Positions 1 through 64,000 of a stretch of DNA of 64,000 nt are shown one piece after another. Origin of the DNA: Candidatus Bipolaricaulota bacterium (GTDB lineage Bacteria > Bipolaricaulota > Bipolaricaulia > UBA7950 > UBA9294); contig JAUWGE010000004.1 in the NCBI GenBank assembly GCA_030606565.1, positions 3,256 through 67,255 of the forward strand, in the 5' to 3' direction. How positions within the stretch are numbered: the first letter of the stretch is position 1; each line of letters opens with the position of its first letter. Under the pieces are notes generated by a model. The model was not told the origin of the DNA, made no database searches, and saw only the letters and a program-made list of their open reading frames with translations. Position numbers and translations under genes: made by a program.

Positions 1-274
1 CGAAGTGCATCTGAACGATTTGCTGAACCTGCTCTTGTAAGGGCAAGCCTCGCCCACGAAGCTCCTCCAGGAAACGCTGACGGCGGTTGAGCTCCTCTCG
101 GATAATCCTCTCTAGGATCGCCTCTTTGCTCTTAAAGTGGTGGTAGATGGCCCCGATGGAGACCTTGGCCGTCTGGGCGATCGCCCGCATGCCGGTGGCT
201 GCGAATCCGTCTCGGGCAAAGAGTCGCTCGGCGGCACCGGTAATCTTCTTCTCTAACCCTCTGTGACTTGTCAT
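1..274 (-). CDS. TetR/AcrR family transcriptional regulator, N-terminal part (3' end runs off the window)
   Basis: Reverse translation from the ATG at 274-272 reads MTSHRGLEKKITGAAERLFARDGFAATGMRAIAQTAKVSIGAIYHHFKSKE..., the TetR_N helix-turn-helix signature. It is missing from the ORF track because the window edge truncates it. Confidence 0.75.
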   Translation of the reverse strand, partial: MTSHRGLEKKITGAAERLFARDGFAATGMRAIAQTAKVSIGAIYHHFKSKEAILERIIREELNRRQRFLEELRGRGLPLQEQVQQIVQMHF

Positions 275-513
275 AATACCGAAGTATAACGAACGTTCGT
301 TTTCAGTTCAACTCGAGGGTTATTAGGGCCGACTGCATTAAGAGAGGATTTTCTGATCAGAACTTCGTTTGGTAAGAATTGACGCTGTATGAAACCCCTT
401 GCCCGGGCAAAAGAGCCCCACTGCCTCAAGCTTACGCTTGGGGTCAAGCGCGATCCCTGAGGTAACAAAGCGGCTTGCGGAAACAAGGCCGCAGGCCACG
501 CAACTCATCTTTC

Positions 514-1365
514 CTAATCGATCAGTCCGTATACAGTTGGGTCGAACGAGTCTAGGTTCTCCGCGTCGAAAGTGTCGTCTGAGATCTCCTCATCAGGGCG
601 TCTGCGTTCCCAGAAAGTAATCGTAGTCGAACTCCCCTCAAGGACGTCCTTAGCGATTATCTGATCGGCCGTGGCGTTTCCTTCAAACTCTCCCAGTTTG
701 AGAACCTCCATCGTTTTCTCCAGGTTTCCTGTCTCGTTGTAGTCTTCACTCTTGAGCATGAGCCAGGTATTTTCATCTACCCACATCTTTCCGCCAGGAT
801 AGTCAGCATCGGCATCAGGTTTGGCAGTCAGCGCAAGTACATATGCCGCATGCTCTTCTCCATCGACCGTCAGCGTCTCCTCACCAATCAGCTCCGCATC
901 GTACTTGTCCACCATCTCACGGCTGCCAACCTCCTGGTAGGAAAAGGTGCTTCCAGCAAAACTCTGTTCCTGCTCTTCAGCAACAAGTTCCTTGGACATA
1001 CCCAAAGCCGGCAGGTAGAGCCACAGGCGGGCATCCTCCCCTTCTGAAACCTTCACTGACAGGAAGAGCGTTCCTGAAACATCCTCTGGTTCCACAAAGT
1101 AGATAAGAGAGTATTCCGCCCCACCTTCTACCTGCTTGGAAAGGCCAGCGAAACGGTTCCCAGAAGTAGTCCCGTCGGCGTACTGGTTGTCGAACTGAAG
1201 AAAGACAATCATGCTCCCCTCGCTCAGAAACTGGGCCTGCTGATCCACGCGTGCGAGGATCTCATTTCCGCTCAAGTCTCCTGCCAGGGCCCCGACCGTC
1301 CCAATCAACAGTGCCCCCAGAAGGAGCACCAACCCAATAAATCTACTGGCCGTTCTTCGTTTCAT
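514..1365 (-). CDS. LolA-like outer-membrane lipoprotein-sorting family protein (secreted)
   Basis: 283-aa ORF with an N-terminal signal/TM segment. The block LWLYLPALGMSKEL...SFAGSTFSYQEVG is typical of LolA_like proteins encoded next to MMPL transporters. It overlaps the MMPL gene by 23 nt. Confidence 0.6.
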   Translation of the reverse strand: MKRRTASRFIGLVLLLGALLIGTVGALAGDLSGNEILARVDQQAQFLSEGSMIVFLQFDNQYADGTTSGNRFAGLSKQVEGGAEYSLIYFVEPEDVSGTLFLSVKVSEGEDARLWLYLPALGMSKELVAEEQEQSFAGSTFSYQEVGSREMVDKYDAELIGEETLTVDGEEHAAYVLALTAKPDADADYPGGKMWVDENTWLMLKSEDYNETGNLEKTMEVLKLGEFEGNATADQIIAKDVLEGSSTTITFWERRRPDEEISDDTFDAENLDSFDPTVYGLID

Positions 1366-3736
1366 TATCTGCCTCCTGTGAATCAGTATTTGAAATTGAA
1401 CTTTCTTGCGCTGTAAGGATTCTTGCCACCTTGCGCATTACCCCCCTCTTGCGCCATGCAGTCTTCGTCAAGAATTTAGGTTTGAACGTGACAAGTATCG
1501 CCGGAATGACGGTGAACGCGGAAAGGGCGCTGATTACCATGGTCATTGAGATCAACAGCCCGAAGTCCCTCATCCCTTTAAACGACGAGACAAGGAGGAT
1601 CGCGAACCCGAGCGCTAGGGCAAGCGCATTATAGGTGATCCCCCGCCCAGTGGTCTGAATCGTCGCCTGCAGTGCCTGATCCACGTCTTTGCCTCCACGC
1701 ACCTCTTGGCGGAAGCGGGAGATGAAGTGGATCGCGTAGTCGACCCCGATTCCTATCGCAATCGAGCTCACCATTAGGGTGGCGATATTGAGTGAAGTCC
1801 CGGAATAGGCCATCACTCCGAAGTTGATCACCACGGTGAGGGCAAGCGGGATGAGGCTGATCAGCCCGGCGACGATCGAGCCCATGAGCAAGGTAACGAT
1901 CAAGCCAACGGCGAGGATCGACGCCCCCAAGCTCGTGATCTGACTCTTGGCGATCCGCGCAAAGAGGCTCGAGTGGACCCGTGTCGGGCCGACCATCTCC
2001 GCTTTGACCGATCCGGTAAAGTGATCGTTTAGGTACTCTTGAACCTCCTGAACGAGCTTCACCTGCTCGGCTCCCCCGGCCCTTACGTACAGGCCCATCA
2101 CCTCTCCGGCGGAGAAATCCCCCAGGGTCATGTTTCCGAGGCTCCCTCCTTGAAAGGTAAACAGCAGCAAGAGCTGAGAGATGAGCTTACGATCCTGCGG
2201 GATCACGTAGTAGGCGGGATCATCGGCGTGGAACTTCTGGTTCAACTCACGCACTATGTCGGCGAGAGAGATCGTCTTCTTCACGCCTCTACTCTCCAGG
2301 AACTCCTGCAAAGCGACGACTTTGTTCAGCAGAGCAGGGTCCTTCAGACCGTCGCGCGTTCCCGTATCGATTTCGATCATCACCTGTTCGCTACCGGAGA
2401 AGTGACGGTCCATCACATCGACCGCCCGCACCACCGGGTTCTCCTCTCCGAGAAACACTAGCTGAGATGTCTCCACGCACAGGAGTGGAAACCCAGCGAG
2501 GAAGACGGCGAATAGGACCGGCGAGACGATGAGCACAATCCGGCGATGGCGGAGGATCACCCGTTCGAAGCCGGAGAGGGCGCGCGTCAGGATTCCTTCA
2601 TCTTTCCTATAGATCTTTTTCTTAGGGACTTTAAGGATCGACAAGAGGGCTGGGATAAGGACGAGCGAGAGAATCATTGCTACAAGGACCCCCGCTGCGG
2701 TGAAGAGGCCGAACTGCCGCTGTGGGATGAGGTACGAACTCAAAAGCGAGAGAAATCCCCCCATGGTGGTGAGCGAAGTCATGACGACTGCCCCGCGCAT
2801 CTCTTTCATGGTGTTCAGGATAGCCTCTCGCTTCAATAACCCTTTGGCCGTTTCCTCATGGTATCTGTTCAGAACGTGAATCCCGTCGGCAATGCCGATT
2901 GCCATCAAGATCACCGGGAGGATGAAGGAGATAAGCGTCATCGGAACGTTGAAGAGCGCCATCAAACCGAGCGTCCACACAACGGAGAGGATGACTACCA
3001 GAAGCGGTAGCACCACCCCACGTAGGCTCCTGAAACTAAAGTAGAGCACCAGCACGACCACCAAAATGACGAGTAGGAGGAGGATACGCAGGTCCTTCCC
3101 CATCGACTCGGCGAGGACAAGGTTCATGTAGGGAAGACCGGTGACATACATATGATCCGGCGAGGTGTCATACTCCTCGACGATCGCCGCGATCTGTTTG
3201 GCTACCTCGACCTCTTTAGCATCAGTCTTCAGCTTGATCGAGATTACGGCCGCCTTGCCGTCGGAAGCGACGATGTAGTTACGGACCGTGTTACTTGCCA
3301 TCACCCGCTCACGATAGGCGGCCATCGCCTCCGGGGTCTCGGGAGCCTCCTCTCCCGACGCCGCCGGGCCGACCTGCAGCGTCTTTTCCGTCCCTGTGAT
3401 CACCTGCGCGTCGAGCGGCCCAGTTACTTCATCTATCCCGAGGATCGCCTCAAACCGCTTCTGCATCCGCTCGATCTTCTCTAGGGTCGCCGTGTTGAAG
3501 ATTCCGTTTTCGTTCTCTACAGCGACCATGAGCAGCTCTTGCGCGCCATAGCGATCCTCAGCACGCTCCATCGCCATCACTGTCGGGTCGGTTTTATCGA
3601 TGTAGTTGGTGAAATCGGTATCCGTATGAAGCCGCGGGATGAAGGCGATGAATCCCAGGGTAATCAAGAGGATAACGCCGATCGTGATGTGGGGGTGATC
3701 GACGATCAGTTCGAAGAACTTCCTCATCCAAGCCAT
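1343..3736 (-). CDS. MMPL/RND-superfamily membrane transporter
   Basis: 797-aa ORF with two hydrophobic six-helix bundles, each preceded by a large soluble loop. This is the MMPL (HpnN-like) architecture. Confidence 0.85.
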   Translation of the reverse strand: MAWMRKFFELIVDHPHITIGVILLITLGFIAFIPRLHTDTDFTNYIDKTDPTVMAMERAEDRYGAQELLMVAVENENGIFNTATLEKIERMQKRFEAILGIDEVTGPLDAQVITGTEKTLQVGPAASGEEAPETPEAMAAYRERVMASNTVRNYIVASDGKAAVISIKLKTDAKEVEVAKQIAAIVEEYDTSPDHMYVTGLPYMNLVLAESMGKDLRILLLLVILVVVLVLYFSFRSLRGVVLPLLVVILSVVWTLGLMALFNVPMTLISFILPVILMAIGIADGIHVLNRYHEETAKGLLKREAILNTMKEMRGAVVMTSLTTMGGFLSLLSSYLIPQRQFGLFTAAGVLVAMILSLVLIPALLSILKVPKKKIYRKDEGILTRALSGFERVILRHRRIVLIVSPVLFAVFLAGFPLLCVETSQLVFLGEENPVVRAVDVMDRHFSGSEQVMIEIDTGTRDGLKDPALLNKVVALQEFLESRGVKKTISLADIVRELNQKFHADDPAYYVIPQDRKLISQLLLLFTFQGGSLGNMTLGDFSAGEVMGLYVRAGGAEQVKLVQEVQEYLNDHFTGSVKAEMVGPTRVHSSLFARIAKSQITSLGASILAVGLIVTLLMGSIVAGLISLIPLALTVVINFGVMAYSGTSLNIATLMVSSIAIGIGVDYAIHFISRFRQEVRGGKDVDQALQATIQTTGRGITYNALALALGFAILLVSSFKGMRDFGLLISMTMVISALSAFTVIPAILVTFKPKFLTKTAWRKRGVMRKVARILTAQESSISNTDSQEADNETKNGQ

Positions 3737-4236
3737 CCTTGCTTAAGGTAGAGCGCGGCGAAGAATCCCGGAAACAGATCCTCGGTCACGTCGGTCGCGG
3801 TCCCGAGATCCTGAAAGACCTGATCGATGACCGCGGAGAGCGCTGTGAGGGCGACGTATTCCGGTGACGCTTCTTCAAAGAAGCGGGTCACAAGCCAGAT
3901 CTGCTTAACCGAGCCATCATCGATCCCCCTGGGGATGATCAGGATGATGTCGTATGGTTCCTCCGTGAACGCGGTGCCACTTAAGGGATCCTCGTAGCTT
4001 GATTCGACCTCGACAAGCTTGACTGAGACGTCAACCATCCCACTTTTGCGAAGGATCCCGGCCAATGCTCCCACCCGCATGGTGGAAGAGAAGGTTTTGG
4101 TCTCATCTACGAGGAGCAAGCGCGCTCCTCCTCGTGCTCCTTGGTCGCTCTCCGCCTGCCCGTACCCCGCCAAGGCAACCGCAACCAGCAAAGTGAGAAC
4201 CCACAACAGTGAAGCAGCTTTAATCCCTTGTTTCAT
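3724..4236 (-). CDS. hypothetical secreted protein (operon partner of the MMPL transporter)
   Basis: 170-aa ORF with a signal peptide (AASLLWVLTLLVAVALAGYG). It overlaps its neighbours by 13 nt and 4 nt. No domain recognised. Confidence 0.5.
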   Translation of the reverse strand: MKQGIKAASLLWVLTLLVAVALAGYGQAESDQGARGGARLLLVDETKTFSSTMRVGALAGILRKSGMVDVSVKLVEVESSYEDPLSGTAFTEEPYDIILIIPRGIDDGSVKQIWLVTRFFEEASPEYVALTALSAVIDQVFQDLGTATDVTEDLFPGFFAALYLKQGWLG

Positions 4237-4859
4237 CGGCTATCTCCTTTCTTCAATCCGTTCCAGATAAAATCGGCAAGCTCGGCAGGAGCAGAATGGA
4301 AGAGCTCTCGCACTACCTCCTGCGGATGGATCATCTCCCATGAAGCAATCGATTGCACAACGGCGAACAGCGCAGGAGCGATGATGCGAGGATTGCACGG
4401 TCTGACCCAGCCTTGATCCATTCCTTCCTGGATTAGGGCTTCAATCCGTTCCACTACCTTCCGATGAAAATCGACCAGTTTGTCCTTGAACCCTTTCCCG
4501 GGGTTGAACTGCTCCTGCAGAAGGACCTGGGCGAGCTCCGTATTTTCCTGGAGAAGGGAGAAATGATCTGCAAGAATCTGCGCGATCTGCTCGGGAACCG
4601 GCAGGCCGCTTCCTCGAAGCTCCTCAAAGAAGGAGGTACGGGCCTCGAGCTCCGCTTTGAAGATGGAGAGGAGGATATCCTCTTTGCTGTCAAAGTAGTT
4701 GTAGATTGTTCCCACCGCAACACCAGCCTCATGTGCGATCTCCTCTGCCCGCGTTTTGTAAAACCCTTTGCGCGAGAAGACGCGGATCGCGGCCTGTCTG
4801 ATCAGTCCTTTCTTATCACCTTGAGACACCTTCCCCTCCTTTTCTGAATGAATGTTCAT
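4233..4859 (-). CDS. TetR/AcrR family transcriptional regulator
   Basis: 208-aa ORF. N-terminal IRQAAIRVFSRKGFYKTRAEEIAHEAGVAVGTIYNYFDSKEDIL matches the TetR_N HTH. Confidence 0.85.
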   Translation of the reverse strand: MNIHSEKEGKVSQGDKKGLIRQAAIRVFSRKGFYKTRAEEIAHEAGVAVGTIYNYFDSKEDILLSIFKAELEARTSFFEELRGSGLPVPEQIAQILADHFSLLQENTELAQVLLQEQFNPGKGFKDKLVDFHRKVVERIEALIQEGMDQGWVRPCNPRIIAPALFAVVQSIASWEMIHPQEVVRELFHSAPAELADFIWNGLKKGDSR

Positions 4860-4943
4860 TCATATTGTGCCTCAGTCAGGCTCCTCTGTCAAGGTGAGAA
4901 AACCGAAACGCGGATAAACAAGATGAGAAAAGGTAATTCCGAC

Positions 4944-5020
4944 TGGTGGAGGTGAGCGGATTCGAACCGCCATCCTCCTGCGTGCAAAGCAGGCGCTCTC
5001 CCAGTTAGAGCTACACCCCC
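4944..5020 (-). tRNA. tRNA-Ala (anticodon TGC), CCA encoded
   Basis: The reverse complement GGGGGTGTAGCTCTAACTGGGAGAGCGCCTGCTTTGCACGCAGGAGGATGGCGGTTCGAATCCGCTCACCTCCACCA folds as a cloverleaf. The anticodon loop is TTTGCAC and the G3:U70 alanine identity pair is present. Confidence 0.95.
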
Positions 5021-5128
5021 ATTAGCAAACAAGATTATAACGGCGCTCTTTAGCTGATCAACCATTTGACACCACAAGAATCGAGACGGTAAAGTGATGC
5101 CTACACAAAGCGCACAAAGGAGGAAATC

Positions 5129-5671
5129 GTGATCAAGAGATCTTTTCTGCTAACATTCGGGCTCGTTTCATTGTTCGCTCTGATCGGTCAAGCGGGCCTC
5201 CCTGAGAAGGGATGGGGAATCGGAATCCAGATCAACTATCCGTTCACCGGATTCAGCGTCCGCTTCTTCAACGCCGACGGGATCGGCTTCGAACTTAACA
5301 TCTTCCCCAACCCGACGTCCCGCTATGTGGAGGGCGATTACGAAGTGCGGCGGCTCGAACTGACGCTCTCTGGAAAGCTCCTCTATCCGGTCCGGCAGGA
5401 TGAGAACGTCAACTACTACTTCTCCGGTGGCGCCGCGATCACCTTCGCCTTCGAAGAGGAAGAAACGGCCCTCACGGAGGGTATGGAACAGCCGGCGATC
5501 CTCTCCGGGATAGACGGGGCGATCCTCTCCGGAATGGGCGTGGTCGAGGTGGAAGGGATCTGGCTCGATCGGCTGGTGGGCACGTTTGAGTACGGCCTCA
5601 CCTGGGACCTGTTCGACCCGCTTAACTTTTCGTTCCTCTCCGGCGGGATCGGGGCGCATTACTACATCTAG
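5129..5671 (+). CDS. hypothetical secreted protein, possible small beta-barrel
   Basis: GTG start 5 nt after AAGGAGG (5117-5123). Signal peptide MIKRSFLLTFGLVSLFALIGQAG, alternating hydrophobic pattern, aromatic C-terminus (GAHYYI). Preferred over the antisense ORF 5168-5701. Confidence 0.45.
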   Translation: MIKRSFLLTFGLVSLFALIGQAGLPEKGWGIGIQINYPFTGFSVRFFNADGIGFELNIFPNPTSRYVEGDYEVRRLELTLSGKLLYPVRQDENVNYYFSGGAAITFAFEEEETALTEGMEQPAILSGIDGAILSGMGVVEVEGIWLDRLVGTFEYGLTWDLFDPLNFSFLSGGIGAHYYI

Positions 5672-5713
5672 GGATTGGAAAGGAATACAGGGCTTCATCA
5701 CTGCAAGAGGGTA

Positions 5714-6046
5714 CTAAAGATAGACGAAGTGACAGACGTGCCAGGCAGTGTTGAAGGACCAGGTTGCGACAAGGGAGAGATTGAGCACCGCCGCGATCTT
5801 CTTTCCCTTAAGCAGGATGTAGAACGGTCCAACAAGTCCGACGAACCTGAGAGAGACGAGGAGGCCGAGGTCAACGCTCTTCCCTTTAAACCAGGGAAGG
5901 AAGTAGAGCCCCTGAATCAGGTACCCCAACAAAGAGAGAAAGAGGAAGACCCGCAGATCCAAACCGTGAGCATTGGCAAGGTGCTTGGCACGGTGTACCC
6001 AGAATAACAAGTATTTTACAAAAAAATTTCGCACTGTGGAAATCAC
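5714..6046 (-). CDS. hypothetical small membrane protein
   Basis: 110-aa ORF with 3-4 hydrophobic helices. No recognisable family. Confidence 0.4.
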   Translation of the reverse strand: MISTVRNFFVKYLLFWVHRAKHLANAHGLDLRVFLFLSLLGYLIQGLYFLPWFKGKSVDLGLLVSLRFVGLVGPFYILLKGKKIAAVLNLSLVATWSFNTAWHVCHFVYL

Positions 6047-6252
6047 TAACCTTCGAGTCTCTGGTGTGTGATGATACCCGAGGCTCTCCCCGCAAGCAAG
6101 ATCAAGGAAGAAGAGGCCCCTTTTCGGGGCCCCTTCCGGCTTCTTGTCTCGGATCTTCCTGGTAAGGAGGTACTTTTTTGCTCTATCACAAGTCTACGCC
6201 CTGTGTGTGGAGCTTGCGTGGAGGACATATGGACGTTTTGTGAACTCCACGC

Positions 6253-7248
6253 GTGAAAAAAAAGAAACAACAGCGCCCTTTCGGATATCATCGTCTTCCC
6301 ATGAGGAAACACACTGAAGAGCTTGCTCCGTCTCATCCGGGTCACCTGCTTGCAGTTGGAGAGGCGCTCCTCACGGCCCTCATTTGGTCCTCCTCGTTTG
6401 TTGGGGTGAAGGTGGCGCTCACCTACACCGGCCCGTTCACCGTGGCTGGTTTGCGCTACTTCCTTGCTTTCCTGTTCCTCCTCCCGTGGCTCTTGAAGCA
6501 ACAGGGAAGATCACCCTCTCTCACCAAAGCGCAGTGGTCGCGGTTTACCCTCATGGGTTTTGCCCAGTACACGATCGGAAACGGTGCCCTATTTCTTGCC
6601 CTTAAAACGCTCTCAGCCACTACAGGCTCGCTCGCCCTGTGCTTGGCCCCAATCCCGGTTCTGCTGCTCGGGATAGTGCGGCTCAAGGAACAGCCGCGTC
6701 CCGTTCAACTGCTGGGGCTCGCGATCACGATCGGTGGGAGTGTCCTCTTCTTCTCCCCTGGGTTAGAGTTGAGAGACCCGCTTCCACTTGGTCTCCTCGC
6801 CATTGCCATCCTTAGTTTTTCCGCGTTTCCAGTGCTGGCACGTGAGGTGGCCCGTGATCGCCAGGTGGAGAATGTGACCCTGACGGCACTCCCACTGGGG
6901 ATCGGCGGCGGCATACTCCTCCTTCTTGCCGGATGGCTCGAGGGAATCCCTCACATGCCCCTCTTCGCGTGGGGAGTGATCCTGGGGCTCGCAATGGTGA
7001 ACACCCTGATCGCCTACCTCTTGTTTAACCACTCGTTACAGCATCTTACAGCCATTGAGGCGAACGTGATGTTAAACCTCGCTCCGCTGGGTACGGCACT
7101 GATCGCCTGGGGAGCCTTGGATGAGCGGCTCGTTCCGGTTCAGATCGCTGCCATGCTCCTGGTTGTGGGAGGCGCCAGCCTGGCACAGTGGCGAAAACGA
7201 ACTAAAGCGTCCCCGAGGCTCAGTTGCACCCCGCTGGAAGGCCTTTGA
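6253..7248 (+). CDS. EamA/DMT-family transporter
   Basis: 331-aa ORF with about 10 hydrophobic helices in two EamA-like repeats. The start is uncertain (GTG at 6253 or ATG at 6301). Confidence 0.8.
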   Translation: MKKKKQQRPFGYHRLPMRKHTEELAPSHPGHLLAVGEALLTALIWSSSFVGVKVALTYTGPFTVAGLRYFLAFLFLLPWLLKQQGRSPSLTKAQWSRFTLMGFAQYTIGNGALFLALKTLSATTGSLALCLAPIPVLLLGIVRLKEQPRPVQLLGLAITIGGSVLFFSPGLELRDPLPLGLLAIAILSFSAFPVLAREVARDRQVENVTLTALPLGIGGGILLLLAGWLEGIPHMPLFAWGVILGLAMVNTLIAYLLFNHSLQHLTAIEANVMLNLAPLGTALIAWGALDERLVPVQIAAMLLVVGGASLAQWRKRTKASPRLSCTPLEGL

Positions 7249-7301
7249 AATTCCCTAGCCCAGGGTCTATGATGACCGCAGGACCTGGCAAGGCGAACAG
7301 G

Positions 7302-7844
7302 ATGAGTGATCATTGCGCACTGGTTGTGATCGACATGCAGCGCGGCTTCCTCGAGGAGGGATATCCCCTGTTCTGCGGAGAGGAGGCACGGTGCATAATC
7401 CCTCCAGTCCTCAGGCTGATCGAGCAGGAGCTACTCAAGGGAACGCCGCTTTTCTTCACAGCGGATACGCACGATCCAGACGATAAGGAATTCGAGATCT
7501 ATCCTCCCCACTGTGTGCGGGGAAGCATAGAGGCCCAGGTGATCCCCGAACTGACCCCCTACCTGGACCGTGCGACCCTGATCGAGACAACTCGCTTCAG
7601 CGCCTTCTTTGACACTGACCTCCACCATAGACTGCAACGGAACAATGTGGAGAAATTGATCGTCTGCGGAGTATGTACCGATATCTGTGTTCTACACACG
7701 GTCGCTGATGCCTGCTACCGCGACTACAAGGTCGAGGTTCGCGAGGACTGTGTCTCCGCATTTGACGCGGAGGCGCACGCGTTTGGACTTCGCCATATGG
7801 AAAAGGTCCTTGGGGTGCGGATCACGCAGGAGAAGATTAAGTGA
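7302..7844 (+). CDS. pncA: isochorismatase-family cysteine hydrolase, probable nicotinamidase
   Basis: The start is set at MSDHCALVVIDMQRGF. The catalytic Cys context LIVCGVCTDICVLHT is present. The next gene is a nicotinate phosphoribosyltransferase, with overlapping stop/start. Confidence 0.75.
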   Translation: MSDHCALVVIDMQRGFLEEGYPLFCGEEARCIIPPVLRLIEQELLKGTPLFFTADTHDPDDKEFEIYPPHCVRGSIEAQVIPELTPYLDRATLIETTRFSAFFDTDLHHRLQRNNVEKLIVCGVCTDICVLHTVADACYRDYKVEVREDCVSAFDAEAHAFGLRHMEKVLGVRITQEKIK

Positions 7845-8839
7845 GCGGGAAACGACGGTTCTCACCATCAAAAGAGGTCCTCTCCGGAGAGACGGCCGAT
7901 GTCTACTTCCTTCACGCCCGTCGCATCCTCGAAGCGGAGGGGAGCGACGCGGACGTCACGATGGAAGTCTTCCCCTCCCGCGACGGGATCCTGTGCGGGA
8001 TCAAGGAGGTGAAGAAACTTCTCGCGGAGGTCCTCCCTCCGGAGAGCGAAGCGTGGGCCATCCCTGAGGGGGAGACGATCGAGGAACGGGAGGTGATGCT
8101 CCGCATCAGCGGTTCCTATCGGGCGTTTGGGATCTACGAGACGGCGATCCTCGGAATCCTCGCCCAGGAGAGCGGCTGGGCGAGCGCAGCGCGCGCCTGC
8201 GTGGAAGCCGCAGGCGGGACCCCGGTGATCCACTTCGGGGCACGGCATGTCCACCCTGATATCGCAGCACGCCTTGAGTACGCCGCGGTCGTTGGCGGGT
8301 GCAGTGGGTGCGCTACTCCGGCAGGAGCGGCCCTTGCTGGAATCGACCCCTCAGGAACGATCCCCCATGCTCTCATCCTTTGCTTTGGGGACACGGTAGC
8401 GGCCATCCAGGCCTTCGATCGGCACATCGACCCCAAGGTCAAGCGGATCGCCCTTGTCGACACGTTCAAGGACGAGGCCGAGGAGAGCCTGCGCGTCGCC
8501 CGCGCCCTGGGGAAGCGCCTGTGGGGGGTGCGGTTGGATACCCCAGCCGAGCGAGGACGGGTCACCCCGGAGCTTGTAAAAGAGGTTCGTGCCAGGCTCG
8601 ATCAAGCCGGCTTCAAGCATGTACGGATCGTAGTCAGCGGCGGGATTGACCCAGCCCGCATCTACCTGTTTCAGAAACAAAGAGCACCGGTCGACGCCTT
8701 CGGGGTCGGAAGCGCCATCTCCAGCGCCGCCCCGATCGACTTCACCGCTGACATCAAACAGATCGAGGGCCGCCCGGTCGCCAAACGAGGGAGAATTCCC
8801 GGCGTTACCTCCAACCCACGTCTGGAACGGATTATCTAG
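7841..8839 (+). CDS. pncB: nicotinate phosphoribosyltransferase (short type)
   Basis: 332-aa ORF whose GTG start overlaps the pncA stop (GTGA). The type II PRTase-like barrel sequence (…HFGARHVHP…VSGGI…) and the pncA adjacency support NAD salvage. Confidence 0.7.
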   Translation: MSGKRRFSPSKEVLSGETADVYFLHARRILEAEGSDADVTMEVFPSRDGILCGIKEVKKLLAEVLPPESEAWAIPEGETIEEREVMLRISGSYRAFGIYETAILGILAQESGWASAARACVEAAGGTPVIHFGARHVHPDIAARLEYAAVVGGCSGCATPAGAALAGIDPSGTIPHALILCFGDTVAAIQAFDRHIDPKVKRIALVDTFKDEAEESLRVARALGKRLWGVRLDTPAERGRVTPELVKEVRARLDQAGFKHVRIVVSGGIDPARIYLFQKQRAPVDAFGVGSAISSAAPIDFTADIKQIEGRPVAKRGRIPGVTSNPRLERII

Positions 8840-8887
8840 CACGGTTTGAGTCCCTTCTTCCTCTTGACTAACATGCAAAAAGGAAAC

Positions 8888-10735
8888 ATGGCAACGACCG
8901 AGCGCATCAACGAGAAGCTCGCTCAACTTCCCTCCTCTCCTGGGGTGTACCTGATGAAGGACGCGGGAGGGGCGGTGATCTACGTGGGGAAAGCCGCGGT
9001 GCTCAAAACCAGAGTCCGCTCCTACTTTCACTCAACTCAGGAGATGGAGGTAAAGACACGAGCGTTAGTGTCTGAGATCGCTGACCTTGAGGTCATCAAG
9101 ACCACCACCGAGGCAGAGGCGTTCATCCTCGAGGATAGCCTGATCAAGCGCCACCAGCCACGGTTTAACATCCGCCTGCGCGACGACAAACGCTATCCCT
9201 ACCTAAAGATCACCGACGAACCCTACCCGCGAGTGATGATCGTCCGCCGCCGACACAAAGACGGGGCCCGTTACTTCGGCCCCTATACCAACGCCAAGGC
9301 GATGCGATCGACCCTCAAGCTCGCCCAGAAGCTATTCCCAATTCGCACCTGTAACCTCACTCTCCCCTTAAAGAAGCCGCGCAGACCTTGCCTCAACTAC
9401 CATATCGGCCGTTGCCTGGGACCGTGCGCCGATATAGTGAACAAGGGGGAATACGCTCAAGCCGTCGAAGGAGCAGCGATGCTCTTCGATGGACGGACCT
9501 CTGGGTTGGTAAAGCGCCTGCGAAAGCGGATGACAGCGGCGGCCGTGGCGAAGCGGTTCGAGCAGGCAGCAAACATACGAAATCAGATCACCGCGCTTAG
9601 CCGCGCCCTCGAACGGCAGTCGGTCGCTCTCCCTGACCTCGTCGACCGCGACGCGATCGGGATCGCGATCAATAAAGATCGCGCCTGTGCCGAGGTCTTC
9701 CTCATCCGCGAGGGACGGTTATGCGGCCGGAAGACCTTTCACCTACGCGCCCCTCAAGAACCGAGTGTAAAGGAGGTCCTCTCCGCCTTCCTCGCTCAGT
9801 ACTACGCCGCGGCGACAACGATCCCACAGGAGGTCCTCCTCCCCGTGGAGATCTTAGATACAGAACAAATCAGCGCCTGGCTCTCCTCCCTACGCGGGAA
9901 GCGTGCAAGACTGAAGGTCCCCCAACGCGGGGAGAAGCACCGATTGGTCGAGATGGCGAACGAAAACGCGCGCTATTCCCTCAAAGGGGAGAGGATCTCC
10001 ACATCGCTCCGCGAAGAGTCAAGCGCCGCCTTGGCCGAGCTCGCCGAGGCGCTCTCCCTATCATCCTTCCCGCAGCGGATCGAGGCGTTCGACATCTCAA
10101 ATACGCAAGGTGGGGAGGCAACCGGGTCGATGGTCGTCTTCGAGAACGGACGTCCCCTGCGCGACGCCTACCGCCGGTTCAAGGTGCGCTTTGGAGGGAA
10201 ACCAGACGACTACGCGATGATGACCGAGGTCCTCCGCCGTCGTTTCCGCCGCGGCTTAGCCGAGTTAAACGATCCCAGCGTGTCGCGCGGGAAGTTCTCA
10301 CAGTTTCCCGACTTGTTGCTAATCGATGGGGGAAAGGGGCAACTGAACGTTGCCGTATCGGTCTTGAGCGAACTTGAGGTCGATGGGATCGAGACGATCG
10401 GTCTTGCCAAGCGTCACGAGGAGATCTTTCAGCCCGGAAAACCTGACCCGATTTGCCTTCCAGCAGAGAGCAAGGCGCTTCTCCTGCTACGCCAGATTCG
10501 CGATGAGGCCCATCGGTTCGCGATCACCTATCACCGCCGGCTGCGCGCCCGCCGCTCTCTCTCCTCGCAGCTCGATGAGATCCCAGGTGTAGGGCCAAAG
10601 AGAAGATCGGCACTGATCAAACACTTCGGCTCACTCGATCGGCTCTCGCGTGCAAGCACTGATGAGATCGCTTCCCTACCAGAGATTCCCCGCCCACTTG
10701 CCGAACGGATCGTCGAGTCGCTCGGCCGGTTCTGA
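8888..10735 (+). CDS. uvrC: excinuclease ABC subunit C
   Basis: GIY-YIG N-terminus (PGVYLMKDAGGAVIYVGKA…LKTRV), a UVR segment, the endonuclease domain (IEAFDISN…) and a C-terminal (HhH)2. The start is set at MATTERINEKL (ATG 8888) rather than the ORF-track start. Confidence 0.95.
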   Translation: MATTERINEKLAQLPSSPGVYLMKDAGGAVIYVGKAAVLKTRVRSYFHSTQEMEVKTRALVSEIADLEVIKTTTEAEAFILEDSLIKRHQPRFNIRLRDDKRYPYLKITDEPYPRVMIVRRRHKDGARYFGPYTNAKAMRSTLKLAQKLFPIRTCNLTLPLKKPRRPCLNYHIGRCLGPCADIVNKGEYAQAVEGAAMLFDGRTSGLVKRLRKRMTAAAVAKRFEQAANIRNQITALSRALERQSVALPDLVDRDAIGIAINKDRACAEVFLIREGRLCGRKTFHLRAPQEPSVKEVLSAFLAQYYAAATTIPQEVLLPVEILDTEQISAWLSSLRGKRARLKVPQRGEKHRLVEMANENARYSLKGERISTSLREESSAALAELAEALSLSSFPQRIEAFDISNTQGGEATGSMVVFENGRPLRDAYRRFKVRFGGKPDDYAMMTEVLRRRFRRGLAELNDPSVSRGKFSQFPDLLLIDGGKGQLNVAVSVLSELEVDGIETIGLAKRHEEIFQPGKPDPICLPAESKALLLLRQIRDEAHRFAITYHRRLRARRSLSSQLDEIPGVGPKRRSALIKHFGSLDRLSRASTDEIASLPEIPRPLAERIVESLGRF

Positions 10736-10900
10736 AGGACCACCGTACTGCTCAAATTTACACACAAAGGCCGCGGAATACTTGAATCTGATGCTCACTT
10801 GAGATACGTATCCAAGTAGCTTTACAGGAGTTCCTCGCTCCCACTGAACTCTGGTGTTGGATTGCAAGCCGCAATCCCATCTCTTTTCCAGCGAGAGAGG

Positions 10901-10928
10901 TTGACCACCCCTGTATTCTGACTATAAT
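10901..10928 (+). promoter_or_regulatory. sigma70-like promoter for the RelE/Phd module
   Basis: TTGACC (10901-10906), a 16-nt spacer, then TATAAT (10923-10928), ending 14 nt upstream of the ATG at 10942. Confidence 0.5.
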
Positions 10929-10941
10929 TAGGGTCATAACG

Positions 10942-11262
10942 ATGTCGAAGCGACATTTTACCCTGATTTATGCACGGGAAGTAAAAAAACAGCTACAGGT
11001 GATTGAGCGCAAATACTATGCGCTGATTCGCAACGAGATTGAAGCACAACTACAGTTTGAGCCGGATGTAGAAACAAGGAACCGGAAGCCTTTGAAGCAC
11101 ACCGTGGTCTTTGAAGCAGAGTGGGAGATACGATTTGGGCCGAACAACCGATTTCGGGTGTCCTACGAAATAGATCGGGGGCAGGAGAAGGTGTACATCC
11201 TGGCGATAGGGGTGAAAGAGGGAAATCGGTTGGTCATAGGTGGAGAGGAAGTGGAACTATGA
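10942..11262 (+). CDS. type II toxin, RelE/ParE superfamily
   Basis: 106-aa ORF with the pattern …KKQL…I…L…P……KPLK…WEIRFGPNNRFRVSYEI…VYILAIG. ATGA overlap with the downstream Phd/YefM gene. Confidence 0.7.
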   Translation: MSKRHFTLIYAREVKKQLQVIERKYYALIRNEIEAQLQFEPDVETRNRKPLKHTVVFEAEWEIRFGPNNRFRVSYEIDRGQEKVYILAIGVKEGNRLVIGGEEVEL

Positions 11263-11525
11263 AGATAGTGTCAGTAGCAGAGGTGAAGGCACGGTTCAGC
11301 GCCTATTTGAGAGCGTCCGCAGAGGGGCCGGTGGTGGTGACACGGCACGGGAAGCCGGTGGCAGTGTTGCTGCCGGTAGAAGACGAGGAAGAGCTGGAGC
11401 GGCTGATACTGGTCTACACGCCGAGATTTCGAACGATATTGAATACAGCGCGGCAGCAGATTCGGGAGACGGGAGGCGTAGAACACAAGGAGTTCTGGCA
11501 GAAGGTTGAAGCAGAAAACACGTAA
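11259..11525 (+). CDS. type II antitoxin, Phd/YefM family
   Basis: MKIVSVAEVKARFSAYLRASAEGPVVVTRHGKPVAVLLPVEDEEELERL is a canonical Phd/YefM N-terminus. The start is placed at ATG 11259 inside ORF 11121-11525. Confidence 0.8.
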   Translation: MKIVSVAEVKARFSAYLRASAEGPVVVTRHGKPVAVLLPVEDEEELERLILVYTPRFRTILNTARQQIRETGGVEHKEFWQKVEAENT

Positions 11526-11611
11526 CAGAACAAGATAGCCTACAACGATGGGTTGGATTGCAAGACGCGCCCCTATACTTTCCGCATACTTTCCGTGACA
11601 GACAGGGTCTT

Positions 11612-11722
11612 CTGCGCTTGGCTCGCACGGCTCACACACGCGATGTCGAAGAGATCGCCTCCCTCCCCGAGATTCCCTCTTCCCTCGCCGAGCGGATCGT
11701 CGAGATCCTTGGGCGGCCCTGA
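11612..11722 (+). pseudogene. displaced remnant of the uvrC 3' end
   Basis: 11642-11722 translates to DVEEIASLPEIPSSLAERIVEILGRP*. The intact uvrC ends with TDEIASLPEIPRPLAERIVESLGRF* at 10735. Upstream, LARLTHA (compare LDRLSRAS in uvrC) lies in another frame. The two nucleotide copies are clearly alignable but diverged. Confidence 0.7.
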
Positions 11723-11905
11723 AGGCCATTATCCGCAGGTCAAACGGCTGTATGATATCGGAGCCCGGTGTTTTTGCGGCATGGACTTAAGGAGTTATGT
11801 TCGAAATTCATCACTTAACGGCGGGAGTTGGGAGGCGCTACGCGCTGACCAGCAGCGGATGGTAAGCCGCCTTCACTCCAAACGTAATACTGTCGCGCCT
11901 CGGCT

Positions 11906-12520
11906 TCAACCGGCAATTTCCTCTGCCACTTTCAACGTTCGATCCGCTAGAAATTCCAATCTCCTCTGAATCTCCTTTTCGTTTATCAGTCTTCCAAAGA
12001 GGTACTCGGTCTCGAAGCCAGCGTTGTTAATGACCTCGAAACCAGCCACTTTTCTTCCCATACACTTCACCTCGTCGGCCATGATAGATGGCGTCCACTG
12101 TGCACCACTTGACAAGTGAGGGGCAGCCAGCACCATGGCACTGACCACTGACTTCTTCAACTTCTCAACAGGCGCTTCTCGGCCAAGCGCCTGTTGCCTC
12201 TGGCTGAAGGCATTCCACAGAGCGGGCGGCAAACCTCCATAATTGGGCACGAAAAGGAACAGGATATCAGCAGCCCACGTCTTCTCCCAAATAGTCCGCA
12301 CATCGTCATCCATGGGACAAGGTGCATCAACACCCTTTTGAGGGTCGAAGCGCTGCAGACATTCATAAGCACAGTGTTGACAGGGAGTAATCCGATAGTC
12401 ATAGAAGTTGACCAGTTCAGTCTCTATGCCTGCCGCTTCTAGCCGGTCTAGTACAAACCGGGCAAAATCGTAGCAGTTCCCTTGCTTCCTGGCACTGACA
12501 ACTAAACCAAGTGCTTTCAT
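11906..12520 (-). CDS. flavodoxin-like / NADPH-dependent FMN reductase family protein (Isf-like)
   Basis: 204-aa ORF starting MKALGLVVSARKQGNCYDFARFVL…, with Cys-rich CQHCAYEC and a flavodoxin-fold pattern. Confidence 0.65.
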   Translation of the reverse strand: MKALGLVVSARKQGNCYDFARFVLDRLEAAGIETELVNFYDYRITPCQHCAYECLQRFDPQKGVDAPCPMDDDVRTIWEKTWAADILFLFVPNYGGLPPALWNAFSQRQQALGREAPVEKLKKSVVSAMVLAAPHLSSGAQWTPSIMADEVKCMGRKVAGFEVINNAGFETEYLFGRLINEKEIQRRLEFLADRTLKVAEEIAG

Positions 12521-12562
12521 AGTTCCTCCTCCTCCTTTGGGATTATGGGATAGTTGCTCTTT

Positions 12563-12640
12563 CGCCTAACGTTTTGCGTGTTTGCGAAGTTGCGAAACAA
12601 TTTAGGTGAGCAGAACGAACCGCAAACACGCTGTTAGGCG
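12563..12640 (-). other. attC-like integron recombination site
   Basis: The minus strand reads CGCCTAAC-A-GCGTGTTTGCG…(loop)…CGCAAACACGC-AAAAC-GTTAGGCG. The outer arms match RYYYAAC/GTTRRRY exactly. The site starts 18 nt after the GNAT stop and ends 43 nt before the next ATG. Confidence 0.7.
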
Positions 12641-12658
12641 ATGCCGCCGATGTTCCCT

Positions 12659-13078
12659 TTAACAAGTCTTCCTCAACTCCTTAAGCACAAGAAAGGCTGG
12701 TGTTCGTCTGAATCCCTTCTTCTCCCAGAAACTAACGCTTTGCTCAGTTATGGTAGCACTAACGGTTGGCGCACCACGGCGAAAGAGCTCTGCACAAACA
12801 GCATCAATGAGCGCACTGCCAATGCCACGATTCTGGTAGTCTGGATGTATTGAAAGAAGATGAATAAGCGCCCGAGAGCCATCATAAACTGCTCTGACGA
12901 ATCCGCAAGGTTGCTCTTCTACTTCGGCAACTAGGGAAACCGCAGACTCGCAGTTTGCTACTCTCCTCATCGCTCTCGGCCCATCAATAGTGGGATATTT
13001 ATATTGGTCGTTTAATTTAAGGATTTTAATCAGACAATCTATATCAGATTCTTTGAATCTCCGTATTTGCATTTCCAT
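12659..13078 (-). CDS. GNAT-family N-acetyltransferase
   Basis: 139-aa ORF with the acetyl-CoA motif IHPDYQNRGIGSALIDAV. Confidence 0.85.
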   Translation of the reverse strand: MEMQIRRFKESDIDCLIKILKLNDQYKYPTIDGPRAMRRVANCESAVSLVAEVEEQPCGFVRAVYDGSRALIHLLSIHPDYQNRGIGSALIDAVCAELFRRGAPTVSATITEQSVSFWEKKGFRRTPAFLVLKELRKTC

Positions 13079-13149
13079 AAAGCTCCCTCCTCTTGTAGCA
13101 TGTATCGGCGGTTTCGCCTAACTTGTTGACTGGCGCAATAGCGACGGGC

Positions 13150-13285
13150 GGCCTAACGAATCGCGCATCAGCTGCGCCAAGAGTGGTACGAGCCTTGCCC
13201 GCGAAGCGGAGTGCAGGGCAAGTGACACTGCCGGGGAGCGACGCCGCAAGCGCGGGGCGTCAGCTGCATGCGCTAGTTAGAGCGC
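13150..13285 (-). other. attC-like hairpin (long), with an extra orphan GTTAGGC core at 13115-13121
   Basis: The left arm cggcctaacgaatcgcgcatcagctgcgcc pairs with the right arm ggcgtcagctgcatgcgctagttagagcg. The right arm ends 12 nt after the stop of 13297-13881. A second GCCTAAC lies 37 nt upstream of the GNAT ATG. Confidence 0.5.
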
Positions 13286-13296
13286 TCGCCTCCAAG

Positions 13297-13881
13297 CTAC
13301 TTCTGCAGGTTCGCGAACGGAAGCTGGCCATGTTCACGCCTGAACTCAGCAAGCATCAGCCGCTCGACGTCGCGAGGCTCCTCGTCACCCGTGGGCCGCC
13401 AACACACAACAAGCTCGTCGGCGTCCGCCAACTGCCAGATGAAGCGCCCGCCCCAGTGGCCCACCGGCCGTCCTGCGCCGAACTCGAGGTAGCTACGAAG
13501 TCGCTTGCGCAAGGTGGCCGCACCTTCCGATCGCCCGGCCTTGCCTACGTACAACAGCCTGCCCTCGGGAACCCAAGCACCAGCGAGATCGGCGACGGGT
13601 GCGGTCGGGTCCCTCCCCTTGAACAGACCACCGGCGCTCCGGCCCAAGAAGACCGGCGGCTCGCCTGAGTCCCGAAGCACCGCGTAGACCCCAGCGCTAT
13701 CCGGGACCTCGCTCAGCGATGACTCACGAAGCTCCCGAACCGTCATGAAGCCTTCGAAGCCACTCTGCACCAGCCGATCTCGCTCGTTCAACACCGTTTC
13801 CTCTTCGACCGCTCCATCGGCATCCGCATAACCCGCTTGGCGGTTGCGGCGTGAGCACCCTCGCCAGCCGACCAACTCCAA
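13297..13881 (-). CDS. GIY-YIG nuclease superfamily-like protein
   Basis: GVYAVL…LLYVGKAG…LRKRL…E spacing resembles the GIY-YIG motif. An alternative start is ATG 13746 (MTVRELRES). The segment is visibly more GC-rich than the neighbouring cassettes. Confidence 0.5.
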   Translation of the reverse strand: MELVGWRGCSRRNRQAGYADADGAVEEETVLNERDRLVQSGFEGFMTVRELRESSLSEVPDSAGVYAVLRDSGEPPVFLGRSAGGLFKGRDPTAPVADLAGAWVPEGRLLYVGKAGRSEGAATLRKRLRSYLEFGAGRPVGHWGGRFIWQLADADELVVCWRPTGDEEPRDVERLMLAEFRREHGQLPFANLQK

Positions 13882-14151
13882 TGCGCGTGAGAGACTTGGA
13901 AAGCGCCGAGATTAGCCAAGTCGGGTCCATGCGGTGGTTAGCGCGGCCTTTGCTTTTGCCCAACGAATTTGCTCCCCTGAGACCTCACACAAAGACGCCT
14001 TCTCGACCTGCCGACAAATCCGCTTCCCTAAACCCCCTGCTTGCACCTGAAGGCAACTCCGTTTGACGCAATGCGCCTCACTGCGCTTGCTTGTCCGAAA
14101 CAGGGTGGGCACTATATTACCCCTTCTAATAAATTCAGTGACCCTTGTTTG

Positions 14152-14258
14152 ATGCATAACGCTCCGGGTGAGGTATGGCTCTCGGCAGTACGCAAACCAA
14201 AAGCCTTTACGATAAACCCGTCAACTTCTTGTCGTTACCTTCACCCGATGGTTAAGCG
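14152..14258 (-). other. attC-like hairpin
   Basis: Arms at 14153-14175 and 14236-14258 pair at 17 of 23 positions. In minus orientation the site reads GCTTAAC…GTTATGC. It begins 5 nt after the stop of the ABM gene. Confidence 0.5.
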
Positions 14259-14262
14259 TCCA

Positions 14263-14568
14263 TTACTTTTCAAAAAACACTTCATACAGAGCTGAGGTTT
14301 CTTCTTTCTCAAGCAAGAAAGCATCATCTTCTGGGTAATACTTGGCTTTCTCGGGGTACTCCCCGGCAAACTTCTTTACTGACTCCATCGAATCCCATAG
14401 GGTAACCAACAAGAAATGCGCTACGTCCCCGTCGATTCGCCGGAGGAAATAGAGTTTCTGCAAACCGTCTATGGATCCATAGTCGGGTGCTGCTCTCTCT
14501 TTCATAAATTCGGCATACTCATCGGCTTTAGATATGTTTGTTCTTCCATGCCAAAGTCTGACGATCAT
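14263..14568 (-). CDS. antibiotic biosynthesis monooxygenase (ABM)-like dimeric alpha/beta-barrel protein
   Basis: MIVRLWHGRTNISKADEYAEFMKE…FLLVTLWDSMESVKKFAG pattern. The start is trimmed to ATG 14568 so that it does not overlap the upstream attC-like site. Confidence 0.65.
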   Translation of the reverse strand: MIVRLWHGRTNISKADEYAEFMKERAAPDYGSIDGLQKLYFLRRIDGDVAHFLLVTLWDSMESVKKFAGEYPEKAKYYPEDDAFLLEKEETSALYEVFFEK

Positions 14569-14613
14569 TCCTAACCCTCTCTTCTGGTCTTTTTGCTGTG
14601 TCAGCATACGCTT

Positions 14614-14751
14614 GGCCACCCTAACGGCACCGGGTTCAGCCGCCGCGCGGCCAATGTGGAGACATCTTCGCTCGCGAAACCAATTACGCTAACCAGCAAG
14701 CCACAAAAACACGGCGCCCAGCGCGGTCGGCTGCAACCCGTTATTAGGTGC
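14614..14751 (-). other. attC-like hairpin (degenerate cores)
   Basis: ggccaccctaacggcaccgggttcagccgccgcgcgg pairs with cgcccagcgcggtcggctgcaacccgttattaggtgc. In minus orientation the R' side reads GTTAGGG. The site begins about 10 nt after the RibD_C gene stop. Confidence 0.45.
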
Positions 14752-14761
14752 ACTTCCGCCA

Positions 14762-15529
14762 CTAGACCTTGGGGTCAACCACTGTCTCATTGATCACATC
14801 ATACTCCAGGCGAAGGTATGAGTGCTCAAGTACTTCACACCTCACAAGTCTTAGCGCTTTCAGGTCAACCAGTTCCTCCTCGCTCTGCAGGGATCGTCCA
14901 TCAATAAGGCTAGATGTTGCCCGCCCACCCACGAGTAAAGGAGCCACAACGATCATAACGTGGTCGACCAACCCCTGGCGCACGAGGGTTGCGTTCAGTG
15001 TCCCGCCAGACTCAATGATCAAGTGTTCAATACCATATTGCTGCCTTACCTTTATCAACAGGTCGGCCAAGTTCACATCTTCAGGGTAGAATATGACTTC
15101 GGCGTTATCGTGAACTGATCGCACGGAGAATACAGGGTGCGACGGGTTGTTCGTAACGATGCACAATCTCCCTACCCACTGAGCCAGGTATCGAACACCG
15201 TTCTCGTTCAGATGCGGTTTTCGGTCAATGATGAAGAAAGTCAGGCGCTCATCCTTCTCTGGAGTCTCCGTCCGTGAATTGAGCCCGATCTTCTCCATCA
15301 CTCTACCTGTGCTCAAGGAGTTCACGGCGATAGAGTATTCGATCTGATAGTACTGATGCAGACCTTCCTTGACTCCCCTTATCCTTCTCCAGTCTCGATC
15401 TGAGTCCAGAGTATCGCTTTCTCCAGATGTGATCTTGCCGTCAACGGACATAAGGAGGAAGAGGGTAGTTTCCGCGCGAGCAGTCTTCCCGAGCCCAGGA
15501 GGTGTAGGGTTGACTTGTGGAGAACTCAT
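14762..15529 (-). CDS. RibD C-terminal domain / dihydrofolate reductase-family protein
   Basis: 255-aa ORF. LFLLMSVDGKITSG… and …IIESGGTLNATLVRQGLVDHVMIVVAPLLVGG are characteristic of RibD_C-type reductases. Confidence 0.75.
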   Translation of the reverse strand: MSSPQVNPTPPGLGKTARAETTLFLLMSVDGKITSGESDTLDSDRDWRRIRGVKEGLHQYYQIEYSIAVNSLSTGRVMEKIGLNSRTETPEKDERLTFFIIDRKPHLNENGVRYLAQWVGRLCIVTNNPSHPVFSVRSVHDNAEVIFYPEDVNLADLLIKVRQQYGIEHLIIESGGTLNATLVRQGLVDHVMIVVAPLLVGGRATSSLIDGRSLQSEEELVDLKALRLVRCEVLEHSYLRLEYDVINETVVDPKV

Positions 15530-15895
15530 CTTATTGTCTCCTCTGGTTCAGTTCTGTGCAGTTCTGTGCGCCTAACAATGATTAGTCTGCAAACCTGCAA
15601 CATAATGCCAGGAGTTATATACCTTGTCAACTGCGAAGACATGGCCGTTCCACCACGTTTCTGTACAAATATCGGCAAGAAGATCCTTGCATGGAAGGAT
15701 GTAGATATGAAGCTGCTGGATCAAGTACAACAGGTTTGTCGCGCCAAGCACTACCTGATGTCGTTGCAGAACAATATCGTTTTTGTTATACTTTCGCCAT
15801 GAAATGGGGTACCTTTCTCAAACAATTCGGGAACTGCCCGGTGATCGAACCAGCAATCGTCTATGCCAGTCAGCTACACTTCATTGGTATCCGTT

Positions 15896-16231
15896 CTATT
15901 CCCTTGGTTTTATGAGTCGGTCCAGTAGAATGTCTTCTACGTTTCTCCGTGAATCGAGCACAGATAGGACGAATACATTCTTCCCTGCTGTTCTGTACAT
16001 GATCCGCCAAGGGGGAACAATCAACTCTCGATATTGCAGGATACCTTGATCTTGTAATTCTGGCACGATGCGTCCGCGCTCGGGGGAATGATAAAGTTGC
16101 GCGGCGGCTTCTTTGATTTTTTTCAGTATTCTCAGTGCGTTTGAAGGGCTGTTATTGGCTACGTAGCCTACAATATCAGCCAAATCATTCTCAGCTGTCG
16201 CAGCCCACATTACCTCGTATTTCTCGCTCAT
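15896..16231 (-). CDS. type II toxin, ParE/RelE family
   Basis: 111-aa ORF with …AENDLADIVGYV…A…I…I…L…P..G….EL……YRELIVPPWRIMYR…VFVLSVLDSRR. 4-nt overlap with the upstream antitoxin. Confidence 0.8.
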   Translation of the reverse strand: MSEKYEVMWAATAENDLADIVGYVANNSPSNALRILKKIKEAAAQLYHSPERGRIVPELQDQGILQYRELIVPPWRIMYRTAGKNVFVLSVLDSRRNVEDILLDRLIKPRE

Positions 16232-16503
16232 TTACCTGTCAGTAATTTCTCTATATTTTCAAATACACTCTTTTGAGATTTCGATCTGCCATTCTTAATA
16301 TCCTCTTCACCCTGTGAGAGAAGTTTTAAAATCCCTATAGCATTTCGCATGTTTTCATAACTCTTTGGATCCTGCAACACTGCTCTTGGTTCCCCCTTTT
16401 GCGTAATGACCACAGGGCGACGAGTCTCATTGATCTGCTTCAATAGATCCGCTGCTTTGGATTTGAGATATGTCACCGACTTGATGTCTGTCGAAATGTT
16501 CAT
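16228..16503 (-). CDS. type II antitoxin, Phd/YefM family
   Basis: MNISTDIKSVTYLKSKAADLLKQINETRRPVVITQKGEPRAVLQD. The start is set at ATG 16503, preceded by GGAGGTGG. The longer ORF-track start at 16794 is rejected. Confidence 0.8.
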   Translation of the reverse strand: MNISTDIKSVTYLKSKAADLLKQINETRRPVVITQKGEPRAVLQDPKSYENMRNAIGILKLLSQGEEDIKNGRSKSQKSVFENIEKLLTGK

Positions 16504-17194
16504 CACTACCACCTCCGGCCTTTTTATGGTATCAAATTCAGACCGTAAGTCAAGAGTAACAACTCTCTCTGGGATGGAGGCGACGGTGGGGATGAGCATA
16601 CGAAACTTCGAGAGACGATCAGGTGCATAGATGATCTCGCTGATGATAACCAGAAGGGCAATGGGGCCTGGACTCCCCACCCCACGAACGAGGGCTATAG
16701 CGTGGCAACCATAATCGTTGCAGAAGAATATCATTTGTGTTGTTTTTCTACCATGAAGTGAGGAACTTCTCCGCAGCTCAAAATGAGCACTCAATCGTAC
16801 GCGATAGACTGGAGAAACTCGACTGGCTCGCCGTTTCAGAGGACGTTTCCGCCTTCCTCGAACATCCTGCCGAACGGTCCCTCCTCACCAAAAGGACGCT
16901 CCTAGCCGCGTTAGAGCGCGCAGAGGGAGGGATTGATTAATTTAACGAGTGAGTGAGTGAGTGATTTAACATCTCAATCTCCCGATCATCCAATCTCTCA
17001 ATTTCTCAGCGCCCTCTGCGGTAAAAGGCTTGGGTAGGGTTTGGGCTTGAAACTGAGTAGCGGAAAAGATTTACTCAAATAGGCTGCCATAGCTCCTCCA
17101 TTTGGAGTAAGATCCCAAGGGCGATTCCTTTCTCTGATTGCAAGAGTAAAACCGCTCTCTATAATCTTCCTTGACTTCGGAAGGAGGCTTTTTT

Positions 17195-18253
17195 ATGGAA
17201 TTGATCGATCTCTTAGGCGAACTTTCAGACGCGTTCGGTGTTTCCGGCTTTGAGGATGAGGTACGAGAAAGGATCACGGACCTTGTTTCGCCGTACGTCG
17301 ATGAGGTAAAGACCGACACGTTGGGGAACCTCTTCGCCACACGGACGGGGAAAGAGGAGTTCACCCTGATGCTCGACGCCCACATGGACGAGGTGGGTTT
17401 CATGGTGAAGTGGATCGATGAGAAAGGGTACCTCCGCTTCACCCCGCTCGGCGGGTGGGATGAGCGAATCATCCCCAGCCACCGCGTTGAAATCCTCACC
17501 CGTTCGCGTGAGAAGCGCTATGGGGTGATCGGTTCCGCCCCACCACATATCTTAAAAGAGGAGGAACGAAAGCAGCCGATCCCTCTCGAGAAGATGTTCA
17601 TCGATGTCGGGGCTTCGTCGAGGCAGGAAGCCGTTGACATGGGGATAAACATTGGTGACCCGCTCACGATCCACTACCCGTTCACGGAACTCCACGACGG
17701 TTACGTCACGGGGAAGGCATTCGACGATCGGGTGGGGTGCGCGGTGATGATCGAGACGGCGCGTCGGCTGGCAGAGCGTGACCTTAATGTGAATGTGGCC
17801 TTCTCCTTTGTCATCGGTGAGGAGGTGGGGCTGCGCGGGGCGCGCACTGCTGCCTATCAGATCGATCCGGATCTCGCTCTCGCCCTGGAGGGGACGATCG
17901 GGGCGGACATGCCCGGGATCCCTGAGGAGAATCAGCCGGTCCGCCTCGGCCGCGGCCCAGCGATCACGGTCGCTGACCACACGATCATCGTCTCCCGTCG
18001 GATGGTCGAAGCATTGGAACAGGCAGCAGTCACTGAAGAAGCTACAATACCGTACCAATACAAATTACCCATCTATGGAGGGACCGACGCCGGTGCCATT
18101 CACATCTCCCGAGCGGGGGTCCTCACCGGCGTGGTCTCTGTCCCCTGCCGGTTCATCCATTCGCCGACCTCTACCCTGCGGTTGAACGACCTTGAGAATA
18201 CGGTCCGGTTGGTGACTAGGTTTATCGAAGCCCTCCCTGACATCCTGCCGTAG
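17195..18253 (+). CDS. M42-family glutamyl aminopeptidase / endoglucanase-like (FrvX family)
   Basis: ATG 17195 lies 7 nt after AAGGAGG. The text LLGELSDAFGVSGFEDEVRE…DAHMDEVGFMV…GKAFDDRVG…EEVGLRGA is typical of M42 peptidases. Confidence 0.85.
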   Translation: MELIDLLGELSDAFGVSGFEDEVRERITDLVSPYVDEVKTDTLGNLFATRTGKEEFTLMLDAHMDEVGFMVKWIDEKGYLRFTPLGGWDERIIPSHRVEILTRSREKRYGVIGSAPPHILKEEERKQPIPLEKMFIDVGASSRQEAVDMGINIGDPLTIHYPFTELHDGYVTGKAFDDRVGCAVMIETARRLAERDLNVNVAFSFVIGEEVGLRGARTAAYQIDPDLALALEGTIGADMPGIPEENQPVRLGRGPAITVADHTIIVSRRMVEALEQAAVTEEATIPYQYKLPIYGGTDAGAIHISRAGVLTGVVSVPCRFIHSPTSTLRLNDLENTVRLVTRFIEALPDILP

Positions 18254-18260
18254 GAGGAAC

Positions 18261-18339
18261 GTCGCAGACCTGTCTGCCTTGCCTGCCTGTGCGTGTTCGC
18301 ACGCAGACAGGTGGACGCAACAGGCAGGCAAGCGGCGAC
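18261..18339. terminator. GC-rich multi-stem palindromic element between convergent genes (probable bidirectional terminator)
   Basis: Perfect complements are present: cttgcctgcctgt (18278-18290) with acaggcaggcaag (18320-18332); cctgtctgc (18269-18277) with gcagacagg (18303-18311); gtgcg (18289-18293) with cgcac (18298-18302); gtcgc with gcgac at the ends. Confidence 0.4.
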
Positions 18340-18479
18340 GCTACAGAGAAATCACCCTTTGGAACAGTATTTCGTAGCGTCGGGGCTTGCCCCCGACGTT
18401 AAGCAGCCGGACGCTGATGTCGTATCGCTTCATCAGCGTCCGGCCTTGATTCACACGGTCCTTGCAAAGTGGAAAATTT

Positions 18480-19709
18480 TCACGACGCGGCAAGCCCGAC
18501 GCGCTTGGCGGCAAGCTCCTCGCGCACGACCTGACAGAGACGCTTGATCCCCTCCTCAATCTCATCTTCACTGTTTACGGAAAAAGAGAGGCGCATCGTA
18601 TTCTTCCCGCCCCCATCGATGTAGAATGCTCTTCCGATAACGTATGCAACCTTGTGTTCCAGGGCGCGGGGAAACATCTCCTCGGTATCGATCACCTCGG
18701 GAAGACGGACCCACAGGAACAGGCCGCCATCAGGACGAGTCCAAGTAATCCCTTCCTCCGTTGGCATGTACTTCTCGAGCGCGGCGATCATCGCGTCGCG
18801 CTTGGCGTGATAGCGTTCGCGCAAAATCCTCAGGTGATCCTCCATCCCGTAGTCTTTGATGTACCGAGCCGCCAGATGCTGCGTGAGCTTGGAGGTGCAC
18901 AGGTCCGAGGCCTGCTTCATCCGTATAAGGATCTCTATCAGATCCTCCTGGGCAATCAGGAATGCCAGTCGCAGTCCCGCCGACAACACCTTGGATAGGG
19001 TAAAGAGCATGATCACCCGACCGTTTTCATCCATGCTCTTAAGCGTCGGTACCGCCTCTCCTGCGAACCGGAGCTGACTATAGGGGTTATCCTCGAAGAT
19101 CAGCAAGTCCTCCCGTTGGGCAATCTCAAGCAGGCGCTTGCGCTTCTCAAGTGACATTGTGATCCCAGCCGGATTCTGGAAGTCAGGGATCACGTAGATC
19201 GCCTTGAGCACCTTGCTCACTCGCCTCGCCTCAGCGATCTGCTCCTCGAGGACGTCGAGGTCCATCCCATCCTCTTGCAGCGGGACCCCGATCTTATCAG
19301 CCTGAAATAGGCTAAACGACTGGATCGCCCCCAGATAGGTAGGTAGGCCACAGAAGACGACATCTCCTGGGTCAAGGAACGCCTTGGCTAATAAGTCCAA
19401 CCCTTGCTGCGAGGCGGTCGTAACTAGCACCTGATTTAAGCTCAGGTCCAGTCCCTGCGGCCGCAGCCAGTCGATCACGGCGCGGCGTAAGGTCAGGCTT
19501 CCCTCGCTCAGCCCGTACTGAAGGACGTTACGGTAATGCCCACGCAGCTCGTCGGCCGCGATCTTGGCTAACTCCTCGTGTGGGAAGGTCTCAGGGTCGG
19601 GGAGCCCACCGGCGAACGAGATGATCTCCGGTTTCTCAGTCAACTTGAGGAGTTCACGGATTGCAGAACGCGCTGTGCCTAACGCGCGTTGGGAAGTATG
19701 TCTTTTCAT
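18480..19709 (-). CDS. PLP-dependent aminotransferase, class I/II (2-aminoadipate/aromatic aminotransferase-like)
   Basis: 409-aa ORF with the IISFAGGLPDPETFP motif and a PLP-lysine region (FTLSKVLSAGLRLAF). Confidence 0.8.
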   Translation of the reverse strand: MKRHTSQRALGTARSAIRELLKLTEKPEIISFAGGLPDPETFPHEELAKIAADELRGHYRNVLQYGLSEGSLTLRRAVIDWLRPQGLDLSLNQVLVTTASQQGLDLLAKAFLDPGDVVFCGLPTYLGAIQSFSLFQADKIGVPLQEDGMDLDVLEEQIAEARRVSKVLKAIYVIPDFQNPAGITMSLEKRKRLLEIAQREDLLIFEDNPYSQLRFAGEAVPTLKSMDENGRVIMLFTLSKVLSAGLRLAFLIAQEDLIEILIRMKQASDLCTSKLTQHLAARYIKDYGMEDHLRILRERYHAKRDAMIAALEKYMPTEEGITWTRPDGGLFLWVRLPEVIDTEEMFPRALEHKVAYVIGRAFYIDGGGKNTMRLSFSVNSEDEIEEGIKRLCQVVREELAAKRVGLAAS

Positions 19710-19776
19710 TAATCTCTCCTTGCGCTGCGCTCCTTAGTGCAACGCCCTTTATTGTACGGTGCGCAAACCCTTACTG

Positions 19777-20346
19777 TCAAAAGAGAAACCGCTCGAACAC
19801 AGGAAGGAGATAGGCAGCGGTGAACGAACCGAGAAGTGCGCCACAGATGACGTCAAGCGGGTAGTGCTCCCTCACATAGACACGAGAAAGAGCGATTGTG
19901 ATCGCAACTAAGTATGCGGCGAGCTGGATGAGGATGTTCGGATAACATACGGTGATTACCCAGGCAAGCCCGAACGAGATAGTGGCATGCCCAGAGGGGA
20001 AGGAATAGCTATCGATCAAACGCGAGCGGAGGCCAAAAAAGACCAGCGCCGGTCGTGGGCGATTGAACATTAGCTTAAACAGGCGGAAGACAGCTATATT
20101 GACAATCGAGATCCCTAGGCCGACCAACACATAGCTCCGGTCGATCGGTGAGCCAAATATGATCAACCCCAGGGCAAGTCCACCCCACAGGTAACCGTCG
20201 CCGAGGTAGGTGGCAATGACGAACAGGAGTGAAAGCCTCTTGAGAAGAGGGTGCCCGCTGATCGCCTGCATAGTTTCGGCATCCCAGCGCAGAAGCTCCT
20301 CGATAGCAAGGTCCCATCGACTCACTAGGCGCGTCCAAGTGCTCAT
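19777..20346 (-). CDS. PAP2-family phosphatase
   Basis: Acid-phosphatase motifs KLMFNRPRP … PSGHA … SRVYVREHYPLDV, with multiple TM helices. Confidence 0.8.
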   Translation of the reverse strand: MSTWTRLVSRWDLAIEELLRWDAETMQAISGHPLLKRLSLLFVIATYLGDGYLWGGLALGLIIFGSPIDRSYVLVGLGISIVNIAVFRLFKLMFNRPRPALVFFGLRSRLIDSYSFPSGHATISFGLAWVITVCYPNILIQLAAYLVAITIALSRVYVREHYPLDVICGALLGSFTAAYLLPVFERFLF

Positions 20347-21815
20347 CTTCTCGCCTCCCTTGCCCGCAGGGTGGGAAAGAGGATCACGTCGCGGATGGAG
20401 CGAGAGTCAGTAAAGAGCATAGCCAATCGGTCGATTCCGATCCCAATCCCGCCGGTCGGCGGCATCCCATGTTCCAAGGCAAACAAGAAATCCTCGTCCA
20501 TTCGCTGCGCCTCATCATCCCCAGCCTCTCGCAGACGCTCCTGGTCCTCAAAGCGAGCGCGTTGGTCGATGGGGTCATTCAACTCGGTGAACGCGTTGGC
20601 GATCTCGACCCCACCGATGAACAACTCGAACCGCTCCACGAATCCTTCCGTGCCCTGTTTCCTCTTGGCAAGCGGCGAGATGTCCATTGGATAGTCCTTG
20701 ACAACCGTCGGTTGAATCAACCCGGGTTCGACGAATCTCTCAAATAGGCGCTCGATGAGTTTCCCGTGTGAGAGCTCTGGAAGCTCAATCCCCTTCTTTC
20801 GAGCTTGCTTTCGAATGTCTGACTCTGTAACTCCATCAAGGGAAAGGCCAGTGGCTTCTTCCACCGCTTGCACGAGGCCGATCCGCCGCCAGGGAGGGGA
20901 AAGGTCGATCTCGTTCCCCTGGTAGGCGATGCGCGTCGAACCCACGGCCGCCTGCGCGCTCTCTGCCACCAACTCCTCCACGAGGGACATCATCCCCTCG
21001 TAGTCGGAGTACGCCTCGTAGATCTCCAGGATGGTGAACTCAGGGTTGTGCTCAGTGGAGACCCCCTCGTTGCGGAAGCTTTTCCCCAATTCATAGACTC
21101 GTTCCAGGCCGCCAATCACCAACCGCTTCAGGTAGAGCTCGGGAGCAACGCGCAGGTAGAGGTCGATGTCCAGTGCATTGTGATGGGTGACAAACGGCCG
21201 TGCCGTAGCGCCACCGGCGATCGGCTGCATCATCGGTGTCTCTACCTCGAGGAAGCCGCGGGCGTCAAGGAAGCGGTGCATCGCAGAGACCATGCGGGAG
21301 CGGCGGACGAACGCCTCCCGTACCGCCTGGTTAGCGACCAGGTCAAGCGAGCGATGCCGATAACGAAGCTCAACGTCCTTCAAGCCATGCCACTTCTCCG
21401 GCAAGGGACGGAGTGCCTTTGAAAGAAGTGACCATTCCACTACCTCCACCGTCAACTCTCCCATCTTGGTGCGAAAGACATCGCCCCTCACCCCGAGGAA
21501 GTCGCCGATATCGCTCGAACACAACTCTTGGTAACGCTCTTCGCCCAGCCTGTCGGCAGACGCATGCACCTGGATCTTGCCACTTCCATCCCGTAAGTCG
21601 AGGAACGAAGCCTTACCCATACGACGGAGGGCAACCAGCCGACCGGCGACCGTCACCTGCTCGCCACTTTGCTTCTCCTCTTTAAGAAAGGAAAAATGGG
21701 CGCTTACTTCGCCGATGGTATGACTGCGAGAGAACCGGGCAGGATAGGGATCAATCCCTTTCTCCCTCAGTCCTTTAAGCTTCTCCAGCCTGGCCTGGAT
21801 CAGCGACTCTTTCAT
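20343..21815 (-). CDS. lysS: lysine--tRNA ligase (class II)
   Basis: 490-aa ORF with an N-terminal OB fold (VTVAGRLVALRRMGKASFLDLRDGSGKIQ), class II motifs (FRNEG…, GIGIDRL) and LysRS length. Confidence 0.95.
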   Translation of the reverse strand: MKESLIQARLEKLKGLREKGIDPYPARFSRSHTIGEVSAHFSFLKEEKQSGEQVTVAGRLVALRRMGKASFLDLRDGSGKIQVHASADRLGEERYQELCSSDIGDFLGVRGDVFRTKMGELTVEVVEWSLLSKALRPLPEKWHGLKDVELRYRHRSLDLVANQAVREAFVRRSRMVSAMHRFLDARGFLEVETPMMQPIAGGATARPFVTHHNALDIDLYLRVAPELYLKRLVIGGLERVYELGKSFRNEGVSTEHNPEFTILEIYEAYSDYEGMMSLVEELVAESAQAAVGSTRIAYQGNEIDLSPPWRRIGLVQAVEEATGLSLDGVTESDIRKQARKKGIELPELSHGKLIERLFERFVEPGLIQPTVVKDYPMDISPLAKRKQGTEGFVERFELFIGGVEIANAFTELNDPIDQRARFEDQERLREAGDDEAQRMDEDFLFALEHGMPPTGGIGIGIDRLAMLFTDSRSIRDVILFPTLRAREARR

Positions 21816-22294
21816 TTTTTATTGATCGCGATGACACGAAAGCGCGTCGTCCCTGAAGGGAGATCGACCTTAACCTCATCCCCCTCGGCTTTTCCGAGGA
21901 GAGCCTTCCCCACCGGTGAGACAATGGAGATCTTGCCCTTCTCCAAGTCGACCTCAACCGGGCTCACAAGGCTAAAGGTCCCACTCTCCATGATGTCGAG
22001 ATCCTGAAGGATGAAGTTAGACCCGATACCGATCTCCTCAGCTGAAATCTCCTCATCGGGGATGATCTCCGCTCTCTCCAGGATCGAGGTGAGCCGACGC
22101 ACCTCACGCTCGTAGTACTGCTGCTCGCTTTGTAGGTATATGTACTCCTTGTTCTCGCGCAGATCACCTCCGTTCAGCTTTGAGGCCTTCAGCTTCTCAG
22201 GGATCTCCTCGTAGAGGATCTTCTTAGCATGCTCGAGCTCCTGCTGCATCAGTGCATTTCCCTCTTTAGTCAGAAAGACTTTTTCCTTGTTCAT
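21812..22294 (-). CDS. greA: transcription elongation factor GreA
   Basis: 160-aa ORF with a coiled-coil N-terminus carrying GDLRENKEY and a C-terminal FKBP-like domain (…ISIVSPVGKALLGK..GDEV). Confidence 0.9.
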   Translation of the reverse strand: MNKEKVFLTKEGNALMQQELEHAKKILYEEIPEKLKASKLNGGDLRENKEYIYLQSEQQYYEREVRRLTSILERAEIIPDEEISAEEIGIGSNFILQDLDIMESGTFSLVSPVEVDLEKGKISIVSPVGKALLGKAEGDEVKVDLPSGTTRFRVIAINKK

Positions 22295-22652
22295 TTTTCA
22301 CCTCCGTGCCAGCGGCCTCCCGAAACTCTTTGATTAACAACCGCTTGACCTCTTCCGCTTCACACCCCTGGCACACCTCGTGCGGTCGTACGATGATGTC
22401 CATCCCAGTGAAGAGCTCACTATTTCGACGGAAGGTCTCCCGAATTACCCGCTTCATACGATTGCGCTTTACCGCGGTCCCCCATCGCCGCTGAATCACA
22501 ATCCCCAGCCTTGCTGGCCCTTCTCTTTGGAAGATGTGAAAAGAAAAATACGCTCTTTTCCTCGCCACCCCACAACGATAGACTCGTTTGTAATCCGACC
22601 TTTTCTTAAGTCGCATAGTGGCAGGAAATCGACCTTTGCCACCATCGTACAT
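22266..22652 (-). CDS. rnpA: ribonuclease P protein component
   Basis: GRFPATMRLKKRSDYKRVY…ARLGIVIQRRWGTAVKRNRMKRVIRETFR carries the RnpA RNR motif. The start is chosen at ATG 22652 (MYDGGKG…). Confidence 0.7.
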   Translation of the reverse strand: MYDGGKGRFPATMRLKKRSDYKRVYRCGVARKRAYFSFHIFQREGPARLGIVIQRRWGTAVKRNRMKRVIRETFRRNSELFTGMDIIVRPHEVCQGCEAEEVKRLLIKEFREAAGTEVKNEQGKSLSD

Positions 22653-22719
22653 AGGTGAAACTATAGCGAGGAAACTCCTGGTTTTCAAGGATTCCTGCTT
22701 TCCCTTCATTTTTTGACAC

Positions 22720-23964
22720 GTGGAAGATACACTCCATAAGAAGATGCGCGAAGAGCGAATATACACTATATCCGAATTGAACCGGAAGGCCCGCCAGATC
22801 CTAGAGGGTGAGATCGGATCCGTTTGGTTGAAGGGGGAGGTTTCCAACCTGACCCGTGCGATGTCTGGACACCTCTATTTCACGCTTAAGGACGAGGGAT
22901 CACAGATCTCCGCGGTCCGATTCAAAGGGCGCTCGGCGTTTCTGCCCTCCCCAACAATCGAGGACGGGATGGAGATCCTCGCCTATGGGCGGCTAACCAT
23001 CTACGAGCCGCGGGGCCGTTATCAGTTCGTCGTCTCCATTATCCAGCCGGCCGGCGTGGGAGCACTGCAGCTTGCCTTTGAACGATTGAAGGAAAAACTC
23101 GGAAGAGAAGGCCTGTTCGACAAAGCTCACAAAAAGCCGCTCCCTGCCTTTCCACAACGCATCGGGGTAGTGACCTCGCCCACCGGGGCAGCGATCCGCG
23201 ACATTTGGTCAGTCCTTGAGCGGCGCTGGCCCCTCGCCGAGGTCTATCTCTTCGCAAGCTCGGTCCAAGGTGAAACCGCTGCCGAGGAGATCGTCATGGC
23301 GATTGGGCGAGCAGAGGCGTTCAACCAGCGCGAGACCCCGCTTGATCTATTGATCGTCGGTCGCGGCGGTGGGTCGCTCGAGGACCTCGCTTCATTCAAC
23401 GAGGAGCGGGTCGCCCGGGCGATCTTTGACTGCGAGGTCCCCATCGTCTCGGCCGTCGGCCACGAGATCGACTTTACCATTGCTGACTTCGTCGCCGACC
23501 TGCGCGCCCCTACCCCCTCTGCCGCCGCCGAGCTCGTCACCCCTGATCACTTTGAGGTTCTCACCTCTCTTGTCGCCTTCCTTGCAAAATCGCAGCGAAA
23601 CATGCGCGCCCTCCTCGAACGTAGAGCGCAAGGGCTACAGACACACCTCAAGGGATACATCTTCCGCATCCCCGGACGAAGGGTAGAGATGCTCGCCCAG
23701 GGGCTCGATCTGCGCCTCGCTGAGCTTCTCCGACTGACCGGGGAGGCGTGGAAGAAGCGCCAGCGCGACGCAACTAGGTTGGAGGATCTCCTGCGCCTCG
23801 CCGACCCCTCCTTACCTCTTCGCCGCGGCTACTCCCTCACTTTCACCCCTGGCAAGCCAACCCCACTCCGTAACGTCACTTCCCTCTCCCCGGGAGAGCG
23901 GATTGAAACCCGCCTGTTAAACGGAAGGATCCTGTCACAGGTGGAGGAGGTAATAGAGAGTTGA
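22720..23964 (+). CDS. xseA: exodeoxyribonuclease VII large subunit
   Basis: 414-aa ORF with the N-terminal OB fold (YTISELNRKARQILE…VWLKGEVSN…SGHLYFTLKD) and the catalytic region (VVTSPTGAAIRD…IVGRGGGSLEDL). Confidence 0.9.
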   Translation: MEDTLHKKMREERIYTISELNRKARQILEGEIGSVWLKGEVSNLTRAMSGHLYFTLKDEGSQISAVRFKGRSAFLPSPTIEDGMEILAYGRLTIYEPRGRYQFVVSIIQPAGVGALQLAFERLKEKLGREGLFDKAHKKPLPAFPQRIGVVTSPTGAAIRDIWSVLERRWPLAEVYLFASSVQGETAAEEIVMAIGRAEAFNQRETPLDLLIVGRGGGSLEDLASFNEERVARAIFDCEVPIVSAVGHEIDFTIADFVADLRAPTPSAAAELVTPDHFEVLTSLVAFLAKSQRNMRALLERRAQGLQTHLKGYIFRIPGRRVEMLAQGLDLRLAELLRLTGEAWKKRQRDATRLEDLLRLADPSLPLRRGYSLTFTPGKPTPLRNVTSLSPGERIETRLLNGRILSQVEEVIES

Positions 23965-24176
23965 AGATCGACGAGACCCTAAGGAAATTGGAAGAGATCA
24001 CCAAACGCCTTGAGGAGGAGGATCTTCCCCTGGAGGAGGCGCTTCACCTGTTCGAGGAAGGAATCACCCTTGCCGCGAAGATCAAGACTGAACTCGACCA
24101 AGCAAAGCTGAAAATCCAACAAGTGATCGAGAAGGCAAAGGACGTGTTCTCGCTCGAGGACTTTGACCTCCAATAG
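23961..24176 (+). CDS. xseB: exodeoxyribonuclease VII small subunit
   Basis: 71-aa helical ORF (LEEITKRLEEEDLPLEEALHLFEEGITL) whose start overlaps the xseA stop. Confidence 0.85.
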   Translation: MKIDETLRKLEEITKRLEEEDLPLEEALHLFEEGITLAAKIKTELDQAKLKIQQVIEKAKDVFSLEDFDLQ

Positions 24177-24197
24177 GTGTTCCCTATAATCGGGCTT

Positions 24198-25139
24198 ATG
24201 CAAGAGGGCAAGTCATACGATGTTGTGATCATTGGCGGAGGGCCAGCAGGGCTGACTGCGGCGATCTACGCCGGGCGTGCGCTCCTCTCCACCCTCCTTC
24301 TCGAGAAGGCCATCCCTGGTGGACAGTTAAACGAGACCGATTTCATCGAGAACTTCCCTGGTTTCGAGGAGAAGGCCAGTGCCCCTGAGCTGATGCAACA
24401 AATGCGCAAGCAGGCAGAACGGTTGGGTACGGAGATCCTTCTCGATGAGGTAACTGGGATCGAGCCCACCTCCCACCACTATCGGATTACGGGAGCAAGG
24501 GAAGAGTTTGAGACACGGTCGGTAATTATCGCAACAGGGTCGCGGCCGCGTGAAATCCTGGCAGATGGGGCAAAGCGCCTCAAAGGCAAGGGGGTCTCCT
24601 ACTGCGCCACCTGCGACGGCTATTTCTTTCAGGGAAAGAAGATCCTCGAGGTAGGGGCGGGGGATTCGGGTCTGACCGAGGCACTCTTCCTCACCAAGTT
24701 CGTGGAGTCGGTAGGGATCATCGTCCGCCATCAAAGAAGCGACCCGCATGCTCTGCGCGCCTCGCCGATCCTGAAGAAACGGGCACAGGAACACCCCAAG
24801 ATCACCTTCTTATGGAACAAGGTAGTGGATAAGGTAGTAGGAGAGAAACGCCTTACAGGGGTACTGCTAAAGGATCTTGCCACCGGCGAAGTGGAAGAGG
24901 TGAAGGTCGACGGTCTGTTCATCAACATTGGACACCTCCCCGAGACGGACTTTCTGGAAGGGACGCTCAATCTGGATGAGCACGGATACATCATCACCGA
25001 TGATCGCCTGCGCACCAATCTCCCAGGGGTCTTCGCCGCCGGAGACGCACGCATCGTTACCAGCCGCTATGCACAGGCCGTCATTGCCGCTGGAGATGGA
25101 GCCATCGCCGCCATCGAGGCGGAGAAGTACCTATCTTAG
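24198..25139 (+). CDS. trxB: thioredoxin-disulfide reductase
   Basis: YDVVIIGGGPAGLTAAIYA, the redox-active CATCDG, and GDSGLTEALFL (NADPH site). The start is set at ATG 24198. Confidence 0.9.
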   Translation: MQEGKSYDVVIIGGGPAGLTAAIYAGRALLSTLLLEKAIPGGQLNETDFIENFPGFEEKASAPELMQQMRKQAERLGTEILLDEVTGIEPTSHHYRITGAREEFETRSVIIATGSRPREILADGAKRLKGKGVSYCATCDGYFFQGKKILEVGAGDSGLTEALFLTKFVESVGIIVRHQRSDPHALRASPILKKRAQEHPKITFLWNKVVDKVVGEKRLTGVLLKDLATGEVEEVKVDGLFINIGHLPETDFLEGTLNLDEHGYIITDDRLRTNLPGVFAAGDARIVTSRYAQAVIAAGDGAIAAIEAEKYLS

Positions 25140-25270
25140 GGGAGGCCGACCCCATGTGTATTTGACGATTCCAAAGTTAGTTACACGCACGGTTAAGCGC
25201 TCTCCCAATCGCCCGTTTCCACAGACGAGCACAATGGACATCAAGCATCACCTCTACAAAGGAGGTAATC

Positions 25271-26911
25271 ATGTATCCAACGGTAAATGACCTATTCAAC
25301 GAGGCAGTTACTGCTCACCCTGAGGATGTAGCGCTACGCATGCTGATCCCCAAGGAGAGAAAACGGGGCCGGGGTATCCGGCTTATTCTGAATGAGATCT
25401 CCTACAGCCGACTGGGAGAGACGGTCGGCCGTCTTGCCGCCGCCCTTGCCGAGCTGGGAGTCAAGAAGGGAGACAAGGTGGCCCTTATCTCCAAGCCGCG
25501 CGCCGCGTGGGCAACTGCTTTCTTCGGGATACTCCACTGTGGGGCCACTGTGGTCCCCCTCGACCCGGAATTACAGCAAGGCGAGATCGAACGGATTCTT
25601 ACTGAGGCTGAGGTAAAGGGGATTGTTCTTTCGGGCGGCAAAGCGAGTGACTTAGAAGCAATCAAAGAACGTTCCCTCTCGGACCTCTTTCTGATCTCGA
25701 TGGATCGCCCTGAGACAGACGAGATCCTCTTCCTCGACGCCCTCGTCCTCCGCCAAAAACCTCTTCCCTCAGTCAAGGTCAGCCCAGATGATCTCGCGAT
25801 ACTGATGTACACCTCGGGAACCACCGGGAACGCTAAGGGGGCGATGCTCACCCACGCCAACATCTCCTCCAATGCCCTCACTACCATCAAAATCGTCGAC
25901 CTCTCTTCTAAGGATAATTTCCTCTCTATCGTTCCCTGGCATCACATCTATGGACTTACAGTCACCTTGATCTGCCCAATCTGCACGGGTGGCACAACAA
26001 CATACGCACCAGTCGACCGAAACCTCGCCCAGGTCATGCTAAAGGCAAGGCCGACGATCCTCCTCGGTGTTCCCAAGCTATACCATATTCTTTATGGAAA
26101 AATACGCCAGTCGATTGAAAAGAGCCTTATAAAGAGAACTATCGACCACCTCTCCCCCACCCTGATGGGGAAACTGGTAACACGGAAGCTGTTCGGAAAG
26201 AACTTCCGCTTCTTAACCTCGGGTGGGGCGCCCCTAAACCCCGAGGTAGCGAGTGGATTCCGACGGATGGGGATCGGAATTTTAGAAGGCTATGGCCTTA
26301 CCGAGACCGCTCCCTTGCTCACCATGTGCGAGGCGTTCTCAGAAGTGCCAGGGATGGTGACTATCAAAGGAGTAGAGATCCGGGTCGATCACCCAGATGA
26401 GAACGGAATCGGCGAGGTTTTCGCCCGGGGGCCAAACGTGATGGCCGGATACTACAAGAACCCCGAGGCAACGCGAGAAGTCATCGACGAGGAGGGTTGG
26501 TTCCACACCGGCGACCTCGGCCGTCTAGAGGCAGGGAGGCTCATCCTTTCCGGCCGGGCCAAGAACGTGATCGTTCTTGAGACGGGAGAGAACGTCTACC
26601 CAGAAGAGATCGAGTGGGAACTTCTGAACATCCCAGCAATCGAGGAGATCATGATCCACGAAGGGGAGCGCCAGGGGGCGCCAGCGGTAGCGGCAATGAT
26701 CTATCCAAACTGGACGCTCCTCAAGGAACAGGGAATCACTGACCCTGACAAGGCCCTCGATCACATCTGGGAAAAGATTAAGCTGCGCAGTGAGAACCTG
26801 GCAGTCTTCAAGCGGATCAAAAACAAGGATTTGGTCTCGCTCGTCGATCAGCCTTTCGAGAAAAGCGTCAAGCTCGACATCAAGCGCTACGTCTACCAGA
26901 AACAGGAGTAA
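25271..26911 (+). CDS. AMP-dependent synthetase/ligase (long-chain fatty acid--CoA ligase-like)
   Basis: AMP-binding motif LMYTSGTTGNAKGAML, then GYGLTET and …HTGDLG…. Confidence 0.85.
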   Translation: MYPTVNDLFNEAVTAHPEDVALRMLIPKERKRGRGIRLILNEISYSRLGETVGRLAAALAELGVKKGDKVALISKPRAAWATAFFGILHCGATVVPLDPELQQGEIERILTEAEVKGIVLSGGKASDLEAIKERSLSDLFLISMDRPETDEILFLDALVLRQKPLPSVKVSPDDLAILMYTSGTTGNAKGAMLTHANISSNALTTIKIVDLSSKDNFLSIVPWHHIYGLTVTLICPICTGGTTTYAPVDRNLAQVMLKARPTILLGVPKLYHILYGKIRQSIEKSLIKRTIDHLSPTLMGKLVTRKLFGKNFRFLTSGGAPLNPEVASGFRRMGIGILEGYGLTETAPLLTMCEAFSEVPGMVTIKGVEIRVDHPDENGIGEVFARGPNVMAGYYKNPEATREVIDEEGWFHTGDLGRLEAGRLILSGRAKNVIVLETGENVYPEEIEWELLNIPAIEEIMIHEGERQGAPAVAAMIYPNWTLLKEQGITDPDKALDHIWEKIKLRSENLAVFKRIKNKDLVSLVDQPFEKSVKLDIKRYVYQKQE

Positions 26912-26921
26912 TGCTGCACCA

Positions 26922-27197
26922 CTAGCTGTACCGGATACGAAATCCCCGCTCGTCCTGGGGCTCTGACCACTCAAGCTCCACGTCCTCCACCCGCGAGGCC
27001 GGCGGGCCTAGGCGCACCCAGTCGAGGAAGGAAGCGACCTTCTCCTCCCCTCCCTCGGCAACGATTTCCACTCGCCCATCAGGGAGGTTGCGCACCCAGC
27101 CAGCCAGAGCAAACGCCCGCGCCTTCTTATGCGTGTGCGCGCGGAAGTAGACCCCCTGGACGCGACCGGAGACGAACAGATGCACTCGCTTGGTCAT
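26922..27197 (-). CDS. acylphosphatase
   Basis: VHLFVSGRVQGVYFR…AGWVRNLPDGRVEIVAEG is the acylphosphatase signature. The start is at ATG 27197. Confidence 0.85.
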   Translation of the reverse strand: MTKRVHLFVSGRVQGVYFRAHTHKKARAFALAGWVRNLPDGRVEIVAEGGEEKVASFLDWVRLGPPASRVEDVELEWSEPQDERGFRIRYS

Positions 27198-27295
27198 ATT
27201 TCTCATCGTACCCCACAAGCTCTCTCTCGAAAAGGCCTCTTGTCAAGCGATATTTATTGTACTATACTTAACACATCTGAAAGGGGGTGAACAAT

Positions 27296-27463
27296 ATGGT
27301 CAACAGGGTGAATACCTTATCAATCTACATTCCCAAAGGTAAGACCGCTAGAAACCCGGTTGAGAGACTCACCAAGCTTGCCAGGGTAAAGGACCGCTCG
27401 CTCAACTACTTGGTCGTAGAGGCGATCCTGCAGTACCTCGACCGCGAGGAAAGGAAGAAGTAA
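27296..27463 (+). CDS. ribbon-helix-helix (CopG/Arc-like) protein, 55 aa (below the ORF-track cutoff)
   Basis: ATG 27296 lies after AAGGGGGTGA. The product is MVNRVNTLSIYIPKGKTARNPVERLTKLARVKDRSLNYLVVEAILQYLDREERKK*. A promoter is visible upstream: TTGTCA (27240-27245), 17 nt, TATACT (27263-27268). Confidence 0.55.
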   Translation: MVNRVNTLSIYIPKGKTARNPVERLTKLARVKDRSLNYLVVEAILQYLDREERKK

Positions 27464-27570
27464 TCCCGCGCCTCATAACCCACACTCACTTGGCTGCGCG
27501 GCTTAGCCTCCCCCCTTTGCCCGCTGTCACGTTGATAATCGATCGGTTTGACCTTACTCCATTACTTCAC

Positions 27571-28860
27571 TCATTTATCTTTTCTGATCTTCTCTAATCG
27601 TTCGTTAAGTTCTCGTTCAAGTCCAGATCTTTTTGGTCGGTAGTATCTCCTCCTCTTCAAAGATGGAGGGAGGCAGTCCATCGGGGCGATTCCCTCCTCA
27701 AAGTCGTGCGCGTACCTATACCCCTTCCCATAGCCAAGCCGTTTCATCAACGATGTAGGAGCATTGCACAAGTGAAGGGGAACCGGCTCGTTCGGGCGCT
27801 TCATCACGTCCTGCCTCGCCTCCCCCAGCGCAAGGTAGAGGGCATTGCTCTTTGGGGCGCAGGCGAGGTAGACTGCGGCCTGGGCTAGGGCCAGGTCACA
27901 CTCAGGAAGGCCGACCGCCTCTACTGTCTCTCGCGCGGCGAGGGCCACCTCCAATCCGTTAGGATCAGCGAGGCCGATATCCTCGGAGGCGATGCGGATC
28001 AGCCGCCGCGCCAGGTAGCGGGGGTCCTCCCCTGCCTCGATCATCCGCGACAACCAGTAGAGGGAGGCATCGGGATCGGAGTTGCGAATCGATTTGTGCA
28101 GCGCGGAGATCAGGTTGTAGTGCTCCTCGCCTGCTTTATCGTAGCGCAGCCCTTTACGTTGGAGGGCCTGTTCGATCAACTTGACATCGATCATCGTTCC
28201 CGTGGCGATCGAACTGGCAAGCTCCAGTGTAGTGAGCGCGCGGCGCGCATCACCGTCCGAGAGAGCGATCAACGTATCCGCCGCCTCAGAAGTCAATTCG
28301 TAGCGTCCCTCAAGGCCCCTCGCGTCCTTTAAAGCACGGCGTAGCACCACTTTCATCTCCGCTTCAGAAAGGGGCGAAAAGCAGAACAGCTGGCAGCGCG
28401 AAAGGAGCGCTGAGGTCAAAGCAAACGACGGGTTCTCCGTCGTCGCCCCGATGAAGATGACACTCCCCTCCTCCAGGTAAGGAAGCAAGACATCCTGCTG
28501 TGCGCGATTGAAACGGTGGACCTCATCGAGGAACAGCAGATCGCGTTTACCTTCGCTCTCCGAGCTCACCTGCGAACGCTCCAGCGCCGCGCGCACCTCT
28601 TTCACCCCAGAGAGAGCCGCCGAGAGGTGAACAAAGTGGGCACGCGAACGCTTAGCAATGATATGTCCCACCGTCGTCTTCCCGGTTCCCGGCGGTCCCC
28701 AGAAGAGAAAGGAGCGATAGTTACCCCGCTCAATAAGGGTTCGCAACGGTGCTCCCGCCCCGAGAATCTCCGCCTGGCCCACGATCTCATCGAGGTCGGT
28801 CGGCCTCATCCTCTCCGCCAGCGGCGGCGGTCCCGGCTCACCGAACTTCAGGCGTTCCAT
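27571..28860 (-). CDS. rarA: replication-associated recombination protein A (AAA+ ATPase)
   Basis: The start is set at MERLKFGEPGPPPLAERMRPTDLDEIVGQ (ATG 28860). Walker A GPPGTGKTT, Walker B LFLDEVHRFN, and the MgsA C-terminal domain are present. The 111-codon N-terminal extension in the ORF track is rejected. Confidence 0.9.
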   Translation of the reverse strand: MERLKFGEPGPPPLAERMRPTDLDEIVGQAEILGAGAPLRTLIERGNYRSFLFWGPPGTGKTTVGHIIAKRSRAHFVHLSAALSGVKEVRAALERSQVSSESEGKRDLLFLDEVHRFNRAQQDVLLPYLEEGSVIFIGATTENPSFALTSALLSRCQLFCFSPLSEAEMKVVLRRALKDARGLEGRYELTSEAADTLIALSDGDARRALTTLELASSIATGTMIDVKLIEQALQRKGLRYDKAGEEHYNLISALHKSIRNSDPDASLYWLSRMIEAGEDPRYLARRLIRIASEDIGLADPNGLEVALAARETVEAVGLPECDLALAQAAVYLACAPKSNALYLALGEARQDVMKRPNEPVPLHLCNAPTSLMKRLGYGKGYRYAHDFEEGIAPMDCLPPSLKRRRYYRPKRSGLERELNERLEKIRKDK

Positions 28861-28887
28861 GCCTCCATCGTAGCGGATAGACCACAC

Positions 28888-29145
28888 TTGCACCAATCCA
28901 CTAAGTGGCGACGAACCTTTCGTAGAATACAAAAAAGCATCTCTCAGAAGTCGCGCGCTGTCCTTGGCGAGATGGGGCCTGAGATTCAGTGGGTACAGAG
29001 CTACGTTACCGATGATAAGGTCTACTGCGTGTACATCGCACCCAATGAGGCGGTGATCCAGAAGCACGCAGAAAAGGGAGGGTTTCCAGCCAACCGCATA
29101 TCGCAGATAAGGGCCGTCATTGACCCAACCACGGCTGAAGGGTGA
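28888..29145 (+). CDS. DUF4242-like small protein (start uncertain)
   Basis: The C-terminal text IQWVQSYVTDDKVYCVYIAPNEAVIQKHAEKGGFPANRISQIRAVIDP matches my recollection of the DUF4242 family. Candidate starts are TTG 28888 or ATG 28972. Divergent from rarA. Confidence 0.4.
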   Translation: MHQSTKWRRTFRRIQKSISQKSRAVLGEMGPEIQWVQSYVTDDKVYCVYIAPNEAVIQKHAEKGGFPANRISQIRAVIDPTTAEG

Positions 29146-29418
29146 CTTGGCGATAGGAGAGCGCGGTCTTTGTTTTTGAATATGCCACCACATTTTTTCG
29201 AGGGAACCTAATCAACCACATCCGTAACGCACTCTGCTAAGCCGACTCGTCTTTCGCTACAAAAGAGTCCTTGTGTTGGGGATCTCCACGGCTTGTAGCG
29301 TGTCACCTCAACACAATTGGATTTGTGTCGCAGTTGCTCACTTTTCTGTCATGGCCGACCAGTAACGGTACTCTCTCACTGTGAGTGGTACATAAAATGG
29401 GGGTATATCAGCGCACTT

Positions 29419-31182
29419 CTATTTTACAATAAGCTGTTGATACAAGAATACGGCAAAAGCGACTACTGAAATGGTCACGATTAGAGCAGTCGGAAGATCT
29501 GGCCAGGGAATGCACCAGTCGCCTATGCAAATCGGGTCTGGTAGCTTGATGGGAATAACTCCGCCGGGCCGGGATGATACCACACCGTAATACTGTACCC
29601 CTCGCAGGAAGGATTGTTGCGGCAAGGCCGATACGCGCCAGATCCCTTGCTTAGGGGAGAGAACTGTCACATGTGAAAAGCTCGTACCGGAATAGAGCTT
29701 AGCACCCGGGTATCCGGAAGTAACCGTCCTCCCCGCAGGGTCTACTAACTTAGCCTGCATGCGGCCAGCTTCTGACCACGCGAAGGTATAATGAAGTTCC
29801 CTTACTGGCCTGATTAGTTTAAAGGCCCCTAAGGAAATCGGACTTCTTGCCAAGATCACCACGGGCTTGTGCATGGCAGTAGGGAAGTCGACGATCTGAC
29901 TACTCCCCAACGTCCTATGTCGAAGCTGGATGTAGGTGCCGAATAGCTCGAACGCCGTTGAGGCATTCCTATAAAGACCACAGCCAGATCCAACAGCAAT
30001 GTTCTTTAAGAACGTTTCGTCAATACCACCTGGATCACCAAAAGCCACCGTATGGATACAAATTCTCTCACGCTTAGCCTCAACTACTGGCCCGCCGAGG
30101 ATCTGCTGCTTAGTTAGCCCTCTGTTGCTGTTGCCATCGCTAAGAAGGATGATGAAACGTTGGGCTCTGGGCACTTTTTCAAGCTCCCGTAAAGCCGTTG
30201 TTAGACCAGCTCCGACGTTGGTGGAAGCTATCGGCTCCAATTTGATGACGACTCTCTTAGCCTGGGCGTAGCTGCTAGTGAGTTGGAGGGCAAGATAAGC
30301 ATCGCCGCTAAAGGTCACCACTGCAATCTCGTGTACTACTCCTGGAGGCCGCGGCTCATTCGCGACTTGCTCGATGAACTGGAGTGCCGCTTGCTTAGCA
30401 GATTCAATCTTAACCCCACCTTTCCACCGCCATCCCATGCTGCCTGAAACATCCATCACCAAGACTGTTGCTGTAAGAGAGGGTGGCGGGAGGGTGGGCG
30501 TGGCTGGCGGAGTTGCTGTCACTATATGTATAAAGGTAAACTCTTGGTAGTTGTACCCCAGGTGCCAATCCCCAATCCACGTCTTTGAATGTGCTGCTAC
30601 TTTGCCGTTACCTAGATATAGAGCCACGTGGTCAATACTTCCGTCTCCATGACGGTCATAGCCAATAACATCACCTTCTTCGAGTTGAGCAACTGAGTTT
30701 ACTCGTGTGCCGTGTCTTTCACGGATAAGCCAGGCAACAAGGTCCGCAGCTCCAACGTATCCATAGACCCGTGGGCTGTAAACATGAGGAACATCTAAAC
30801 CTCCAGCCAAGCCAGAGTAACCGGGGCAGCGTGGCGGGTTGCCTATACAAGAAGAGATAAAGTGAGCGCAATCCACACCTCTCAGGTCATCTGGTGACGC
30901 ATTCAGATTGCTTTGAACGGTTGTTACACTTGTACCACAGGGGTATTGCCGAGGGATCGTCGCCTGTTTCACGTTATTCACATACTTGCCAACCATGTAC
31001 CAGCTATCACTTGGGACTTTGTTGTAGAAATACCGGGCATAATCTGCAGCGGCTTTGCCGTCATATGCAGCGAGTTGGTTACTCCAGCAGAACGCTGTCG
31101 CAAGTATGATTAAGAAGCCTAGGAGAAGGCATTCCCTGGTTCCCAGGGTACTTCTGGCAACTGCGCAAACCCTGCTAGTCAT
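29419..31182 (-). CDS. membrane-anchored secreted protein with an NlpC/P60-like amidase domain and a vWA domain
   Basis: 587-aa ORF. N-terminal TM; a Cys…His amidase-like block (DCAHFISSCIG … GDVIGYD…IDHVALYLGNGKVAAHS); vWA MIDAS motif VLVMDVSGSMG … ILLSDGNSN; C-terminal TM. Confidence 0.65.
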   Translation of the reverse strand: MTSRVCAVARSTLGTRECLLLGFLIILATAFCWSNQLAAYDGKAAADYARYFYNKVPSDSWYMVGKYVNNVKQATIPRQYPCGTSVTTVQSNLNASPDDLRGVDCAHFISSCIGNPPRCPGYSGLAGGLDVPHVYSPRVYGYVGAADLVAWLIRERHGTRVNSVAQLEEGDVIGYDRHGDGSIDHVALYLGNGKVAAHSKTWIGDWHLGYNYQEFTFIHIVTATPPATPTLPPPSLTATVLVMDVSGSMGWRWKGGVKIESAKQAALQFIEQVANEPRPPGVVHEIAVVTFSGDAYLALQLTSSYAQAKRVVIKLEPIASTNVGAGLTTALRELEKVPRAQRFIILLSDGNSNRGLTKQQILGGPVVEAKRERICIHTVAFGDPGGIDETFLKNIAVGSGCGLYRNASTAFELFGTYIQLRHRTLGSSQIVDFPTAMHKPVVILARSPISLGAFKLIRPVRELHYTFAWSEAGRMQAKLVDPAGRTVTSGYPGAKLYSGTSFSHVTVLSPKQGIWRVSALPQQSFLRGVQYYGVVSSRPGGVIPIKLPDPICIGDWCIPWPDLPTALIVTISVVAFAVFLYQQLIVK

Positions 31183-31341
31183 TATGAGACTTTCCCTTCA
31201 TTCACAACACACATCCCATATACGGCTACAGAAGCAGTATAACGCGATAACATACTAATCCTCTTCGCAGCTGTCAAGCACCCAATGAGGCCACTCAACA
31301 AGACGCTATTCTGTTGACTCAATCCTAGCCCGTTTCCAGTC

Positions 31342-31905
31342 CTACTGAAAGAGGGCTCCCGTCTGAGGTCTGAATAGGTAAATTAAGACCAGAACCCCGA
31401 TCACAATCTCCACCACGATCAATAAGTCGGTGGTCGTTGATATCCCAGTTATTGAGACAGTTACTACGCCCAGCAGGATGCCCACTAGGTAGATGGCTCG
31501 CGCCAAGTTTAGTCCCCATTTCTGCATGGTCCATAGCCCATATGCTACTGCAAGATCGAGAACCCCCAGAGGGAGAAAGATGGCGTAGGCAAATTCACTT
31601 GCTGCCATGGCAAAAAAGCCAGATATGACCTCATACGCGGCAGCTATTAGGGTGTATAAGACGACAACCACAAGCCCAAAAGGCTTCTTGCCGGCGGTGG
31701 TGGATGCATAGACACCTGTTTTACTGCCTTTGATGGGACTTTTTTTTGCGGATCGGCGAATTAGTCTTACAAGGAACCACGCCAAGAACCCACCAACGAC
31801 AACGAAAAGTGCTATACTTGCAATTGATGTAGTATTCAAACCTTCAGCCCTCTGGGAAAGGACCGGCCTGCTATAGGAAACCACCAGTAGACCCAACACG
31901 AGCAA
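31342..31905 (-). CDS. hypothetical integral membrane protein
   Basis: 187-aa ORF with 5-6 hydrophobic helices, lying between the vWA and beta-helix genes on the same strand. Confidence 0.5.
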   Translation of the reverse strand: MLVLGLLVVSYSRPVLSQRAEGLNTTSIASIALFVVVGGFLAWFLVRLIRRSAKKSPIKGSKTGVYASTTAGKKPFGLVVVVLYTLIAAAYEVISGFFAMAASEFAYAIFLPLGVLDLAVAYGLWTMQKWGLNLARAIYLVGILLGVVTVSITGISTTTDLLIVVEIVIGVLVLIYLFRPQTGALFQ

Positions 31906-32001
31906 CAGGTGCTGGGCTTTTTGTTAATATCCTTCTCATGAGCATACCTTCCACGGTCTAAGGATTGAACAAGCTGGCGCTGCGTGAAGCTACTTCCGTA
32001 T

Positions 32002-33777
32002 TTATTGACATTTCTGAGCTGCAGCGTAGTTGCAGTTACCGTCGTGGTTATTGACAAAAGTGTTGCCACGGCACTCCACAATGTTATTCGAAATGGTAGC
32101 GTCGATGCCTAGACCGTTGTTACTGATAATGCTGTCAAGAATCCGGACACGCGGGTCCGAATAGTAGATCTTGATGCCGATCTCGTTGTTTGAAATAGTA
32201 CAGTGGCTGAGAGTTACTTGGGCTGAGCTGCATATGGTTACGCCCCACCCTCCATGGTCTGAGATCGTGCAATCTTCAAAGGTCGCAACTGCCCCCTCTC
32301 CGGAAACAGTGACTCCGTTGTCCTCGCTGCCTGAGATAGTACAGTTAGTTACAGTAACTTGGCCGGAATAGCTGACTTTGAACTCACCTCTGGAGATAGT
32401 GCAATCGGTTACCGTTACTTTGGAAGAGCCGCTCACCGTGAGATCGTTATCGCTGAGTTGCACGTCCTTGATGGTAGCTAAAGCCTCCCCCCAGATACGG
32501 ATGCCCTGGTGGTAACCGTGGGCGATGGAACAGCTGGTAATGGTTGCTTGGGCCGATTCTCCAACCGAGATTCCGGTTTCCGTCATCCTTGAATCAGTAA
32601 TGACTGCTTGGGCTGCTCCTTCTACGGAAATGCTAGATTCGTAGTTCCGGTAGAATGTGCATCCGTTAATGGTTATCTCCGCTGAGTTTTCCACGAGAAG
32701 GACAGGGGCTTGACTGCCGTTTTGATAGAGTTCGCAATCAGCTAGAGTGAGCTTAGGAGACCCTTCTCCTGCTACAATAGAGATGTCGTTAGAATAGATC
32801 TCGCAGTTGGTTGCGAGCACTTGAGCAGAGTTTGAGACAGTAATGCCGTTCTTTGTACTATGGTGGATATGACATCTATTAAGATTTACATTAGCTGAAT
32901 CCTTTACAACTAAGGCATCCTCATCGTAGTTAGCAATTTGGCAATTCTCAAGGTTCACCTGGGCGCCGCCTGAGATATGAAGGCCAAACATCCCGCTCCA
33001 ATGGTTGGTGGGATTTATGATTTCGGTGTCTTCAATTGCTACTATCGCGCTACCGATAATCCGAATTCCAATATAAGTGCTGATACATTCCATCTGTGCA
33101 TTGACAACGGTGATGTTCTGAACATTGACTTTGATGTCTTCGTCGCTTTCGATATTTATCACCGCTTGTTCACTGTCATTCCCCACGATTCGTGTCTCCT
33201 CTGGACTTCCTCCCTCACCGCGAAGAGTGATGCTTTTCTCGATCACAAGATCCTCTTGGTAAACCCCCGGAGGAACCAGAACTGTGTCGCCAACACCTGC
33301 TCTCTCAATCATCTTTTGGATCCTGAACACTTCAACTGAAAGAGCATACTGACCTATGCCGTCGGCCTGAGTGTGGCGGACCATAATAAAGTACATGCCA
33401 TCAGCTGGGGCACTCCATAGCAACCTGGATCCCGGGCCGTCTCCAAAATCGTCGTTGATTTCTAGTACCGTCTGTCCATCTGGTTCGAACAGGTAAATCA
33501 CTGTATCCATGTTATCCCTTAACGGCCCTGTCCAAATCAGATATTTCTCTTTAGCTGAAGCTTCGAACGAGAAGAAATCACGGTCGTTTGGCTGTTCAAT
33601 CTCTCCCTGGACCAAAGAACCATCAGCGAAAATGTACGTTGCCGTAAGATAGTCGTTGCCATGGTCATCGGTGGTCGCAACAGCGGCCAACCCTACGATG
33701 AGAGTAAGGAGTGCAGCAACGATGAAAAGAAAGTACTTCCTTCTCATCTTCACATGAACCCACATGTTTCGGATCAT
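32002..33777 (-). CDS. secreted protein with a PPC (pre-peptidase C-terminal)-like domain and right-handed parallel beta-helix repeats
   Basis: Signal/TM segment; DDHGNDYLTAT…DRDFFSF…YLI…MDTVIYLF (PPC-like); then more than 12 repeats of about 22 aa of the type …NCTIS.N…GI.…. Confidence 0.65.
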   Translation of the reverse strand: MIRNMWVHVKMRRKYFLFIVAALLTLIVGLAAVATTDDHGNDYLTATYIFADGSLVQGEIEQPNDRDFFSFEASAKEKYLIWTGPLRDNMDTVIYLFEPDGQTVLEINDDFGDGPGSRLLWSAPADGMYFIMVRHTQADGIGQYALSVEVFRIQKMIERAGVGDTVLVPPGVYQEDLVIEKSITLRGEGGSPEETRIVGNDSEQAVINIESDEDIKVNVQNITVVNAQMECISTYIGIRIIGSAIVAIEDTEIINPTNHWSGMFGLHISGGAQVNLENCQIANYDEDALVVKDSANVNLNRCHIHHSTKNGITVSNSAQVLATNCEIYSNDISIVAGEGSPKLTLADCELYQNGSQAPVLLVENSAEITINGCTFYRNYESSISVEGAAQAVITDSRMTETGISVGESAQATITSCSIAHGYHQGIRIWGEALATIKDVQLSDNDLTVSGSSKVTVTDCTISRGEFKVSYSGQVTVTNCTISGSEDNGVTVSGEGAVATFEDCTISDHGGWGVTICSSAQVTLSHCTISNNEIGIKIYYSDPRVRILDSIISNNGLGIDATISNNIVECRGNTFVNNHDGNCNYAAAQKCQ

Positions 33778-34096
33778 CTCCTATCTTGTACCGTTTCTCA
33801 AAGACTCAATGCGACGAAGCTATGCATCTACGACACCGAGAAAATCCCTTCGATGATTAGAACGTCCTCTTTCTGAGCACCTTCGCTGTTGTACGGCGAA
33901 AATCAAACCATACTACCACCATTGAGCTGGGAATCCAAACGGCCAGTCACGCAACACAATATACATTGTGTTGCGCTCCTAAGAAGATTGCCTCCGAGTA
34001 TAGAGTCCCCTCCATAACAGCACTCTAGCGATTCTAAACCAACGCCCAAAGTTATCCACTTGGCAAACCACTCAATATTTGAGCCTGCACAGAGCC

Positions 34097-34207
34097 GCGT
34101 TGAGATCGCTGCAATTCTCGTGCTCACCGAAAAGACCTATCGCTAGGTCCCCATGAAGACCACAATTGCAACAAGGCCCCAAAAAAAGCGGGAAGGGGCT
34201 ACAACTG
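34097..34207 (+). repeat. direct repeat copy 1 (truncated relE-type 3' end plus downstream sequence)
   Basis: About 111 nt, near-identical to 34767-34877 with only a handful of mismatches. It encodes …RVEIAAILVLTEKTYR*, compared with …CVEIAALLVRTEKTYR* in the intact toxin. Confidence 0.85.
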
Positions 34208-34308
34208 CTTGCAGAAATTCATCCTATCTATGGCGTTGACATCCCTTATTAGGGTAATAAAATATCAATATACCACTTCCTAAGAGCGATCCGGAAGGAG
34301 GGGAGGAC

Positions 34309-34566
34309 ATGCCCATTGTAAAGATCCGCACCAACCGTCAGGTAACCGTCCCCAAAGCCATTTTCGATGAGCTCGGCCTTAAAGAGGGGGACTTCGTTGA
34401 AGTCAGTCTCAAGGGCACCCATATCGTCATCAAGCCCAAACGGCTAGTTGCTGTTGAAGATACCTTGAGCCCGGAAGAGGAAAAGGCCGTAGAGCGAGGA
34501 TTTAAACAGCTCAGAAGGGGCGAGTACGTTGCCTGGAAAGAGTTGAAACATGAGTTGGGTTTGTAA
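34309..34566 (+). CDS. type II antitoxin, AbrB/MazE/SpoVT family
   Basis: MPIVKIRTNRQVTVPKAIFDELGLKEGDFVEVSLKGTHIVIKP is a swapped-hairpin AbrB-type N-terminus. A promoter is visible upstream: TTGACA (34236-34241), 16 nt, TAAAAT. Confidence 0.8.
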   Translation: MPIVKIRTNRQVTVPKAIFDELGLKEGDFVEVSLKGTHIVIKPKRLVAVEDTLSPEEEKAVERGFKQLRRGEYVAWKELKHELGL

Positions 34567-34816
34567 GCTCTCCAGGGAAGCAGTCAAGCAACTTCGCCGT
34601 TTGCCTCAAGACCGACAAAAACAGCTAGTTCAGGCCATCGAAGAGATGGAGGAAGATCCCACAAGCGGCGATGTTCGCCCTCTAAAGAGCGGGAAATTCA
34701 AGGGGGCCTTACGGAAGCGCGTGGGACGTTATCGTATCGTCTTCTCTCTTAATCCTTCAATGAACTGCGTTGAGATCGCTGCACTTCTCGTGCGCACCGA
34801 AAAGACCTATCGCTAG
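34550..34816 (+). CDS. type II toxin, RelE/ParE superfamily
   Basis: 88-aa ORF with W.…LS.EAVKQLRRLP…Q..LVQAIEEM.EDP….PLKSGKF.G.LRKRVGRYRIVF. It overlaps the antitoxin by 17 nt. Confidence 0.75.
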   Translation: MSWVCKLSREAVKQLRRLPQDRQKQLVQAIEEMEEDPTSGDVRPLKSGKFKGALRKRVGRYRIVFSLNPSMNCVEIAALLVRTEKTYR

Positions 34817-34877
34817 GTTCCCATGAAGACCACAAATGCAACAAGGCCCCAAAAAAAGCGGGAAGGGGCTACAACTG
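34767..34877 (+). repeat. direct repeat copy 2 (3' end of the intact toxin gene plus downstream sequence)
   Basis: See 34097-34207. The two copies are 670 nt apart and bracket the whole TA module. Confidence 0.85.
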
Positions 34878-34921
34878 GTTCCTTGACACTTAAAACCCCA
34901 TCTCGTACCATCGCCAATGTC

Positions 34922-34994
34922 GGGTCGTTAGCTCAATTGGCAGAGCAACGGACTCTTAATCCGTCGGTTGCAGGTTCGAGTCCTGCACGACCCA
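34922..34994 (+). tRNA. tRNA-Lys (CTT)
   Basis: GGGTCGTTAGCTCAATTGGCAGAGCAACGGACTCTTAATCCGTCGGTTGCAGGTTCGAGTCCTGCACGACCCA. Anticodon loop CTCTTAA. Confidence 0.95.
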
Positions 34995-35015
34995 CAGTAC
35001 TGTACACCATGTCAC

Positions 35016-35087
35016 GGGTCGTTAGCTCAGGGGTAGAGCACCTGACTTTTAATCAGGGGGTCGCTGGTTCGAATCCAGCACGACCCA
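35016..35087 (+). tRNA. tRNA-Lys (TTT)
   Basis: GGGTCGTTAGCTCAGGGGTAGAGCACCTGACTTTTAATCAGGGGGTCGCTGGTTCGAATCCAGCACGACCCA. Anticodon loop CTTTTAA. Confidence 0.95.
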
Positions 35088-35137
35088 CTCCCAATTGAAA
35101 CGGACCGGTCCTCTTTCTATAATACCAATTGAACTTT

Positions 35138-35210
35138 GTCCCCATCATCTAGCGGCCTAGGATACCGGGTTTTCATCCCGGCGGCAGGGGTTCAAATCCC
35201 CTTGGGGACA
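35138..35210 (+). tRNA. tRNA-Glu (TTC)
   Basis: GTCCCCATCATCTAGCGGCCTAGGATACCGGGTTTTCATCCCGGCGGCAGGGGTTCAAATCCCCTTGGGGACA. Anticodon loop TTTTCAT. Confidence 0.95.
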
Positions 35211-35265
35211 TGAGTGGCAAAAAGTCAAAGCGAGGTTTGCGGCAGATCCTATCACCACCTATAAT

Positions 35266-35338
35266 GGGCGAGTAGCTCAGTTGGAAGAGCATCCGGCTTA
35301 CATCCGGAAGGCCACAGGTTCAAGTCCTGTCTCGCCCA
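35266..35338 (+). tRNA. tRNA-Val (TAC)
   Basis: GGGCGAGTAGCTCAGTTGGAAGAGCATCCGGCTTACATCCGGAAGGCCACAGGTTCAAGTCCTGTCTCGCCCA. Anticodon loop CTTACAT. Confidence 0.95.
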
Positions 35339-35355
35339 GTGAGCTTTGAGATCTC

Positions 35356-35431
35356 GGGGGCGTGGTCTAGTCTGGTCTATGACGCTGGATTGTCACTCCA
35401 GAGATCGCCGGTTCAAATCCGGTCGTCCCCG
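35356..35431 (+). tRNA. tRNA-Asp (GTC)
   Basis: GGGGGCGTGGTCTAGTCTGGTCTATGACGCTGGATTGTCACTCCAGAGATCGCCGGTTCAAATCCGGTCGTCCCCG. Anticodon loop TTGTCAC. Confidence 0.95.
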
Positions 35432-35441
35432 CATGGAGCGT

Positions 35442-35517
35442 GCCGAGGTAGCTCAGTTGGTAGAGCACGGCCCTGAAAAGGCCGGTGTCCCCAGTTCGAC
35501 TCTGGGCCTCGGCACCA
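35442..35517 (+). tRNA. tRNA-Phe (GAA), CCA encoded
   Basis: GCCGAGGTAGCTCAGTTGGTAGAGCACGGCCCTGAAAAGGCCGGTGTCCCCAGTTCGACTCTGGGCCTCGGCACCA. Anticodon loop CTGAAAA. Confidence 0.95.
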
Positions 35518-35688
35518 ATCTCTTTGCAAAGCGAGAAATCGGCTTCCCTCTAGTAACATTATCAGCCAAGGTCAGCGAAAGATACTCCCCCCATCGCGGA
35601 GGAGAGCTTCAACAAGATGTTTTTCTGCCTCCTGTCGATGAAATCCCCTTGAAATAAGCACTTCGTGAAGAGAGGCTCGGTTTCATCC

Positions 35689-35885
35689 TGTGGAAAACCC
35701 TGTGGAAAAGGGCCTGAAAAGAGGTGCTAAAGAGGGGTTGACTGTGGAAAAGCCTTCTTCACAAGCCAAGTCACTTTTCCTCCTCGGCCCTTATCTACAG
35801 TATTCCGGGGCTATGAATGACTTCTCCACAGCTTTTTCCACAGGTTAGAGCTTTATAAACACAGCGTTCGGGGAGGTTGTCCACA
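35689..35885. promoter_or_regulatory. oriC part 1: DnaA-box cluster upstream of dnaA
   Basis: TGTGGAAAA at 35689, 35701 and 35743. Then, in the opposite orientation, TTATCTACA (35791), TTCTCCACA (35822), TTTTCCACA (35834) and TTGTCCACA (35877). All are within one or two mismatches of TTATCCACA. Confidence 0.75.
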
Positions 35886-36056
35886 GGCAAAGTACGTACT
35901 CACAACCACTGCAGGGGGGTCCTTAATATACCCCGACAAACTAAGTAAAAGGAATTCCGTATCCGCAAGGTCAAATCCGAGCCCGGCTCTCCATTTTTTC
36001 CTTGACCGAAAGACCCTCTATCTGCTATCCTGGAATGCTACAATTGGGGGAAACAG

Positions 36057-37409
36057 ATGACCGATAATCCCGTAATTATCTGGGAAACGATCCAGGCAAA
36101 CCTTCAGCAGGAAATTCCGCACGCCAGCTTTGAAACCTGGTTTGCGGAGGTACGTCCATTAAAGCTCTTGAACGGTTCTTTAGTGCTCAGCGCCCCCAAC
36201 GGTTTCATCAAGGGCGGTATCGAACGGCGTTACCTTCCCCTGCTGCAAAAGCTCGCTTCAGCCGCCTGCGGTCGGGAAATTCGTATTGCGTTCCGGGTTT
36301 CCGACAGTAATCTCAAGAGCTTGGATCCTCCCGTATTGATGCGTGAAGAAACGGCACGGATGGAACAACCACGAGATACCCTCCCACTTAACCCCCACTA
36401 TACCTTCGACTCATTTGTGCGAGGCAAGAACAATCAACTAGCGCATGCCGCCTCGATCGCTGTCGCTGAGAGACCAGGAAAGGCGTACAATCCTTTTTTC
36501 ATATATGGGAATGTCGGCCTGGGAAAGACTCACCTCCTACAGGCAATTGGGAACTTCTTGATCGCCTCCGATCTTTCCAAGACCGTGGTTTACACCACGT
36601 CGGAGCGGTTCGCCATCGAGCTTATCAATTCGATCCGCACCAATACTACCGCCTCTTTCCGTGAGAAATACCGGCGCATCGACCTTCTATTGATCGATGA
36701 TGTCCATTTCCTGGAAGGCAAAGAAGCGACTCAAGAGGAGCTATTCCACACGTTCAATGAGCTTTACGGAAGCGAAAAACAGATTGTCCTATCGAGCGAC
36801 CGCCCCCCAGAGGATCTCTCTGGCCTCCAAGAACGGCTGGTTTCCCGCTTCCGTTGGGGACTGGTCGCCGACATTCAACCTCCTGACTTAGAGACACGAA
36901 TCGCCATCTTGCGTAAGAAAGCGAATGACCGCGGCCTCATCGTCAACGATGACATCCTCGAACTCATCGCCAGCCGTATCTCCTCCAACGTTCGTGCCCT
37001 AGAAGGAGCACTGGTGAAGGCGATCGCGTACGCCGACTTACAAGGGGAAGACCTTACCCCGAAGAGCTTAGAGACCATGCTTCCTAAGGAAGGACAGCGA
37101 GAACGGCTCAATATCGCCCACATCAAGGAGGAGGTTGCCTCCCAATACCACCTGAAGCGCCATGATCTCGAGGGATCCAGCCGCAAGAAAGAGATCTCCC
37201 AGGCACGCCACATCGCCATCTACCTCGCCCGTGAGATGACCGACCACTCCTTCCCCGCCATCGGCAAGCAGTTTGGTAACCGCGATCATACAACGATCAT
37301 GCATTCCTACATGAAGATAAAAACGCTTATTCAGGAGGCCCCTCTCCTTTACTCCGAGATCCAGGAGATCCAGGAAAGCCTTGGTAGTCGATTTTCCCTC
37401 GTAGGTTAG
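36057..37409 (+). CDS. dnaA: chromosomal replication initiator protein DnaA
   Basis: 450-aa ORF with YTFDSFVRGKNNQLAHAA, Walker A GNVGLGKTHLLQAIGN, LLIDDVHFL, and C-terminal DNA-binding HIAIYLAREMTDHSFPAIGKQFGNRDHTTIMHS. Confidence 0.97.
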   Translation: MTDNPVIIWETIQANLQQEIPHASFETWFAEVRPLKLLNGSLVLSAPNGFIKGGIERRYLPLLQKLASAACGREIRIAFRVSDSNLKSLDPPVLMREETARMEQPRDTLPLNPHYTFDSFVRGKNNQLAHAASIAVAERPGKAYNPFFIYGNVGLGKTHLLQAIGNFLIASDLSKTVVYTTSERFAIELINSIRTNTTASFREKYRRIDLLLIDDVHFLEGKEATQEELFHTFNELYGSEKQIVLSSDRPPEDLSGLQERLVSRFRWGLVADIQPPDLETRIAILRKKANDRGLIVNDDILELIASRISSNVRALEGALVKAIAYADLQGEDLTPKSLETMLPKEGQRERLNIAHIKEEVASQYHLKRHDLEGSSRKKEISQARHIAIYLAREMTDHSFPAIGKQFGNRDHTTIMHSYMKIKTLIQEAPLLYSEIQEIQESLGSRFSLVG

Positions 37410-37464
37410 CGAAGATATCCTTTGGATAATGAACCAATCAAAGACGCAGCGGCGCTCAATTTCC

Positions 37465-37617
37465 TGTGGAGAACCCTGTGGAAAAGGTGCCAGAAAGTGG
37501 TGAAAAAGAACGGTTACCTGTGGAAAAGTCCTGTCTACAACAGAAGTAACTTTTCTCCACTACCAATGTACACTGTTTTCCACCTTTATAAACAGTCTTT
37601 CCACAAGAATTTCCACG
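37465..37617. promoter_or_regulatory. oriC part 2: DnaA-box cluster downstream of dnaA
   Basis: TGTGGAGAA (37465), TGTGGAAAA (37477, 37519), then TTCTCCACT (37553), TTTTCCACC (37576), CTTTCCACA (37597), ATTTCCACG (37609). The 3-reverse plus 4-forward layout matches the upstream cluster. Both clusters also share CTTTATAAACA (35851 and 37584). Confidence 0.65.
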
Positions 37618-37699
37618 GGGTAAAAGAAGAGAGCAACTGCAAGGGCAGCTGTTTTCCTCAAAGAGGCGAGAAGCCAACTACTACAGCAGGCTTTTCTTT

Positions 37700-38233
37700 A
37701 TGAACTGGGTAGAAGAAGTTCTTCGCAAGTGCAACCTGGGGAAAGACTACTCGCAACAGCGAGCACTTCTCTTTTGGGAAGACGTAGTCGGTGAACGGAT
37801 CGCGAGGCTTACTCGAGCTGAGCGCTTCACGGCTGGGACCTTAGTGGTCAACGTTACCTCCTCAACGGTCGCTCAAGAGCTCTCCTTCTTCAAGGGGCGC
37901 TATATCGAACGGATCAACGAACTCCTGGGTGAAGAAATTCTTCGAGAGATACGGTTTGTCCCAGGGAGATTCGAAAAGACGGTCCCCCGAAAACTCGGAG
38001 AGCCTTCTGCTTCTGACCGTGAAGCAGCGCGTGCAACGTTCTCCCAACTAATCGACCCGCAGCTCCGGCGTTCATTCGAACGGTTGTACCTTGCCTTGTT
38101 GCAACGCGAGAAGGCGCTCCTTGCTGGTGGGGCAAAGCGATGTCTGCGTTGCGGGGTGGTCTTCCGCGGGCAAGGGGAGACCTGCCCGGGATGTCGATTC
38201 GGCGGGATTGAGGATACGCAGAGAACGGACTAG
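37700..38233 (+). CDS. DUF721 (DciA-like) protein with a C-terminal zinc ribbon
   Basis: The N-terminal text ALLFWEDVVGERIARLTRAERFTAGTLVVNVTSSTVAQELSFFKGRYIERINELLG is the DUF721 pattern. The C-terminus carries CLRCG…CPGC. Confidence 0.7.
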   Translation: MNWVEEVLRKCNLGKDYSQQRALLFWEDVVGERIARLTRAERFTAGTLVVNVTSSTVAQELSFFKGRYIERINELLGEEILREIRFVPGRFEKTVPRKLGEPSASDREAARATFSQLIDPQLRRSFERLYLALLQREKALLAGGAKRCLRCGVVFRGQGETCPGCRFGGIEDTQRTD

Positions 38234-38243
38234 AATATTGCTT

Positions 38244-38789
38244 ATGCCTAATATTAAGGGTACCACCGTTATTGCTATACGTTCGGAGGCCGAACGGCGT
38301 GGTGTTGTTGCGAGCGACGGCCAAGCCACTCTCGAAACAACGGTGATCAAAAGCAATACCAAGAAGGTCTATCGTCTGTACGACGATCAGGTCCTTGTCG
38401 GGTTTGCCGGTGCCACCGCTGACTGCCTCACACTCCTTGACAAGTTTGAGGGGAAGCTGAAGAAGTACGACGGCCAGCTACGGCGTTCTGCCGTGGAACT
38501 GACCAAAGAGTGGCGCACCGATCGGATCCTACGGCAGCTAGAGGCGGTTTTGGTGACGGTGAGCGAGGACGGAATCCTGATGGTCTCCGGGGCGGGGGAC
38601 GTTCTCGAACCGGATGAGGGAGTGATCGGGATCGGCTCCGGCGGGGCATACGCCCTGGCTGCGGCGCGGGCGATCCTATCCGTGGCCAAGTTGCCGATCG
38701 TTGATGTCGCGCGTCAGTCGCTTGAGATCGCAGGCGCGATCGATATTTACACGAACCGAGAGATCACCCTGGAGGAAGTCTCCTGGTGA
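38244..38789 (+). CDS. hslV: ATP-dependent protease subunit HslV
   Basis: The start is set at MPNIKGTTVIAIRS (the Thr nucleophile region follows a short propeptide). GFAGATADCLTLLDKFE and GIGSGGAYALAAARA are present. Confidence 0.9.
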   Translation: MPNIKGTTVIAIRSEAERRGVVASDGQATLETTVIKSNTKKVYRLYDDQVLVGFAGATADCLTLLDKFEGKLKKYDGQLRRSAVELTKEWRTDRILRQLEAVLVTVSEDGILMVSGAGDVLEPDEGVIGIGSGGAYALAAARAILSVAKLPIVDVARQSLEIAGAIDIYTNREITLEEVSW

Positions 38790-38800
38790 GGGGGGAAGAA

Positions 38801-40165
38801 ATGAGCATCCTCGTGGAGGTATCTGGCGATGCGCTGAGTGGCTTGACCCCACCGCAGATCGTTGCCGAACTTGACAAGTACATCGTTGGTCAAAAAGAGG
38901 CGAAACGCTCGGTGGCGATCGCCCTGCGTAACCGGATGCGGCGCCAACTGGTCGAGGGTGATATCCGCGAGGAGATCAAGCCGAAGAACATCCTGATGAT
39001 CGGGCCAACTGGGGTAGGGAAGACCGAGATCTCGCGCCGGCTGGCCCGGCTTACCACCTGCCCGTTCGTCAAGGTGGAAGCGACAAAGTTCACTGAGGTC
39101 GGCTACGTGGGGCGCGACGTTGAGTCGATGGTGCGCGATCTGGTCAATATGGCAATCGACATGGTCCGTGAGGAGGAGATCCTCCGGGTGGAAGAAGCAG
39201 CGGAGGAAATCGTGACCGAAGAGGTCCTGGATACGCTTCTCCCGATTTCCGAGAGCGACCCAGAGCGGGAAGAAAGCGCGAAGAAGACACGGGAGAAGCT
39301 TCGAGGAAAGCTCCTCGCAGGTGACCTCGAAGAGCGTTACATCGAGATTACGGTTGAGGAACAGGTGATCCCCCAGGTGGAGGTCTTCTCGCAGGATGGG
39401 ATGGACCAGATGGGGATCGACATGGGGGATATGCTCTCTGGTCTGCTTCCGCCTTCGCGCAAGAAGCGGCGGCTTCGGATCCGCGACGCCAGGCCGGTCT
39501 TGTTTGAGCAGGTGGTCGATAACCTGGTCAACATGGAGGACGTGCGGCAGCGCGGGCTGCGCCTGGCTGAGGAAATGGGGATCATCTTTCTGGACGAGAT
39601 CGATAAGGTCGCTGCCGGCGGGAGGGAGGAGACCGGAGGCCCCGGGGTTTCCCGCCAGGGAGTGCAACGTGACCTACTACCACTCCTCGAGGGGACGAGC
39701 GTGCGCACTCGCTACGGAACTGTCACCACTGAGAATGTCCTGTTCATCGCCGCTGGCGCGTTTACCATGTCCAAGCCGTCCGATTTGATCCCCGAACTGC
39801 AGGGGCGTCTCCCAATCCGTGTGGAACTTCACAGCCTCACCGCCGCGGACTTCGAGAGGATCCTGTGTGAGCCGAAGGACGCGCTCACTAAGCAGTACCA
39901 GGCCCTCCTTACTGTAGAAGGGATTGGACTTAAGTTCGACGCGGGGGCGATTGACGAGATCGCCCACATTGCCTACGAGCTTAATCAAACGACCGAGAAT
40001 ATCGGGGCACGCCGGCTGGCCACGGTGATGGCAAAGCTGATGGAGGAGATCTCATTTAAAGCTGACAGTCGCAAGGGTGAGAAGATCGTGATCGATCGTG
40101 ATTACGTGATTGAGCGCCTTGCCGGGATCGTCGAGGATCCGAACCTGTCGCGGTATATCCTCTAG
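38801..40165 (+). CDS. hslU: ATP-dependent protease ATPase subunit HslU
   Basis: LTPPQIVAELDKYIVGQKEAKRSVAIALRNR, Walker A GPTGVGKTEISRRLA, GIIFLDEIDK and a C-terminal SRYIL-type tail. Confidence 0.95.
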   Translation: MSILVEVSGDALSGLTPPQIVAELDKYIVGQKEAKRSVAIALRNRMRRQLVEGDIREEIKPKNILMIGPTGVGKTEISRRLARLTTCPFVKVEATKFTEVGYVGRDVESMVRDLVNMAIDMVREEEILRVEEAAEEIVTEEVLDTLLPISESDPEREESAKKTREKLRGKLLAGDLEERYIEITVEEQVIPQVEVFSQDGMDQMGIDMGDMLSGLLPPSRKKRRLRIRDARPVLFEQVVDNLVNMEDVRQRGLRLAEEMGIIFLDEIDKVAAGGREETGGPGVSRQGVQRDLLPLLEGTSVRTRYGTVTTENVLFIAAGAFTMSKPSDLIPELQGRLPIRVELHSLTAADFERILCEPKDALTKQYQALLTVEGIGLKFDAGAIDEIAHIAYELNQTTENIGARRLATVMAKLMEEISFKADSRKGEKIVIDRDYVIERLAGIVEDPNLSRYIL

Positions 40166-40255
40166 CCAAGAAAGTGGCCTTACCTCCGAGCTAAGCGTTG
40201 TGTCGGAGATGCCCGTCTTGGTAACATATCGTATTTCTTGAAAAGGGGGAGTAGT

Positions 40256-42175
40256 ATGATCCACGTCTCTTTGCCGGACGGGTCCAAAAGAGAGGTCGCT
40301 TCCGGGACCTCGATCCTCGAGGTCGCAGAAGCGATCGGCCCGCGTCTTTTCAAAGACGCGGTGTGTGCGTTTGTCGACGGGAGGCTGCGCGATTTGCGCG
40401 AGACTCTCACCACGGACTGCACCCTGACGCTCGTCACTACGGGGGCTCCGCAGGCGCTTGAGGTCCTGCGCCATACGACGACGCACATCATGGCCCAGGC
40501 GGTGAAGAGGCTCTTCCCGGAGGTGAAGCTCGGGATTGGGCCGGCGATCAAGGACGGGTTCTACTACGACTTCGAGCTTTCCCAGACGTTCAGCCCCGAA
40601 GACCTCTCCCGCATCGAGTCAGAGATGCGGAAGATCGTCGCAGAAGACCTCCAAATCGAGCGGATGGAGGTTTCTAAGGGAGACGCACGGTCTCTTCTCA
40701 TCCGCCGCGGTGAGGACCTGAAGCTCGAGCTTCTGGAGGAGATCGAGGGTGAGACGATGACTTTGTATGAACAGGGGGAGTTTGTCGACCTGTGCCGCGG
40801 GCCGCACCTTCGTTCCACCGGGCAGGTGCAGCACTTCAAGCTTACCAGCGTGGCCGGTGCCTACTGGCACGCAGATCCCACAGCAACGATGTTGCAGCGG
40901 ATCTACGGAACCTCGTTTTTCTCCGCCGAGGAGCTCAAGGAACATCTGCGGCGTATTGAGGAGGCCAAGGCACGTGACCATCGGAAGCTGGGTCGTGAGC
41001 TCGACCTGTACAGTGTGCACGAGGAGGTCGGCCCAGGCCTGGCTCACTGGCACCCAAAAGGGGCGCGCATTCGCCATGAGATAGAGAAGTTCTGGACGGA
41101 TGAGCATTACAGGGCAGGCTACGAGCTTGTCTACACCCCGCACATTGGACGAGCGGACCTGTGGGAGCGAAGTGGGCACCTTGACTTCTATCGGGAGGCG
41201 ATGTATGCCCCGATGGACGTAGAGGGGCAGGAGTACTTCCTAAAGCCGATGAACTGTCCATTTCACATTATGGTCTATAAGAGCCGCTCCCGCAGTTACC
41301 GCGAGCTTCCGATCCGCTTAGCCGAGCTGGGTACGGTCTACCGCTACGAGCGCAGTGGGGTGCTGCATGGGCTTTTGCGCGTGCGCGGGTTCACCCAGGA
41401 CGATGCACATATCATCTGCCAGCCGGAGCGTATCGAGGATGAGATCGAGAAGGTGTTGCGTTTCTCCATCCACTTGTTGAGCGCGTTCGGGTTCGATGAG
41501 CTTGCTGTCTTCCTCTCTACGCGGCCCGAGAAGTACGTCGGCGATCCTGCCGATTGGGAGCGGGCGACCGAATCTTTGAGACATGCCGTGGAGGCATGTG
41601 GGGTAGAGTACACGGTGAAGCCGGGGGAAGGGGCGTTCTACGGCCCGAAGATTGACATCGACGTGCGCGACAGCCTGGGACGAAGCTGGCAATTGACCAC
41701 GATCCAGTTTGACTTCAACCTTCCCGAACGGTTCGATATGGCCTACGTTGGCGAGGACGGGAAGCCACACAGGCCGTATATGGTCCATCGGGCACTTCTG
41801 GGCGCGCTGGAGCGGTTCTTTGGAATTCTGATCGAGCACTACGGTGGTGCCTTCCCTGTCTGGCTCGCCCCAGTGCAGGCGGTCGTCCTCCCTGTCACCG
41901 AGGAAATGAACGACTACGCCGAGAAGGTAAAACAGGCCCTGGTGAAAGCGGGGATTCGTGCCGAGGCCTGGAGCGACCGCAGCCGCACCCTGAACTACCT
42001 GATTCGCCAGGCACAACTTGAGAAAATCCCTTACATGTTGATCGTCGGTGAGCGAGAGAAGGAGGAAGGAACTGTCTCCCTGAGGCTGCGCACCGAGGAA
42101 GACCTTGGTCCAAGGCCACTCTCAGAGTTCGTTGCCATGGTCGAGGAGAAGGTAAAAAGCAAAGAACTCCTGTAG
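40256..42175 (+). CDS. thrS: threonine--tRNA ligase
   Basis: TGS domain (IHVSLPDGSKREVASGTSILEVAEAI), editing-domain HxxxH (LRHTTTHIMAQAV), class II core (FYREAMY…MNCPFHI…RGFTQDDAHIF-like) and an anticodon-binding C-terminus. ATG 40256 follows AAGGGGGAG. Confidence 0.95.
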   Translation: MIHVSLPDGSKREVASGTSILEVAEAIGPRLFKDAVCAFVDGRLRDLRETLTTDCTLTLVTTGAPQALEVLRHTTTHIMAQAVKRLFPEVKLGIGPAIKDGFYYDFELSQTFSPEDLSRIESEMRKIVAEDLQIERMEVSKGDARSLLIRRGEDLKLELLEEIEGETMTLYEQGEFVDLCRGPHLRSTGQVQHFKLTSVAGAYWHADPTATMLQRIYGTSFFSAEELKEHLRRIEEAKARDHRKLGRELDLYSVHEEVGPGLAHWHPKGARIRHEIEKFWTDEHYRAGYELVYTPHIGRADLWERSGHLDFYREAMYAPMDVEGQEYFLKPMNCPFHIMVYKSRSRSYRELPIRLAELGTVYRYERSGVLHGLLRVRGFTQDDAHIICQPERIEDEIEKVLRFSIHLLSAFGFDELAVFLSTRPEKYVGDPADWERATESLRHAVEACGVEYTVKPGEGAFYGPKIDIDVRDSLGRSWQLTTIQFDFNLPERFDMAYVGEDGKPHRPYMVHRALLGALERFFGILIEHYGGAFPVWLAPVQAVVLPVTEEMNDYAEKVKQALVKAGIRAEAWSDRSRTLNYLIRQAQLEKIPYMLIVGEREKEEGTVSLRLRTEEDLGPRPLSEFVAMVEEKVKSKELL

Positions 42176-42196
42176 CGTAACGGCCTATAACGTGTT

Positions 42197-43396
42197 TTAG
42201 GCAATCTTTGCAGAGTGCGGTAGGGCCTGCTTTAGCTCCTCGATTCGATCGGTTCTTTCCCACGTGGGATGAAGGTCGGTCCGGCCAAAGTGACCGTAGC
42301 AGGAGAACGGCTCGTAGATAGGTTTAAGTAGGTCCAGCCGATCGATGATCGCACCGGGACGGAAATCGAACACCTTAAGGACGGCTTGGCGCAGCCGGTC
42401 GTCCGGTGCAGTGCCTGTGCCATAGGTATTGATATTGACGGTGAGTGGGGCAGCACGGCCGATTGCGTAAGCAATCCGGATCTCCACCTTGCGTGCCAAA
42501 CCAGCGGCAACGACGTTCTTCGCCACATAGCGGGCCATGTATGAACCGGAGCGGTCGACCTTGGTCGGATCCTTCCCGGAGAACGCCCCTCCGCCGTGGG
42601 AACCATATCCTCCATAGGTGTCGACGATGATTTTACGACCGGTCATTCCGGTGTCCGAGGCCGGTCCCCCAATTACGAATCTCCCTGAGGAATTGACGAG
42701 GATCAAGGTCTCTTTGTCAATCCAGTTATCTAAAACCGGAAGGATCACGCACTTTGTAATATCCCCCCGCAGCTTTTCCTGGTCGACCTCTGGGTCGTGT
42801 TGAGCAGCGATAAGCGCTGTAGTGGCACGAAGGGGGCGAGAATCCTCGTATTCGATCGTTACTTGCGACTTTCCGTCCGGTCGCAGGTAAGGCAGTGTCC
42901 CGTCCTGGCGCACTACTGCCAGGCGTTTACTCAAGCGGTGGGCGAGGATGATGGGAAGCGGCATCAGTTCCTCGGTGGAAGAGCAGGCGTATCCGTACAT
43001 GATCCCCTGATCCCCGGCACCGATAACATCGTATGGATCCTTTGCGACCCCATTTCGCGCCTCTTTTGCCTTTCTTACGGCGGCTGCGATGTCGGTAGAT
43101 TGCTCCTTGATCGCCGAGAGGACGGCGCAGTCTCGATGATTGAATCCATAGTCCGCTTTGTCGTAGCCGACCTTCGCGACCACGTTGCGGGCGATGCGAT
43201 CGATGTCAGCGAAGGCCTCGGTGGAGATCTCTCCCCCTACAAGAACGAGGCCGGTGGTGAGGAAGGTCTCGCAGGCTACGTGTGCCTTCCGATCCTTTGC
43301 TAAGACAGCGTCCAAGACGGCATCAGAGATTCGATCGGCCATCTTGTCCGGGTGACCTTCGGTCACCGACTCCGATGTAAGAAACCCTCTTGCCAT
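42197..43396 (-). CDS. metK: S-adenosylmethionine synthase
   Basis: The start is set at MARGFLTSESVTEGHPDKMADRISD (ATG 43396, preceded by GGAGGGAG). GAGDQGIMYGYA and …GGGAFSGKDPTKVDRS are present. The 45-codon extension in the ORF track is rejected. Confidence 0.95.
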   Translation of the reverse strand: MARGFLTSESVTEGHPDKMADRISDAVLDAVLAKDRKAHVACETFLTTGLVLVGGEISTEAFADIDRIARNVVAKVGYDKADYGFNHRDCAVLSAIKEQSTDIAAAVRKAKEARNGVAKDPYDVIGAGDQGIMYGYACSSTEELMPLPIILAHRLSKRLAVVRQDGTLPYLRPDGKSQVTIEYEDSRPLRATTALIAAQHDPEVDQEKLRGDITKCVILPVLDNWIDKETLILVNSSGRFVIGGPASDTGMTGRKIIVDTYGGYGSHGGGAFSGKDPTKVDRSGSYMARYVAKNVVAAGLARKVEIRIAYAIGRAAPLTVNINTYGTGTAPDDRLRQAVLKVFDFRPGAIIDRLDLLKPIYEPFSCYGHFGRTDLHPTWERTDRIEELKQALPHSAKIA

Positions 43397-43577
43397 ACTC
43401 CCTCCTCTCTTTAGCATAAATCCTAGCCTCGTTCGGCATCCGTCGCAAGGCGTGAGAGGTTGCACGCGGTGCGGTGTTCGTGCCAGCGCTTTCGCATTGC
43501 AGCACAGAGCTAACGGGAACATTCCCGGCACGCTTGCGTTGACCCCTTTCTTGAGGAGGGTTGACAGGTAAACGATT

Positions 43578-44890
43578 ATGAACAGAGACTCTTTACTTGC
43601 TGTTGTTGCCGAATGGTTGGAAGAGATCGCGCTCCCGCCCCTCGTCCGACGTCAGGTTTTCCCGGTTGACCCAGACCATCTCAAGCACATCCTGGCCATT
43701 GTTGGGCCAAGACGTGCCGGCAAGACGTACTTCATGTATCAACTCATCCAATCTTTGCTGGATACAGGCAACTGGGCCAAACAGGACATTCTGTTTGTGG
43801 ATTTCGAGGACTACCGCCTGAGTGGATTCTTAGCAGAGGATCTGGATGAACTCCTTGCCGCATTCCAGCAGTTCACCGGCCAGTACCCCCGCTTTCTGTT
43901 TTTCGACGAGGTTCAGCATATACCCGAGTGGGGACAAGTCTTGCGAACGCTCCATAATCGTCGCCGGTTCAAGATCATCGTCTCCGGCAGCAATTCGCAG
44001 CTTCTGAGCCAGGAGGTCGTTACAGAGCTCCGTGGCCGGTACAAGGAATCAGGATGTTGCCGTTTTCCTTTGTGGAGTACTTACGCTACAGGGAGATATC
44101 GTACAGCTTGGCCACCTTTCACACCCCGGCTCGGGGGAAAATTGTTGCCGCGTTTGAAGAATACCTCAAGTACGGTGGGTTTCCTGAAGTCGTCATGCTC
44201 AGAGTTCCTTCTAAAATGCGTAAGCTCCTTCAATCTTACTTCCACACAATCTTCTACCGTGATATTCTCGAACGTTACCACATCAAGGCCAGATACGTCC
44301 TCGATGCGCTCATGCGTGAAATCCTTGAGGCCTTCTCAGAAACATTTTCCATAGGTCAGTTTGAGAAACAGCTCAAGAATAACGATCTTCCAGGTAGCAA
44401 GCGAACAATCGCCAACTACCTGCATTACCTTCAGGAAGCTTTCTTCATCATCGCAAACGACAAGTTTGCGTACTCACCCCGGCGCCGGATCATGAACCCC
44501 AAGAAGGTCTACCTCATGGACACCGGTCTTGCCGCACTCGGCCGTCCTTTTTCTGAGAATCGGGGGAAGGTGCTCGAAAACCTAGTTGCGATTGAGTTGT
44601 ATCGGCGTGGGCAAGAGACCTACTACTTCAAGGATCGGAACGAGTGCGACTTCATCGTGAAGGCAGGCCCCCGACCTACGGAAGCCATACAGGTCTGTTG
44701 GAAGCTTACGCCCCGCAACGAGAAGCGGGAACTTGCCGGACTGGCAGAGGCGCTCCGGACCCTTGAGCTTACAACCGGTACGATTCTTACATTCGCCAGG
44801 CCGGTGAAAGGGAGATGGCTGGTCAAGCAATACAGGTTCAACCGGTTTGGCGCTGGTTGCTCGATGAGAACGCAGAGTAGGATACCGTAA
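43578..44890 (+). pseudogene. AAA-ATPase (AAA_14 plus DUF4143 family), interrupted by a frameshift near 44045-44055
   Basis: ORF 43578-44354 carries Walker A GPRRAGKTY, Walker B FLFFDEVQ and …ELRGRYKE, then turns to junk. The family sequence continues in ORF 44054-44890 (MLPFSFVEYL…FPEV…YFHTIFYRDI…), which lies in another frame. Confidence 0.7.
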
Positions 44891-45408
44891 GGATATTCAA
44901 TGGGCCCAGGGGGCAGCACAATCCGGTGCAAATCAGGCTTCACATCGAGGGGGAGAATCCTGTACAATAGGCGAGTAAACGGGAGAGGATGAGGAAAAGC
45001 GTGCGCGAAGAAGGGACCTATGTATCAGACGGAAAGGGCGAGACTGTGAGGCTGGGGGCGCAACAAGCCATCACAAGAGAGGTTGATGCTCCGAATCTGA
45101 AGGAGAATCCTTACAGGTCGCTTTTTTTGAGGAGACAATCATCAAATCAAGGAAGAGGTCCGGGAGAACGTAAAGGGGGTTGAAATTTGATGTTTAACAA
45201 ATGGGAAGCAAAGCGGAGGAGAGAGAATCTGGCACAAGTCGTGCCGAAGTTGTGCAAGAGTGTATTGCACAAATGATTGAGCAAGCTAAGAACTTGAGTA
45301 CTAGCGCGATACCTCAAATCCGAGGTAAGGAAGGAATGGCAGAAAAGGGTAGCAGAAGCAGGTCACCGCAATCTGCGATGACCCCGTGCCGGAAGAGTGG
45401 GGCGTTGT

Positions 45409-46947
45409 ATGGATAAACTGAGGGCCTTCGTGAGCTCCGTCCAGTTGGAATTGGAGAATGAGCGGGTGAGCGTACAGCATCTGCTGCAGAGCGACCAGTT
45501 TCTCCAGACACATTGCGTACCAGTATTGTACGAGTACGAACCAGCATCTCCCGAGGTTGCCTCTGAGGAGTGCCTGACGACGATCGACGAGTGCCAGATC
45601 TACGTACTCATTGTCTGGAAGGAGTACGGTCATCGCGTCAACGGTCTGTCCATCATACACAAGGAGTATCGACGAGCTAAAGAGAAAGGGTTGCCGGTTC
45701 TGGCCTTCGTCAAAGGGCTGGGCAGTATAGACCGAGAGGAAGGGACCCAAGAGCTTCTCGCTGAGCTTAAGGCCGATGGCTACAAGCACAAGCACTTTGG
45801 CAACGTCATCGAGCTTCAGAGAGAGGTGCGGGCAGCGCTGGTCAAACTCCTCTCGAAGCAATTCAGTATCGAGCCGACAAGTGACGAGGATCAGATTGCC
45901 AAACAGACCATCGAAGCGACATCGCCGTTTGAGTCCCAGCCCCTTGACCACGTTCCTTGGGAGTTCCTTGACCAAAACGTAGCGCGCCAACTTATCGGGG
46001 CATCGGAGGGCAAGCCGACTGATGATCTAACCCCGGAAGAGGTTCTTGCCGGCGTGGCGCTTCGGGGGCTTGTGTGGCGAGATCCGGATTCGCGTGAGTA
46101 TCGCGCTACGGCTGCCGGTGTTGTTCTGCTGGGAAGGGATCCTTCGGCCGTCTTTCCACACTGCCGCATTCTCGCCGACGCCTACCGTGGAGCCGATCCA
46201 GATGGGGACCCGCGGGACCATGAAGACATCCGCGGGCCGATGCCCATGGTGGTTGATCGTGCGGTTGACTTCATCGATCGGAATACTCGCCATCCGATGC
46301 GCATTGTTGGACTGAGCCGAGTCCGATTGGACGAGTATCCTGTCGAAGCGCTGCGTGAAGCGCTGGTGAATGCACTCGCTCATCGTAACTACGAGGATGC
46401 GGGTCGGAAGATCATGCTAGAGGTCTTCGCCGATCGGGTCGTGGTTTCAAGTCCCGGGTTTCCTCCGTCCCCAATCACGCTCGCCAAGCTGCGGAGGGGC
46501 AACTACAAACCATGTTCGCGAAACCCGGTCATCGCTCAATGGCTTTCATACTTCCATCGGATCGAGGAACGTGGCAGTGGCTTCCAGCGCATGCGCGATT
46601 CCATGCTCGATCACGGTCTCGACCGGCCCACTCTGGGCACGAACACTGGGTATTTTCAAATCGTCTTCCCGGGACCGGGTGAGGATCTGGATCGGCTTCG
46701 GGTTCCACCTTCCGCCTTGGGACCGATTGTGACGCCCGCTGTGGAGGCTCAGTTAAACGAGCGACAGAAGAAGATGACTGCACGGCTGGTTCAAGGTGAG
46801 GAACTCACAAGTCGGCTCTGCGAGCAAGAATTCAGTGTCACACGCGACACCGCGAATCGCGATTTTAAGCTGCTCATGGAGCTGGACATTGCAGAGAGAA
46901 GAGGAGGTGGTCGTTCGACGCGCTATGTGCTCCGTGGTTCGCGCTAA
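45409..46947 (+). CDS. DUF4062-like / Schlafen-AlbA_2-like / HATPase_c_4 / C-terminal wHTH fusion protein
   Basis: N-terminus: MDKLRAFVSSVQLELENERV…IYVLIVWKEYG… (DUF4062-like). Middle and C-terminal parts: YPVEALREALVNALAHRNYEDAGRKIMLEVFADRVVVSSPGFPP…RNPVIAQWLSYFHRIEERGSGFQRM, the pattern of RecG-C-terminal-like putative regulators. The tail …EFSVTRDTANRDFKLLMELDIAERRGGGRSTRYVL looks like a wHTH. Confidence 0.65.
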   Translation: MDKLRAFVSSVQLELENERVSVQHLLQSDQFLQTHCVPVLYEYEPASPEVASEECLTTIDECQIYVLIVWKEYGHRVNGLSIIHKEYRRAKEKGLPVLAFVKGLGSIDREEGTQELLAELKADGYKHKHFGNVIELQREVRAALVKLLSKQFSIEPTSDEDQIAKQTIEATSPFESQPLDHVPWEFLDQNVARQLIGASEGKPTDDLTPEEVLAGVALRGLVWRDPDSREYRATAAGVVLLGRDPSAVFPHCRILADAYRGADPDGDPRDHEDIRGPMPMVVDRAVDFIDRNTRHPMRIVGLSRVRLDEYPVEALREALVNALAHRNYEDAGRKIMLEVFADRVVVSSPGFPPSPITLAKLRRGNYKPCSRNPVIAQWLSYFHRIEERGSGFQRMRDSMLDHGLDRPTLGTNTGYFQIVFPGPGEDLDRLRVPPSALGPIVTPAVEAQLNERQKKMTARLVQGEELTSRLCEQEFSVTRDTANRDFKLLMELDIAERRGGGRSTRYVLRGSR

Positions 46948-47310
46948 TCGTCAGATAATCGTCAGACGATTTGCGCTAATCGTCAGATCGGGAGCTTCGA
47001 CGGTCGAGGAAATTGCTGGCGACTGGTGATGCGGGCTGTGACAAAGCTCGTCGGGCTTACCGGAGGAACTTGCTTGACGAAGCGGGAGCTCTCGGGGAGT
47101 CACCGAGCAAGTACCGTACAAGTTGTGCATACGTTGGCGCAGGAGTTGGAGTGAGGGAATCGACCGATTGAGGCAGTCAGTCTCGACGTGAATCGTTAAG
47201 GAATCGTAAAGGGGTAGGGCGAAATCGTAAACCAGAGGGGCGGAACGAGGGATCTCGATGGAGATGAATCGTCAGACAATCGTCAGGCGATCTGAGCGAA
47301 TCGTCAGATC
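46941..47310. repeat. iteron-like array of AATCGT(C/T/A)A motifs
   Basis: AATCGTCAGA at 46946, 46957, 46978, 47267 and 47299; AATCGTCAGG at 47278; AATCGTTAAG at 47191; AATCGTAAA at 47202 and 47223. AATCGTCAGACGATT (46957-46971) is a perfect 7-1-7 palindrome. GCGCTAATCGTCAGAT occurs twice. Confidence 0.8.
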
Positions 47311-47625
47311 GAATGGCGATGATGATCGTGACCACAACGACCGAGAAGGGGAGAGCTGAGGTGAGGTCACAGATTGTGATCTCAAACACCGATAGGGTTT
47401 CACAACAAGAGAGAGAATTCACCAATGAATAACCAGGAGGCGATAAGGGAATACTGTGCATGAAAAAGTAGCTTGCGTAGCGAAGAGGAAGAGTGAGACT
47501 GTGAGGTTGACGCCAGGAATAGTCTTGGAAATAGGTTTTGGGTCCTCATGACGGAGTGCCCGTGGGGCATTTTGCTTGGCGGTCTGCTGGCTATGGCTCT
47601 TGAAATCGGATAAGCGGAAAGGGGA

Positions 47626-47955
47626 ATGGAAACTCCACAGGTAGTCCTTGACCTAGTCGATCGGTTCGAGTGCAATCGGGATGTCTATTGCTCCAACCAG
47701 TACAACGAAACCCAAACACGGCACGAATTCATCGATCCATTCTTCATGGCGCTCGGCTGGGACGTCAACAACGAGAAGGGCTACGCGGAGGCGTACAAAG
47801 AGGTCATCCACGAGGACGCGATCAAGGTCGGCGGCGCGACCAAGGCACCGGAACAACCGTGGCCATACTTGAAAGCTCAGCCTTCTGCCCATAAGGCCAG
47901 CAACAGCGCATCACGTCTTGTGGAAGGGGGAAAGGCAGATGTGGACACACCTTGA
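47626..47955 (+). pseudogene. N-terminal fragment of a large type IIG/IIL (Eco57I/PglX/YeeA-like) N6-adenine methyltransferase-restriction protein
   Basis: LVDRFECNRDVYCSNQYNETQTRHEFIDPFFMALGWDVNNEKGYAEAYKEVIHEDAIKVGGATKAP reproduces the conserved N-terminus of this family. After KAP (about nt 47850) the similarity ends, and the frame stops at 47955. Confidence 0.65.
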
Positions 47956-50887
47956 ACCTCATTCAGCCAAACTCGAGCAGGTTTTCGAGCCGTTGCACGC
48001 TAAGGCAGCGCAATACGATCACGCATGGTCGATTGCCGAGCTAAGACTATCAGAAGCCGACGTAACATGGCTTCGATCTTGGTTTGGCTGCCTAACTCCC
48101 GAGAGAACAGGAAATTGGATCAATTCCGTGATGCTTGCGAAGTATGAGGATGACGCATGCGTGACCTATCGCCAGATGTTCGGCTCTCTTCTTATATGCG
48201 CAGGGGCGGAAGTCTGCCGAGAGGAAAGCAGGGAAGATTCCGTCTGGCCGGCAATACGAAGCATCTTGCCGGAATCGCATGCGCTTCGACATAAGTTGTT
48301 TCTGGCGAATGGGCAACCATCTTCTTTGACTAAGGACGCTATTGCGGATGCTGTCCGCATACTAAATCTTCGCAACGCGATGGATATTGAGGGGACTCAG
48401 CAGTGGTTCGTGACAATCAAACTTCAGTTTGGCTTCACCTATTGTGGCGCGAACAATAGACTAGCCGAATGGCTGGTCAGCCTCGGACGGCCGCATGCGG
48501 TCCAATATCTTAACGGCGAATCCGAGTTCTCTGAACTCGCCTCTGAGTCTTTTAAATCGTTGTGGAGGGTATTAACGCAGTATAGACGAGGATTGATCGA
48601 GGAAACGGAAGTCCGCACGACTCTGCAACGCAATCCATGGGTCAAGGCCCATTGGATCGATGATTTACTGAAAGAGGCAAAAGCAAAGATCGCAACGCTC
48701 GGGACTGGAGAACGGCACGAGGAAGAAGCTGAGACATATGAGGAAGAGGTTTCAGAAGAAGAGCTTTGTCCCATCGCGGGCATTGCGCTCGAGTGGATTC
48801 CAAACACAGCGCCTCGATTCAGGTTCCAATTGGATCGTCAGGCCATCGAAGATGAAGTCAGCGGAACTGCGGCAAGCGAACTGGATTTCTATGTCGACGG
48901 CAGGAGACTATGCCGCTGGCTTCGCCAGAGAGACGGATCTTGGGCGGGCGTTGACCATATCTATGCTGAACTGGACAAGTATAGCGAGCAACCGAATCTT
49001 AACCCTCGGACACTTGTAGTTCAGTCTAGCTCTGGAGAATCTTTGCTGGAGTGGGACTTTGCCGATTCAGGTCTATCGGAGGATGTCCTGGTGTTCGACC
49101 TGGAAAGGGAGAGGATGGTCAAAGCGGCTTTGGAACGACTGGAGCCGAATCGGCGATACGCAATCGTTTGTGATCGCAAGTGTGAACTGCGAGGCAGCAC
49201 CACAGTTGAAACATTTGAGCGGAACGGGATTTCGAGAAAGGCAATACGCCTAGCCTTGCCTCTGAACGAGAATCTGTCTATTTACTACAAGGATTTTGTG
49301 CTATGGCAGCCAGTAAAAGCGGAAAGCGAGCAGCTTCCGCGATTCCCCCTTAGCCTAACGACGCCGGAAGGGAAGACCTTTTCGCTGCATGATAGATCGA
49401 AGCTGTTCTTGGAAGGCCTGCCAGAAGATGCCAAATCTGTCAAACTACTGATTTACAAGAAAACGTATGCTGTTGAGCAGCACGATAGCAGATGGCTCAC
49501 TTTGAAAGACGTTACAATAACCCCGGAGCTGGTGGCACGGCAACGTCGGGTTCTCGTTTATTTCTCATCAGGAGACAGGGAGTGCAAAGAAAAACCGCGC
49601 CTTGCTCTTAACCTGCTTGGCGCGGCCATGCTTCGTCATCAGCAAAACGATAATGCCGAAAAGGTGTCGTTTGAGGTTCTGAAACAAGGTGATCAGTTGA
49701 ATTGCTCTGAGGGGACGACCTACCTCAGAATTTGGACACCTGAGCACGACAAGGGCGCATCGGTGTTGGAAGGCGACTGCCAGGTGGGCCGATTGAAATA
49801 CCAGAAGATAAGACTACGGGATGTCCCTGGGCACGGGGGCGAGCTTCAGGTCATGAACCAAGGAGGGCGACACGGCTTGGGTATTGCGTGCTTGAACACA
49901 GGCTGTGTTCGTGACTACCTTCCTCCCATGCTTGGCTCATCGGATGCGCGATTGTTTCTCCTCTCGGACAGGGATCCTGCAGAAGTGGGGGATAACGGAT
50001 TTGCTCTATATGGGTGGTTTGTTGGTAAGAAAGGAAAGGCTAGACTCCGTAGGTTGCCGGATAGCAGTGTCCAGCTGAGTTCGAGTGATCGAGTATGGAA
50101 AATCCGGGACTCGTGCGACCCAATGGCCGTCGCGCTAACGTGGAAAGGAGCGTGGCTCGGGGCATGGTGGAGCCTTGAAAGTATCCGCGACTACGTCAAC
50201 GAGCGGACGGATTTACCTGAGCATGATTTCGCGATTATGAAGTGGCTGCGTGTGCCGGTCCTGCAGTCGACACTATCCTCCTCTCTAGCAAAGGCAATCT
50301 TGCAGGCCCCTTCCCGTTTCATCAAGACATGGCTGAACGATAGTGGACTTCCCGATGTGCTCAAGCCACATGCTCATATTCTGGGAATTGATTCGGTGGT
50401 GCGCCATTTTCTCTGGAATGATTTTCCTCCAGGGTATGCGAAAGATACAATCGCTGTAATCACGCAACGGGATGGTGGGTTGCATCAAATCGACAGCCAC
50501 ATCGGATATTTACAGCAACTATCTGATATTTCTCCTGTTTTGTTGTGGAAGGGGATGGAGAAGGTCTTGATACGCGACGGCAAGACGATTGTCGATCTCC
50601 TTCATATGTTTACTCGTGCACAAGTCGGGTTATCTTCAAGCGATGATCGGCAGCAAATGCTTTTCAGGCTTCAGGGCTTAGAAAAGAGAGCATCGAGCGC
50701 AACTGGCATCAGCCAGGAGAGATTGAAAGAGATCACGTGCAACCGCTTCAGGTTGATGAAGGACAAGCGATGGCGTCCGTTGGAAGAAGATCGCGTTGAT
50801 CTATTGAGGCTTGGGCAAACTATTTCTGGTAGGCGACATCTATCTGCACGAATGGGTCTGTACTGGCTTGATCTGGCCGAGGTATAG
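47939..50887 (+). CDS. very large protein of unknown function (DruH-like by size and position)
   Basis: Roughly 980-aa uninterrupted ORF. ATG 47939 follows GGAAGGGGGAAAGG. Its stop lies 12 nt before the helicase ATG. I see no motif I can assign. Confidence 0.6.
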   Translation: MWTHLEPHSAKLEQVFEPLHAKAAQYDHAWSIAELRLSEADVTWLRSWFGCLTPERTGNWINSVMLAKYEDDACVTYRQMFGSLLICAGAEVCREESREDSVWPAIRSILPESHALRHKLFLANGQPSSLTKDAIADAVRILNLRNAMDIEGTQQWFVTIKLQFGFTYCGANNRLAEWLVSLGRPHAVQYLNGESEFSELASESFKSLWRVLTQYRRGLIEETEVRTTLQRNPWVKAHWIDDLLKEAKAKIATLGTGERHEEEAETYEEEVSEEELCPIAGIALEWIPNTAPRFRFQLDRQAIEDEVSGTAASELDFYVDGRRLCRWLRQRDGSWAGVDHIYAELDKYSEQPNLNPRTLVVQSSSGESLLEWDFADSGLSEDVLVFDLERERMVKAALERLEPNRRYAIVCDRKCELRGSTTVETFERNGISRKAIRLALPLNENLSIYYKDFVLWQPVKAESEQLPRFPLSLTTPEGKTFSLHDRSKLFLEGLPEDAKSVKLLIYKKTYAVEQHDSRWLTLKDVTITPELVARQRRVLVYFSSGDRECKEKPRLALNLLGAAMLRHQQNDNAEKVSFEVLKQGDQLNCSEGTTYLRIWTPEHDKGASVLEGDCQVGRLKYQKIRLRDVPGHGGELQVMNQGGRHGLGIACLNTGCVRDYLPPMLGSSDARLFLLSDRDPAEVGDNGFALYGWFVGKKGKARLRRLPDSSVQLSSSDRVWKIRDSCDPMAVALTWKGAWLGAWWSLESIRDYVNERTDLPEHDFAIMKWLRVPVLQSTLSSSLAKAILQAPSRFIKTWLNDSGLPDVLKPHAHILGIDSVVRHFLWNDFPPGYAKDTIAVITQRDGGLHQIDSHIGYLQQLSDISPVLLWKGMEKVLIRDGKTIVDLLHMFTRAQVGLSSSDDRQQMLFRLQGLEKRASSATGISQERLKEITCNRFRLMKDKRWRPLEEDRVDLLRLGQTISGRRHLSARMGLYWLDLAEV

Positions 50888-50899
50888 GAGGATCTGAGC

Positions 50900-52396
50900 A
50901 TGGGGCAAGTTGACGCACTGAAAATGGTCGAACACGTTCGGACGAGGCTTGTGGATCTCGCCGTGTCGGAGAACTATGTCCGGGACAACAGGCTTTCCGA
51001 CGCTGCGCAAACGGTCTGGGAAGGGCCGGGCGCTGACGGGGGGCTGGTCAGCGAATTGTGGGTGGAGGGTGCATTTCCCGGTGAACATAGCTCTGATTCG
51101 CTGAAGTCGCTGAGTGCCGAAGGTTTGTTCCCTGATGACCTTTGCCGTCATGTGAATGCTCGTGACATTTTCCCAGAAGATCGACTGTTGTACAACCACC
51201 AGTCCGAAGCGCTGCGCAAGACCGCGACAGCGAAAGCAAGAGAAAAACCGGCTTTCGTTATCACCGCTGGGACGGGTCTTGGAAAGACGGAAGCTTTCCT
51301 CTTGCCCATGCTGGCAGACCTCTGGACCGCACCTGATAGGCGGAAGAACGGAGGGATGAGATGTCTGATTCTGTACCCTATGAACGCGCTTATTGCGGAT
51401 CAAGTTGACCGAATCTACGGATGGCTTAAGGGCCAGCAACGACTTACCGTATTCCATTTCACAAGTGAGACCCCTGAAGATGCCCGACGTGCAAATAAGC
51501 AGGGTGAACCTAACTGGGAGTCATGCAGGGTGCGCACGCGACAGGAGGCACGCGGTTTTGAGACACACAATGGGGACGCAATACGTCAAGAGCCATTTGG
51601 CAGCGTTCCGGATATCGTGATTACGAACTACTCGATGCTGGAGTATATGCTGTGTCGACCACAGGACTCCCGCTTCTTTGGTCCCGACCTCCGATGCATC
51701 ATCCTCGATGAAGCCCATCTCTACACTGGTACCTTGGCAGCGGAGATTATGATGCTCCTGCGACGTGTGCGGGAGCGCTGCGGGGTTTCACCGTATGAAA
51801 TCCTCCATATGGCCACATCGGCGACCTTGGGCGGAGATGATGAAGAGTTGCAGGCTTTTGCGTCGTCGCTCTTTTCCACAGATAAGGCGACGACGACTGT
51901 TATTCGCGGTCGCTATGCCGACCACGATCTTGGGGACGCTGAGTCTCCACCAACACAGCCAACACCGGCGGCAGATACCGCGAAATTCGTCGACCTTGAT
52001 TTTGACACGCTGACGGCAGAAGACAAACTGATCGAAGATAACGAGGAGACAGTGGGTATGTTAGGCGAGGTTACCACCCTTCTTGTCTCCAAAGCCACAT
52101 TGGACCGTGCGCGACATGAGTACCCCGGTACGCCGGCACGTTTTCTACACGCAAGCATGCGAGAAGCGCCACTCATAAGACAAGTAGCTGCCCTACTGGC
52201 AAAGGACAAGGAAAAGGAAAAGGGCAGTGTGCTAAGTCTGAATGATCTAGCAGGTAGGCTGTTTAATGGCAAGAATGACGTAGATGAACGTAACGCGACC
52301 ATATGCTTTGCTACGTATTGCCGCTGCTGCACGGATGCGTGCTTCGGACTTGCCCCTGGTTCCCCATCGACTACATTTCCTGGTTCGCGCTCCTGA
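50900..52396 (+). CDS. DEAD/DEAH-box helicase, N-terminal (RecA1) part of a giant DUF1998 helicase (DruE-like)
   Basis: AGGAGG lies 8 nt upstream. Motif I AGTGLGKTEAF, Ia ILYPMNALIADQ, II IILDEAHLY, III SATLGG. The last 32 or so codons look out of frame relative to the family. Confidence 0.75.
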   Translation: MGQVDALKMVEHVRTRLVDLAVSENYVRDNRLSDAAQTVWEGPGADGGLVSELWVEGAFPGEHSSDSLKSLSAEGLFPDDLCRHVNARDIFPEDRLLYNHQSEALRKTATAKAREKPAFVITAGTGLGKTEAFLLPMLADLWTAPDRRKNGGMRCLILYPMNALIADQVDRIYGWLKGQQRLTVFHFTSETPEDARRANKQGEPNWESCRVRTRQEARGFETHNGDAIRQEPFGSVPDIVITNYSMLEYMLCRPQDSRFFGPDLRCIILDEAHLYTGTLAAEIMMLLRRVRERCGVSPYEILHMATSATLGGDDEELQAFASSLFSTDKATTTVIRGRYADHDLGDAESPPTQPTPAADTAKFVDLDFDTLTAEDKLIEDNEETVGMLGEVTTLLVSKATLDRARHEYPGTPARFLHASMREAPLIRQVAALLAKDKEKEKGSVLSLNDLAGRLFNGKNDVDERNATICFATYCRCCTDACFGLAPGSPSTTFPGSRS

Positions 52397-55300
52397 GGGG
52401 CTGTCCGTTTGTCTGAACCCGCACTGCTCCGGCCGTGATGAACGTCGGATTCCATCGATCGGTTGTCTACAGCCAATAGGGGACCGCTGCCGGTACTGCG
52501 GGCATATCCTGTTGCCGGTCCACCGTTGCGACAACTGCGGTGAATGGGCTCTTGCAGCACATGAGAAACAGGACACATTTACACTCGAGCCTGGATACTA
52601 CGCTGAATCCGCTGAACAACGCACCTATTATCTTCTGACCCGACCCAAAGACCTCGATCTGGAAGAAGTTGTGGTTGATTCTGAAGCAGGCGAGATCCAT
52701 GGTCATGGCGCTGCAGGCGTATCCCTCTGGAAAGCGCCGCGTGAGTCGGCCGAATCGCAGGTCCAGCACTGCCCGACATGCCGCTCCTCATGGGCGTCAG
52801 CTGACGGTGAGGAACAGCAGCCAGAGTGGAAACGCACATGTCGAAGTTTGGTCGGTGGACGCCCCTTTGCATTATCCGTAACCGCTGAGACAGTGCTTCA
52901 TGATCTTCCGCCATACCGCGGGATCTCTCGCCACTGGAAGCCTTCCGGAGGCCGGCGTCTCCTTTCCTTCAGCGATTCGCGCGCATCGGCCGCTCGGCTT
53001 GGTCCGCTTCTGACCCAGCAGCATGAAATGCGGGTTGTCCGTGCCTCTATGGCTCGTTGCGCCCAAGATCTTACACCGGCGGGAACAGCTGAATACCTTG
53101 CCAGTGAAGTAGATAGGCTGAAGAAACAAATGGCAAGTCCGAGACTTCTGCCTGAATTAAAGCAACATCTGGGGGCGGAACTGCAAGAGAAGCAAGTCAA
53201 GTTACAGCGCGCCAAGGTTGGAACTTCCTTCACCGACTACGCAAGACTCGTAACCCAAAGAGGTGAGTTAATCCAGATTCTGGACCGTGATACAGCCGAA
53301 CGTCACAATGCCGACAATTACGGACAATCCGAATGGGAAAGGAACGGCAAAGAAATTAAGGATCATATCGAGGGATTGATTGCCAAGGAGCTCGAACGCC
53401 CACTGAAGAAGCGAGCATCCGTAGAATCGGTTGGACTCATTGAGGTCGTCTATCCGGGGATCGACAGCCTTGGCATTCCTCCTCTTTTGGAGGAAAAGCT
53501 GTCATCAAACGTCCGACCGAAGATAGCAGAAGTATGGCCTGAATTCGTCGCTCTGCTCCTGGACTCTGCCCGGAGAGATAGCTGTGTTGCCTGGTCTCAT
53601 AAGACGCCCGGGCGAACGTGGCTTGGTGAATCGCCGTTGCCGGGGCGATGGTTGACTCGTACGCGCGGTGGATGGGTCGCCGCTGCATTTGTAGGCGCAA
53701 CGCGAAGGCAGCTTCGGCGGACATTCGCATTCAATATGCTCCATACAGCCGGCTGCGTTGATAGTCAATTGGAGTGCCTGTCCGAGGAAATCCTGTGCGC
53801 GGTCTTCGATCAGCTCTTCCAGTTGGCGGGGAAGATTGGCCACGGTTTTGCATGGCTACGGAATGATGACCACCATCAGACCGAGCCTGAGGAAGCAGAC
53901 AAAGCTATACAGATACTGCTGGATCAGCTTAGTGTACGGTCGCCCGCTCAGCTCTACCGCTGTGAGGCTACAGGAACAGTCTGGGCCCACTCCGCGCTCG
54001 GTTGGGTGCCCATAGAAGGCTGTCTTGGCACGCTGCGCGCCATTACCCCAGAGGAACTTGACAAGGATGCACGGTGGGGTCGAGCTCGTCGGGAGCTCAA
54101 AGAGTCGCCAATCTTCTCGGAAGGGTTGTGGGCGGAAGAGCACTCGGCGCAGCTCTCACCTCAAGAGAACCGGCGCTTGCAGAACCTCTTCAAGAAGGGC
54201 ATTCGGAATGTCCTATCTTCCACAACAACGATGGAACTGGGTATTGATATCGGTGGCCTAAATGGGGTGCTGTTGAGCAACGTGCCTCCTGGACCGGCGA
54301 ATCATCGCCAGCGCGCTGGGCGAGCAGGACGCCGATCCGATGGTTCTGCAGTGGTCGTCACATATGCTCGTAACTCGGAATACGACCGGCAGGTGTTTCG
54401 CCGGTTCGGGGATTTCCTGAAGCGGGGCCTGAGGAAACCAACTGTCTTCCTCGACCGTGAACGCATTATCCGACGTCATCTCCACGCTGTTCTCTTGTCT
54501 GAGTTCCTGCGGTCGAAGCAGCCGGAAAAGACCGGAGCAATGCACGCCTATGGGAAAATGGGTGCGTTCTGCGGCGTTAAAACCATACCTTCACGCTGGA
54601 CACGCGTATCGGAACCCAAACCCCTGTGGTCGCCAGAAGGCATCAATGTCGCTGACCAATTCATTGAGTTCTTGGGTCAATTGCAAACAGCGGACGGGGG
54701 ATTCCAGAGTCGCTTGTTCCACCTTTCGGAACACACTGTCTTGAGCACTATAGGGGAACTTGACAGCTGGCGTGAGTTCGTCGGTTCAGCGGTGGATGTG
54801 TTCCGCAAGGCCATCGATGAATGGACGCGAGATGTTGAGCAGCTAAGGGAAGTCTGGAATGAGATCCCATCACAGCCAGCGACTGACAAAAACCGCGAGA
54901 TGGCGAAGGCGAACTCGATTCGTCACATGATTAGGGCGCTTTGTGAGATTACCGTCATAGAGCGGCTAGCAGACCGACGGTTTCTACCGCGTTACGGATT
55001 CCCCATCAACCTCCAAAGCTTGACTGTGCGAAAGGCAATCGAGGGAAGCCGCCGCGACTACTCCGCGCCAGACGAAAGATATCGGCTGGAACGGAGTTCG
55101 CTCCTAGCTCTCAGAGAATACGTGCCCGAATCACGCGTGCTTGTTGGGGGTCGGGTAGCTACCTCCCGTGGTTTGCGGAAGCACTGGACAGACAACAATC
55201 TGGATAGAGCGCTTGGCTTGCAATACTTCTCCCTTGAATGCCCCGAGGAACACGTTTACATTCGTCAGTCACCGGATGAGACTTGCCCGAGATGCGGTTC

Positions 55301-56132
55301 TGCTCCGGCCAAGGGCAAGACACGACAGCTTGTATTCCCTCGCTTTGGCTACACAACGGCTGGCTGGGATAAAATGCCGTTGGGAACAAACCTTGAGCGA
55401 ATCGGGAAGCAGTCTGTTTGTCCAATAGCTTTCGCTGAACATGGTGGAGGCAAAACAGTGGAGGATTTTGGTGGCATTCGCAAAGCACGTATCACTTACC
55501 GAGAAGAGGCTGAACTTCTCGTGAGAAACGCTGGGCGCCGTGGTTGTGGCTTCGCCATCTGTACGCGATGTGGCTTTGCCATGAGTGAAGTTGACTACGG
55601 TCAAGGTCGGATGAACCTACTGAAGGATTTTCACAAGCACGCATCTGTGTTTTCCAGTAACCCTGCAAGTTTCTGCTGGGGAAAAGGCGAGCAGACAGCG
55701 CCCGTCTTGAGAAACAGGGTACTTGCTGCTAGGGAACTGACTGACATGGCGCTCCTTGAATGGCCTGGAGCAACGTCAAACGAATATGATGGCCTGTATT
55801 CACTTGGACGCGCGCTGGTGCTGGCTGGCGCACGTCTTCTTGAACTGGACGAGCGCGAACTTGGAATGGAACTCATTCCACTGCGCGACAAGAATGTCGG
55901 TATCGTCATCTACGACACTGCCCCAGGGGGAGCAGGCCATTGTCAAAGACTCATTGATCTTGGCCGGGAGTGGATCGAGGCAACCCAGAATATTCTCTAC
56001 GTTGATGACAAGCACCACTCGCGCTGCAAGAAGGCTTGCCTTGACTGCATTCTTGACTTCTCCGGCCAGTATTCCGCGGATCGACTGGATCGACTGGCAG
56101 CCTTAACTCTCTTGGATGATGCAATTTCTTGA
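52284..56132 (+). CDS. helicase C-terminal (RecA2) plus zinc ribbons plus DUF1998 part of the same giant helicase (DruE-like)
   Basis: LPLVPHRLHFLVRAPEGLSVCLNPHC…CRYCG…CDNCGEW. Motifs V/VI VLSSTTTMELGIDIGGL…HRQRAGRAGRR. DUF1998-type C-terminus CPRCGS…AICTRCGF…IYDTAPGGAGHCQRL…CKKACLDCIL. Confidence 0.8.
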   Translation: MNVTRPYALLRIAAAARMRASDLPLVPHRLHFLVRAPEGLSVCLNPHCSGRDERRIPSIGCLQPIGDRCRYCGHILLPVHRCDNCGEWALAAHEKQDTFTLEPGYYAESAEQRTYYLLTRPKDLDLEEVVVDSEAGEIHGHGAAGVSLWKAPRESAESQVQHCPTCRSSWASADGEEQQPEWKRTCRSLVGGRPFALSVTAETVLHDLPPYRGISRHWKPSGGRRLLSFSDSRASAARLGPLLTQQHEMRVVRASMARCAQDLTPAGTAEYLASEVDRLKKQMASPRLLPELKQHLGAELQEKQVKLQRAKVGTSFTDYARLVTQRGELIQILDRDTAERHNADNYGQSEWERNGKEIKDHIEGLIAKELERPLKKRASVESVGLIEVVYPGIDSLGIPPLLEEKLSSNVRPKIAEVWPEFVALLLDSARRDSCVAWSHKTPGRTWLGESPLPGRWLTRTRGGWVAAAFVGATRRQLRRTFAFNMLHTAGCVDSQLECLSEEILCAVFDQLFQLAGKIGHGFAWLRNDDHHQTEPEEADKAIQILLDQLSVRSPAQLYRCEATGTVWAHSALGWVPIEGCLGTLRAITPEELDKDARWGRARRELKESPIFSEGLWAEEHSAQLSPQENRRLQNLFKKGIRNVLSSTTTMELGIDIGGLNGVLLSNVPPGPANHRQRAGRAGRRSDGSAVVVTYARNSEYDRQVFRRFGDFLKRGLRKPTVFLDRERIIRRHLHAVLLSEFLRSKQPEKTGAMHAYGKMGAFCGVKTIPSRWTRVSEPKPLWSPEGINVADQFIEFLGQLQTADGGFQSRLFHLSEHTVLSTIGELDSWREFVGSAVDVFRKAIDEWTRDVEQLREVWNEIPSQPATDKNREMAKANSIRHMIRALCEITVIERLADRRFLPRYGFPINLQSLTVRKAIEGSRRDYSAPDERYRLERSSLLALREYVPESRVLVGGRVATSRGLRKHWTDNNLDRALGLQYFSLECPEEHVYIRQSPDETCPRCGSAPAKGKTRQLVFPRFGYTTAGWDKMPLGTNLERIGKQSVCPIAFAEHGGGKTVEDFGGIRKARITYREEAELLVRNAGRRGCGFAICTRCGFAMSEVDYGQGRMNLLKDFHKHASVFSSNPASFCWGKGEQTAPVLRNRVLAARELTDMALLEWPGATSNEYDGLYSLGRALVLAGARLLELDERELGMELIPLRDKNVGIVIYDTAPGGAGHCQRLIDLGREWIEATQNILYVDDKHHSRCKKACLDCILDFSGQYSADRLDRLAALTLLDDAIS

Positions 56133-56363
56133 TGTCCTGCCCCCAGGTGCATCTTGCGGACGTTGTTCAGTCAACTCTCCTGAGGATCCGACTCGCGTTC
56201 CAATGAAGCGAGGTCCGAAAACGTACCTCTTATCTTTTCGCTAACGAACCCACGACGCTTTCTTTAGTTCAGGGGGGCACAAACCAGAACTTGCGCGATC
56301 TGTGTCCCTCGATTCCCACGTTTTGTTGCGTAGTTTGTCAGGTAGATAACTTTCTCTTTGCGG

Positions 56364-56437
56364 AATTCCGGGAACGCATACCATAATTCCTCAAGGAGCA
56401 GCCTGAAATAAGGTTTGTGTCCTCGAATTCCAACATG
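56364..56437. repeat. palindromic repeat element, copy A (full)
   Basis: AATTCCGGGAACGCATACCATAATTCCTCAAGGAGCAGCCTGAAATAAGGTTTGTGTCCTCGAATTCCAACATG. The head (GGAATTCCGGGAACGCA) and tail (TGTGTCCTCGAATTCC) are inverted repeats. A tail-only copy lies at 56300-56320. Confidence 0.8.
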
Positions 56438-56462
56438 ATATAAAGAGAAGACAGGAATAGAG

Positions 56463-56491
56463 TTGACTCCCTCCGCTCTTCAACATACTAT
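56463..56491 (+). promoter_or_regulatory. sigma70-like promoter
   Basis: TTGACT (56463-56468), a 17-nt spacer, then TACTAT (56486-56491), about 50 nt upstream of ATG 56541. Confidence 0.5.
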
Positions 56492-56540
56492 GTTGTAGAA
56501 GTGCACAATAATCATTGATGGACATGAAAGGAGGAGACTC

Positions 56541-56861
56541 ATGGGAGAAACATCCAGTCACAAACGGGCTAAAGCCAAGGCTGCGGGCAAATCAGGCAAG
56601 ACCGAGGTGCCACTCAAAGGCAACCGGCGGCTTGATGCCGTTTCGAAGGTCAAAGCCACTGAGGTTGAGCGCAGTGGCACCATGGCCGGTTTGGAGAAAG
56701 CGGCTCAGCGCCTCAAGGCTAGCAGAAAGCGGCAGAAGGTTCTCCAAGTTCCCCAAAAGGACATAGACAAGGCCTCACAGGCAATGCGAAACGTAGGGGT
56801 TGGTGGAACTGTCAAGAACATGTCAGGAACGAAACGACGCTCTGTCCCGAAGAAGAAGTAG
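56541..56861 (+). CDS. hypothetical Lys/Arg-rich small protein
   Basis: 106-aa ORF with AGGAGG 7-8 nt upstream. Strongly basic at both ends (HKRAKAKAAGKSGK…KRRSVPKKK). No family recognised. Confidence 0.6.
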   Translation: MGETSSHKRAKAKAAGKSGKTEVPLKGNRRLDAVSKVKATEVERSGTMAGLEKAAQRLKASRKRQKVLQVPQKDIDKASQAMRNVGVGGTVKNMSGTKRRSVPKKK

Positions 56862-56991
56862 AATTGCCCAGCCATGGGTTCCACTGTACCGGCTGAAGGC
56901 GTGCCTTCAGACAGCCAGTGAACCCAAGCGATGGAGCGGGCGCAAAGCGATCCATCGAGCTGCCGTTTGCAATTTTCTAAAGGTAAAGAGC

Positions 56992-57576
56992 ATGACAAAG
57001 TTCGGATTCAAAGAGATCACGCCGAGCAATTGGTTGGAACCCGACGATGTCCTGAAAGGGTTCGTCAGGATATCGCCTGATGGGCGACGCCACACGATCA
57101 CTGGTGAAGAGTACCTCCGACATATACTGAGACCCAGGCTGCTTGAATCGGTGCCTACAGGTGTGCAGGCGCTGTTTGAGGTTGCGCGTGGTGGTATGGT
57201 TTATGGCTATTTCTTCTACCCTCTCTACACCCTTGCCGCTGAGCAGCTATTCCGAGTTGTCGAGGCAGCTGTAGCTCATAAGTGCAAGGCGTTGGGAACG
57301 CCAAGATCAAGAAGAACCTTTGAGAAGAGAATAGACTGGCTTGTGGAAGGAGGAGTTATTCCAAGGTCGGAGTCTGCTCGCTGGCACGCTGCTCGTAAGC
57401 TGAGAAATGCGGCATCGCATCCGGAACGCCAGATGATCCTCCCACCAGGTAACGCAATAGGCATGTTGGAAAGAATTGCGGATGACCTTAACTCACTGTT
57501 CAGCGGCGGATTAGCTCATAGCCATTCCGGGGTAATTCCGGGGACGCATACCATAATTCCTCAAGGAGCAGCCTGA
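56992..57576 (+). CDS. DUF4145-like protein
   Basis: The start is set at MTKFGFKEI (ATG 56992). …ALFEVARGGMVYGYFFYPLYTLAAEQLFRVVE…IDWLVEGGVIPRSESARWHAARKLRNAASHPE resembles the DUF4145 helical module (…LRN..AH). Its last 14 codons lie inside repeat copy B. Confidence 0.55.
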   Translation: MTKFGFKEITPSNWLEPDDVLKGFVRISPDGRRHTITGEEYLRHILRPRLLESVPTGVQALFEVARGGMVYGYFFYPLYTLAAEQLFRVVEAAVAHKCKALGTPRSRRTFEKRIDWLVEGGVIPRSESARWHAARKLRNAASHPERQMILPPGNAIGMLERIADDLNSLFSGGLAHSHSGVIPGTHTIIPQGAA

Positions 57577-57608
57577 GATAAGATTTGTGTCCCTCGAATT
57601 CCTACATG
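57534..57608. repeat. palindromic repeat element, copy B (full)
   Basis: AATTCCGGGGACGCATACCATAATTCCTCAAGGAGCAGCCTGAGATAAGATTTGTGTCCCTCGAATTCCTACATG. It sits between convergent genes and overlaps both stop codons. Confidence 0.8.
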
Positions 57609-58087
57609 TTTGACTCGCGCTCACGAGAGGACAGACGAGTTATCAACCGCTCAATCTCGCCTTCGATCTCTTTCATTGCTGCGTCTGTAGACTTGCGATC
57701 CAGGTCCTCAACGTGCCAGTACTCCACCTGATCAGCCCATCGGATGAACCTCTCGTGCACGAGTTGTCTATGTTCATACTCATCTAGGGCCACTATTAGA
57801 TTGGCCGTCTCAAAATCATGGCTGCACGCTTGCTGCGGTGGCCTTGCTGCCTCGCCAACATCGATCCCTCTTCCTTCCAGAACCGTAACTGCGTGTGGAG
57901 ATAGGTTCTCCGACTTTGGCGGACCGCCATCCACAGTAATCCCTCTTGATGTCGCTTGCCAGCGCAGTCCAACGCGTTCGGCTTGTCGGTTGAAGAGAAT
58001 CTCTGCGATACGACTGCGGTAGTAGTTGGCCGTACAGAGAAACAGAACCAGCTGTCTATTGGTTTTCGACGTTCCTATTGTTGACAT
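57602..58087 (-). CDS. low-molecular-weight phosphotyrosine phosphatase / ArsC-family protein
   Basis: P-loop LFLCTANYYRSRIAE (CX5R-S) near the N-terminus and an acidic DLD loop near the C-terminus. 161 aa. Confidence 0.8.
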   Translation of the reverse strand: MSTIGTSKTNRQLVLFLCTANYYRSRIAEILFNRQAERVGLRWQATSRGITVDGGPPKSENLSPHAVTVLEGRGIDVGEAARPPQQACSHDFETANLIVALDEYEHRQLVHERFIRWADQVEYWHVEDLDRKSTDAAMKEIEGEIERLITRLSSRERESNM

Positions 58088-58088
58088 T

Positions 58089-58598
58089 TCAATCAGCTGG
58101 CCCCGGGAAACTGCGACCGAAGAGTATGAGGAAGAGAATGGCAGCCAGGCAGATCATCCCTATGAGCATCAGAATTCTCCCTCCCCTGTACCTAATCCTG
58201 TTGCGTTGGTAGACACCCGCTTCGCCTGCCCAGAGCTCCCGGACGCGGTTCACGTCAAGTGAGACGATACAGCGCGTCATCTTCATCTGAGTTATGTGTA
58301 GCGCACGAATGTAGAGGAAACAGGCCCATGCACCGATGACTTCAAACAACACGGCTACGAACGACAAAATCCGAGCAAAGAGTGGTAGAGCACGGATACT
58401 TGGTAAACCTATTTGAGCAAGGAAGAAGAACACGGTACCCAGCGACGCTGTTATGTAGAGCATTACATGTTTCTGGCTCCATTTGGCAAGAGAAAGCATC
58501 TCCTTTATGTACTCGATCTTGTGCTCTTCCTTCCCTTCGAGGGGGCTTGGTTTGTTCACTATGTCGAACGCTGTTCGCTTGTCCACAATCTCCTCCAA
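58089..58598 (-). CDS. hypothetical membrane protein (co-transcribed with the phosphatase)
   Basis: 169-aa ORF with a soluble N-terminus followed by 3-4 TM helices. Its stop lies 1 nt before the phosphatase ATG. Confidence 0.55.
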   Translation of the reverse strand: MEEIVDKRTAFDIVNKPSPLEGKEEHKIEYIKEMLSLAKWSQKHVMLYITASLGTVFFFLAQIGLPSIRALPLFARILSFVAVLFEVIGAWACFLYIRALHITQMKMTRCIVSLDVNRVRELWAGEAGVYQRNRIRYRGGRILMLIGMICLAAILFLILFGRSFPGPAD

Positions 58599-58757
58599 AG
58601 GCTAGGCAACAGTTGTACTGATGATCATTGACTACCAAATCTTGCTCACCATACCGTTAATCCGGCCAACACCAAGACCATACAGTTTTCGCAGCCAGGA
58701 GTCCACCGAAGCAAGATGCAATCCTCTCCGCTATCGTGAGGAGATGATAGCCAGGGA

Positions 58758-58784
58758 AATTCCGGGGACGCATACCATAATTCC
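58758..58784. repeat. palindromic repeat element, copy C (head only)
   Basis: AATTCCGGGGACGCATACCATAATTCC is identical to the first 27 nt of copy B. Confidence 0.75.
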
Positions 58785-59051
58785 ACGGCTACGTCAAGCG
58801 TTTGGTCGAGCAAGACCACAGAGTCGTTGCCCTTCTCATGTCGGAAGGGGTTCTGCGTACAGATTCAACAGGCCAGAAGGTCGCTTTCACCCACCAGGAG
58901 TATCTAGGCTACCTCATTGCCCGAAGACTAACTATCCTTCAACCACAGGAAGCTCGTTCCAGAAAAGCTCCTGTGGGCCTCTGAATGAATAGAAGATGCG
59001 GCTGTATCGGTGTTAGGGCTTTCTCCGGCTTGTCTGTGCCCCGATTACGAT

Positions 59052-59080
59052 TTGACTTAAGCGCTATCACGTGATAGAAT
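59052..59080 (+). promoter_or_regulatory. promoter with an embedded 14-bp perfect palindrome (probable operator)
   Basis: TTGACT (59052-59057), 17 nt, TAGAAT (59075-59080). CTATCACGTGATAG (59064-59077) is a perfect palindrome. The first possible start codons (TTG 59085, GTG 59088) fall at the expected transcription start. Confidence 0.55.
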
Positions 59081-59084
59081 TCTG

Positions 59085-59468
59085 TTGGTGGTAAAAGAAG
59101 AGGTAACCCGAGCGCTGGTAGCTGACTTTCTCAAGAGGTTCAAGGGAATCGCGGCTGAGGACCGCGTGATCTTCGTTGATCGCGAATCATGGAGAGACAC
59201 TCTCACGTGGCTGCGAATAACGCCCCGCCAAGCCAGAGAGGTGGTCATGGCTCTGGAAGTATCGGACTACTTCAGGGGCACCCCGTTCACAGAAGATCCC
59301 AAAGGTAAAGAAACTTGCGAATTTGGATGTACTGTTCTGAACGAGGAAGTGTACGTGAAGCTGCAGATCGATAAGAAGCGCAACAAAGCGATATGTATGT
59401 CCTTTCATATCCCCAAATGGCCGATGGAATATCCACTGCGAAAAGGAGGTGAGCAAAAGGTCAGATGA
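59085..59468 (+). CDS. type II toxin, MqsR-like
   Basis: …ITPRQAREVVMALEVSDYFRG…EVYVKLQI…AICMSFH… follows the MqsR pattern (…L…DFYKS…YIKL…ISFK). Non-ATG start. 4-nt overlap with the MqsA-like gene. Confidence 0.6.
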   Translation: MVVKEEVTRALVADFLKRFKGIAAEDRVIFVDRESWRDTLTWLRITPRQAREVVMALEVSDYFRGTPFTEDPKGKETCEFGCTVLNEEVYVKLQIDKKRNKAICMSFHIPKWPMEYPLRKGGEQKVR

Positions 59469-60511
59469 AAACCTTATTCTGTCCCCACTGTGAGGTTGAA
59501 CGGGACGTGACAATAAGGGAGGGTGAGGAGATCTTCAACGTGAGGGGAGAACCGATCTCTGTTTTGTCAAAGGTGGCGATTTGTGGCCATTGTGGCAAAG
59601 AGCTGGTGGACGAGGAACTTGAATCCGAAAACTTCGAGCGTGCGTACAGAGACTACCGCAAGAGCCATGACCTTCTATCTCCAAGAGAAATCAGGGGGAT
59701 TCGAGAAAGGTATGGGTTGTCTCAACGGGCGCTCGCGAAGCTCCTGCGCTGGGGAGAAGTAACCATAAACCGCTATGAGAATGGAGCGATACAAGACAAG
59801 GTCCATGACGACATGCTGAGGTTTATTGGCAATCCTCGCAATATGTGGGACGTGTACGAAAGAAATGCGGACGCGCTGCCACCACGGAGAGCTAAGAGAC
59901 TGCAGGAGAGGATTGAAGCGGCATTGCAGGGAGAGGTTGAGGTAGAATTCGAGCAGTCGCTCCAAAGAGTGCTTGGTGAGCGAGAGCCGGATGAAATGAA
60001 CGGATTCAGGCGCTTCGATCTTGACAAGATGGAGAACTTGATCCTGTTCTTTGCTAGTAGCGTCAACCACGCCTTCAAAACGAAGATGACCAAGCTGTTG
60101 TGGTACGCTGATGTTTTGTGCTTCAACGACACGTCTCGCTCGATCACGGGAAGTCCGTATCTGGCTTACAAGTTGGGTCCTGTGCCTGATAACTACGATT
60201 TGATCTTTGGGGACATGCAACGCAGGGGTGTCCTAGATGTGCAAGAGGAGGTTTTTGAGACGAGCCAGATAGGGGAGGGGTTTTGTGGAGAGCGCATTGT
60301 TGCACGACAAGGATACGATCCAGAAGCATTCTCACCAGACGAGCTGCGGTGTGCCGAACGCGTCGCCGAGGAGTTCAAAGACCTGTCCGCTACCGCGACG
60401 GTGAAAAGGGCACATCAGGAGGAAGCGTACAAGAGAGTTTATAAGGAAGGCGCTCGATCCGAGCAGATCCCCTATACCCTGGCGGAGACATTGAGTATCT
60501 CTCTAGACTAG
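59465..60511 (+). CDS. MqsA-type antitoxin (Zn ribbon plus XRE HTH) fused to a DUF4065/Panacea domain
   Basis: CPHCE…CGHCG zinc ribbon. LSPREIRGIRERYGLSQRALAKLLRWGEVTINRYENG HTH. C-terminal half LILFFASSVNHAFKTKMTKLLWYADVLCFNDTSRSITGSPYLAYKLGPVPDNY is the DUF4065 pattern. Confidence 0.75.
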   Translation: MKTLFCPHCEVERDVTIREGEEIFNVRGEPISVLSKVAICGHCGKELVDEELESENFERAYRDYRKSHDLLSPREIRGIRERYGLSQRALAKLLRWGEVTINRYENGAIQDKVHDDMLRFIGNPRNMWDVYERNADALPPRRAKRLQERIEAALQGEVEVEFEQSLQRVLGEREPDEMNGFRRFDLDKMENLILFFASSVNHAFKTKMTKLLWYADVLCFNDTSRSITGSPYLAYKLGPVPDNYDLIFGDMQRRGVLDVQEEVFETSQIGEGFCGERIVARQGYDPEAFSPDELRCAERVAEEFKDLSATATVKRAHQEEAYKRVYKEGARSEQIPYTLAETLSISLD

Positions 60512-60613
60512 TTGGGTTGAGCAGTGAACTGAGAAGGGGTGATTAGTTGACGGATCCTCGACGAATGCGTGAACCACTGGACTTGAAACTCCAGGCGCAA
60601 GCACTGAGAAGGA

Positions 60614-61006
60614 ATGAGGGTGAGAATTGGGATGCAGATTCCCTGCGGGTATGGTTCGGGAATGCTCTACCTAGCTATCTATGAGCGAAGAGGGCCAGGC
60701 CTACACTTGACACTTAATAGCAGCGTGAAGCCTGATCTTCATTCTTGGCATTCGCAAGGAGAACGATTTGGCGCGGGCGATGAGGAACGAGACTGGACAA
60801 CGATTGTTGGACGGGATTATTCCATCATTGATTTCTCGGCCAAGCACGGTTTCAACAGACTGAACGCCAGGAGCGAACTTCTGACCCCACCCCATGATGC
60901 GGGCAGAGCTGGCTCTTACTTGCATCGAGCGGGCATCGCCGAATACAAACTAAAGCAACATGAACGTACAATGACGGTAATTAACACCCCGCACATTGGG
61001 GTATAA
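60614..61006 (+). CDS. hypothetical protein (weakly supported ORF)
   Basis: 130-aa ORF filling the gap before 61025. No clear SD and no recognisable domain. Confidence 0.3.
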   Translation: MRVRIGMQIPCGYGSGMLYLAIYERRGPGLHLTLNSSVKPDLHSWHSQGERFGAGDEERDWTTIVGRDYSIIDFSAKHGFNRLNARSELLTPPHDAGRAGSYLHRAGIAEYKLKQHERTMTVINTPHIGV

Positions 61007-61024
61007 CAAGAGAGTTGAGCTAAC

Positions 61025-61795
61025 ATGGGCCACGAAAGAGTAGGAGTTCTTCCGAAGACCAAACGATGGGCGAGGATACTTGAGGAAATCGAAGCATTCT
61101 CCTCCCACGAGCTTGAGGTCGCAGAACTCGCAGAGTCAACCCTTCGGAACGTCGACGATCGTTATCGCAGAATCCACCTTGATGGAGGAGTGCAAGCAGC
61201 TTTCAGCTTTCTCGTTGCGCTTCCTCTTGCGGTTATCGGTTCAGAGGACGCGCAGAACATACTAGGGATTGATATTACCGAGAACCCTGGTGTGTTTGCC
61301 CTCGTAAGTGCGCTGAAGAGGTGGGTCAAGACACGTAGAGCCTCGCTGGAGTATTCGGGGATCGCGGAACGAGCAGCTTCAGATGCAATTGTATACTGGG
61401 TCAGCCAGCATGGACAGCCAGGGCTTTTCGGGGATCGGCTTGCTAGGGAGATCTGGGGGGAAGCTTCAACTGGTAGGGGCTCCTGTGAGCTAGCACGCTG
61501 CTTCTTCGCAAAGTTCACGGAGCGATATCTGAAGTACTTCCTAGATCGGGGAGCTTCCTCTAGAGCGAACACAATCGAGTCACGTAACAGACTGGATCGA
61601 GCCCTGAAGCTCCACGTCCATGATGTCTCTCGTCATGCTTTCGAGACATCAGAAATCACCCAATCCTTCGCTGCCGGCTGGTTCAACAAGCATGTCTCAC
61701 AGGGAATGCCTTCACAGAGGGATATTGAAGCATTCCTTGTTGTTGCGTTTGGGAAGCTCAGAGAGGAGATACTCAGGGAGGCTGGTGATACGTGA
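61025..61795 (+). CDS. hypothetical protein, partner of the QueC-like gene
   Basis: 256-aa ORF, predicted helical. Its stop overlaps the GTG start of the next gene (GTGA at 61792-61795). No family recognised. Confidence 0.6.
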   Translation: MGHERVGVLPKTKRWARILEEIEAFSSHELEVAELAESTLRNVDDRYRRIHLDGGVQAAFSFLVALPLAVIGSEDAQNILGIDITENPGVFALVSALKRWVKTRRASLEYSGIAERAASDAIVYWVSQHGQPGLFGDRLAREIWGEASTGRGSCELARCFFAKFTERYLKYFLDRGASSRANTIESRNRLDRALKLHVHDVSRHAFETSEITQSFAAGWFNKHVSQGMPSQRDIEAFLVVAFGKLREEILREAGDT

Positions 61796-63657
61796 GTGCG
61801 CCTTCCTGGGTTGTTCTCTGCAATGGCGCCACTCAGACCACGTCCAGACCGAAGGGGACGCGACTTCTTGAGCTTGAGAGTCGCATCGGCATAGGGACGC
61901 AAAGAAACGTCAAGATTAACCTCCCCAGGTTTGTTCGAGATGTGTTCTGGTTGCCAGACAGATTTCTCGATCTGCTTCAGCTTGCAGCCTATGTCTTTGC
62001 TGCGGATCGTCTGGCCCCTCGTGGGAGTAGAGATGCTGTCGAATATCAGAGCTGGGCACGCGAGTTCCATTTCATCATTAGGGTACGTGATCTAGATTTT
62101 TGGCAGAGCGAAGATACAGTGGAAGCCTTGTCAGAAGCACTCATCTACATGACAGGGGATCGAGCCTGGTCCTTCGATTTCCAACCATTGACTGATGGGT
62201 CTGTCGATACCTTATTCTGCAGCGAGGAGTTCAAACTTGCTACTTCTCCAACCTCAATAGTGCTTTTCTCGGGCGGCTTGGACTCGCTAGGCGGGGCAGT
62301 TGACAGACTTGAGAGCTCAACCGATCATGTTTGCCTGGTTAGTCACCAATCAAGTCCTCGACAGGTGAAATCACAAGACAGCCTCGCAAATGCCTTGGCA
62401 ACACGGTACCCAGACCGCACCAGCCATTACCGCTTCCCTTGCACCTTAAAGAGTCCCGCCACCTCCAGAGAAGAGACGCAGAGGACTCGATCTTTCCTCT
62501 TCACAGTTATTGCTTTCTCTCTTGCCAAGGCATTGGGACAGGAGAAGGTGTTTCTGTATGAGAACGGCACCACAAGCCTCAACCTCATGAGAAGAGAGGA
62601 CCTTGGGAACGCGCGCGCAAGTAGGACGACTCATCCGAAGACCCTCAGGAATCTTGAAGCCTTCTTTTCCCTCGCATTTGAATCACATGTTGCCATAGAC
62701 AATCCTTTCTTCTGGAAAACCAAGGCTGACGTCTTTACGTTCCTCGGCGCGAGCCCGCATGGAGACCTAGCCTCCAGCGCAGTCTCATGCTCAAGACTCA
62801 GCAGGAGTACTAGGAGCGCCTCGCACTGTGGGACTTGCTTTCAATGCATCGACCGTAGACTCGCAGCGTACTCGTCCTCATGCGAAGACATCGATGGCCC
62901 AGGCAATTACGCGCAAGATTTCCTGATGCACGCTGCTCCAACAGCCGAAGACCAGACGACTCTCGTTGACTACCTAAGGCAAGCAGGGGAATTCATGGAG
63001 CTAGTCCCGGATTCCCTGATGATGTCTCGGCTACGCGAACTCTCTGACATAGTTGAGTTCGTACCAGGCTATTCAGACGATCTATCGGCAGTGGGCAACA
63101 TCACGACGCTCCTTCAAAGACATGGACAACAGGTAAGGGCTGCTCTTAAGCGAATCCAGGCTCTCTATGAAGAGCCCTTTGCCAAGCTTGAGAACGGCTC
63201 TCTTCTTTCGCTAGTCGCGACTCGCGAGCATCTGAAAGCCCCAGTCGCACGCTTAGTTGGTTCCCTAGAGTCTATCCTGCAAAGAGCCATACCCACCATG
63301 TTCAGAAAGCATCAGCCTGCAGACGAGCCTGACCTCAACGCGAAGATGCACGCACTGCTTGCAGGTCATAGAGAGGATCTTCACAGCGAACACCCAGCAG
63401 CGTCTTTCGCTTGCGCAGGCTTCATTCCAGATCACACGTTGAGCGAGGTAGACGTGTTGATTGAGGCCAAATACCTAAGAGGGAATACGAGCCCCAGCAA
63501 AGCCCGAGATGGAATATTGGCTGATCTCACCAATTGTCCTGCCAACTCCCATATTCTTTTCCTGGTCTACGATCCATATCACGCCGTACCAGACGACTCA
63601 GAGTTCAAATCCGACTTTGAATCAAAGGGTTCTTGTACCATCTGTATCGTCCATTGA
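61792..63657 (+). CDS. QueC-like PP-loop ATPase with an N-terminal unknown domain and a C-terminal PD-(D/E)xK-like domain
   Basis: PP-loop IVLFSGGLDSLGGA. QueC-like core …FLYENGTTSLNL…RASRTTHP… and a Cys cluster HCGTCFQCIDRRLA. The C-terminal roughly 110 aa read …FIPDHTLSEVDVLIEAKYLRG…ILFLVYD, with D…ExK nuclease-fold spacing. Confidence 0.7.
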   Translation: MSAPSWVVLCNGATQTTSRPKGTRLLELESRIGIGTQRNVKINLPRFVRDVFWLPDRFLDLLQLAAYVFAADRLAPRGSRDAVEYQSWAREFHFIIRVRDLDFWQSEDTVEALSEALIYMTGDRAWSFDFQPLTDGSVDTLFCSEEFKLATSPTSIVLFSGGLDSLGGAVDRLESSTDHVCLVSHQSSPRQVKSQDSLANALATRYPDRTSHYRFPCTLKSPATSREETQRTRSFLFTVIAFSLAKALGQEKVFLYENGTTSLNLMRREDLGNARASRTTHPKTLRNLEAFFSLAFESHVAIDNPFFWKTKADVFTFLGASPHGDLASSAVSCSRLSRSTRSASHCGTCFQCIDRRLAAYSSSCEDIDGPGNYAQDFLMHAAPTAEDQTTLVDYLRQAGEFMELVPDSLMMSRLRELSDIVEFVPGYSDDLSAVGNITTLLQRHGQQVRAALKRIQALYEEPFAKLENGSLLSLVATREHLKAPVARLVGSLESILQRAIPTMFRKHQPADEPDLNAKMHALLAGHREDLHSEHPAASFACAGFIPDHTLSEVDVLIEAKYLRGNTSPSKARDGILADLTNCPANSHILFLVYDPYHAVPDDSEFKSDFESKGSCTICIVH

Positions 63658-63800
63658 AAGGGCTGCGTATTCGGAGTTCCGCTCTCAACATCTTCCACTA
63701 GCAGCGAACCCAAGTGCAGCTTTGGCGAGAACATTGCAGTGGACCCCAAAGATTGGACACCTTCGTTAGAGAATGATAGAGTCCAGGAAGGGGGACCACG

Positions 63801-63890
63801 ATGAGCAAGCGACGAAGATTTACGCCACAGTTCAAGGCTCAGGTTGTGCTGGAAGAGTTGACGGGGACGAGAAGTGGTGCCCCAATATAA
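63801..63890 (+). mobile_element. IS3-family transposase OrfA N-terminal stub (29 codons)
   Basis: MSKRRRFTPQFKAQVVLEELTGTRSGAPI* . The text MSKRRRFTP.FKAQVV.E is the stereotyped start of IS3/IS911-type OrfA, truncated here by a stop. Confidence 0.6.
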
Positions 63891-64000
63891 AAAATGGAGT
63901 CGTATCTTGATTCTTGACTCGAAATCTACTACATGCTCCCGTGTGCTCAGAGAGTAAGAACTCTGCCACTGCAGCAAGGATCACACCAATCTCTAGATCA

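Follow-up and report, generated by a model that had tools for sequence, protein, structure and literature searches.

The DNA examined here (hereafter, the window) is a stretch of 64,000 nucleotides from a Candidatus Bipolaricaulota bacterium, and by uvrC its nearest genomes are MAGs of the same phylum. In about 35 other genomes of Bipolaricaulota, uvrC and the M42 peptidase gene are immediate neighbours, an adjacency that this comparison indicates to be ancestral, and the gene order uvrC / M42 peptidase / aminotransferase / PAP2 is kept across Bipolaricaulota. Between the two genes, the window harbors the following features:

11648..11725, plus strand: remains of another 3' end of uvrC, with 77% identity to that of the live gene (10661-10738)
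11819..15575, minus strand: cassette array of 3757 bp with seven cassettes, from the attI crossover (G15576/T15575) to the terminal R' crossover (G11819/T11818)
15570..15590, minus strand: attI core, GCAGACTAATCATTG/TTAGGC, insertion point for new cassettes
15602..15630, minus strand: Pc-like promoter, TTGACA-17 nt-(TG)CATTAT, a consensus match directed into the array
15707..15754, plus strand: intI stub, 16 codons (MKLLDQVQQVCRAKHY) from the start of an integron integrase gene, pointing away from the cassettes
15896..16503, minus strand: ParE-Phd toxin-antitoxin module (Pfam ParE and PhdYeFM), in the flank on the intI side

The uvrC remnant is also found in sister loci and marks the old chromosomal boundary beside the array. 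When the window was compared with the sister genome L004, the stretch 11871-15581 was the only one absent from the latter. An earlier note, made from the sequence alone, had described six units over 11723-17170; the variable array covers 11819-15575 instead, and is made of five gene cassettes and two ORF-less units, with ParE-Phd outside. The idea of a toxin-antitoxin cassette stabilising the array from within was rejected, as ParE-Phd is beyond attI, on the intI side, in a segment common to the window and L004, and a search with a surrogate attC model (described below) detected no attC at it. A copy of the AbiEi promoter and 5' region lies on either side of the module. The remainder of intI has given way to an AbiEi promoter fragment and ParE-Phd, joined in sister genomes by AbiEi/AbiEii.

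The cassettes

The units of the array, all on the minus strand, are listed from attI towards uvrC:

14625..15575: cassette 1, RibD_C/DHFR-family gene (15529-14762; Pfam RibD_C, E 1e-17) and attC 14749-14619
14160..14624: cassette 2, small ABM-like gene (14568-14263; weak ABM match, E 0.14) and attC 14257-14154
13832..14159: cassette 3, ORF-less, with a degenerate attC hairpin at about 13935-13826 (R' GTTATGC, 13832-13826)
13157..13831: cassette 4, GIY-YIG-like gene, rich in GC (start probably at 13750, stop at 13297) and attC 13282-13151
13122..13156: 35-nt stub between two GTTAGGC cores
12570..13121: cassette 6, GNAT acetyltransferase gene (13078-12659; Pfam Acetyltransf_1, E 3e-14) and attC 12639-12564
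11819..12569: cassette 7, FMN_red/flavodoxin-like gene (12520-11906; Pfam FMN_red) and a decayed terminal attC (11868-11813, GCTTACC...GTTAAGT)

Most gene families proposed earlier were recovered with Pfam (FMN_red, GNAT, RibD_C, ParE and Phd), while ABM and GIY-YIG gave weak matches only, the latter to the GIY-YIG part of PRK07883. The change in base composition from cassette to cassette was also confirmed: GC is 0.64-0.68 in the GIY-YIG-like unit versus 0.44-0.54 in its neighbours. Both GTTAGGC cores reported outside the hairpins are present, at 13122-13116 and 15576-15570, and five of the nine copies of this motif in the 64 kb lie within 12.5-15.6 kb.

Cassette 3 may end where we have placed its boundary, at a long imperfect hairpin in the bottom-strand fold where GC rises; its attC gave no match to the surrogate covariance model. 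The 35-nt stub is probably the remnant of a deleted cassette. The terminal attC of cassette 7 does not fold in the bottom strand of the window; its R' is nonetheless a real junction, as indicated by the distal homology of sister contigs, and the same FMN_red gene is followed in contig L001 by an intact attC of 24.1 bits. In cassette 6, the 19 nt at the start can pair with the 19 nt that end in its own R'', as expected of a cassette able to circularise.

Integrase remnant, attI and attC sites

When the window and L004 were translated in all six frames, the intI stub gave the top match to a profile of the IntI N-terminus (13.8 bits, E 0.004-0.008). Among 95 metagenome ORFs starting with MKLL[DE]QV-x6-KHY, 78 match the full-length IntI profile; furthermore, contigs L165 and L168 carry the N-terminus of this lineage (the best match is that of L004, MKLLEQVRQAWRDKHY) and continue as SPRTKEAYARWIE, which is integron-integrase sequence. 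An integrase fragment of the same population, in L001, scores 70.9 bits on TIGR02249 versus 47.7 on XerC. The earlier statement that the window lacks a tyrosine recombinase gene holds, as tblastn and the full-length IntI profile agree in giving no further integrase or tyrosine recombinase signal in the 64 kb. Beside the array there is only the 16-codon N-terminal stub of intI, and no intact integrase of this lineage was found: every intI copy seen is truncated.

About 130 bp containing the Pc-like promoter and attI separate the stub from the array. No other sigma-70-type match in 11600-17200 is as good as the Pc-like promoter (10 of 12 positions, together with an extended -10), which may drive the array. 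The GTTAGGC core at 15576-15570 is the crossover of an attI that had previously gone unseen, with the intI stub 130 bp away on the other strand. The attI core is kept up to the G in 11 sister contigs, which show at least nine different sequences after G/TT, and more distant integrons with intact IntI (L154, 328 aa) share TAATCATTG/TT; L004, without the cattG of attI, is a deletion variant. The site is an attI, lying beside intI and with cassettes inserted at G/TT. In all 11 sister contigs with the same attI and intI stub the flanks are the uvrC-M42 locus wherever the contig reaches far enough, and the element keeps a constant place within conserved chromosomal gene order, outside any mobile element, as is the case of sedentary integrons.

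The attC sites were scored with a covariance model built from 12 class-1 attC sites (plasmid records), which is a surrogate for that of IntegronFinder and gives rough E-values. Four hairpins, all on the minus strand, lie 5-19 nt past a stop codon, close to where they had been described:

12639-12564: attC site 1, GCCTAAC...GTTAGGC; 9.6 bits, with the model matching the R boxes only; fold z-score -5.3
13282-13151: attC site 2, CTCTAAC...GTTAGGC; 15.7 bits; L'' with one additional base, on the correct arm
14257-14154: attC site 3, GCTTAAC...GTTATGC; 8.8 bits, E 0.65 in the local search
14749-14619: attC site 4, ACCTAAT...GTTAGGG; 21.3 bits, the top match in the window

A search of the whole window with this surrogate detected three of the sites (21.3, 15.7 and 9.6 bits), with E<1 for two of the four; in a 4.1-kb local search all four were the top minus-strand matches (E from 2.5e-4 to 0.65). 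The covariance-model test proposed in the earlier note thus gave scores for every hairpin, with E<1 for all in the local search; sites 1 and 3 score poorly, and two background matches of comparable score both lie within ORFs. The expected extrahelical L'' base is found in sites 2, 3 and 4 and is absent from site 1, whose R'-L' side bears a bulge of 4 nt. The sites are 76-132 nt long and heterogeneous in sequence, and the L box of site 4 (GTT-G-CAGCCGACC) is that of the blaVIM-2 attC. The hairpins show the features of attC: RYYYAAC/GTTRRRY cores, L boxes that pair and, on the R''-L'' arm, an extrahelical base.

Five matches with E<=10 came from 718 kb of Bipolaricaulota loci: four fall in contigs with cassettes downstream of uvrC (L001, L002, L004 and L008), and the fifth is a weak one in L025. 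Sister arrays at the same locus contain attC sites of 37-49 bits (E down to 1e-10). In 19 attC sites of this lineage, 90% of cells are paired and compensatory changes occur in 11 of 16 pairs; the covariation score is 0.49, versus 0.14 in shuffles and at most 0.09 with slid partners, in an alignment that was itself fitted to the covariance model.

Cassette turnover and competing explanations

Relatives differ cassette by cassette at G/TT, both at an internal attC and at the two array ends, and there is no conserved block. Contig L096 is 99.3% identical to the window up to the GTTA of the R' box of cassette 2 and then carries a different cassette (14160/14159). At the attI end, sister contigs part right after cattG/TT; at the distal end, homology resumes at 11820-11822, in the terminal R' box, where a 43.6-bit attC ends in L128. 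Sister arrays span 1-7 kb and share cassettes at different positions; that of L165 is the array of L179 with one extra first cassette. Nine contigs have an identical truncation junction in intI (KHY/LMSLQ) and at least seven different first cassettes, exactly at G/TT. Single cassettes have thus been gained, lost and reshuffled among sister genomes, with the breaks at G/TT.

Neither of the two refuting tests set out in the earlier note went against its proposal. Together with the attC scores, this variation bears out an integron-type cassette array without a functional integrase: very probably, a sedentary chromosomal integron of a Bipolaricaulota lineage, in an otherwise tight uvrC-M42 junction, whose integrase gene has been destroyed. 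Could the hairpins be transcription terminators, or generic repeated palindromes, in an ordinary operon-poor islet? Every hairpin lies just past a stop codon, and three of the four have modest fold z-scores (-1.3 to -2.3). However, no T-tract follows any of them, the five terminator-like calls in 11600-17200 all fall away from the hairpins, the cores conform to RYYYAAC/GTTRRRY and the extra bases are on the canonical arm, the hairpins form no sequence family beyond the cores, and the breaks in relatives fall exactly at G/TT. Intrinsic terminators are effectively refuted, and the chances of this explanation are practically negligible. Hardly more credible is a recombination hotspot where foreign DNA entered by homology-driven or illegitimate insertion, without integron machinery. 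Diverged duplicates of neighbouring gene ends (75-85% identical) do bracket both toxin-antitoxin modules, and the cassettes of L008 follow uvrC in opposite orientation; such a process accounts for the toxin-antitoxin modules, but not for the attC structures, the attI core, the intI stub or the single-cassette differences at G/TT. An assembly chimera of coexisting strain variants would alter only the order of the cassettes, not the nature of the element. Variant arrays of the same metagenome (L001, L096) differ from the window after shared cassettes, and the 14160 junction between cassettes 2 and 3 is covered by none of the other contigs retrieved, so that the order of these two cassettes could be an assembly join between variants; the other junctions, however, are found in contigs 100% identical to the window (L002, 13874-12467; L097, 16025-14667; L098, 15638-14525), and a partly chimeric order seems unlikely.

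Whether the integron described above is still active is a more balanced matter. Integron integrases are tyrosine recombinases that join a folded bottom-strand attC to attI, cutting between G and TT. Recombination between attI and attC places a circular cassette in first position, excision takes place through attC x attC or attI x attC events, and Pc drives transcription of the cassettes near attI. In the minus-strand sense, the layout runs from the divergent intI stub, through some 130 bp with the Pc-like promoter and attI, into seven cassettes, each ending in an attC or an attC remnant, and then through a terminal G/TT into conserved chromosome. Such an array would be unable to rearrange by itself in this genome, and the turnover seen in the population would need an integrase acting in trans. 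One view is that all cassette differences predate the loss of intI, that the truncated allele later spread among strains with different arrays by homologous recombination in the flank and that no integrase acts on attI today. The lack of an integrase in the 64 kb, the truncation of all intI copies seen in the lineage, the decay of the terminal and cassette-3 attC sites of the window and the other recombination scars in the flanks (duplicated gene ends) favor this view, whose probability we place just short of even. Against it stand the nine contigs with one truncation junction and different first cassettes, the single cassette swap that distinguishes L096 from the window at only 0.7% nucleotide divergence, and the fact that spread of the allele would require crossovers within a 180-bp interval many separate times. 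Because the truncation junction is common to contigs with different first cassettes, some turnover after truncation of intI has roughly even chances. The same contigs hint at an integrase in trans; a tentative interpretation, to which we give somewhat less than an even chance, is that an attI platform without its own integrase is still loaded and unloaded by an integrase encoded elsewhere.

Relation to known integrons

The element belongs to a well-known kind, the chromosomal integron with a decayed integrase. Xanthomonas integrons next to ilvD are sedentary chromosomal integrons with decayed integrases. Like these and the Vibrio superintegron, the element has a fixed place between housekeeping genes, and its array varies between close relatives; inactivation of intI is also frequent in such integrons. 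In contrast to these integrons, the array is small (seven cassettes here; 1-7 kb in sister genomes), and its attC sites depart from the uniform Vibrio repeats in both sequence and length. Replacement of the intI body by toxin-antitoxin modules sets it apart from the sedentary integrons named. With class 1 mobile integrons it shares a divergent intI, an attI crossover (G/TTAGGC) with an inverted CTAA motif before it, the attC geometry (R''-5 nt-L'' with one extra base ... L'-R') and the L box of site 4. In contrast with class 1, the array is not on a transposon or plasmid and has no resistance genes, the R'-side spacer is longer (8-9 nt vs 6) and the integrase is dead.

In operational terms the element is a CALIN, a cluster of attC sites lacking an integrase (Cury et al. 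2016, PMC4889954; IntegronFinder 2.0, PMC9024848); biologically, it is a degraded sedentary integron. Like CALINs, it has at least two attC sites on one strand within 4 kb (with the surrogate model, two in the whole-window search and four in the local one) and no integron-integrase gene within 4 kb; the 16-codon stub is not counted because it would fail the 50% profile-coverage rule (PMC4889954). In around 95% of CALINs no intI pseudogene can be recognised close by (Cury et al., PMC4889954), while the array described here retains attI and a recognisable 5' stub of intI.

The host, Candidatus Bipolaricaulota, also differs from those of described CALINs, and no report of integrons was found in the literature searched under the names Bipolaricaulota and Acetothermia. 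If an integrase encoded elsewhere does act on attI, this would be an orphan capture site in a candidate phylum without integrons described in that literature, and an orphan attI with its array could remain an active gene-capture site after the death of the cis-integrase.

Inserted material in the uvrC–M42 peptidase junction

The uvrC gene assigns the host to Candidatus Bipolaricaulota, and the nearest genome is the MAG JAGLXM01 (locus L004 among the related loci and contigs, which carry L-numbers here), with 94% amino-acid identity. In about 35 other Bipolaricaulota loci, the M42 peptidase gene is found 60-330 bp after uvrC, followed by an aminotransferase gene and a PAP2 gene. Because uvrC and the M42 peptidase gene adjoin in those loci, the 10.7-17.2 kb segment of the window represents material inserted in a conserved chromosomal junction. 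The genes of the array and of its flank on the M42 side are as follows:

Genes of the array region
12520-11906, minus strand: FMN_red/flavodoxin-like gene
13078-12659, minus strand: GNAT gene
13881/13750-13297, minus strand: GC-rich gene, GIY-YIG-like (weak match only)
14568-14263, minus strand: small ABM-like gene (weak match only)
15529-14762, minus strand: RibD_C gene
16231-15896, minus strand: ParE gene
16503-16228, minus strand: Phd gene

GC content changes stepwise from unit to unit, and five of the nine copies of GTTAGGC in the window sit in 12.5-15.6 kb. Exact-protein look-ups yielded no record for the products of the M42 peptidase, FMN_red and ABM-like genes, nor for those of an 81-aa and a 194-aa ORF.

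The window aligns collinearly with L004 at around 91% identity, with two exceptions. One is window 11871-15581, which harbors five genes where L004 has a 1-kb segment with one DUF5677-like gene. The other is an AbiEi/AbiEii module, present in L004 and lost from the window. ParE-Phd had been counted among the cassettes in the earlier note; this assignment is contradicted by its location in the flank common to the window and L004, and ParE-Phd is therefore not a cassette.

The flanks show rearrangements of their own. AbiEi/AbiEii, a type IV toxin-antitoxin system, lies upstream of the M42 peptidase gene in L004 and in most sister loci. When window 16740-16940 was compared with L004 15163-16627, an AbiEii C-terminal remnant (16791-16940) was all that was left of the module, the C-terminal end being a 67-codon ORF. 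ParE-Phd is bracketed by two copies of the AbiEi antitoxin gene's promoter and 5' end, 75-85% identical (window 15761-15874 and 16715-16771; L004 14200-14310 and 15139-15251); L126, where ParE-Phd is absent, has a single copy. The same pattern is seen at uvrC, whose last 78 nt are duplicated (10661-10738 and 11648-11725, 77% identity) around a 0.9-kb insert that encodes a Gp49/RelE-like toxin (10942-11262) and a Phd antitoxin (11265-11525). This arrangement is common to all sister loci, and the second copy of the uvrC end is a dead remnant adjoining the array. A motif that begins GATTGCAAG is found in three copies (10860-10884, 11556-11580 and 17136-17160), the last of which overlaps a promoter-like site before the M42 peptidase gene. 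With each insertion, parts of the original intergenic sequence between uvrC and M42 may have been duplicated.

attC sites of the array and of its relatives

Hairpins were scored with R1, a surrogate covariance model of 16 base pairs that is not IntegronFinder's own attC model. R1 was trained on 12 attC sites from class-1 integrons in public plasmids (aadA1, aadA2, aadA5, aadB, aacA4, arr-3, blaVIM-2, cmlA1, estX, psp, qacL and aac(6')-29a); the dfrA12 and dfrA27 sites were left out as their 3' halves were misaligned by MAFFT. A search of the whole window with filters off gave the following results:

attC sites, minus strand, and their R1 scores in the whole window
Site 1, 12639-12564, after the GNAT gene: 9.6 bits, E 5.9
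Site 2, 13282-13151, after the GIY-YIG-like gene: 15.7 bits, E 0.13
Site 3, 14257-14154, after the ABM-like gene: absent from the match list
Site 4, 14749-14619, after the RibD_C gene: 21.3 bits, E 0.004, best match in the window

The four sites were the top minus-strand matches in a local 4.1-kb search (E values of 2.5e-4, 0.0086, 0.38 and 0.65). Matches of similar score at 7023-7077 and 56866-56936 (E 0.18 and 0.08), both within long ORFs and taken as chance, show that the specificity of the surrogate is limited. The positions first reported for the four hairpins and for two orphan GTTAGGC cores proved right to within 1-3 nt. A hand-written attC grammar (AAC...GTT, complementary boxes and a stem) was also tried; with 118 matches in the window, it was too permissive to count as evidence.

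All 12 training sites share the architecture R''(7)-5 nt-L'' with one extra base ... L'-5/6 nt-R'(7). In sites 2, 3 and 4 the extra base sits on the R''-L'' arm, which is its place in canonical attC and the one that gene orientation demands. In site 1 the extra base is absent, and a 4-nt bulge is found on the opposite arm instead. The R'-side spacer of the hairpins is 8-9 nt, not 6, and no T-run follows any of the four. By a classical rule, the R'' box of a cassette agrees with its own 5' TTRRRY; the GNAT and FMN_red cassettes clearly follow it, and the rest are uninformative. The GNAT cassette begins with 19 nt that can pair with the 19-nt stretch ending in its own R'' box, as would be expected of a unit circularising at G|TT. 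Between 13122 and 13156, a 35-nt unit with identical GTTAGGC cores on either side contains neither ORF nor hairpin, and is probably the leftover of a deleted cassette.

Sites of this kind were also detected in relatives. Across 718 kb of Bipolaricaulota uvrC loci, R1 gave five matches with E<=10, four of them in contigs with cassettes downstream of uvrC (L001, 24.1 bits; L008, 20.4 bits; also L004 and L002); the fifth, in L025, was weak (13.6 bits). In eleven sister contigs of the same locus, R1 recovered attC sites exclusively on the array strand, the best of them at 49 bits (E 1e-10). In 19 attC sites of the lineage, 90% of the cells were paired and 11 of the 16 pairs showed changes on both sides. 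Covariation in this alignment, which was fitted to the model, reached 0.49, compared with 0.14 in shuffles (0/500 reached 0.49) and <=0.09 when pairing partners were slid. L008 is a more distant relative (uvrC 79% identical) in which 11941-13135 holds a VOC/glyoxalase-like gene, with no attC recognised behind it, and then a GIY-YIG-like gene followed by the 20.4-bit site; these genes lie on the uvrC strand, the reverse of the array orientation in the window.

A conserved attI site beside an integrase stub

In agreement with the first reading, no tyrosine recombinase gene was detectable across the 64 kb. A weak tblastn match led to plus-strand position 15707, where an ORF beginning ATG AAG CTG CTG GAT CAA encodes MKLLDQVQQVCRAKHY. 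This stub of 16 integrase codons is divergent from the cassettes, with 130 bp between it and the GTTAGGC core at 15576-15570. A seven-sequence profile of the IntI N-terminus, run on the six-frame translation of the window plus L004, had the stub peptide and its L004 counterpart as its top two matches (13.8 and 12.3 bits; E 0.004-0.02). Pfam and NCBIfam gave no match to 31- and 38-aa stub peptides, which are too short, and a full-length IntI profile detected no additional intI pieces in the six-frame translation of the window.

A metagenome scan with the motif ATG-AAR-CTN-CTN-GAN-CAR-GTN-N18-AAR-CAY-TAY retrieved 95 contigs (L099-L193). The full-length IntI profile matched 78 of the 95 ORFs starting at the motif, with lengths up to 349 aa and E values down to 1e-150; nine contigs carry the truncated ORF of the window (KHY|L[M/I]SLQKN...). 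L165 and L168 have the lineage N-terminus and continue as SPRTKEAYARWIE, and in L168 frameshifted integrase sequence reaches approximately codon 55. The truncation junction of intI is the AbiEi promoter/5' copy adjoining the stub. A complete ORF of at least 285 aa was found in 17 of the 95 contigs; most of the others end early (24-60 aa), a few being interrupted by the end of the contig. In these sediment metagenomes, truncation or frameshift of intI seems to be very common.

When IntI1, VchIntIA and XerD were compared by tblastn with about 80 uvrC loci, the sole integrase signal was a fragment in L001, where a DUF3795 5' fragment is fused to an integron-integrase C-terminus (TIGR02249, 70.9 bits; XerC, 47.7). 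A protein word-index search with this 45-aa fragment returned short C-terminal fragments only and no full-length relative. In-frame fusions that join an IntI C-terminus to a 5' fragment from an unrelated gene were seen in L001 (1663-1863, DUF3795) and in P0026 (PemK), and the protein database holds hundreds of such IntI C-terminal fragments of 44-79 aa.

Upstream of the stub ATG, the sister contigs are conserved to gcagactaatcattG and diverge directly after G|TT, which in the window is G15576|T15575:

Sequence after the attI G
Window: TTAGGCgcac
L115: TTAACCCC
L126: TTCAGCGA
L128: TTGGCGCA
L129: TTAGGCCAAT
L132: TTGCGAGG
L165: TTGGGCGG
L168: TTAGAAAC
L179: TTGTGCAT

TAATCATTG|TT is shared by less closely related integrons whose integrase is intact (L154, 328 aa). 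The best promoter-like match of the region, TTGACA-17-(TG)CATTAT (15630-15602), is directed into the array.

Cassette variation and the nature of the element

Parts of the array have matches of 99-100% identity among contigs from the ZHAN22-2 metagenomes and SRR14876846. One of these contigs, L096, matches window 15624-14157 at 99.3% and reads ...cacccggagcGTTA before entering an AT-rich cassette that differs from the window, which reads GTTATGCatcaaac at this point; the window join at 14160 is covered by no independent contig among those found, an assembly caveat. L001 has GNAT and FMN_red as in the window, with the FMN_red attC intact and a further small cassette added. At the other end, L128, L176, L179 and L168 become homologous to the window again at 11820-11822, the position of the terminal R' box GTTAAGT (11819-11813). 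The terminal attC of the window (11868-11813) is decayed and does not fold; in L128, a 43.6-bit attC ending in GTTAAAT precedes the same flank.

Arrays range from 1.1 to 6.6 kb across sisters, and the same cassettes occupy differing positions in different arrays. The L165 array consists of one extra first cassette plus the L179 array, and one cassette occupies the second position in L126, yet the first behind a second attI in L165. Both L144 and L165 carry an additional attI-plus-stub module along with more intI fragments. Two copies of the attI-plus-stub module or of the terminal flank occur in some sister arrays (L144 1847 and 6059; L165 7302 and 9675; L129 2323 and 3285; L144 7468 and 8430), the flank copies about 960 bp apart, which suggests that integron platforms were duplicated in tandem or recombined with one another.

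Of the defining features of an integron, the element has the attI site, attC-ended cassettes and cassette differences at G|TT, and lacks a functional intI; the promoter-like match in front of the array is a candidate Pc. The element is a sedentary chromosomal integron with a decayed integrase, which IntegronFinder would class as a CALIN, a cluster of attC sites lacking an integrase. Reading the region as terminators, repeat elements or a generic islet does not account for it, as the attC architecture, the conserved attI, the stub and the breaks at G|TT are left unexplained. Some cassette turnover after the truncation is about as likely as not. One and the same truncation junction is found beside a wide variety of first cassettes; together with a cassette swap at 0.7% divergence, this points to an integrase acting in trans on the array. 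An alternative is that recombination in the flank spread the truncated intI allele.

Degraded integrons and CALINs are already well described (PMC4889954, PMC9024848), and in the literature searched we found no report of integrons in Bipolaricaulota or Acetothermia beyond incidental mention. The element is without resistance genes and leaves the integron concept unchanged; with it, integron and CALIN biology reaches an uncultured phylum, Candidatus Bipolaricaulota (Acetothermia/OP1). CALIN formation is unusually visible here, with stepwise decay of intI (around 55 codons in L168, 16 in the window) while attI and the array persist, and the sister contigs are a useful population-level record of the process. 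Whether integrase-less arrays are active in trans is a question posed for CALINs by Cury et al. 2016 (PMC4889954), and one truncation combined with differing first cassettes among sisters provides a natural test of such activity.

What the first reader, a model, noticed from the sequence alone, without database searches (positions are those of the whole stretch)
47939..56132. Giant unknown protein plus a roughly 1740-aa DEAD-box/zinc-ribbon/DUF1998 helicase: a Druantia type III-like pair
A protein of about 980 aa with no motif I can assign is followed 12 nt later, after a strong AGGAGG, by a helicase reading frame covering 50900-56132. The helicase carries:
- motifs I-III (GTGLGKTEAF, DEAH, SAT);
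- a double CxxC ribbon insert;
- motifs V-VI (QRAGRAGRR);
- a DUF1998-type Cys4 C-terminus (IYDTAPGGAGHC…CLDC).

Established knowledge: Druantia is defined by a very large DUF1998 helicase (DruE), and type III consists of only DruH plus DruE (Doron et al. 2018). DISARM splits the helicase (DrmA) and DUF1998 (DrmB) into separate genes and adds other genes that are absent here.

Assigning the first gene as DruH rests only on size and synteny. If it is not DruH, this is a new partner for a DruE-class helicase.
Basis: partly seen in the sequence, partly recalled or inferred. Interest (0 to 1): 0.7.

Follow-up and report, generated by a model that had tools for sequence, protein, structure and literature searches.

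The report
Compact Druantia-III-like defence pair, frameshifted
This is a two-gene anti-phage cassette of the Druantia type III kind: a very divergent DruH-like partner plus a compact DruE helicase that naturally lacks the nuclease tail. The helicase gene in this window is broken by a one-base insertion, so the finding is a new member of a recently described kind rather than a new system.

Summary
However, the "1740-aa helicase" is not one reading frame: a 1-nt insertion near 52303 splits it into 498-aa and 1282-aa ORFs. Repaired, it gives 1743 aa.

**Helicase.** It scores best against PADLOC DruE3 and matches the solved E. coli DruE (9tu7). It ends at the equivalent of residue ~1721, so it has no PLD nuclease domains.

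**Partner.** The 982-aa protein hits no DruH model in PADLOC (11 DruH3 models matched the positive control) or NCBIfam YjiT_fam. Evidence that it is nevertheless DruH-like:
- A confident AF2 model shows DruH's published plan: N-terminal helical domain, Ig-like β array, C-terminal helical domain.
- Its N-terminal domain aligns with DruH's at 86 % hhalign probability; ten controls scored ≤1.5 %.
- All 21 complete compact DruEs of this clade sampled in other genomes have a member of this family directly upstream.

**Phylogeny.** The helicase clade has 100 % bootstrap support and is sister to canonical III-A (87 %). Partner and helicase co-evolve (r = 0.83).

**Verdict.** This is a Druantia "III-B / type III-like" pair, as outlined by Bell et al. 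2025. Its partner family is missed by the HMM libraries tested, and the copy here may be inactive.

The parts
47939..50887 (+). DruH-like partner gene (982 aa). N-terminal helical domain is about aa 1-250, acidic disordered linker 252-274, Ig-like beta array 279-745, and C-terminal helical domain 746-982.
   Evidence: ORF. AF2 model has pLDDT 86.3 and pTM 0.85. Foldseek hits are tandem Ig arrays. The family has 94 clusters and 820 representative clusters. A member sits directly upstream of the compact DruE in all sampled loci of the clade. The N-terminal domain aligns with DruH at hhalign 85.7 %.
48020..48451 (+). Core of the N-terminal domain (aa 28-171), remotely homologous to DruH aa 29-146. 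It contains invariant E91, R94 and W103, which align with E. coli DruH E75, R78 and W89.
   Evidence: hhalign P = 5.4e-6, with all controls at 1.5 % probability or less. The same motif, AAEFIRR, is present in solved DruH 9tud.
50886..50891 (+). Shine-Dalgarno AGGAGG, 8 nt upstream of the helicase ATG and overlapping the partner's stop codon. This suggests the two genes are co-transcribed and their translation is coupled.
   Evidence: Sequence read.
50900..52302 (+). DruE 5' part up to the frameshift: N-terminal region, RecA1 (Walker A at 51269-51292, DEAH at 51707-51718) and a helical insert.
   Evidence: PADLOC DruE3 E 2.7e-62. Pfam DEAD. Intact orthologues carry precomputed Pfam YjiV_N hits.
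52303..52303 (+). Single-base insertion that shifts the DruE reading frame. It is either a pseudogenising mutation or an assembly error.
   Evidence: blastn against L005 and tblastn frame switch. Repair restores a 1743-aa ORF. Relatives are continuous at this site.
52304..56132 (+). DruE 3' part: zinc-binding CxxC module (about 52410-52781), RecA2 (motif VI QRAGRAGRR at 54309-54335), an OB region, and the MZB/DUF1998 Cys4 domain (55812-56051). The gene ends about 25 aa after the last Cys, with no PLD or other nuclease domain.
   Evidence: PADLOC DruE3 E 6.3e-139, covering the profile only up to position 1675 of 2055. Pfam Helicase_C and MZB. The C-terminus aligns to residue 1717 of the 2108-aa DruE 9tu7.

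Best explanation
The locus is a two-gene Druantia type III-like anti-phage cassette of the compact, PLD-less 'III-B-type' form.

**Components**
- Gene 2 is a DruE helicase of the YprA/MrfA family: an SF2 helicase with a zinc-binding insert and a C-terminal OB/MZB module.
- Gene 1 is a highly diverged homologue of DruH, with a helical N-terminal domain, an array of about five Ig-like domains, and a helical C-terminal domain.

**Mechanism, inferred from the characterised III-A systems**
- DruE loads on exposed ssDNA or forked phage replication intermediates and unwinds 3'->5'.
- The partner binds or trims ssDNA through its conserved N-terminal domain and docks on DruE through its C-terminal helical domain.
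- Together they block phage DNA replication.
- Because this DruE has no nuclease domain, any DNA degradation must come from the partner or from host nucleases.

**State of this copy**
As assembled, DruE is interrupted by a 1-nt insertion at about 52303. This copy is therefore either recently inactivated or carries a sequencing error.

**Shown versus inferred**
- Shown: gene identities, architecture, conserved pairing, clade position, the frameshift.
- Inferred: biochemical activities, complex formation, defence phenotype.
For: **DruE assignment**
- PADLOC DruE3 is the best hit for both halves.
- 794 bits to solved DruE 9tu7, against 103 bits to YprA 6znp.

**Compact form**
- The C-terminus aligns to residue 1717 of 2108 in 9tu7.
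- The clade has only 0-60 aa after the MZB domain, against 357-403 aa in III-A.

**Clade**
- NJ tree of 72 DruEs: window clade 100 % bootstrap, III-A clade 100 %, the two as sisters 87 %. The outgroup is confirmed as DruE1.

**Pairing**
- All 21 complete compact DruEs of the clade sampled in other genomes have an A1-family gene immediately upstream, and so do the partial loci where upstream sequence is present. These come from more than 10 phyla.
- Nearly all canonical long DruEs with upstream sequence have YjiT-type DruH upstream instead.
- There are no cross-hits between the two partner families.
- Mirror-tree correlation is r = 0.83, reached by 0 of 2000 permutations.

**Partner**
- The AF2 model (pLDDT 86) is tripartite, like the published DruH and like my control model of E. 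coli DruH.
- Both models return the same class of PDB hits.
- The N-terminal domains align at 85.7 % hhalign probability, P = 5e-6. Eight mismatched-domain and two reversed controls scored 1.5 % or less.

**Context and literature**
- The cassette sits in a defence island with PDC-S01, a DUF4062 protein, a type IIG R-M remnant and a DUF4145 protein.
- The III-B subtype is described as DruH plus a compact DruE lacking PLDs (10.64898/2026.05.13.724758; 10.1101/2025.09.15.676423).
- E. coli DruE(1-1723) without the PLDs still defends (same Himpich preprint).
- M. smegmatis DruH plus a 1667-aa DruE without a nuclease domain is active (PMC13316683).
Against: - No DruH profile detects the partner or eight distant family members: the PADLOC DruH3 models (11 matched the positive control), NCBIfam YjiT_fam, a full-length hhalign (0.15 % with small alignments, 37 % with large ones), and the PDB sequence of DruH 9tud.
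- The beta-array and C-terminal domains give no sequence signal.
- No direct structure-to-structure comparison with DruH was possible, because 9tud is not in the Foldseek library.
- I could not compare with the published III-B reference (GIH50614.1) or with the mycobacterial system. The long forms of the family are acidobacterial, not actinobacterial.
- The DruE gene is frameshifted here, so function in this organism is doubtful.
- No experiment exists for this clade.
Confidence: 0.75

Rival explanations
1. The partner is not a DruH homologue. It is an unrelated (analogous) Ig-array protein recruited independently by a DruE-like helicase, which would make this a distinct Druantia-like system with a new partner.
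For: - No DruH HMM or profile hit at full length.
- The beta and C-terminal domains give no signal.
- Another DruE clade (L035, L049, L081) has yet another unrecognised large partner, so partner replacement does occur in this family.
Against: - The N-terminal domains align specifically and at equivalent positions, with each family's invariant E/R/W residues matched (86 % against 1.5 % or less in controls).
- The order of the three domain types, the protein size and the gene position are the same.
- The two helicase clades are sisters, so divergence of one ancestral pair is the more parsimonious account.
Confidence: 0.15
2. The locus is a dead relic. The frameshift is real, DruE is a pseudogene, and the cassette no longer functions in this genome.
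For: - There is a 1-nt insertion outside any homopolymer.
- A second defence gene 7 kb upstream (PDC-S01) is also frameshifted.
- Defence cassettes often decay. E. coli K-12 yjiT/yjiV is a truncated Druantia III, and relatives L006, L021, L029 and L051 are also split.
Against: - There is only one lesion. Both parts keep every catalytic motif and about 87 % identity to an intact orthologue, with no further stops.
- This fits a very recent event or an assembly error equally well.
- No independent assembly covers the site.
- This rival concerns the state of this copy, not what the system is.
Confidence: 0.45
3. The helicase is a housekeeping MrfA/YprA- or Lhr-type DNA-repair helicase with an unrelated neighbouring gene.
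For: It shares DEAD, Helicase_C and MZB domains with MrfA.
Against: - It scores 103 bits to YprA 6znp, against 794 bits to DruE 9tu7.
- NCBIfam repair-helicase models all score far below their cut-offs.
- It is 1743 aa long, with the DruE-specific zinc-binding and helical inserts.
- It is strictly paired with the partner family and its genomic context varies between genomes.
- It sits among defence genes.
Confidence: 0.02

Closest known systems
Druantia type III-B / 'type III-like' branch (Bell et al. 2025, bioRxiv 10.1101/2025.09.15.676423; Himpich et al. 2026, 10.64898/2026.05.13.724758)
   Same: - Two genes only.
- A large partner gene lies upstream of a compact DruE that most often has no C-terminal nuclease domain.
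- The helicase branch is phylogenetically distinct from III-A.
- My clade reproduces the published description: mostly no extension after the MZB domain, two members with about 160 aa, and a neighbouring clade with PLD-sized tails.
   Different: - I could not obtain the III-B reference sequence (GIH50614.1), so identity of the clades is inferred, not tested.
- The literature calls the III-B partner 'DruH', but the partner here is invisible to all DruH HMMs tested.
Druantia type III-A (E. coli ATCC 8739/EDL933, P. aeruginosa; PDB 9tu7 DruE, 9tud DruH)
   Same: - Gene order and tight spacing.
- DruE core: RecA1, helical insert, zinc-binding module, RecA2, OB and MZB.
- The partner has an N-terminal helical domain, an Ig-like array and a C-terminal helical domain.
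- The N-terminal domain is remotely homologous.
   Different: - DruE is only about 25 % identical and lacks both PLD domains (1743 aa against about 2100 aa).
- The partner is about 110 aa shorter (roughly one Ig-like domain fewer) and is not a member of YjiT_fam or PADLOC DruH3.
- Found in uncultivated environmental phyla rather than Proteobacteria.
Mycolicibacterium smegmatis DruH-DruE (MSMEG_1253/1254; PMC13316683)
   Same: A two-gene system whose DruE (1667 aa) has no nuclease domain. It is experimentally active, which shows that a PLD-less pair can defend.
   Different: - Its DruH is 1132 aa.
- The sequence relationship to the window's proteins could not be tested.
- No actinobacterial member of the window's partner family was found.
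DISARM DrmA/DrmB and MrfA/YprA
   Same: The SF2 helicase plus DUF1998/MZB module belongs to the same superfamily.
   Different: - In DISARM, helicase and DUF1998 are split into two genes and accompanied by DrmC/DrmD/DrmMI, which are absent here.
- MrfA is about 750 aa and lacks the DruE inserts.
- Both score far lower than DruE.

Membership tests
DruE (Druantia signature helicase, type III) | The best profile match is DruE3 rather than DruE1/2/4, DrmA or DpdJ | tested here: met
   For the two halves, PDLC00037 DruE3 scores 209 + 463 bits. DruE1 scores 158 + 321 bits, and DrmA and DpdJ at most 77 bits. The match to the solved DruE 9tu7 has E 2.8e-237.
DruE (Druantia signature helicase, type III) | SF2 motifs, zinc-binding insert and C-terminal MZB/DUF1998 Cys4 on one polypeptide | tested here: inconclusive
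   All motifs and domains are present. However, in this window they lie on two ORFs because of a 1-nt insertion. Orthologues encode a single 1737-1746-aa ORF.
Druantia type III-A | C-terminal tandem PLD domains on DruE (about 360-400 aa after the MZB domain) | tested here: not met
   The protein ends at the equivalent of residue about 1721 of the 2108-aa 9tu7. The PADLOC profile is covered only up to position 1675 of 2055. The clade has 0-60 aa after the MZB domain.
Druantia type III-A | The partner belongs to the YjiT/STY4851 DruH family (NF038336; PADLOC DruH3) | tested here: not met
   There are no hits even at E <= 10. The positive control, E. coli YjiT, scores E = 0 on 11 DruH3 models and on NF038336.
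Druantia type III-B / III-like | A two-gene cassette: a large partner plus a compact DruE without PLD domains | tested here: met
Druantia type III-B / III-like | The helicase falls in the published III-B branch (reference GIH50614.1) | not testable with these tools
   The reference sequence was not retrievable. My tree shows only a distinct clade sister to III-A.
DruH | Architecture: N-terminal helical domain, Ig-like domain array, C-terminal helical domain that packs against the N-terminal domain | tested here: met
   The AF2 model (pLDDT 86, pTM 0.85) is helical at 1-250, beta at 279-745 and helical at 746-982. The control model of E. coli DruH is helical at 1-266, beta at 272-818 and helical at 834-1096. 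The number of Ig-like domains appears to be about five rather than six; this was estimated from the secondary-structure string only.
DruH | Sequence homology to DruH | tested here: inconclusive
   Full-length hhalign gives 0.15-37 %. The N-terminal domain alone gives 85.7 %, P = 5.4e-6, with ten controls at 1.5 % or less. The other domains give no signal.
DruH | Encoded immediately upstream of, and co-evolving with, DruE | tested here: met
   There is a 12-nt gap with a Shine-Dalgarno sequence. The arrangement is conserved in every sampled locus of the clade that retains upstream sequence. Mirror-tree correlation r = 0.83.
DruH | ssDNA binding or 3'-5' exonuclease activity, and binding to the DruE stalk | not testable with these tools
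   These are biochemical properties. Only conservation of an aligned E/R/W motif in the N-terminal domain is seen.
DISARM | Separate DrmA and DrmB genes plus DrmC and a methylase or DrmD | tested here: not met
   Helicase and MZB belong to one gene. The only DrmA/DrmB hits are weak matches (about 1e-7 to 1e-8) within the DruE halves, and none of the neighbouring ORFs scanned hits a DISARM component.

The most novel reading that the evidence does not exclude
The 982-aa family plus its compact helicase clade could be a distinct Druantia subtype that the published III-A/III-B scheme and the PADLOC v2 and NCBIfam models tested here do not cover.
- It comprises at least 820 protein clusters at 50 % identity.
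- It is spread over Omnitrophota, Acidobacteriota, Planctomycetota, Chloroflexota, Myxococcota, Verrucomicrobiota and other phyla.
- In this reading, the diverged partner rather than the helicase supplies the only nuclease activity.
Probability: 0.3. Interest if true: 0.55.

Novelty: new member of a known kind. Interest (0 to 1): 0.4.

Why it matters
1. The 2026 preprints disagree on whether DruE's PLD nuclease is needed. Loeff et al. find that D1740A abolishes defence, whereas Himpich et al. find that DruE(1-1723) still defends. A large natural clade whose DruE stops exactly at that boundary, while staying strictly paired with a DruH-like partner, argues that helicase plus partner is the conserved functional core. 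It also offers natural test cases.
2. The partner family is invisible to PADLOC DruH3 and NCBIfam. Annotation with these models would therefore flag an orphan DruE here. An HMM built from this family would recover the many systems in uncultivated phyla implied by the 820 partner-protein clusters.
3. The only sequence feature shared between the two DruH families is the N-terminal core. Loeff et al. propose a nuclease site in this N-terminal domain, so the shared core points to the residues worth mutating.

For this particular genome, the cassette may be inactive.

Tried and rejected
- **Standard family searches on the partner.** PADLOC, Pfam and NCBIfam gave nothing.
- **Pairwise and first profile comparisons with DruH.** BLASTP against E. 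coli DruH showed only noise. The first hhalign, with small alignments, was negative and became informative only domain by domain with about 150-200 sequences per family.
- **Foldseek against the PDB.** It found only generic Ig arrays. A control fold of canonical DruH showed that the solved DruH (9tud) is not in that library, so its absence from the hits means nothing.
- **Linking to the mycobacterial or III-B systems.** Bell et al.'s supplement holds no sequence. Cluster look-ups gave no organism names. The long forms of the family proved to be acidobacterial.
- **Pfam on C-terminal extensions of relatives (looking for Vsr or PLD).** No hits, not even for the E. coli PLD control, so the test is uninformative.
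- **Mapping PaDruH R22/K28/E64.** Not possible without the P. aeruginosa sequence.
- **Resolving mutation versus assembly error at the frameshift.** An identical partner gene occurs in an independent Logan contig, but that contig ends before the site. Exact products are not on record. No exact-flank match exists in metagenomes. Only relatives at 77-87 % identity were found, all intact.
- **Programmed frameshifting.** Rejected: there is no slippery heptamer at the site, and all orthologues are in frame.
- **The 109-aa upstream ORF as a third component.** Rejected: it is conserved only in the closest relative's locus.
- **Plasmid carriage.** No tblastn hit.
Full report
**1. Observation**

The region holds a 982-aa ORF at 47939-50887; an upstream TTG at 47918 would give 989 aa. 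Homologues of 960-990 aa align from the ATG, so 47939 is the likely start.

Its stop codon TAG lies at 50885-50887 and overlaps an AGGAGG at 50886-50891. The next ATG is at 50900.

The helicase is not one reading frame. ORFs 50900-52396 (498 aa) and 52284-56132 (1282 aa) overlap in different frames. Comparison with an 89 %-identical relative (L005) shows one extra base at about 52303, CCATATGC versus CCAT-TGC. Deleting it restores a 1743-aa protein. The close relatives L001, L003, L005, L009 and L091-L094 are uninterrupted at this site. The site has no slippery sequence and is not a homopolymer.

I could not decide between a real mutation and an assembly error. An independent Logan contig carries the identical partner gene but ends before the site. 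The exact split products are not on record elsewhere. No exact-flank match exists in metagenomes.

**2. The helicase**

- Both halves score best against PADLOC DruE3 (PDLC00037; E 2.7e-62 and 6.3e-139). This is ahead of DruE1/2/4 and far ahead of DrmA, DrmB and DpdJ.
- A profile of the helicase and four relatives hits the solved E. coli DruE (9tu7, 2108 aa) at 794 bits, but MrfA/YprA (6znp) at only 103 bits.
- The protein ends at the equivalent of residue about 1721 of 9tu7, and the PADLOC profile is covered only up to position 1675 of 2055. It therefore lacks the two PLD domains that define canonical III-A DruE (Loeff et al., 10.64898/2026.05.13.724313; Himpich et al., 10.64898/2026.05.13.724758).
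- It is a natural counterpart of the engineered DruE(1-1723), which Himpich et al. report still defends.

**3. The partner**

Sequence searches were negative:
- The 982-aa protein has no Pfam, PADLOC or NCBIfam hit, even at E <= 10.
- The positive control, an intact E. coli YjiT from L008, hits 11 PADLOC DruH3 models and NF038336 (YjiT_fam) at E = 0.
- Eight distant members of the window's family also miss every PADLOC model.
- The family profile finds nothing in PDB sequences, although solved DruH 9tud is present there.

The family is nevertheless large and coherent. It has 94 clusters at 90 % identity by word-indexed search and 820 representatives at 50 % identity with E <= 1e-3 by full HMM search.

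Structure prediction supports a DruH-like architecture:
- An AlphaFold2 model built with 37 sequences is confident (pLDDT 86.3, pTM 0.85).
- It shows a helical domain at 1-250, a disordered acidic linker at 252-274, an all-beta region at 279-745, and a helical domain at 746-982.
- It is also the plan of my control model of E. coli DruH: helical 1-266, beta 272-818, helical 834-1096.
- Foldseek returns tandem Ig/MG arrays for both models, with several entries in common. The control also shows that 9tud is not in that Foldseek library.

Profile-profile comparison was negative with small alignments (0.15 %). I then used 209 sequences of the window's family and 146 of canonical DruH:
- The N-terminal domains align at 85.7 % probability (P = 5.4e-6), window residues 28-171 against E. 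coli DruH 29-146.
- Eight mismatched domain pairs and two reversed controls gave 1.5 % or less.
- Invariant residues coincide: window E91/R94/W103 with E. coli E75/R78/W89. The motif is aaExxRR...W, and 9tud has AAEFIRR.
- The beta and C-terminal regions give no sequence signal.

**4. Comparative genomics**

A scan of one genome per species with a DruE profile returned 80 loci. I ran hmmsearch on their ORFs with profiles of the two partner families.
- Every DruE that is 36-74 % identical to the window's has a member of the window's partner family directly upstream on the same strand, wherever upstream sequence is present. These come from Omnitrophota, Planctomycetota, Acidobacteriota, Myxococcota, Chloroflexota, Verrucomicrobiota, Armatimonadota, Abditibacteriota, Latescibacterota and a Beggiatoa relative.
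- Nearly all of the roughly 2000-2140-aa DruEs whose locus includes upstream sequence have canonical DruH upstream, including L054 once tested by hhalign.
- The two partner families never cross-hit.

An NJ tree of 72 DruEs (1492 columns) gives these results:
- The window clade has 100 % bootstrap support.
- The canonical III-A clade has 100 %.
- The two are sisters at 87 %, relative to a confirmed type I outgroup (L088 scores 1951 bits on DruE1) and a further clade whose large partner matches neither family.

C-terminal tails after the MZB domain are 0-60 aa in the window clade, with two members at about 155-163 aa. In III-A they are 357-403 aa, with two independent losses (L078, L079).

Partner and helicase distances correlate at r = 0.83, reached by 0 of 2000 permutations, and the partner evolves faster.

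**5. Placement in the literature**

- Bell et al. (10.1101/2025.09.15.676423) describe a phylogenetically distinct 'Druantia type III-like' branch, labelled III-B. [quoted passage not shown] - The clade found here fits that description. I could not obtain the III-B reference sequence, so identity with that branch is inferred.
- A PLD-less pair from M. smegmatis (DruH 1132 aa, DruE 1667 aa) is experimentally active (PMC13316683).

**6. Mechanism (inferred)**

By analogy with III-A, DruE would load on exposed ssDNA or forked phage replication intermediates and unwind 3'->5'.

The partner would bind or trim ssDNA. Loeff et al. report a 3'-5' exonuclease with its site in the N-terminal domain. Hu et al. 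(10.64898/2026.05.12.722862) report ATP-competitive ssDNA binding at the Ig5/C-terminal interface. The partner would dock on the DruE stalk through its C-terminal domain.

With no nuclease on DruE, any degradation would depend on the partner or on host enzymes. The N-terminal core is the only part conserved between the two partner families, which is consistent with it being a functional site.

**7. Context and state of this copy**

The cassette lies between metK (42197-43531, minus strand) and a low-molecular-weight phosphatase gene (57602-58087, minus strand). Its neighbours are:
- PDC-S01, which is itself frameshifted at about 44047-44052;
- a DUF4062/HATPase_c_4 protein;
- a 109-aa type IIG R-M N-terminal remnant;
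- a DUF4145 protein.

Two frameshifted defence genes within 10 kb suggest either decay of the island or local assembly errors.

**8. Verdict**

It is a Druantia type III-like pair, but of the compact PLD-less kind. Its partner is linked to DruH only by architecture, synteny and remote N-terminal homology, and the helicase gene is broken.

Novelty: a new member of a recently described kind. The useful addition is that the partner family escapes the DruH models tested.

Interest: 0.4.

Noticed in passing
window 43578-44890 (+): A PDC-S01-type candidate defence gene (AAA_14 + DUF4143) is split into two overlapping ORFs, 43578-44354 and 44054-44890. These match the N- and C-terminal halves of PADLOC PDLC04787. 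The cause is a 1-nt deletion near 44047-44052 (...RGRYKE | IRMLPFSFVEY...). This is the second frameshifted defence gene in the island.
   Followed up: partly
window 45397-46947 (+): A 516-aa protein with DUF4062 and HATPase_c_4 domains has weak PADLOC hits to SIR2-PNTD/pAgo-associated proteins (E about 1e-10 to 1e-11). Relatives lie near DruE cassettes in L014 and L076, so it is possibly another defence gene.
   Followed up: partly
window 47626-47955 (+): A 109-aa ORF overlaps the start of the partner gene. It matches only the first ~80 positions of type IIG restriction-methyltransferases (HSDR_N). It is conserved (54 % identity) at the same position only in the closest relative's locus, L006. 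It looks like a truncated R-M gene remnant that travelled with the cassette.
   Followed up: yes
window 56800-57576 (+): A DUF4145 protein lies directly downstream of DruE. It has no counterpart in the other cassettes.
   Followed up: partly
window 34922-35517 (+): A cluster of six tRNA genes (Lys-CTT, Lys-TTT, Glu, Val, Asp, Phe) lies about 8 kb upstream of the defence island. A tRNA-Ala is at 4944-5020 on the minus strand.
   Followed up: no
L035 1566-11568; L049 989-10490; L081 2223-11732: A further DruE clade has PLD-sized C-terminal tails (333-363 aa). Each is preceded by a single 1170-1390-aa protein that matches neither DruH family and no PADLOC model. This is another two-gene Druantia-like variant with an unrecognised partner.
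   Followed up: partly
L078 5878-10890; L079 5884-11097: These are canonical (YjiT-type) DruH genes paired with DruEs that have lost the PLD tail (0-2 aa after the MZB domain), nested inside the III-A clade. The PLD domains have therefore been lost independently more than once.
   Followed up: partly
L024 2-5137; L025 1116-5870; proteins P0195, P0209, P0210, P0222: Some members of the window's partner family are much longer (1570-2000 aa), with N-terminal extensions. The extension in L024 carries a Sigma70_r4-like HTH. Acidobacterial forms of about 1135-1280 aa have an extra N-terminal region of 200-340 aa.
   Followed up: partly
L007 10415-14856 (E. coli K-12 yjiT-yjiV): K-12 yjiT (505 aa) and the yjiV pseudogene are the truncated remains of a Druantia III-A pair. 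The pair is intact in other E. coli strains: in L008, YjiT is 1096 aa and DruE 2114 aa. This is a well-known example of the same kind of decay seen in the window.
   Followed up: yes
L006, L021, L029, L051, L014, L016: Several relatives' cassettes are also split into multiple ORFs. Some come from long-read MAGs, where indel errors are likely. Frameshifts in this gene pair should therefore not be read as pseudogenes without read support.
   Followed up: no
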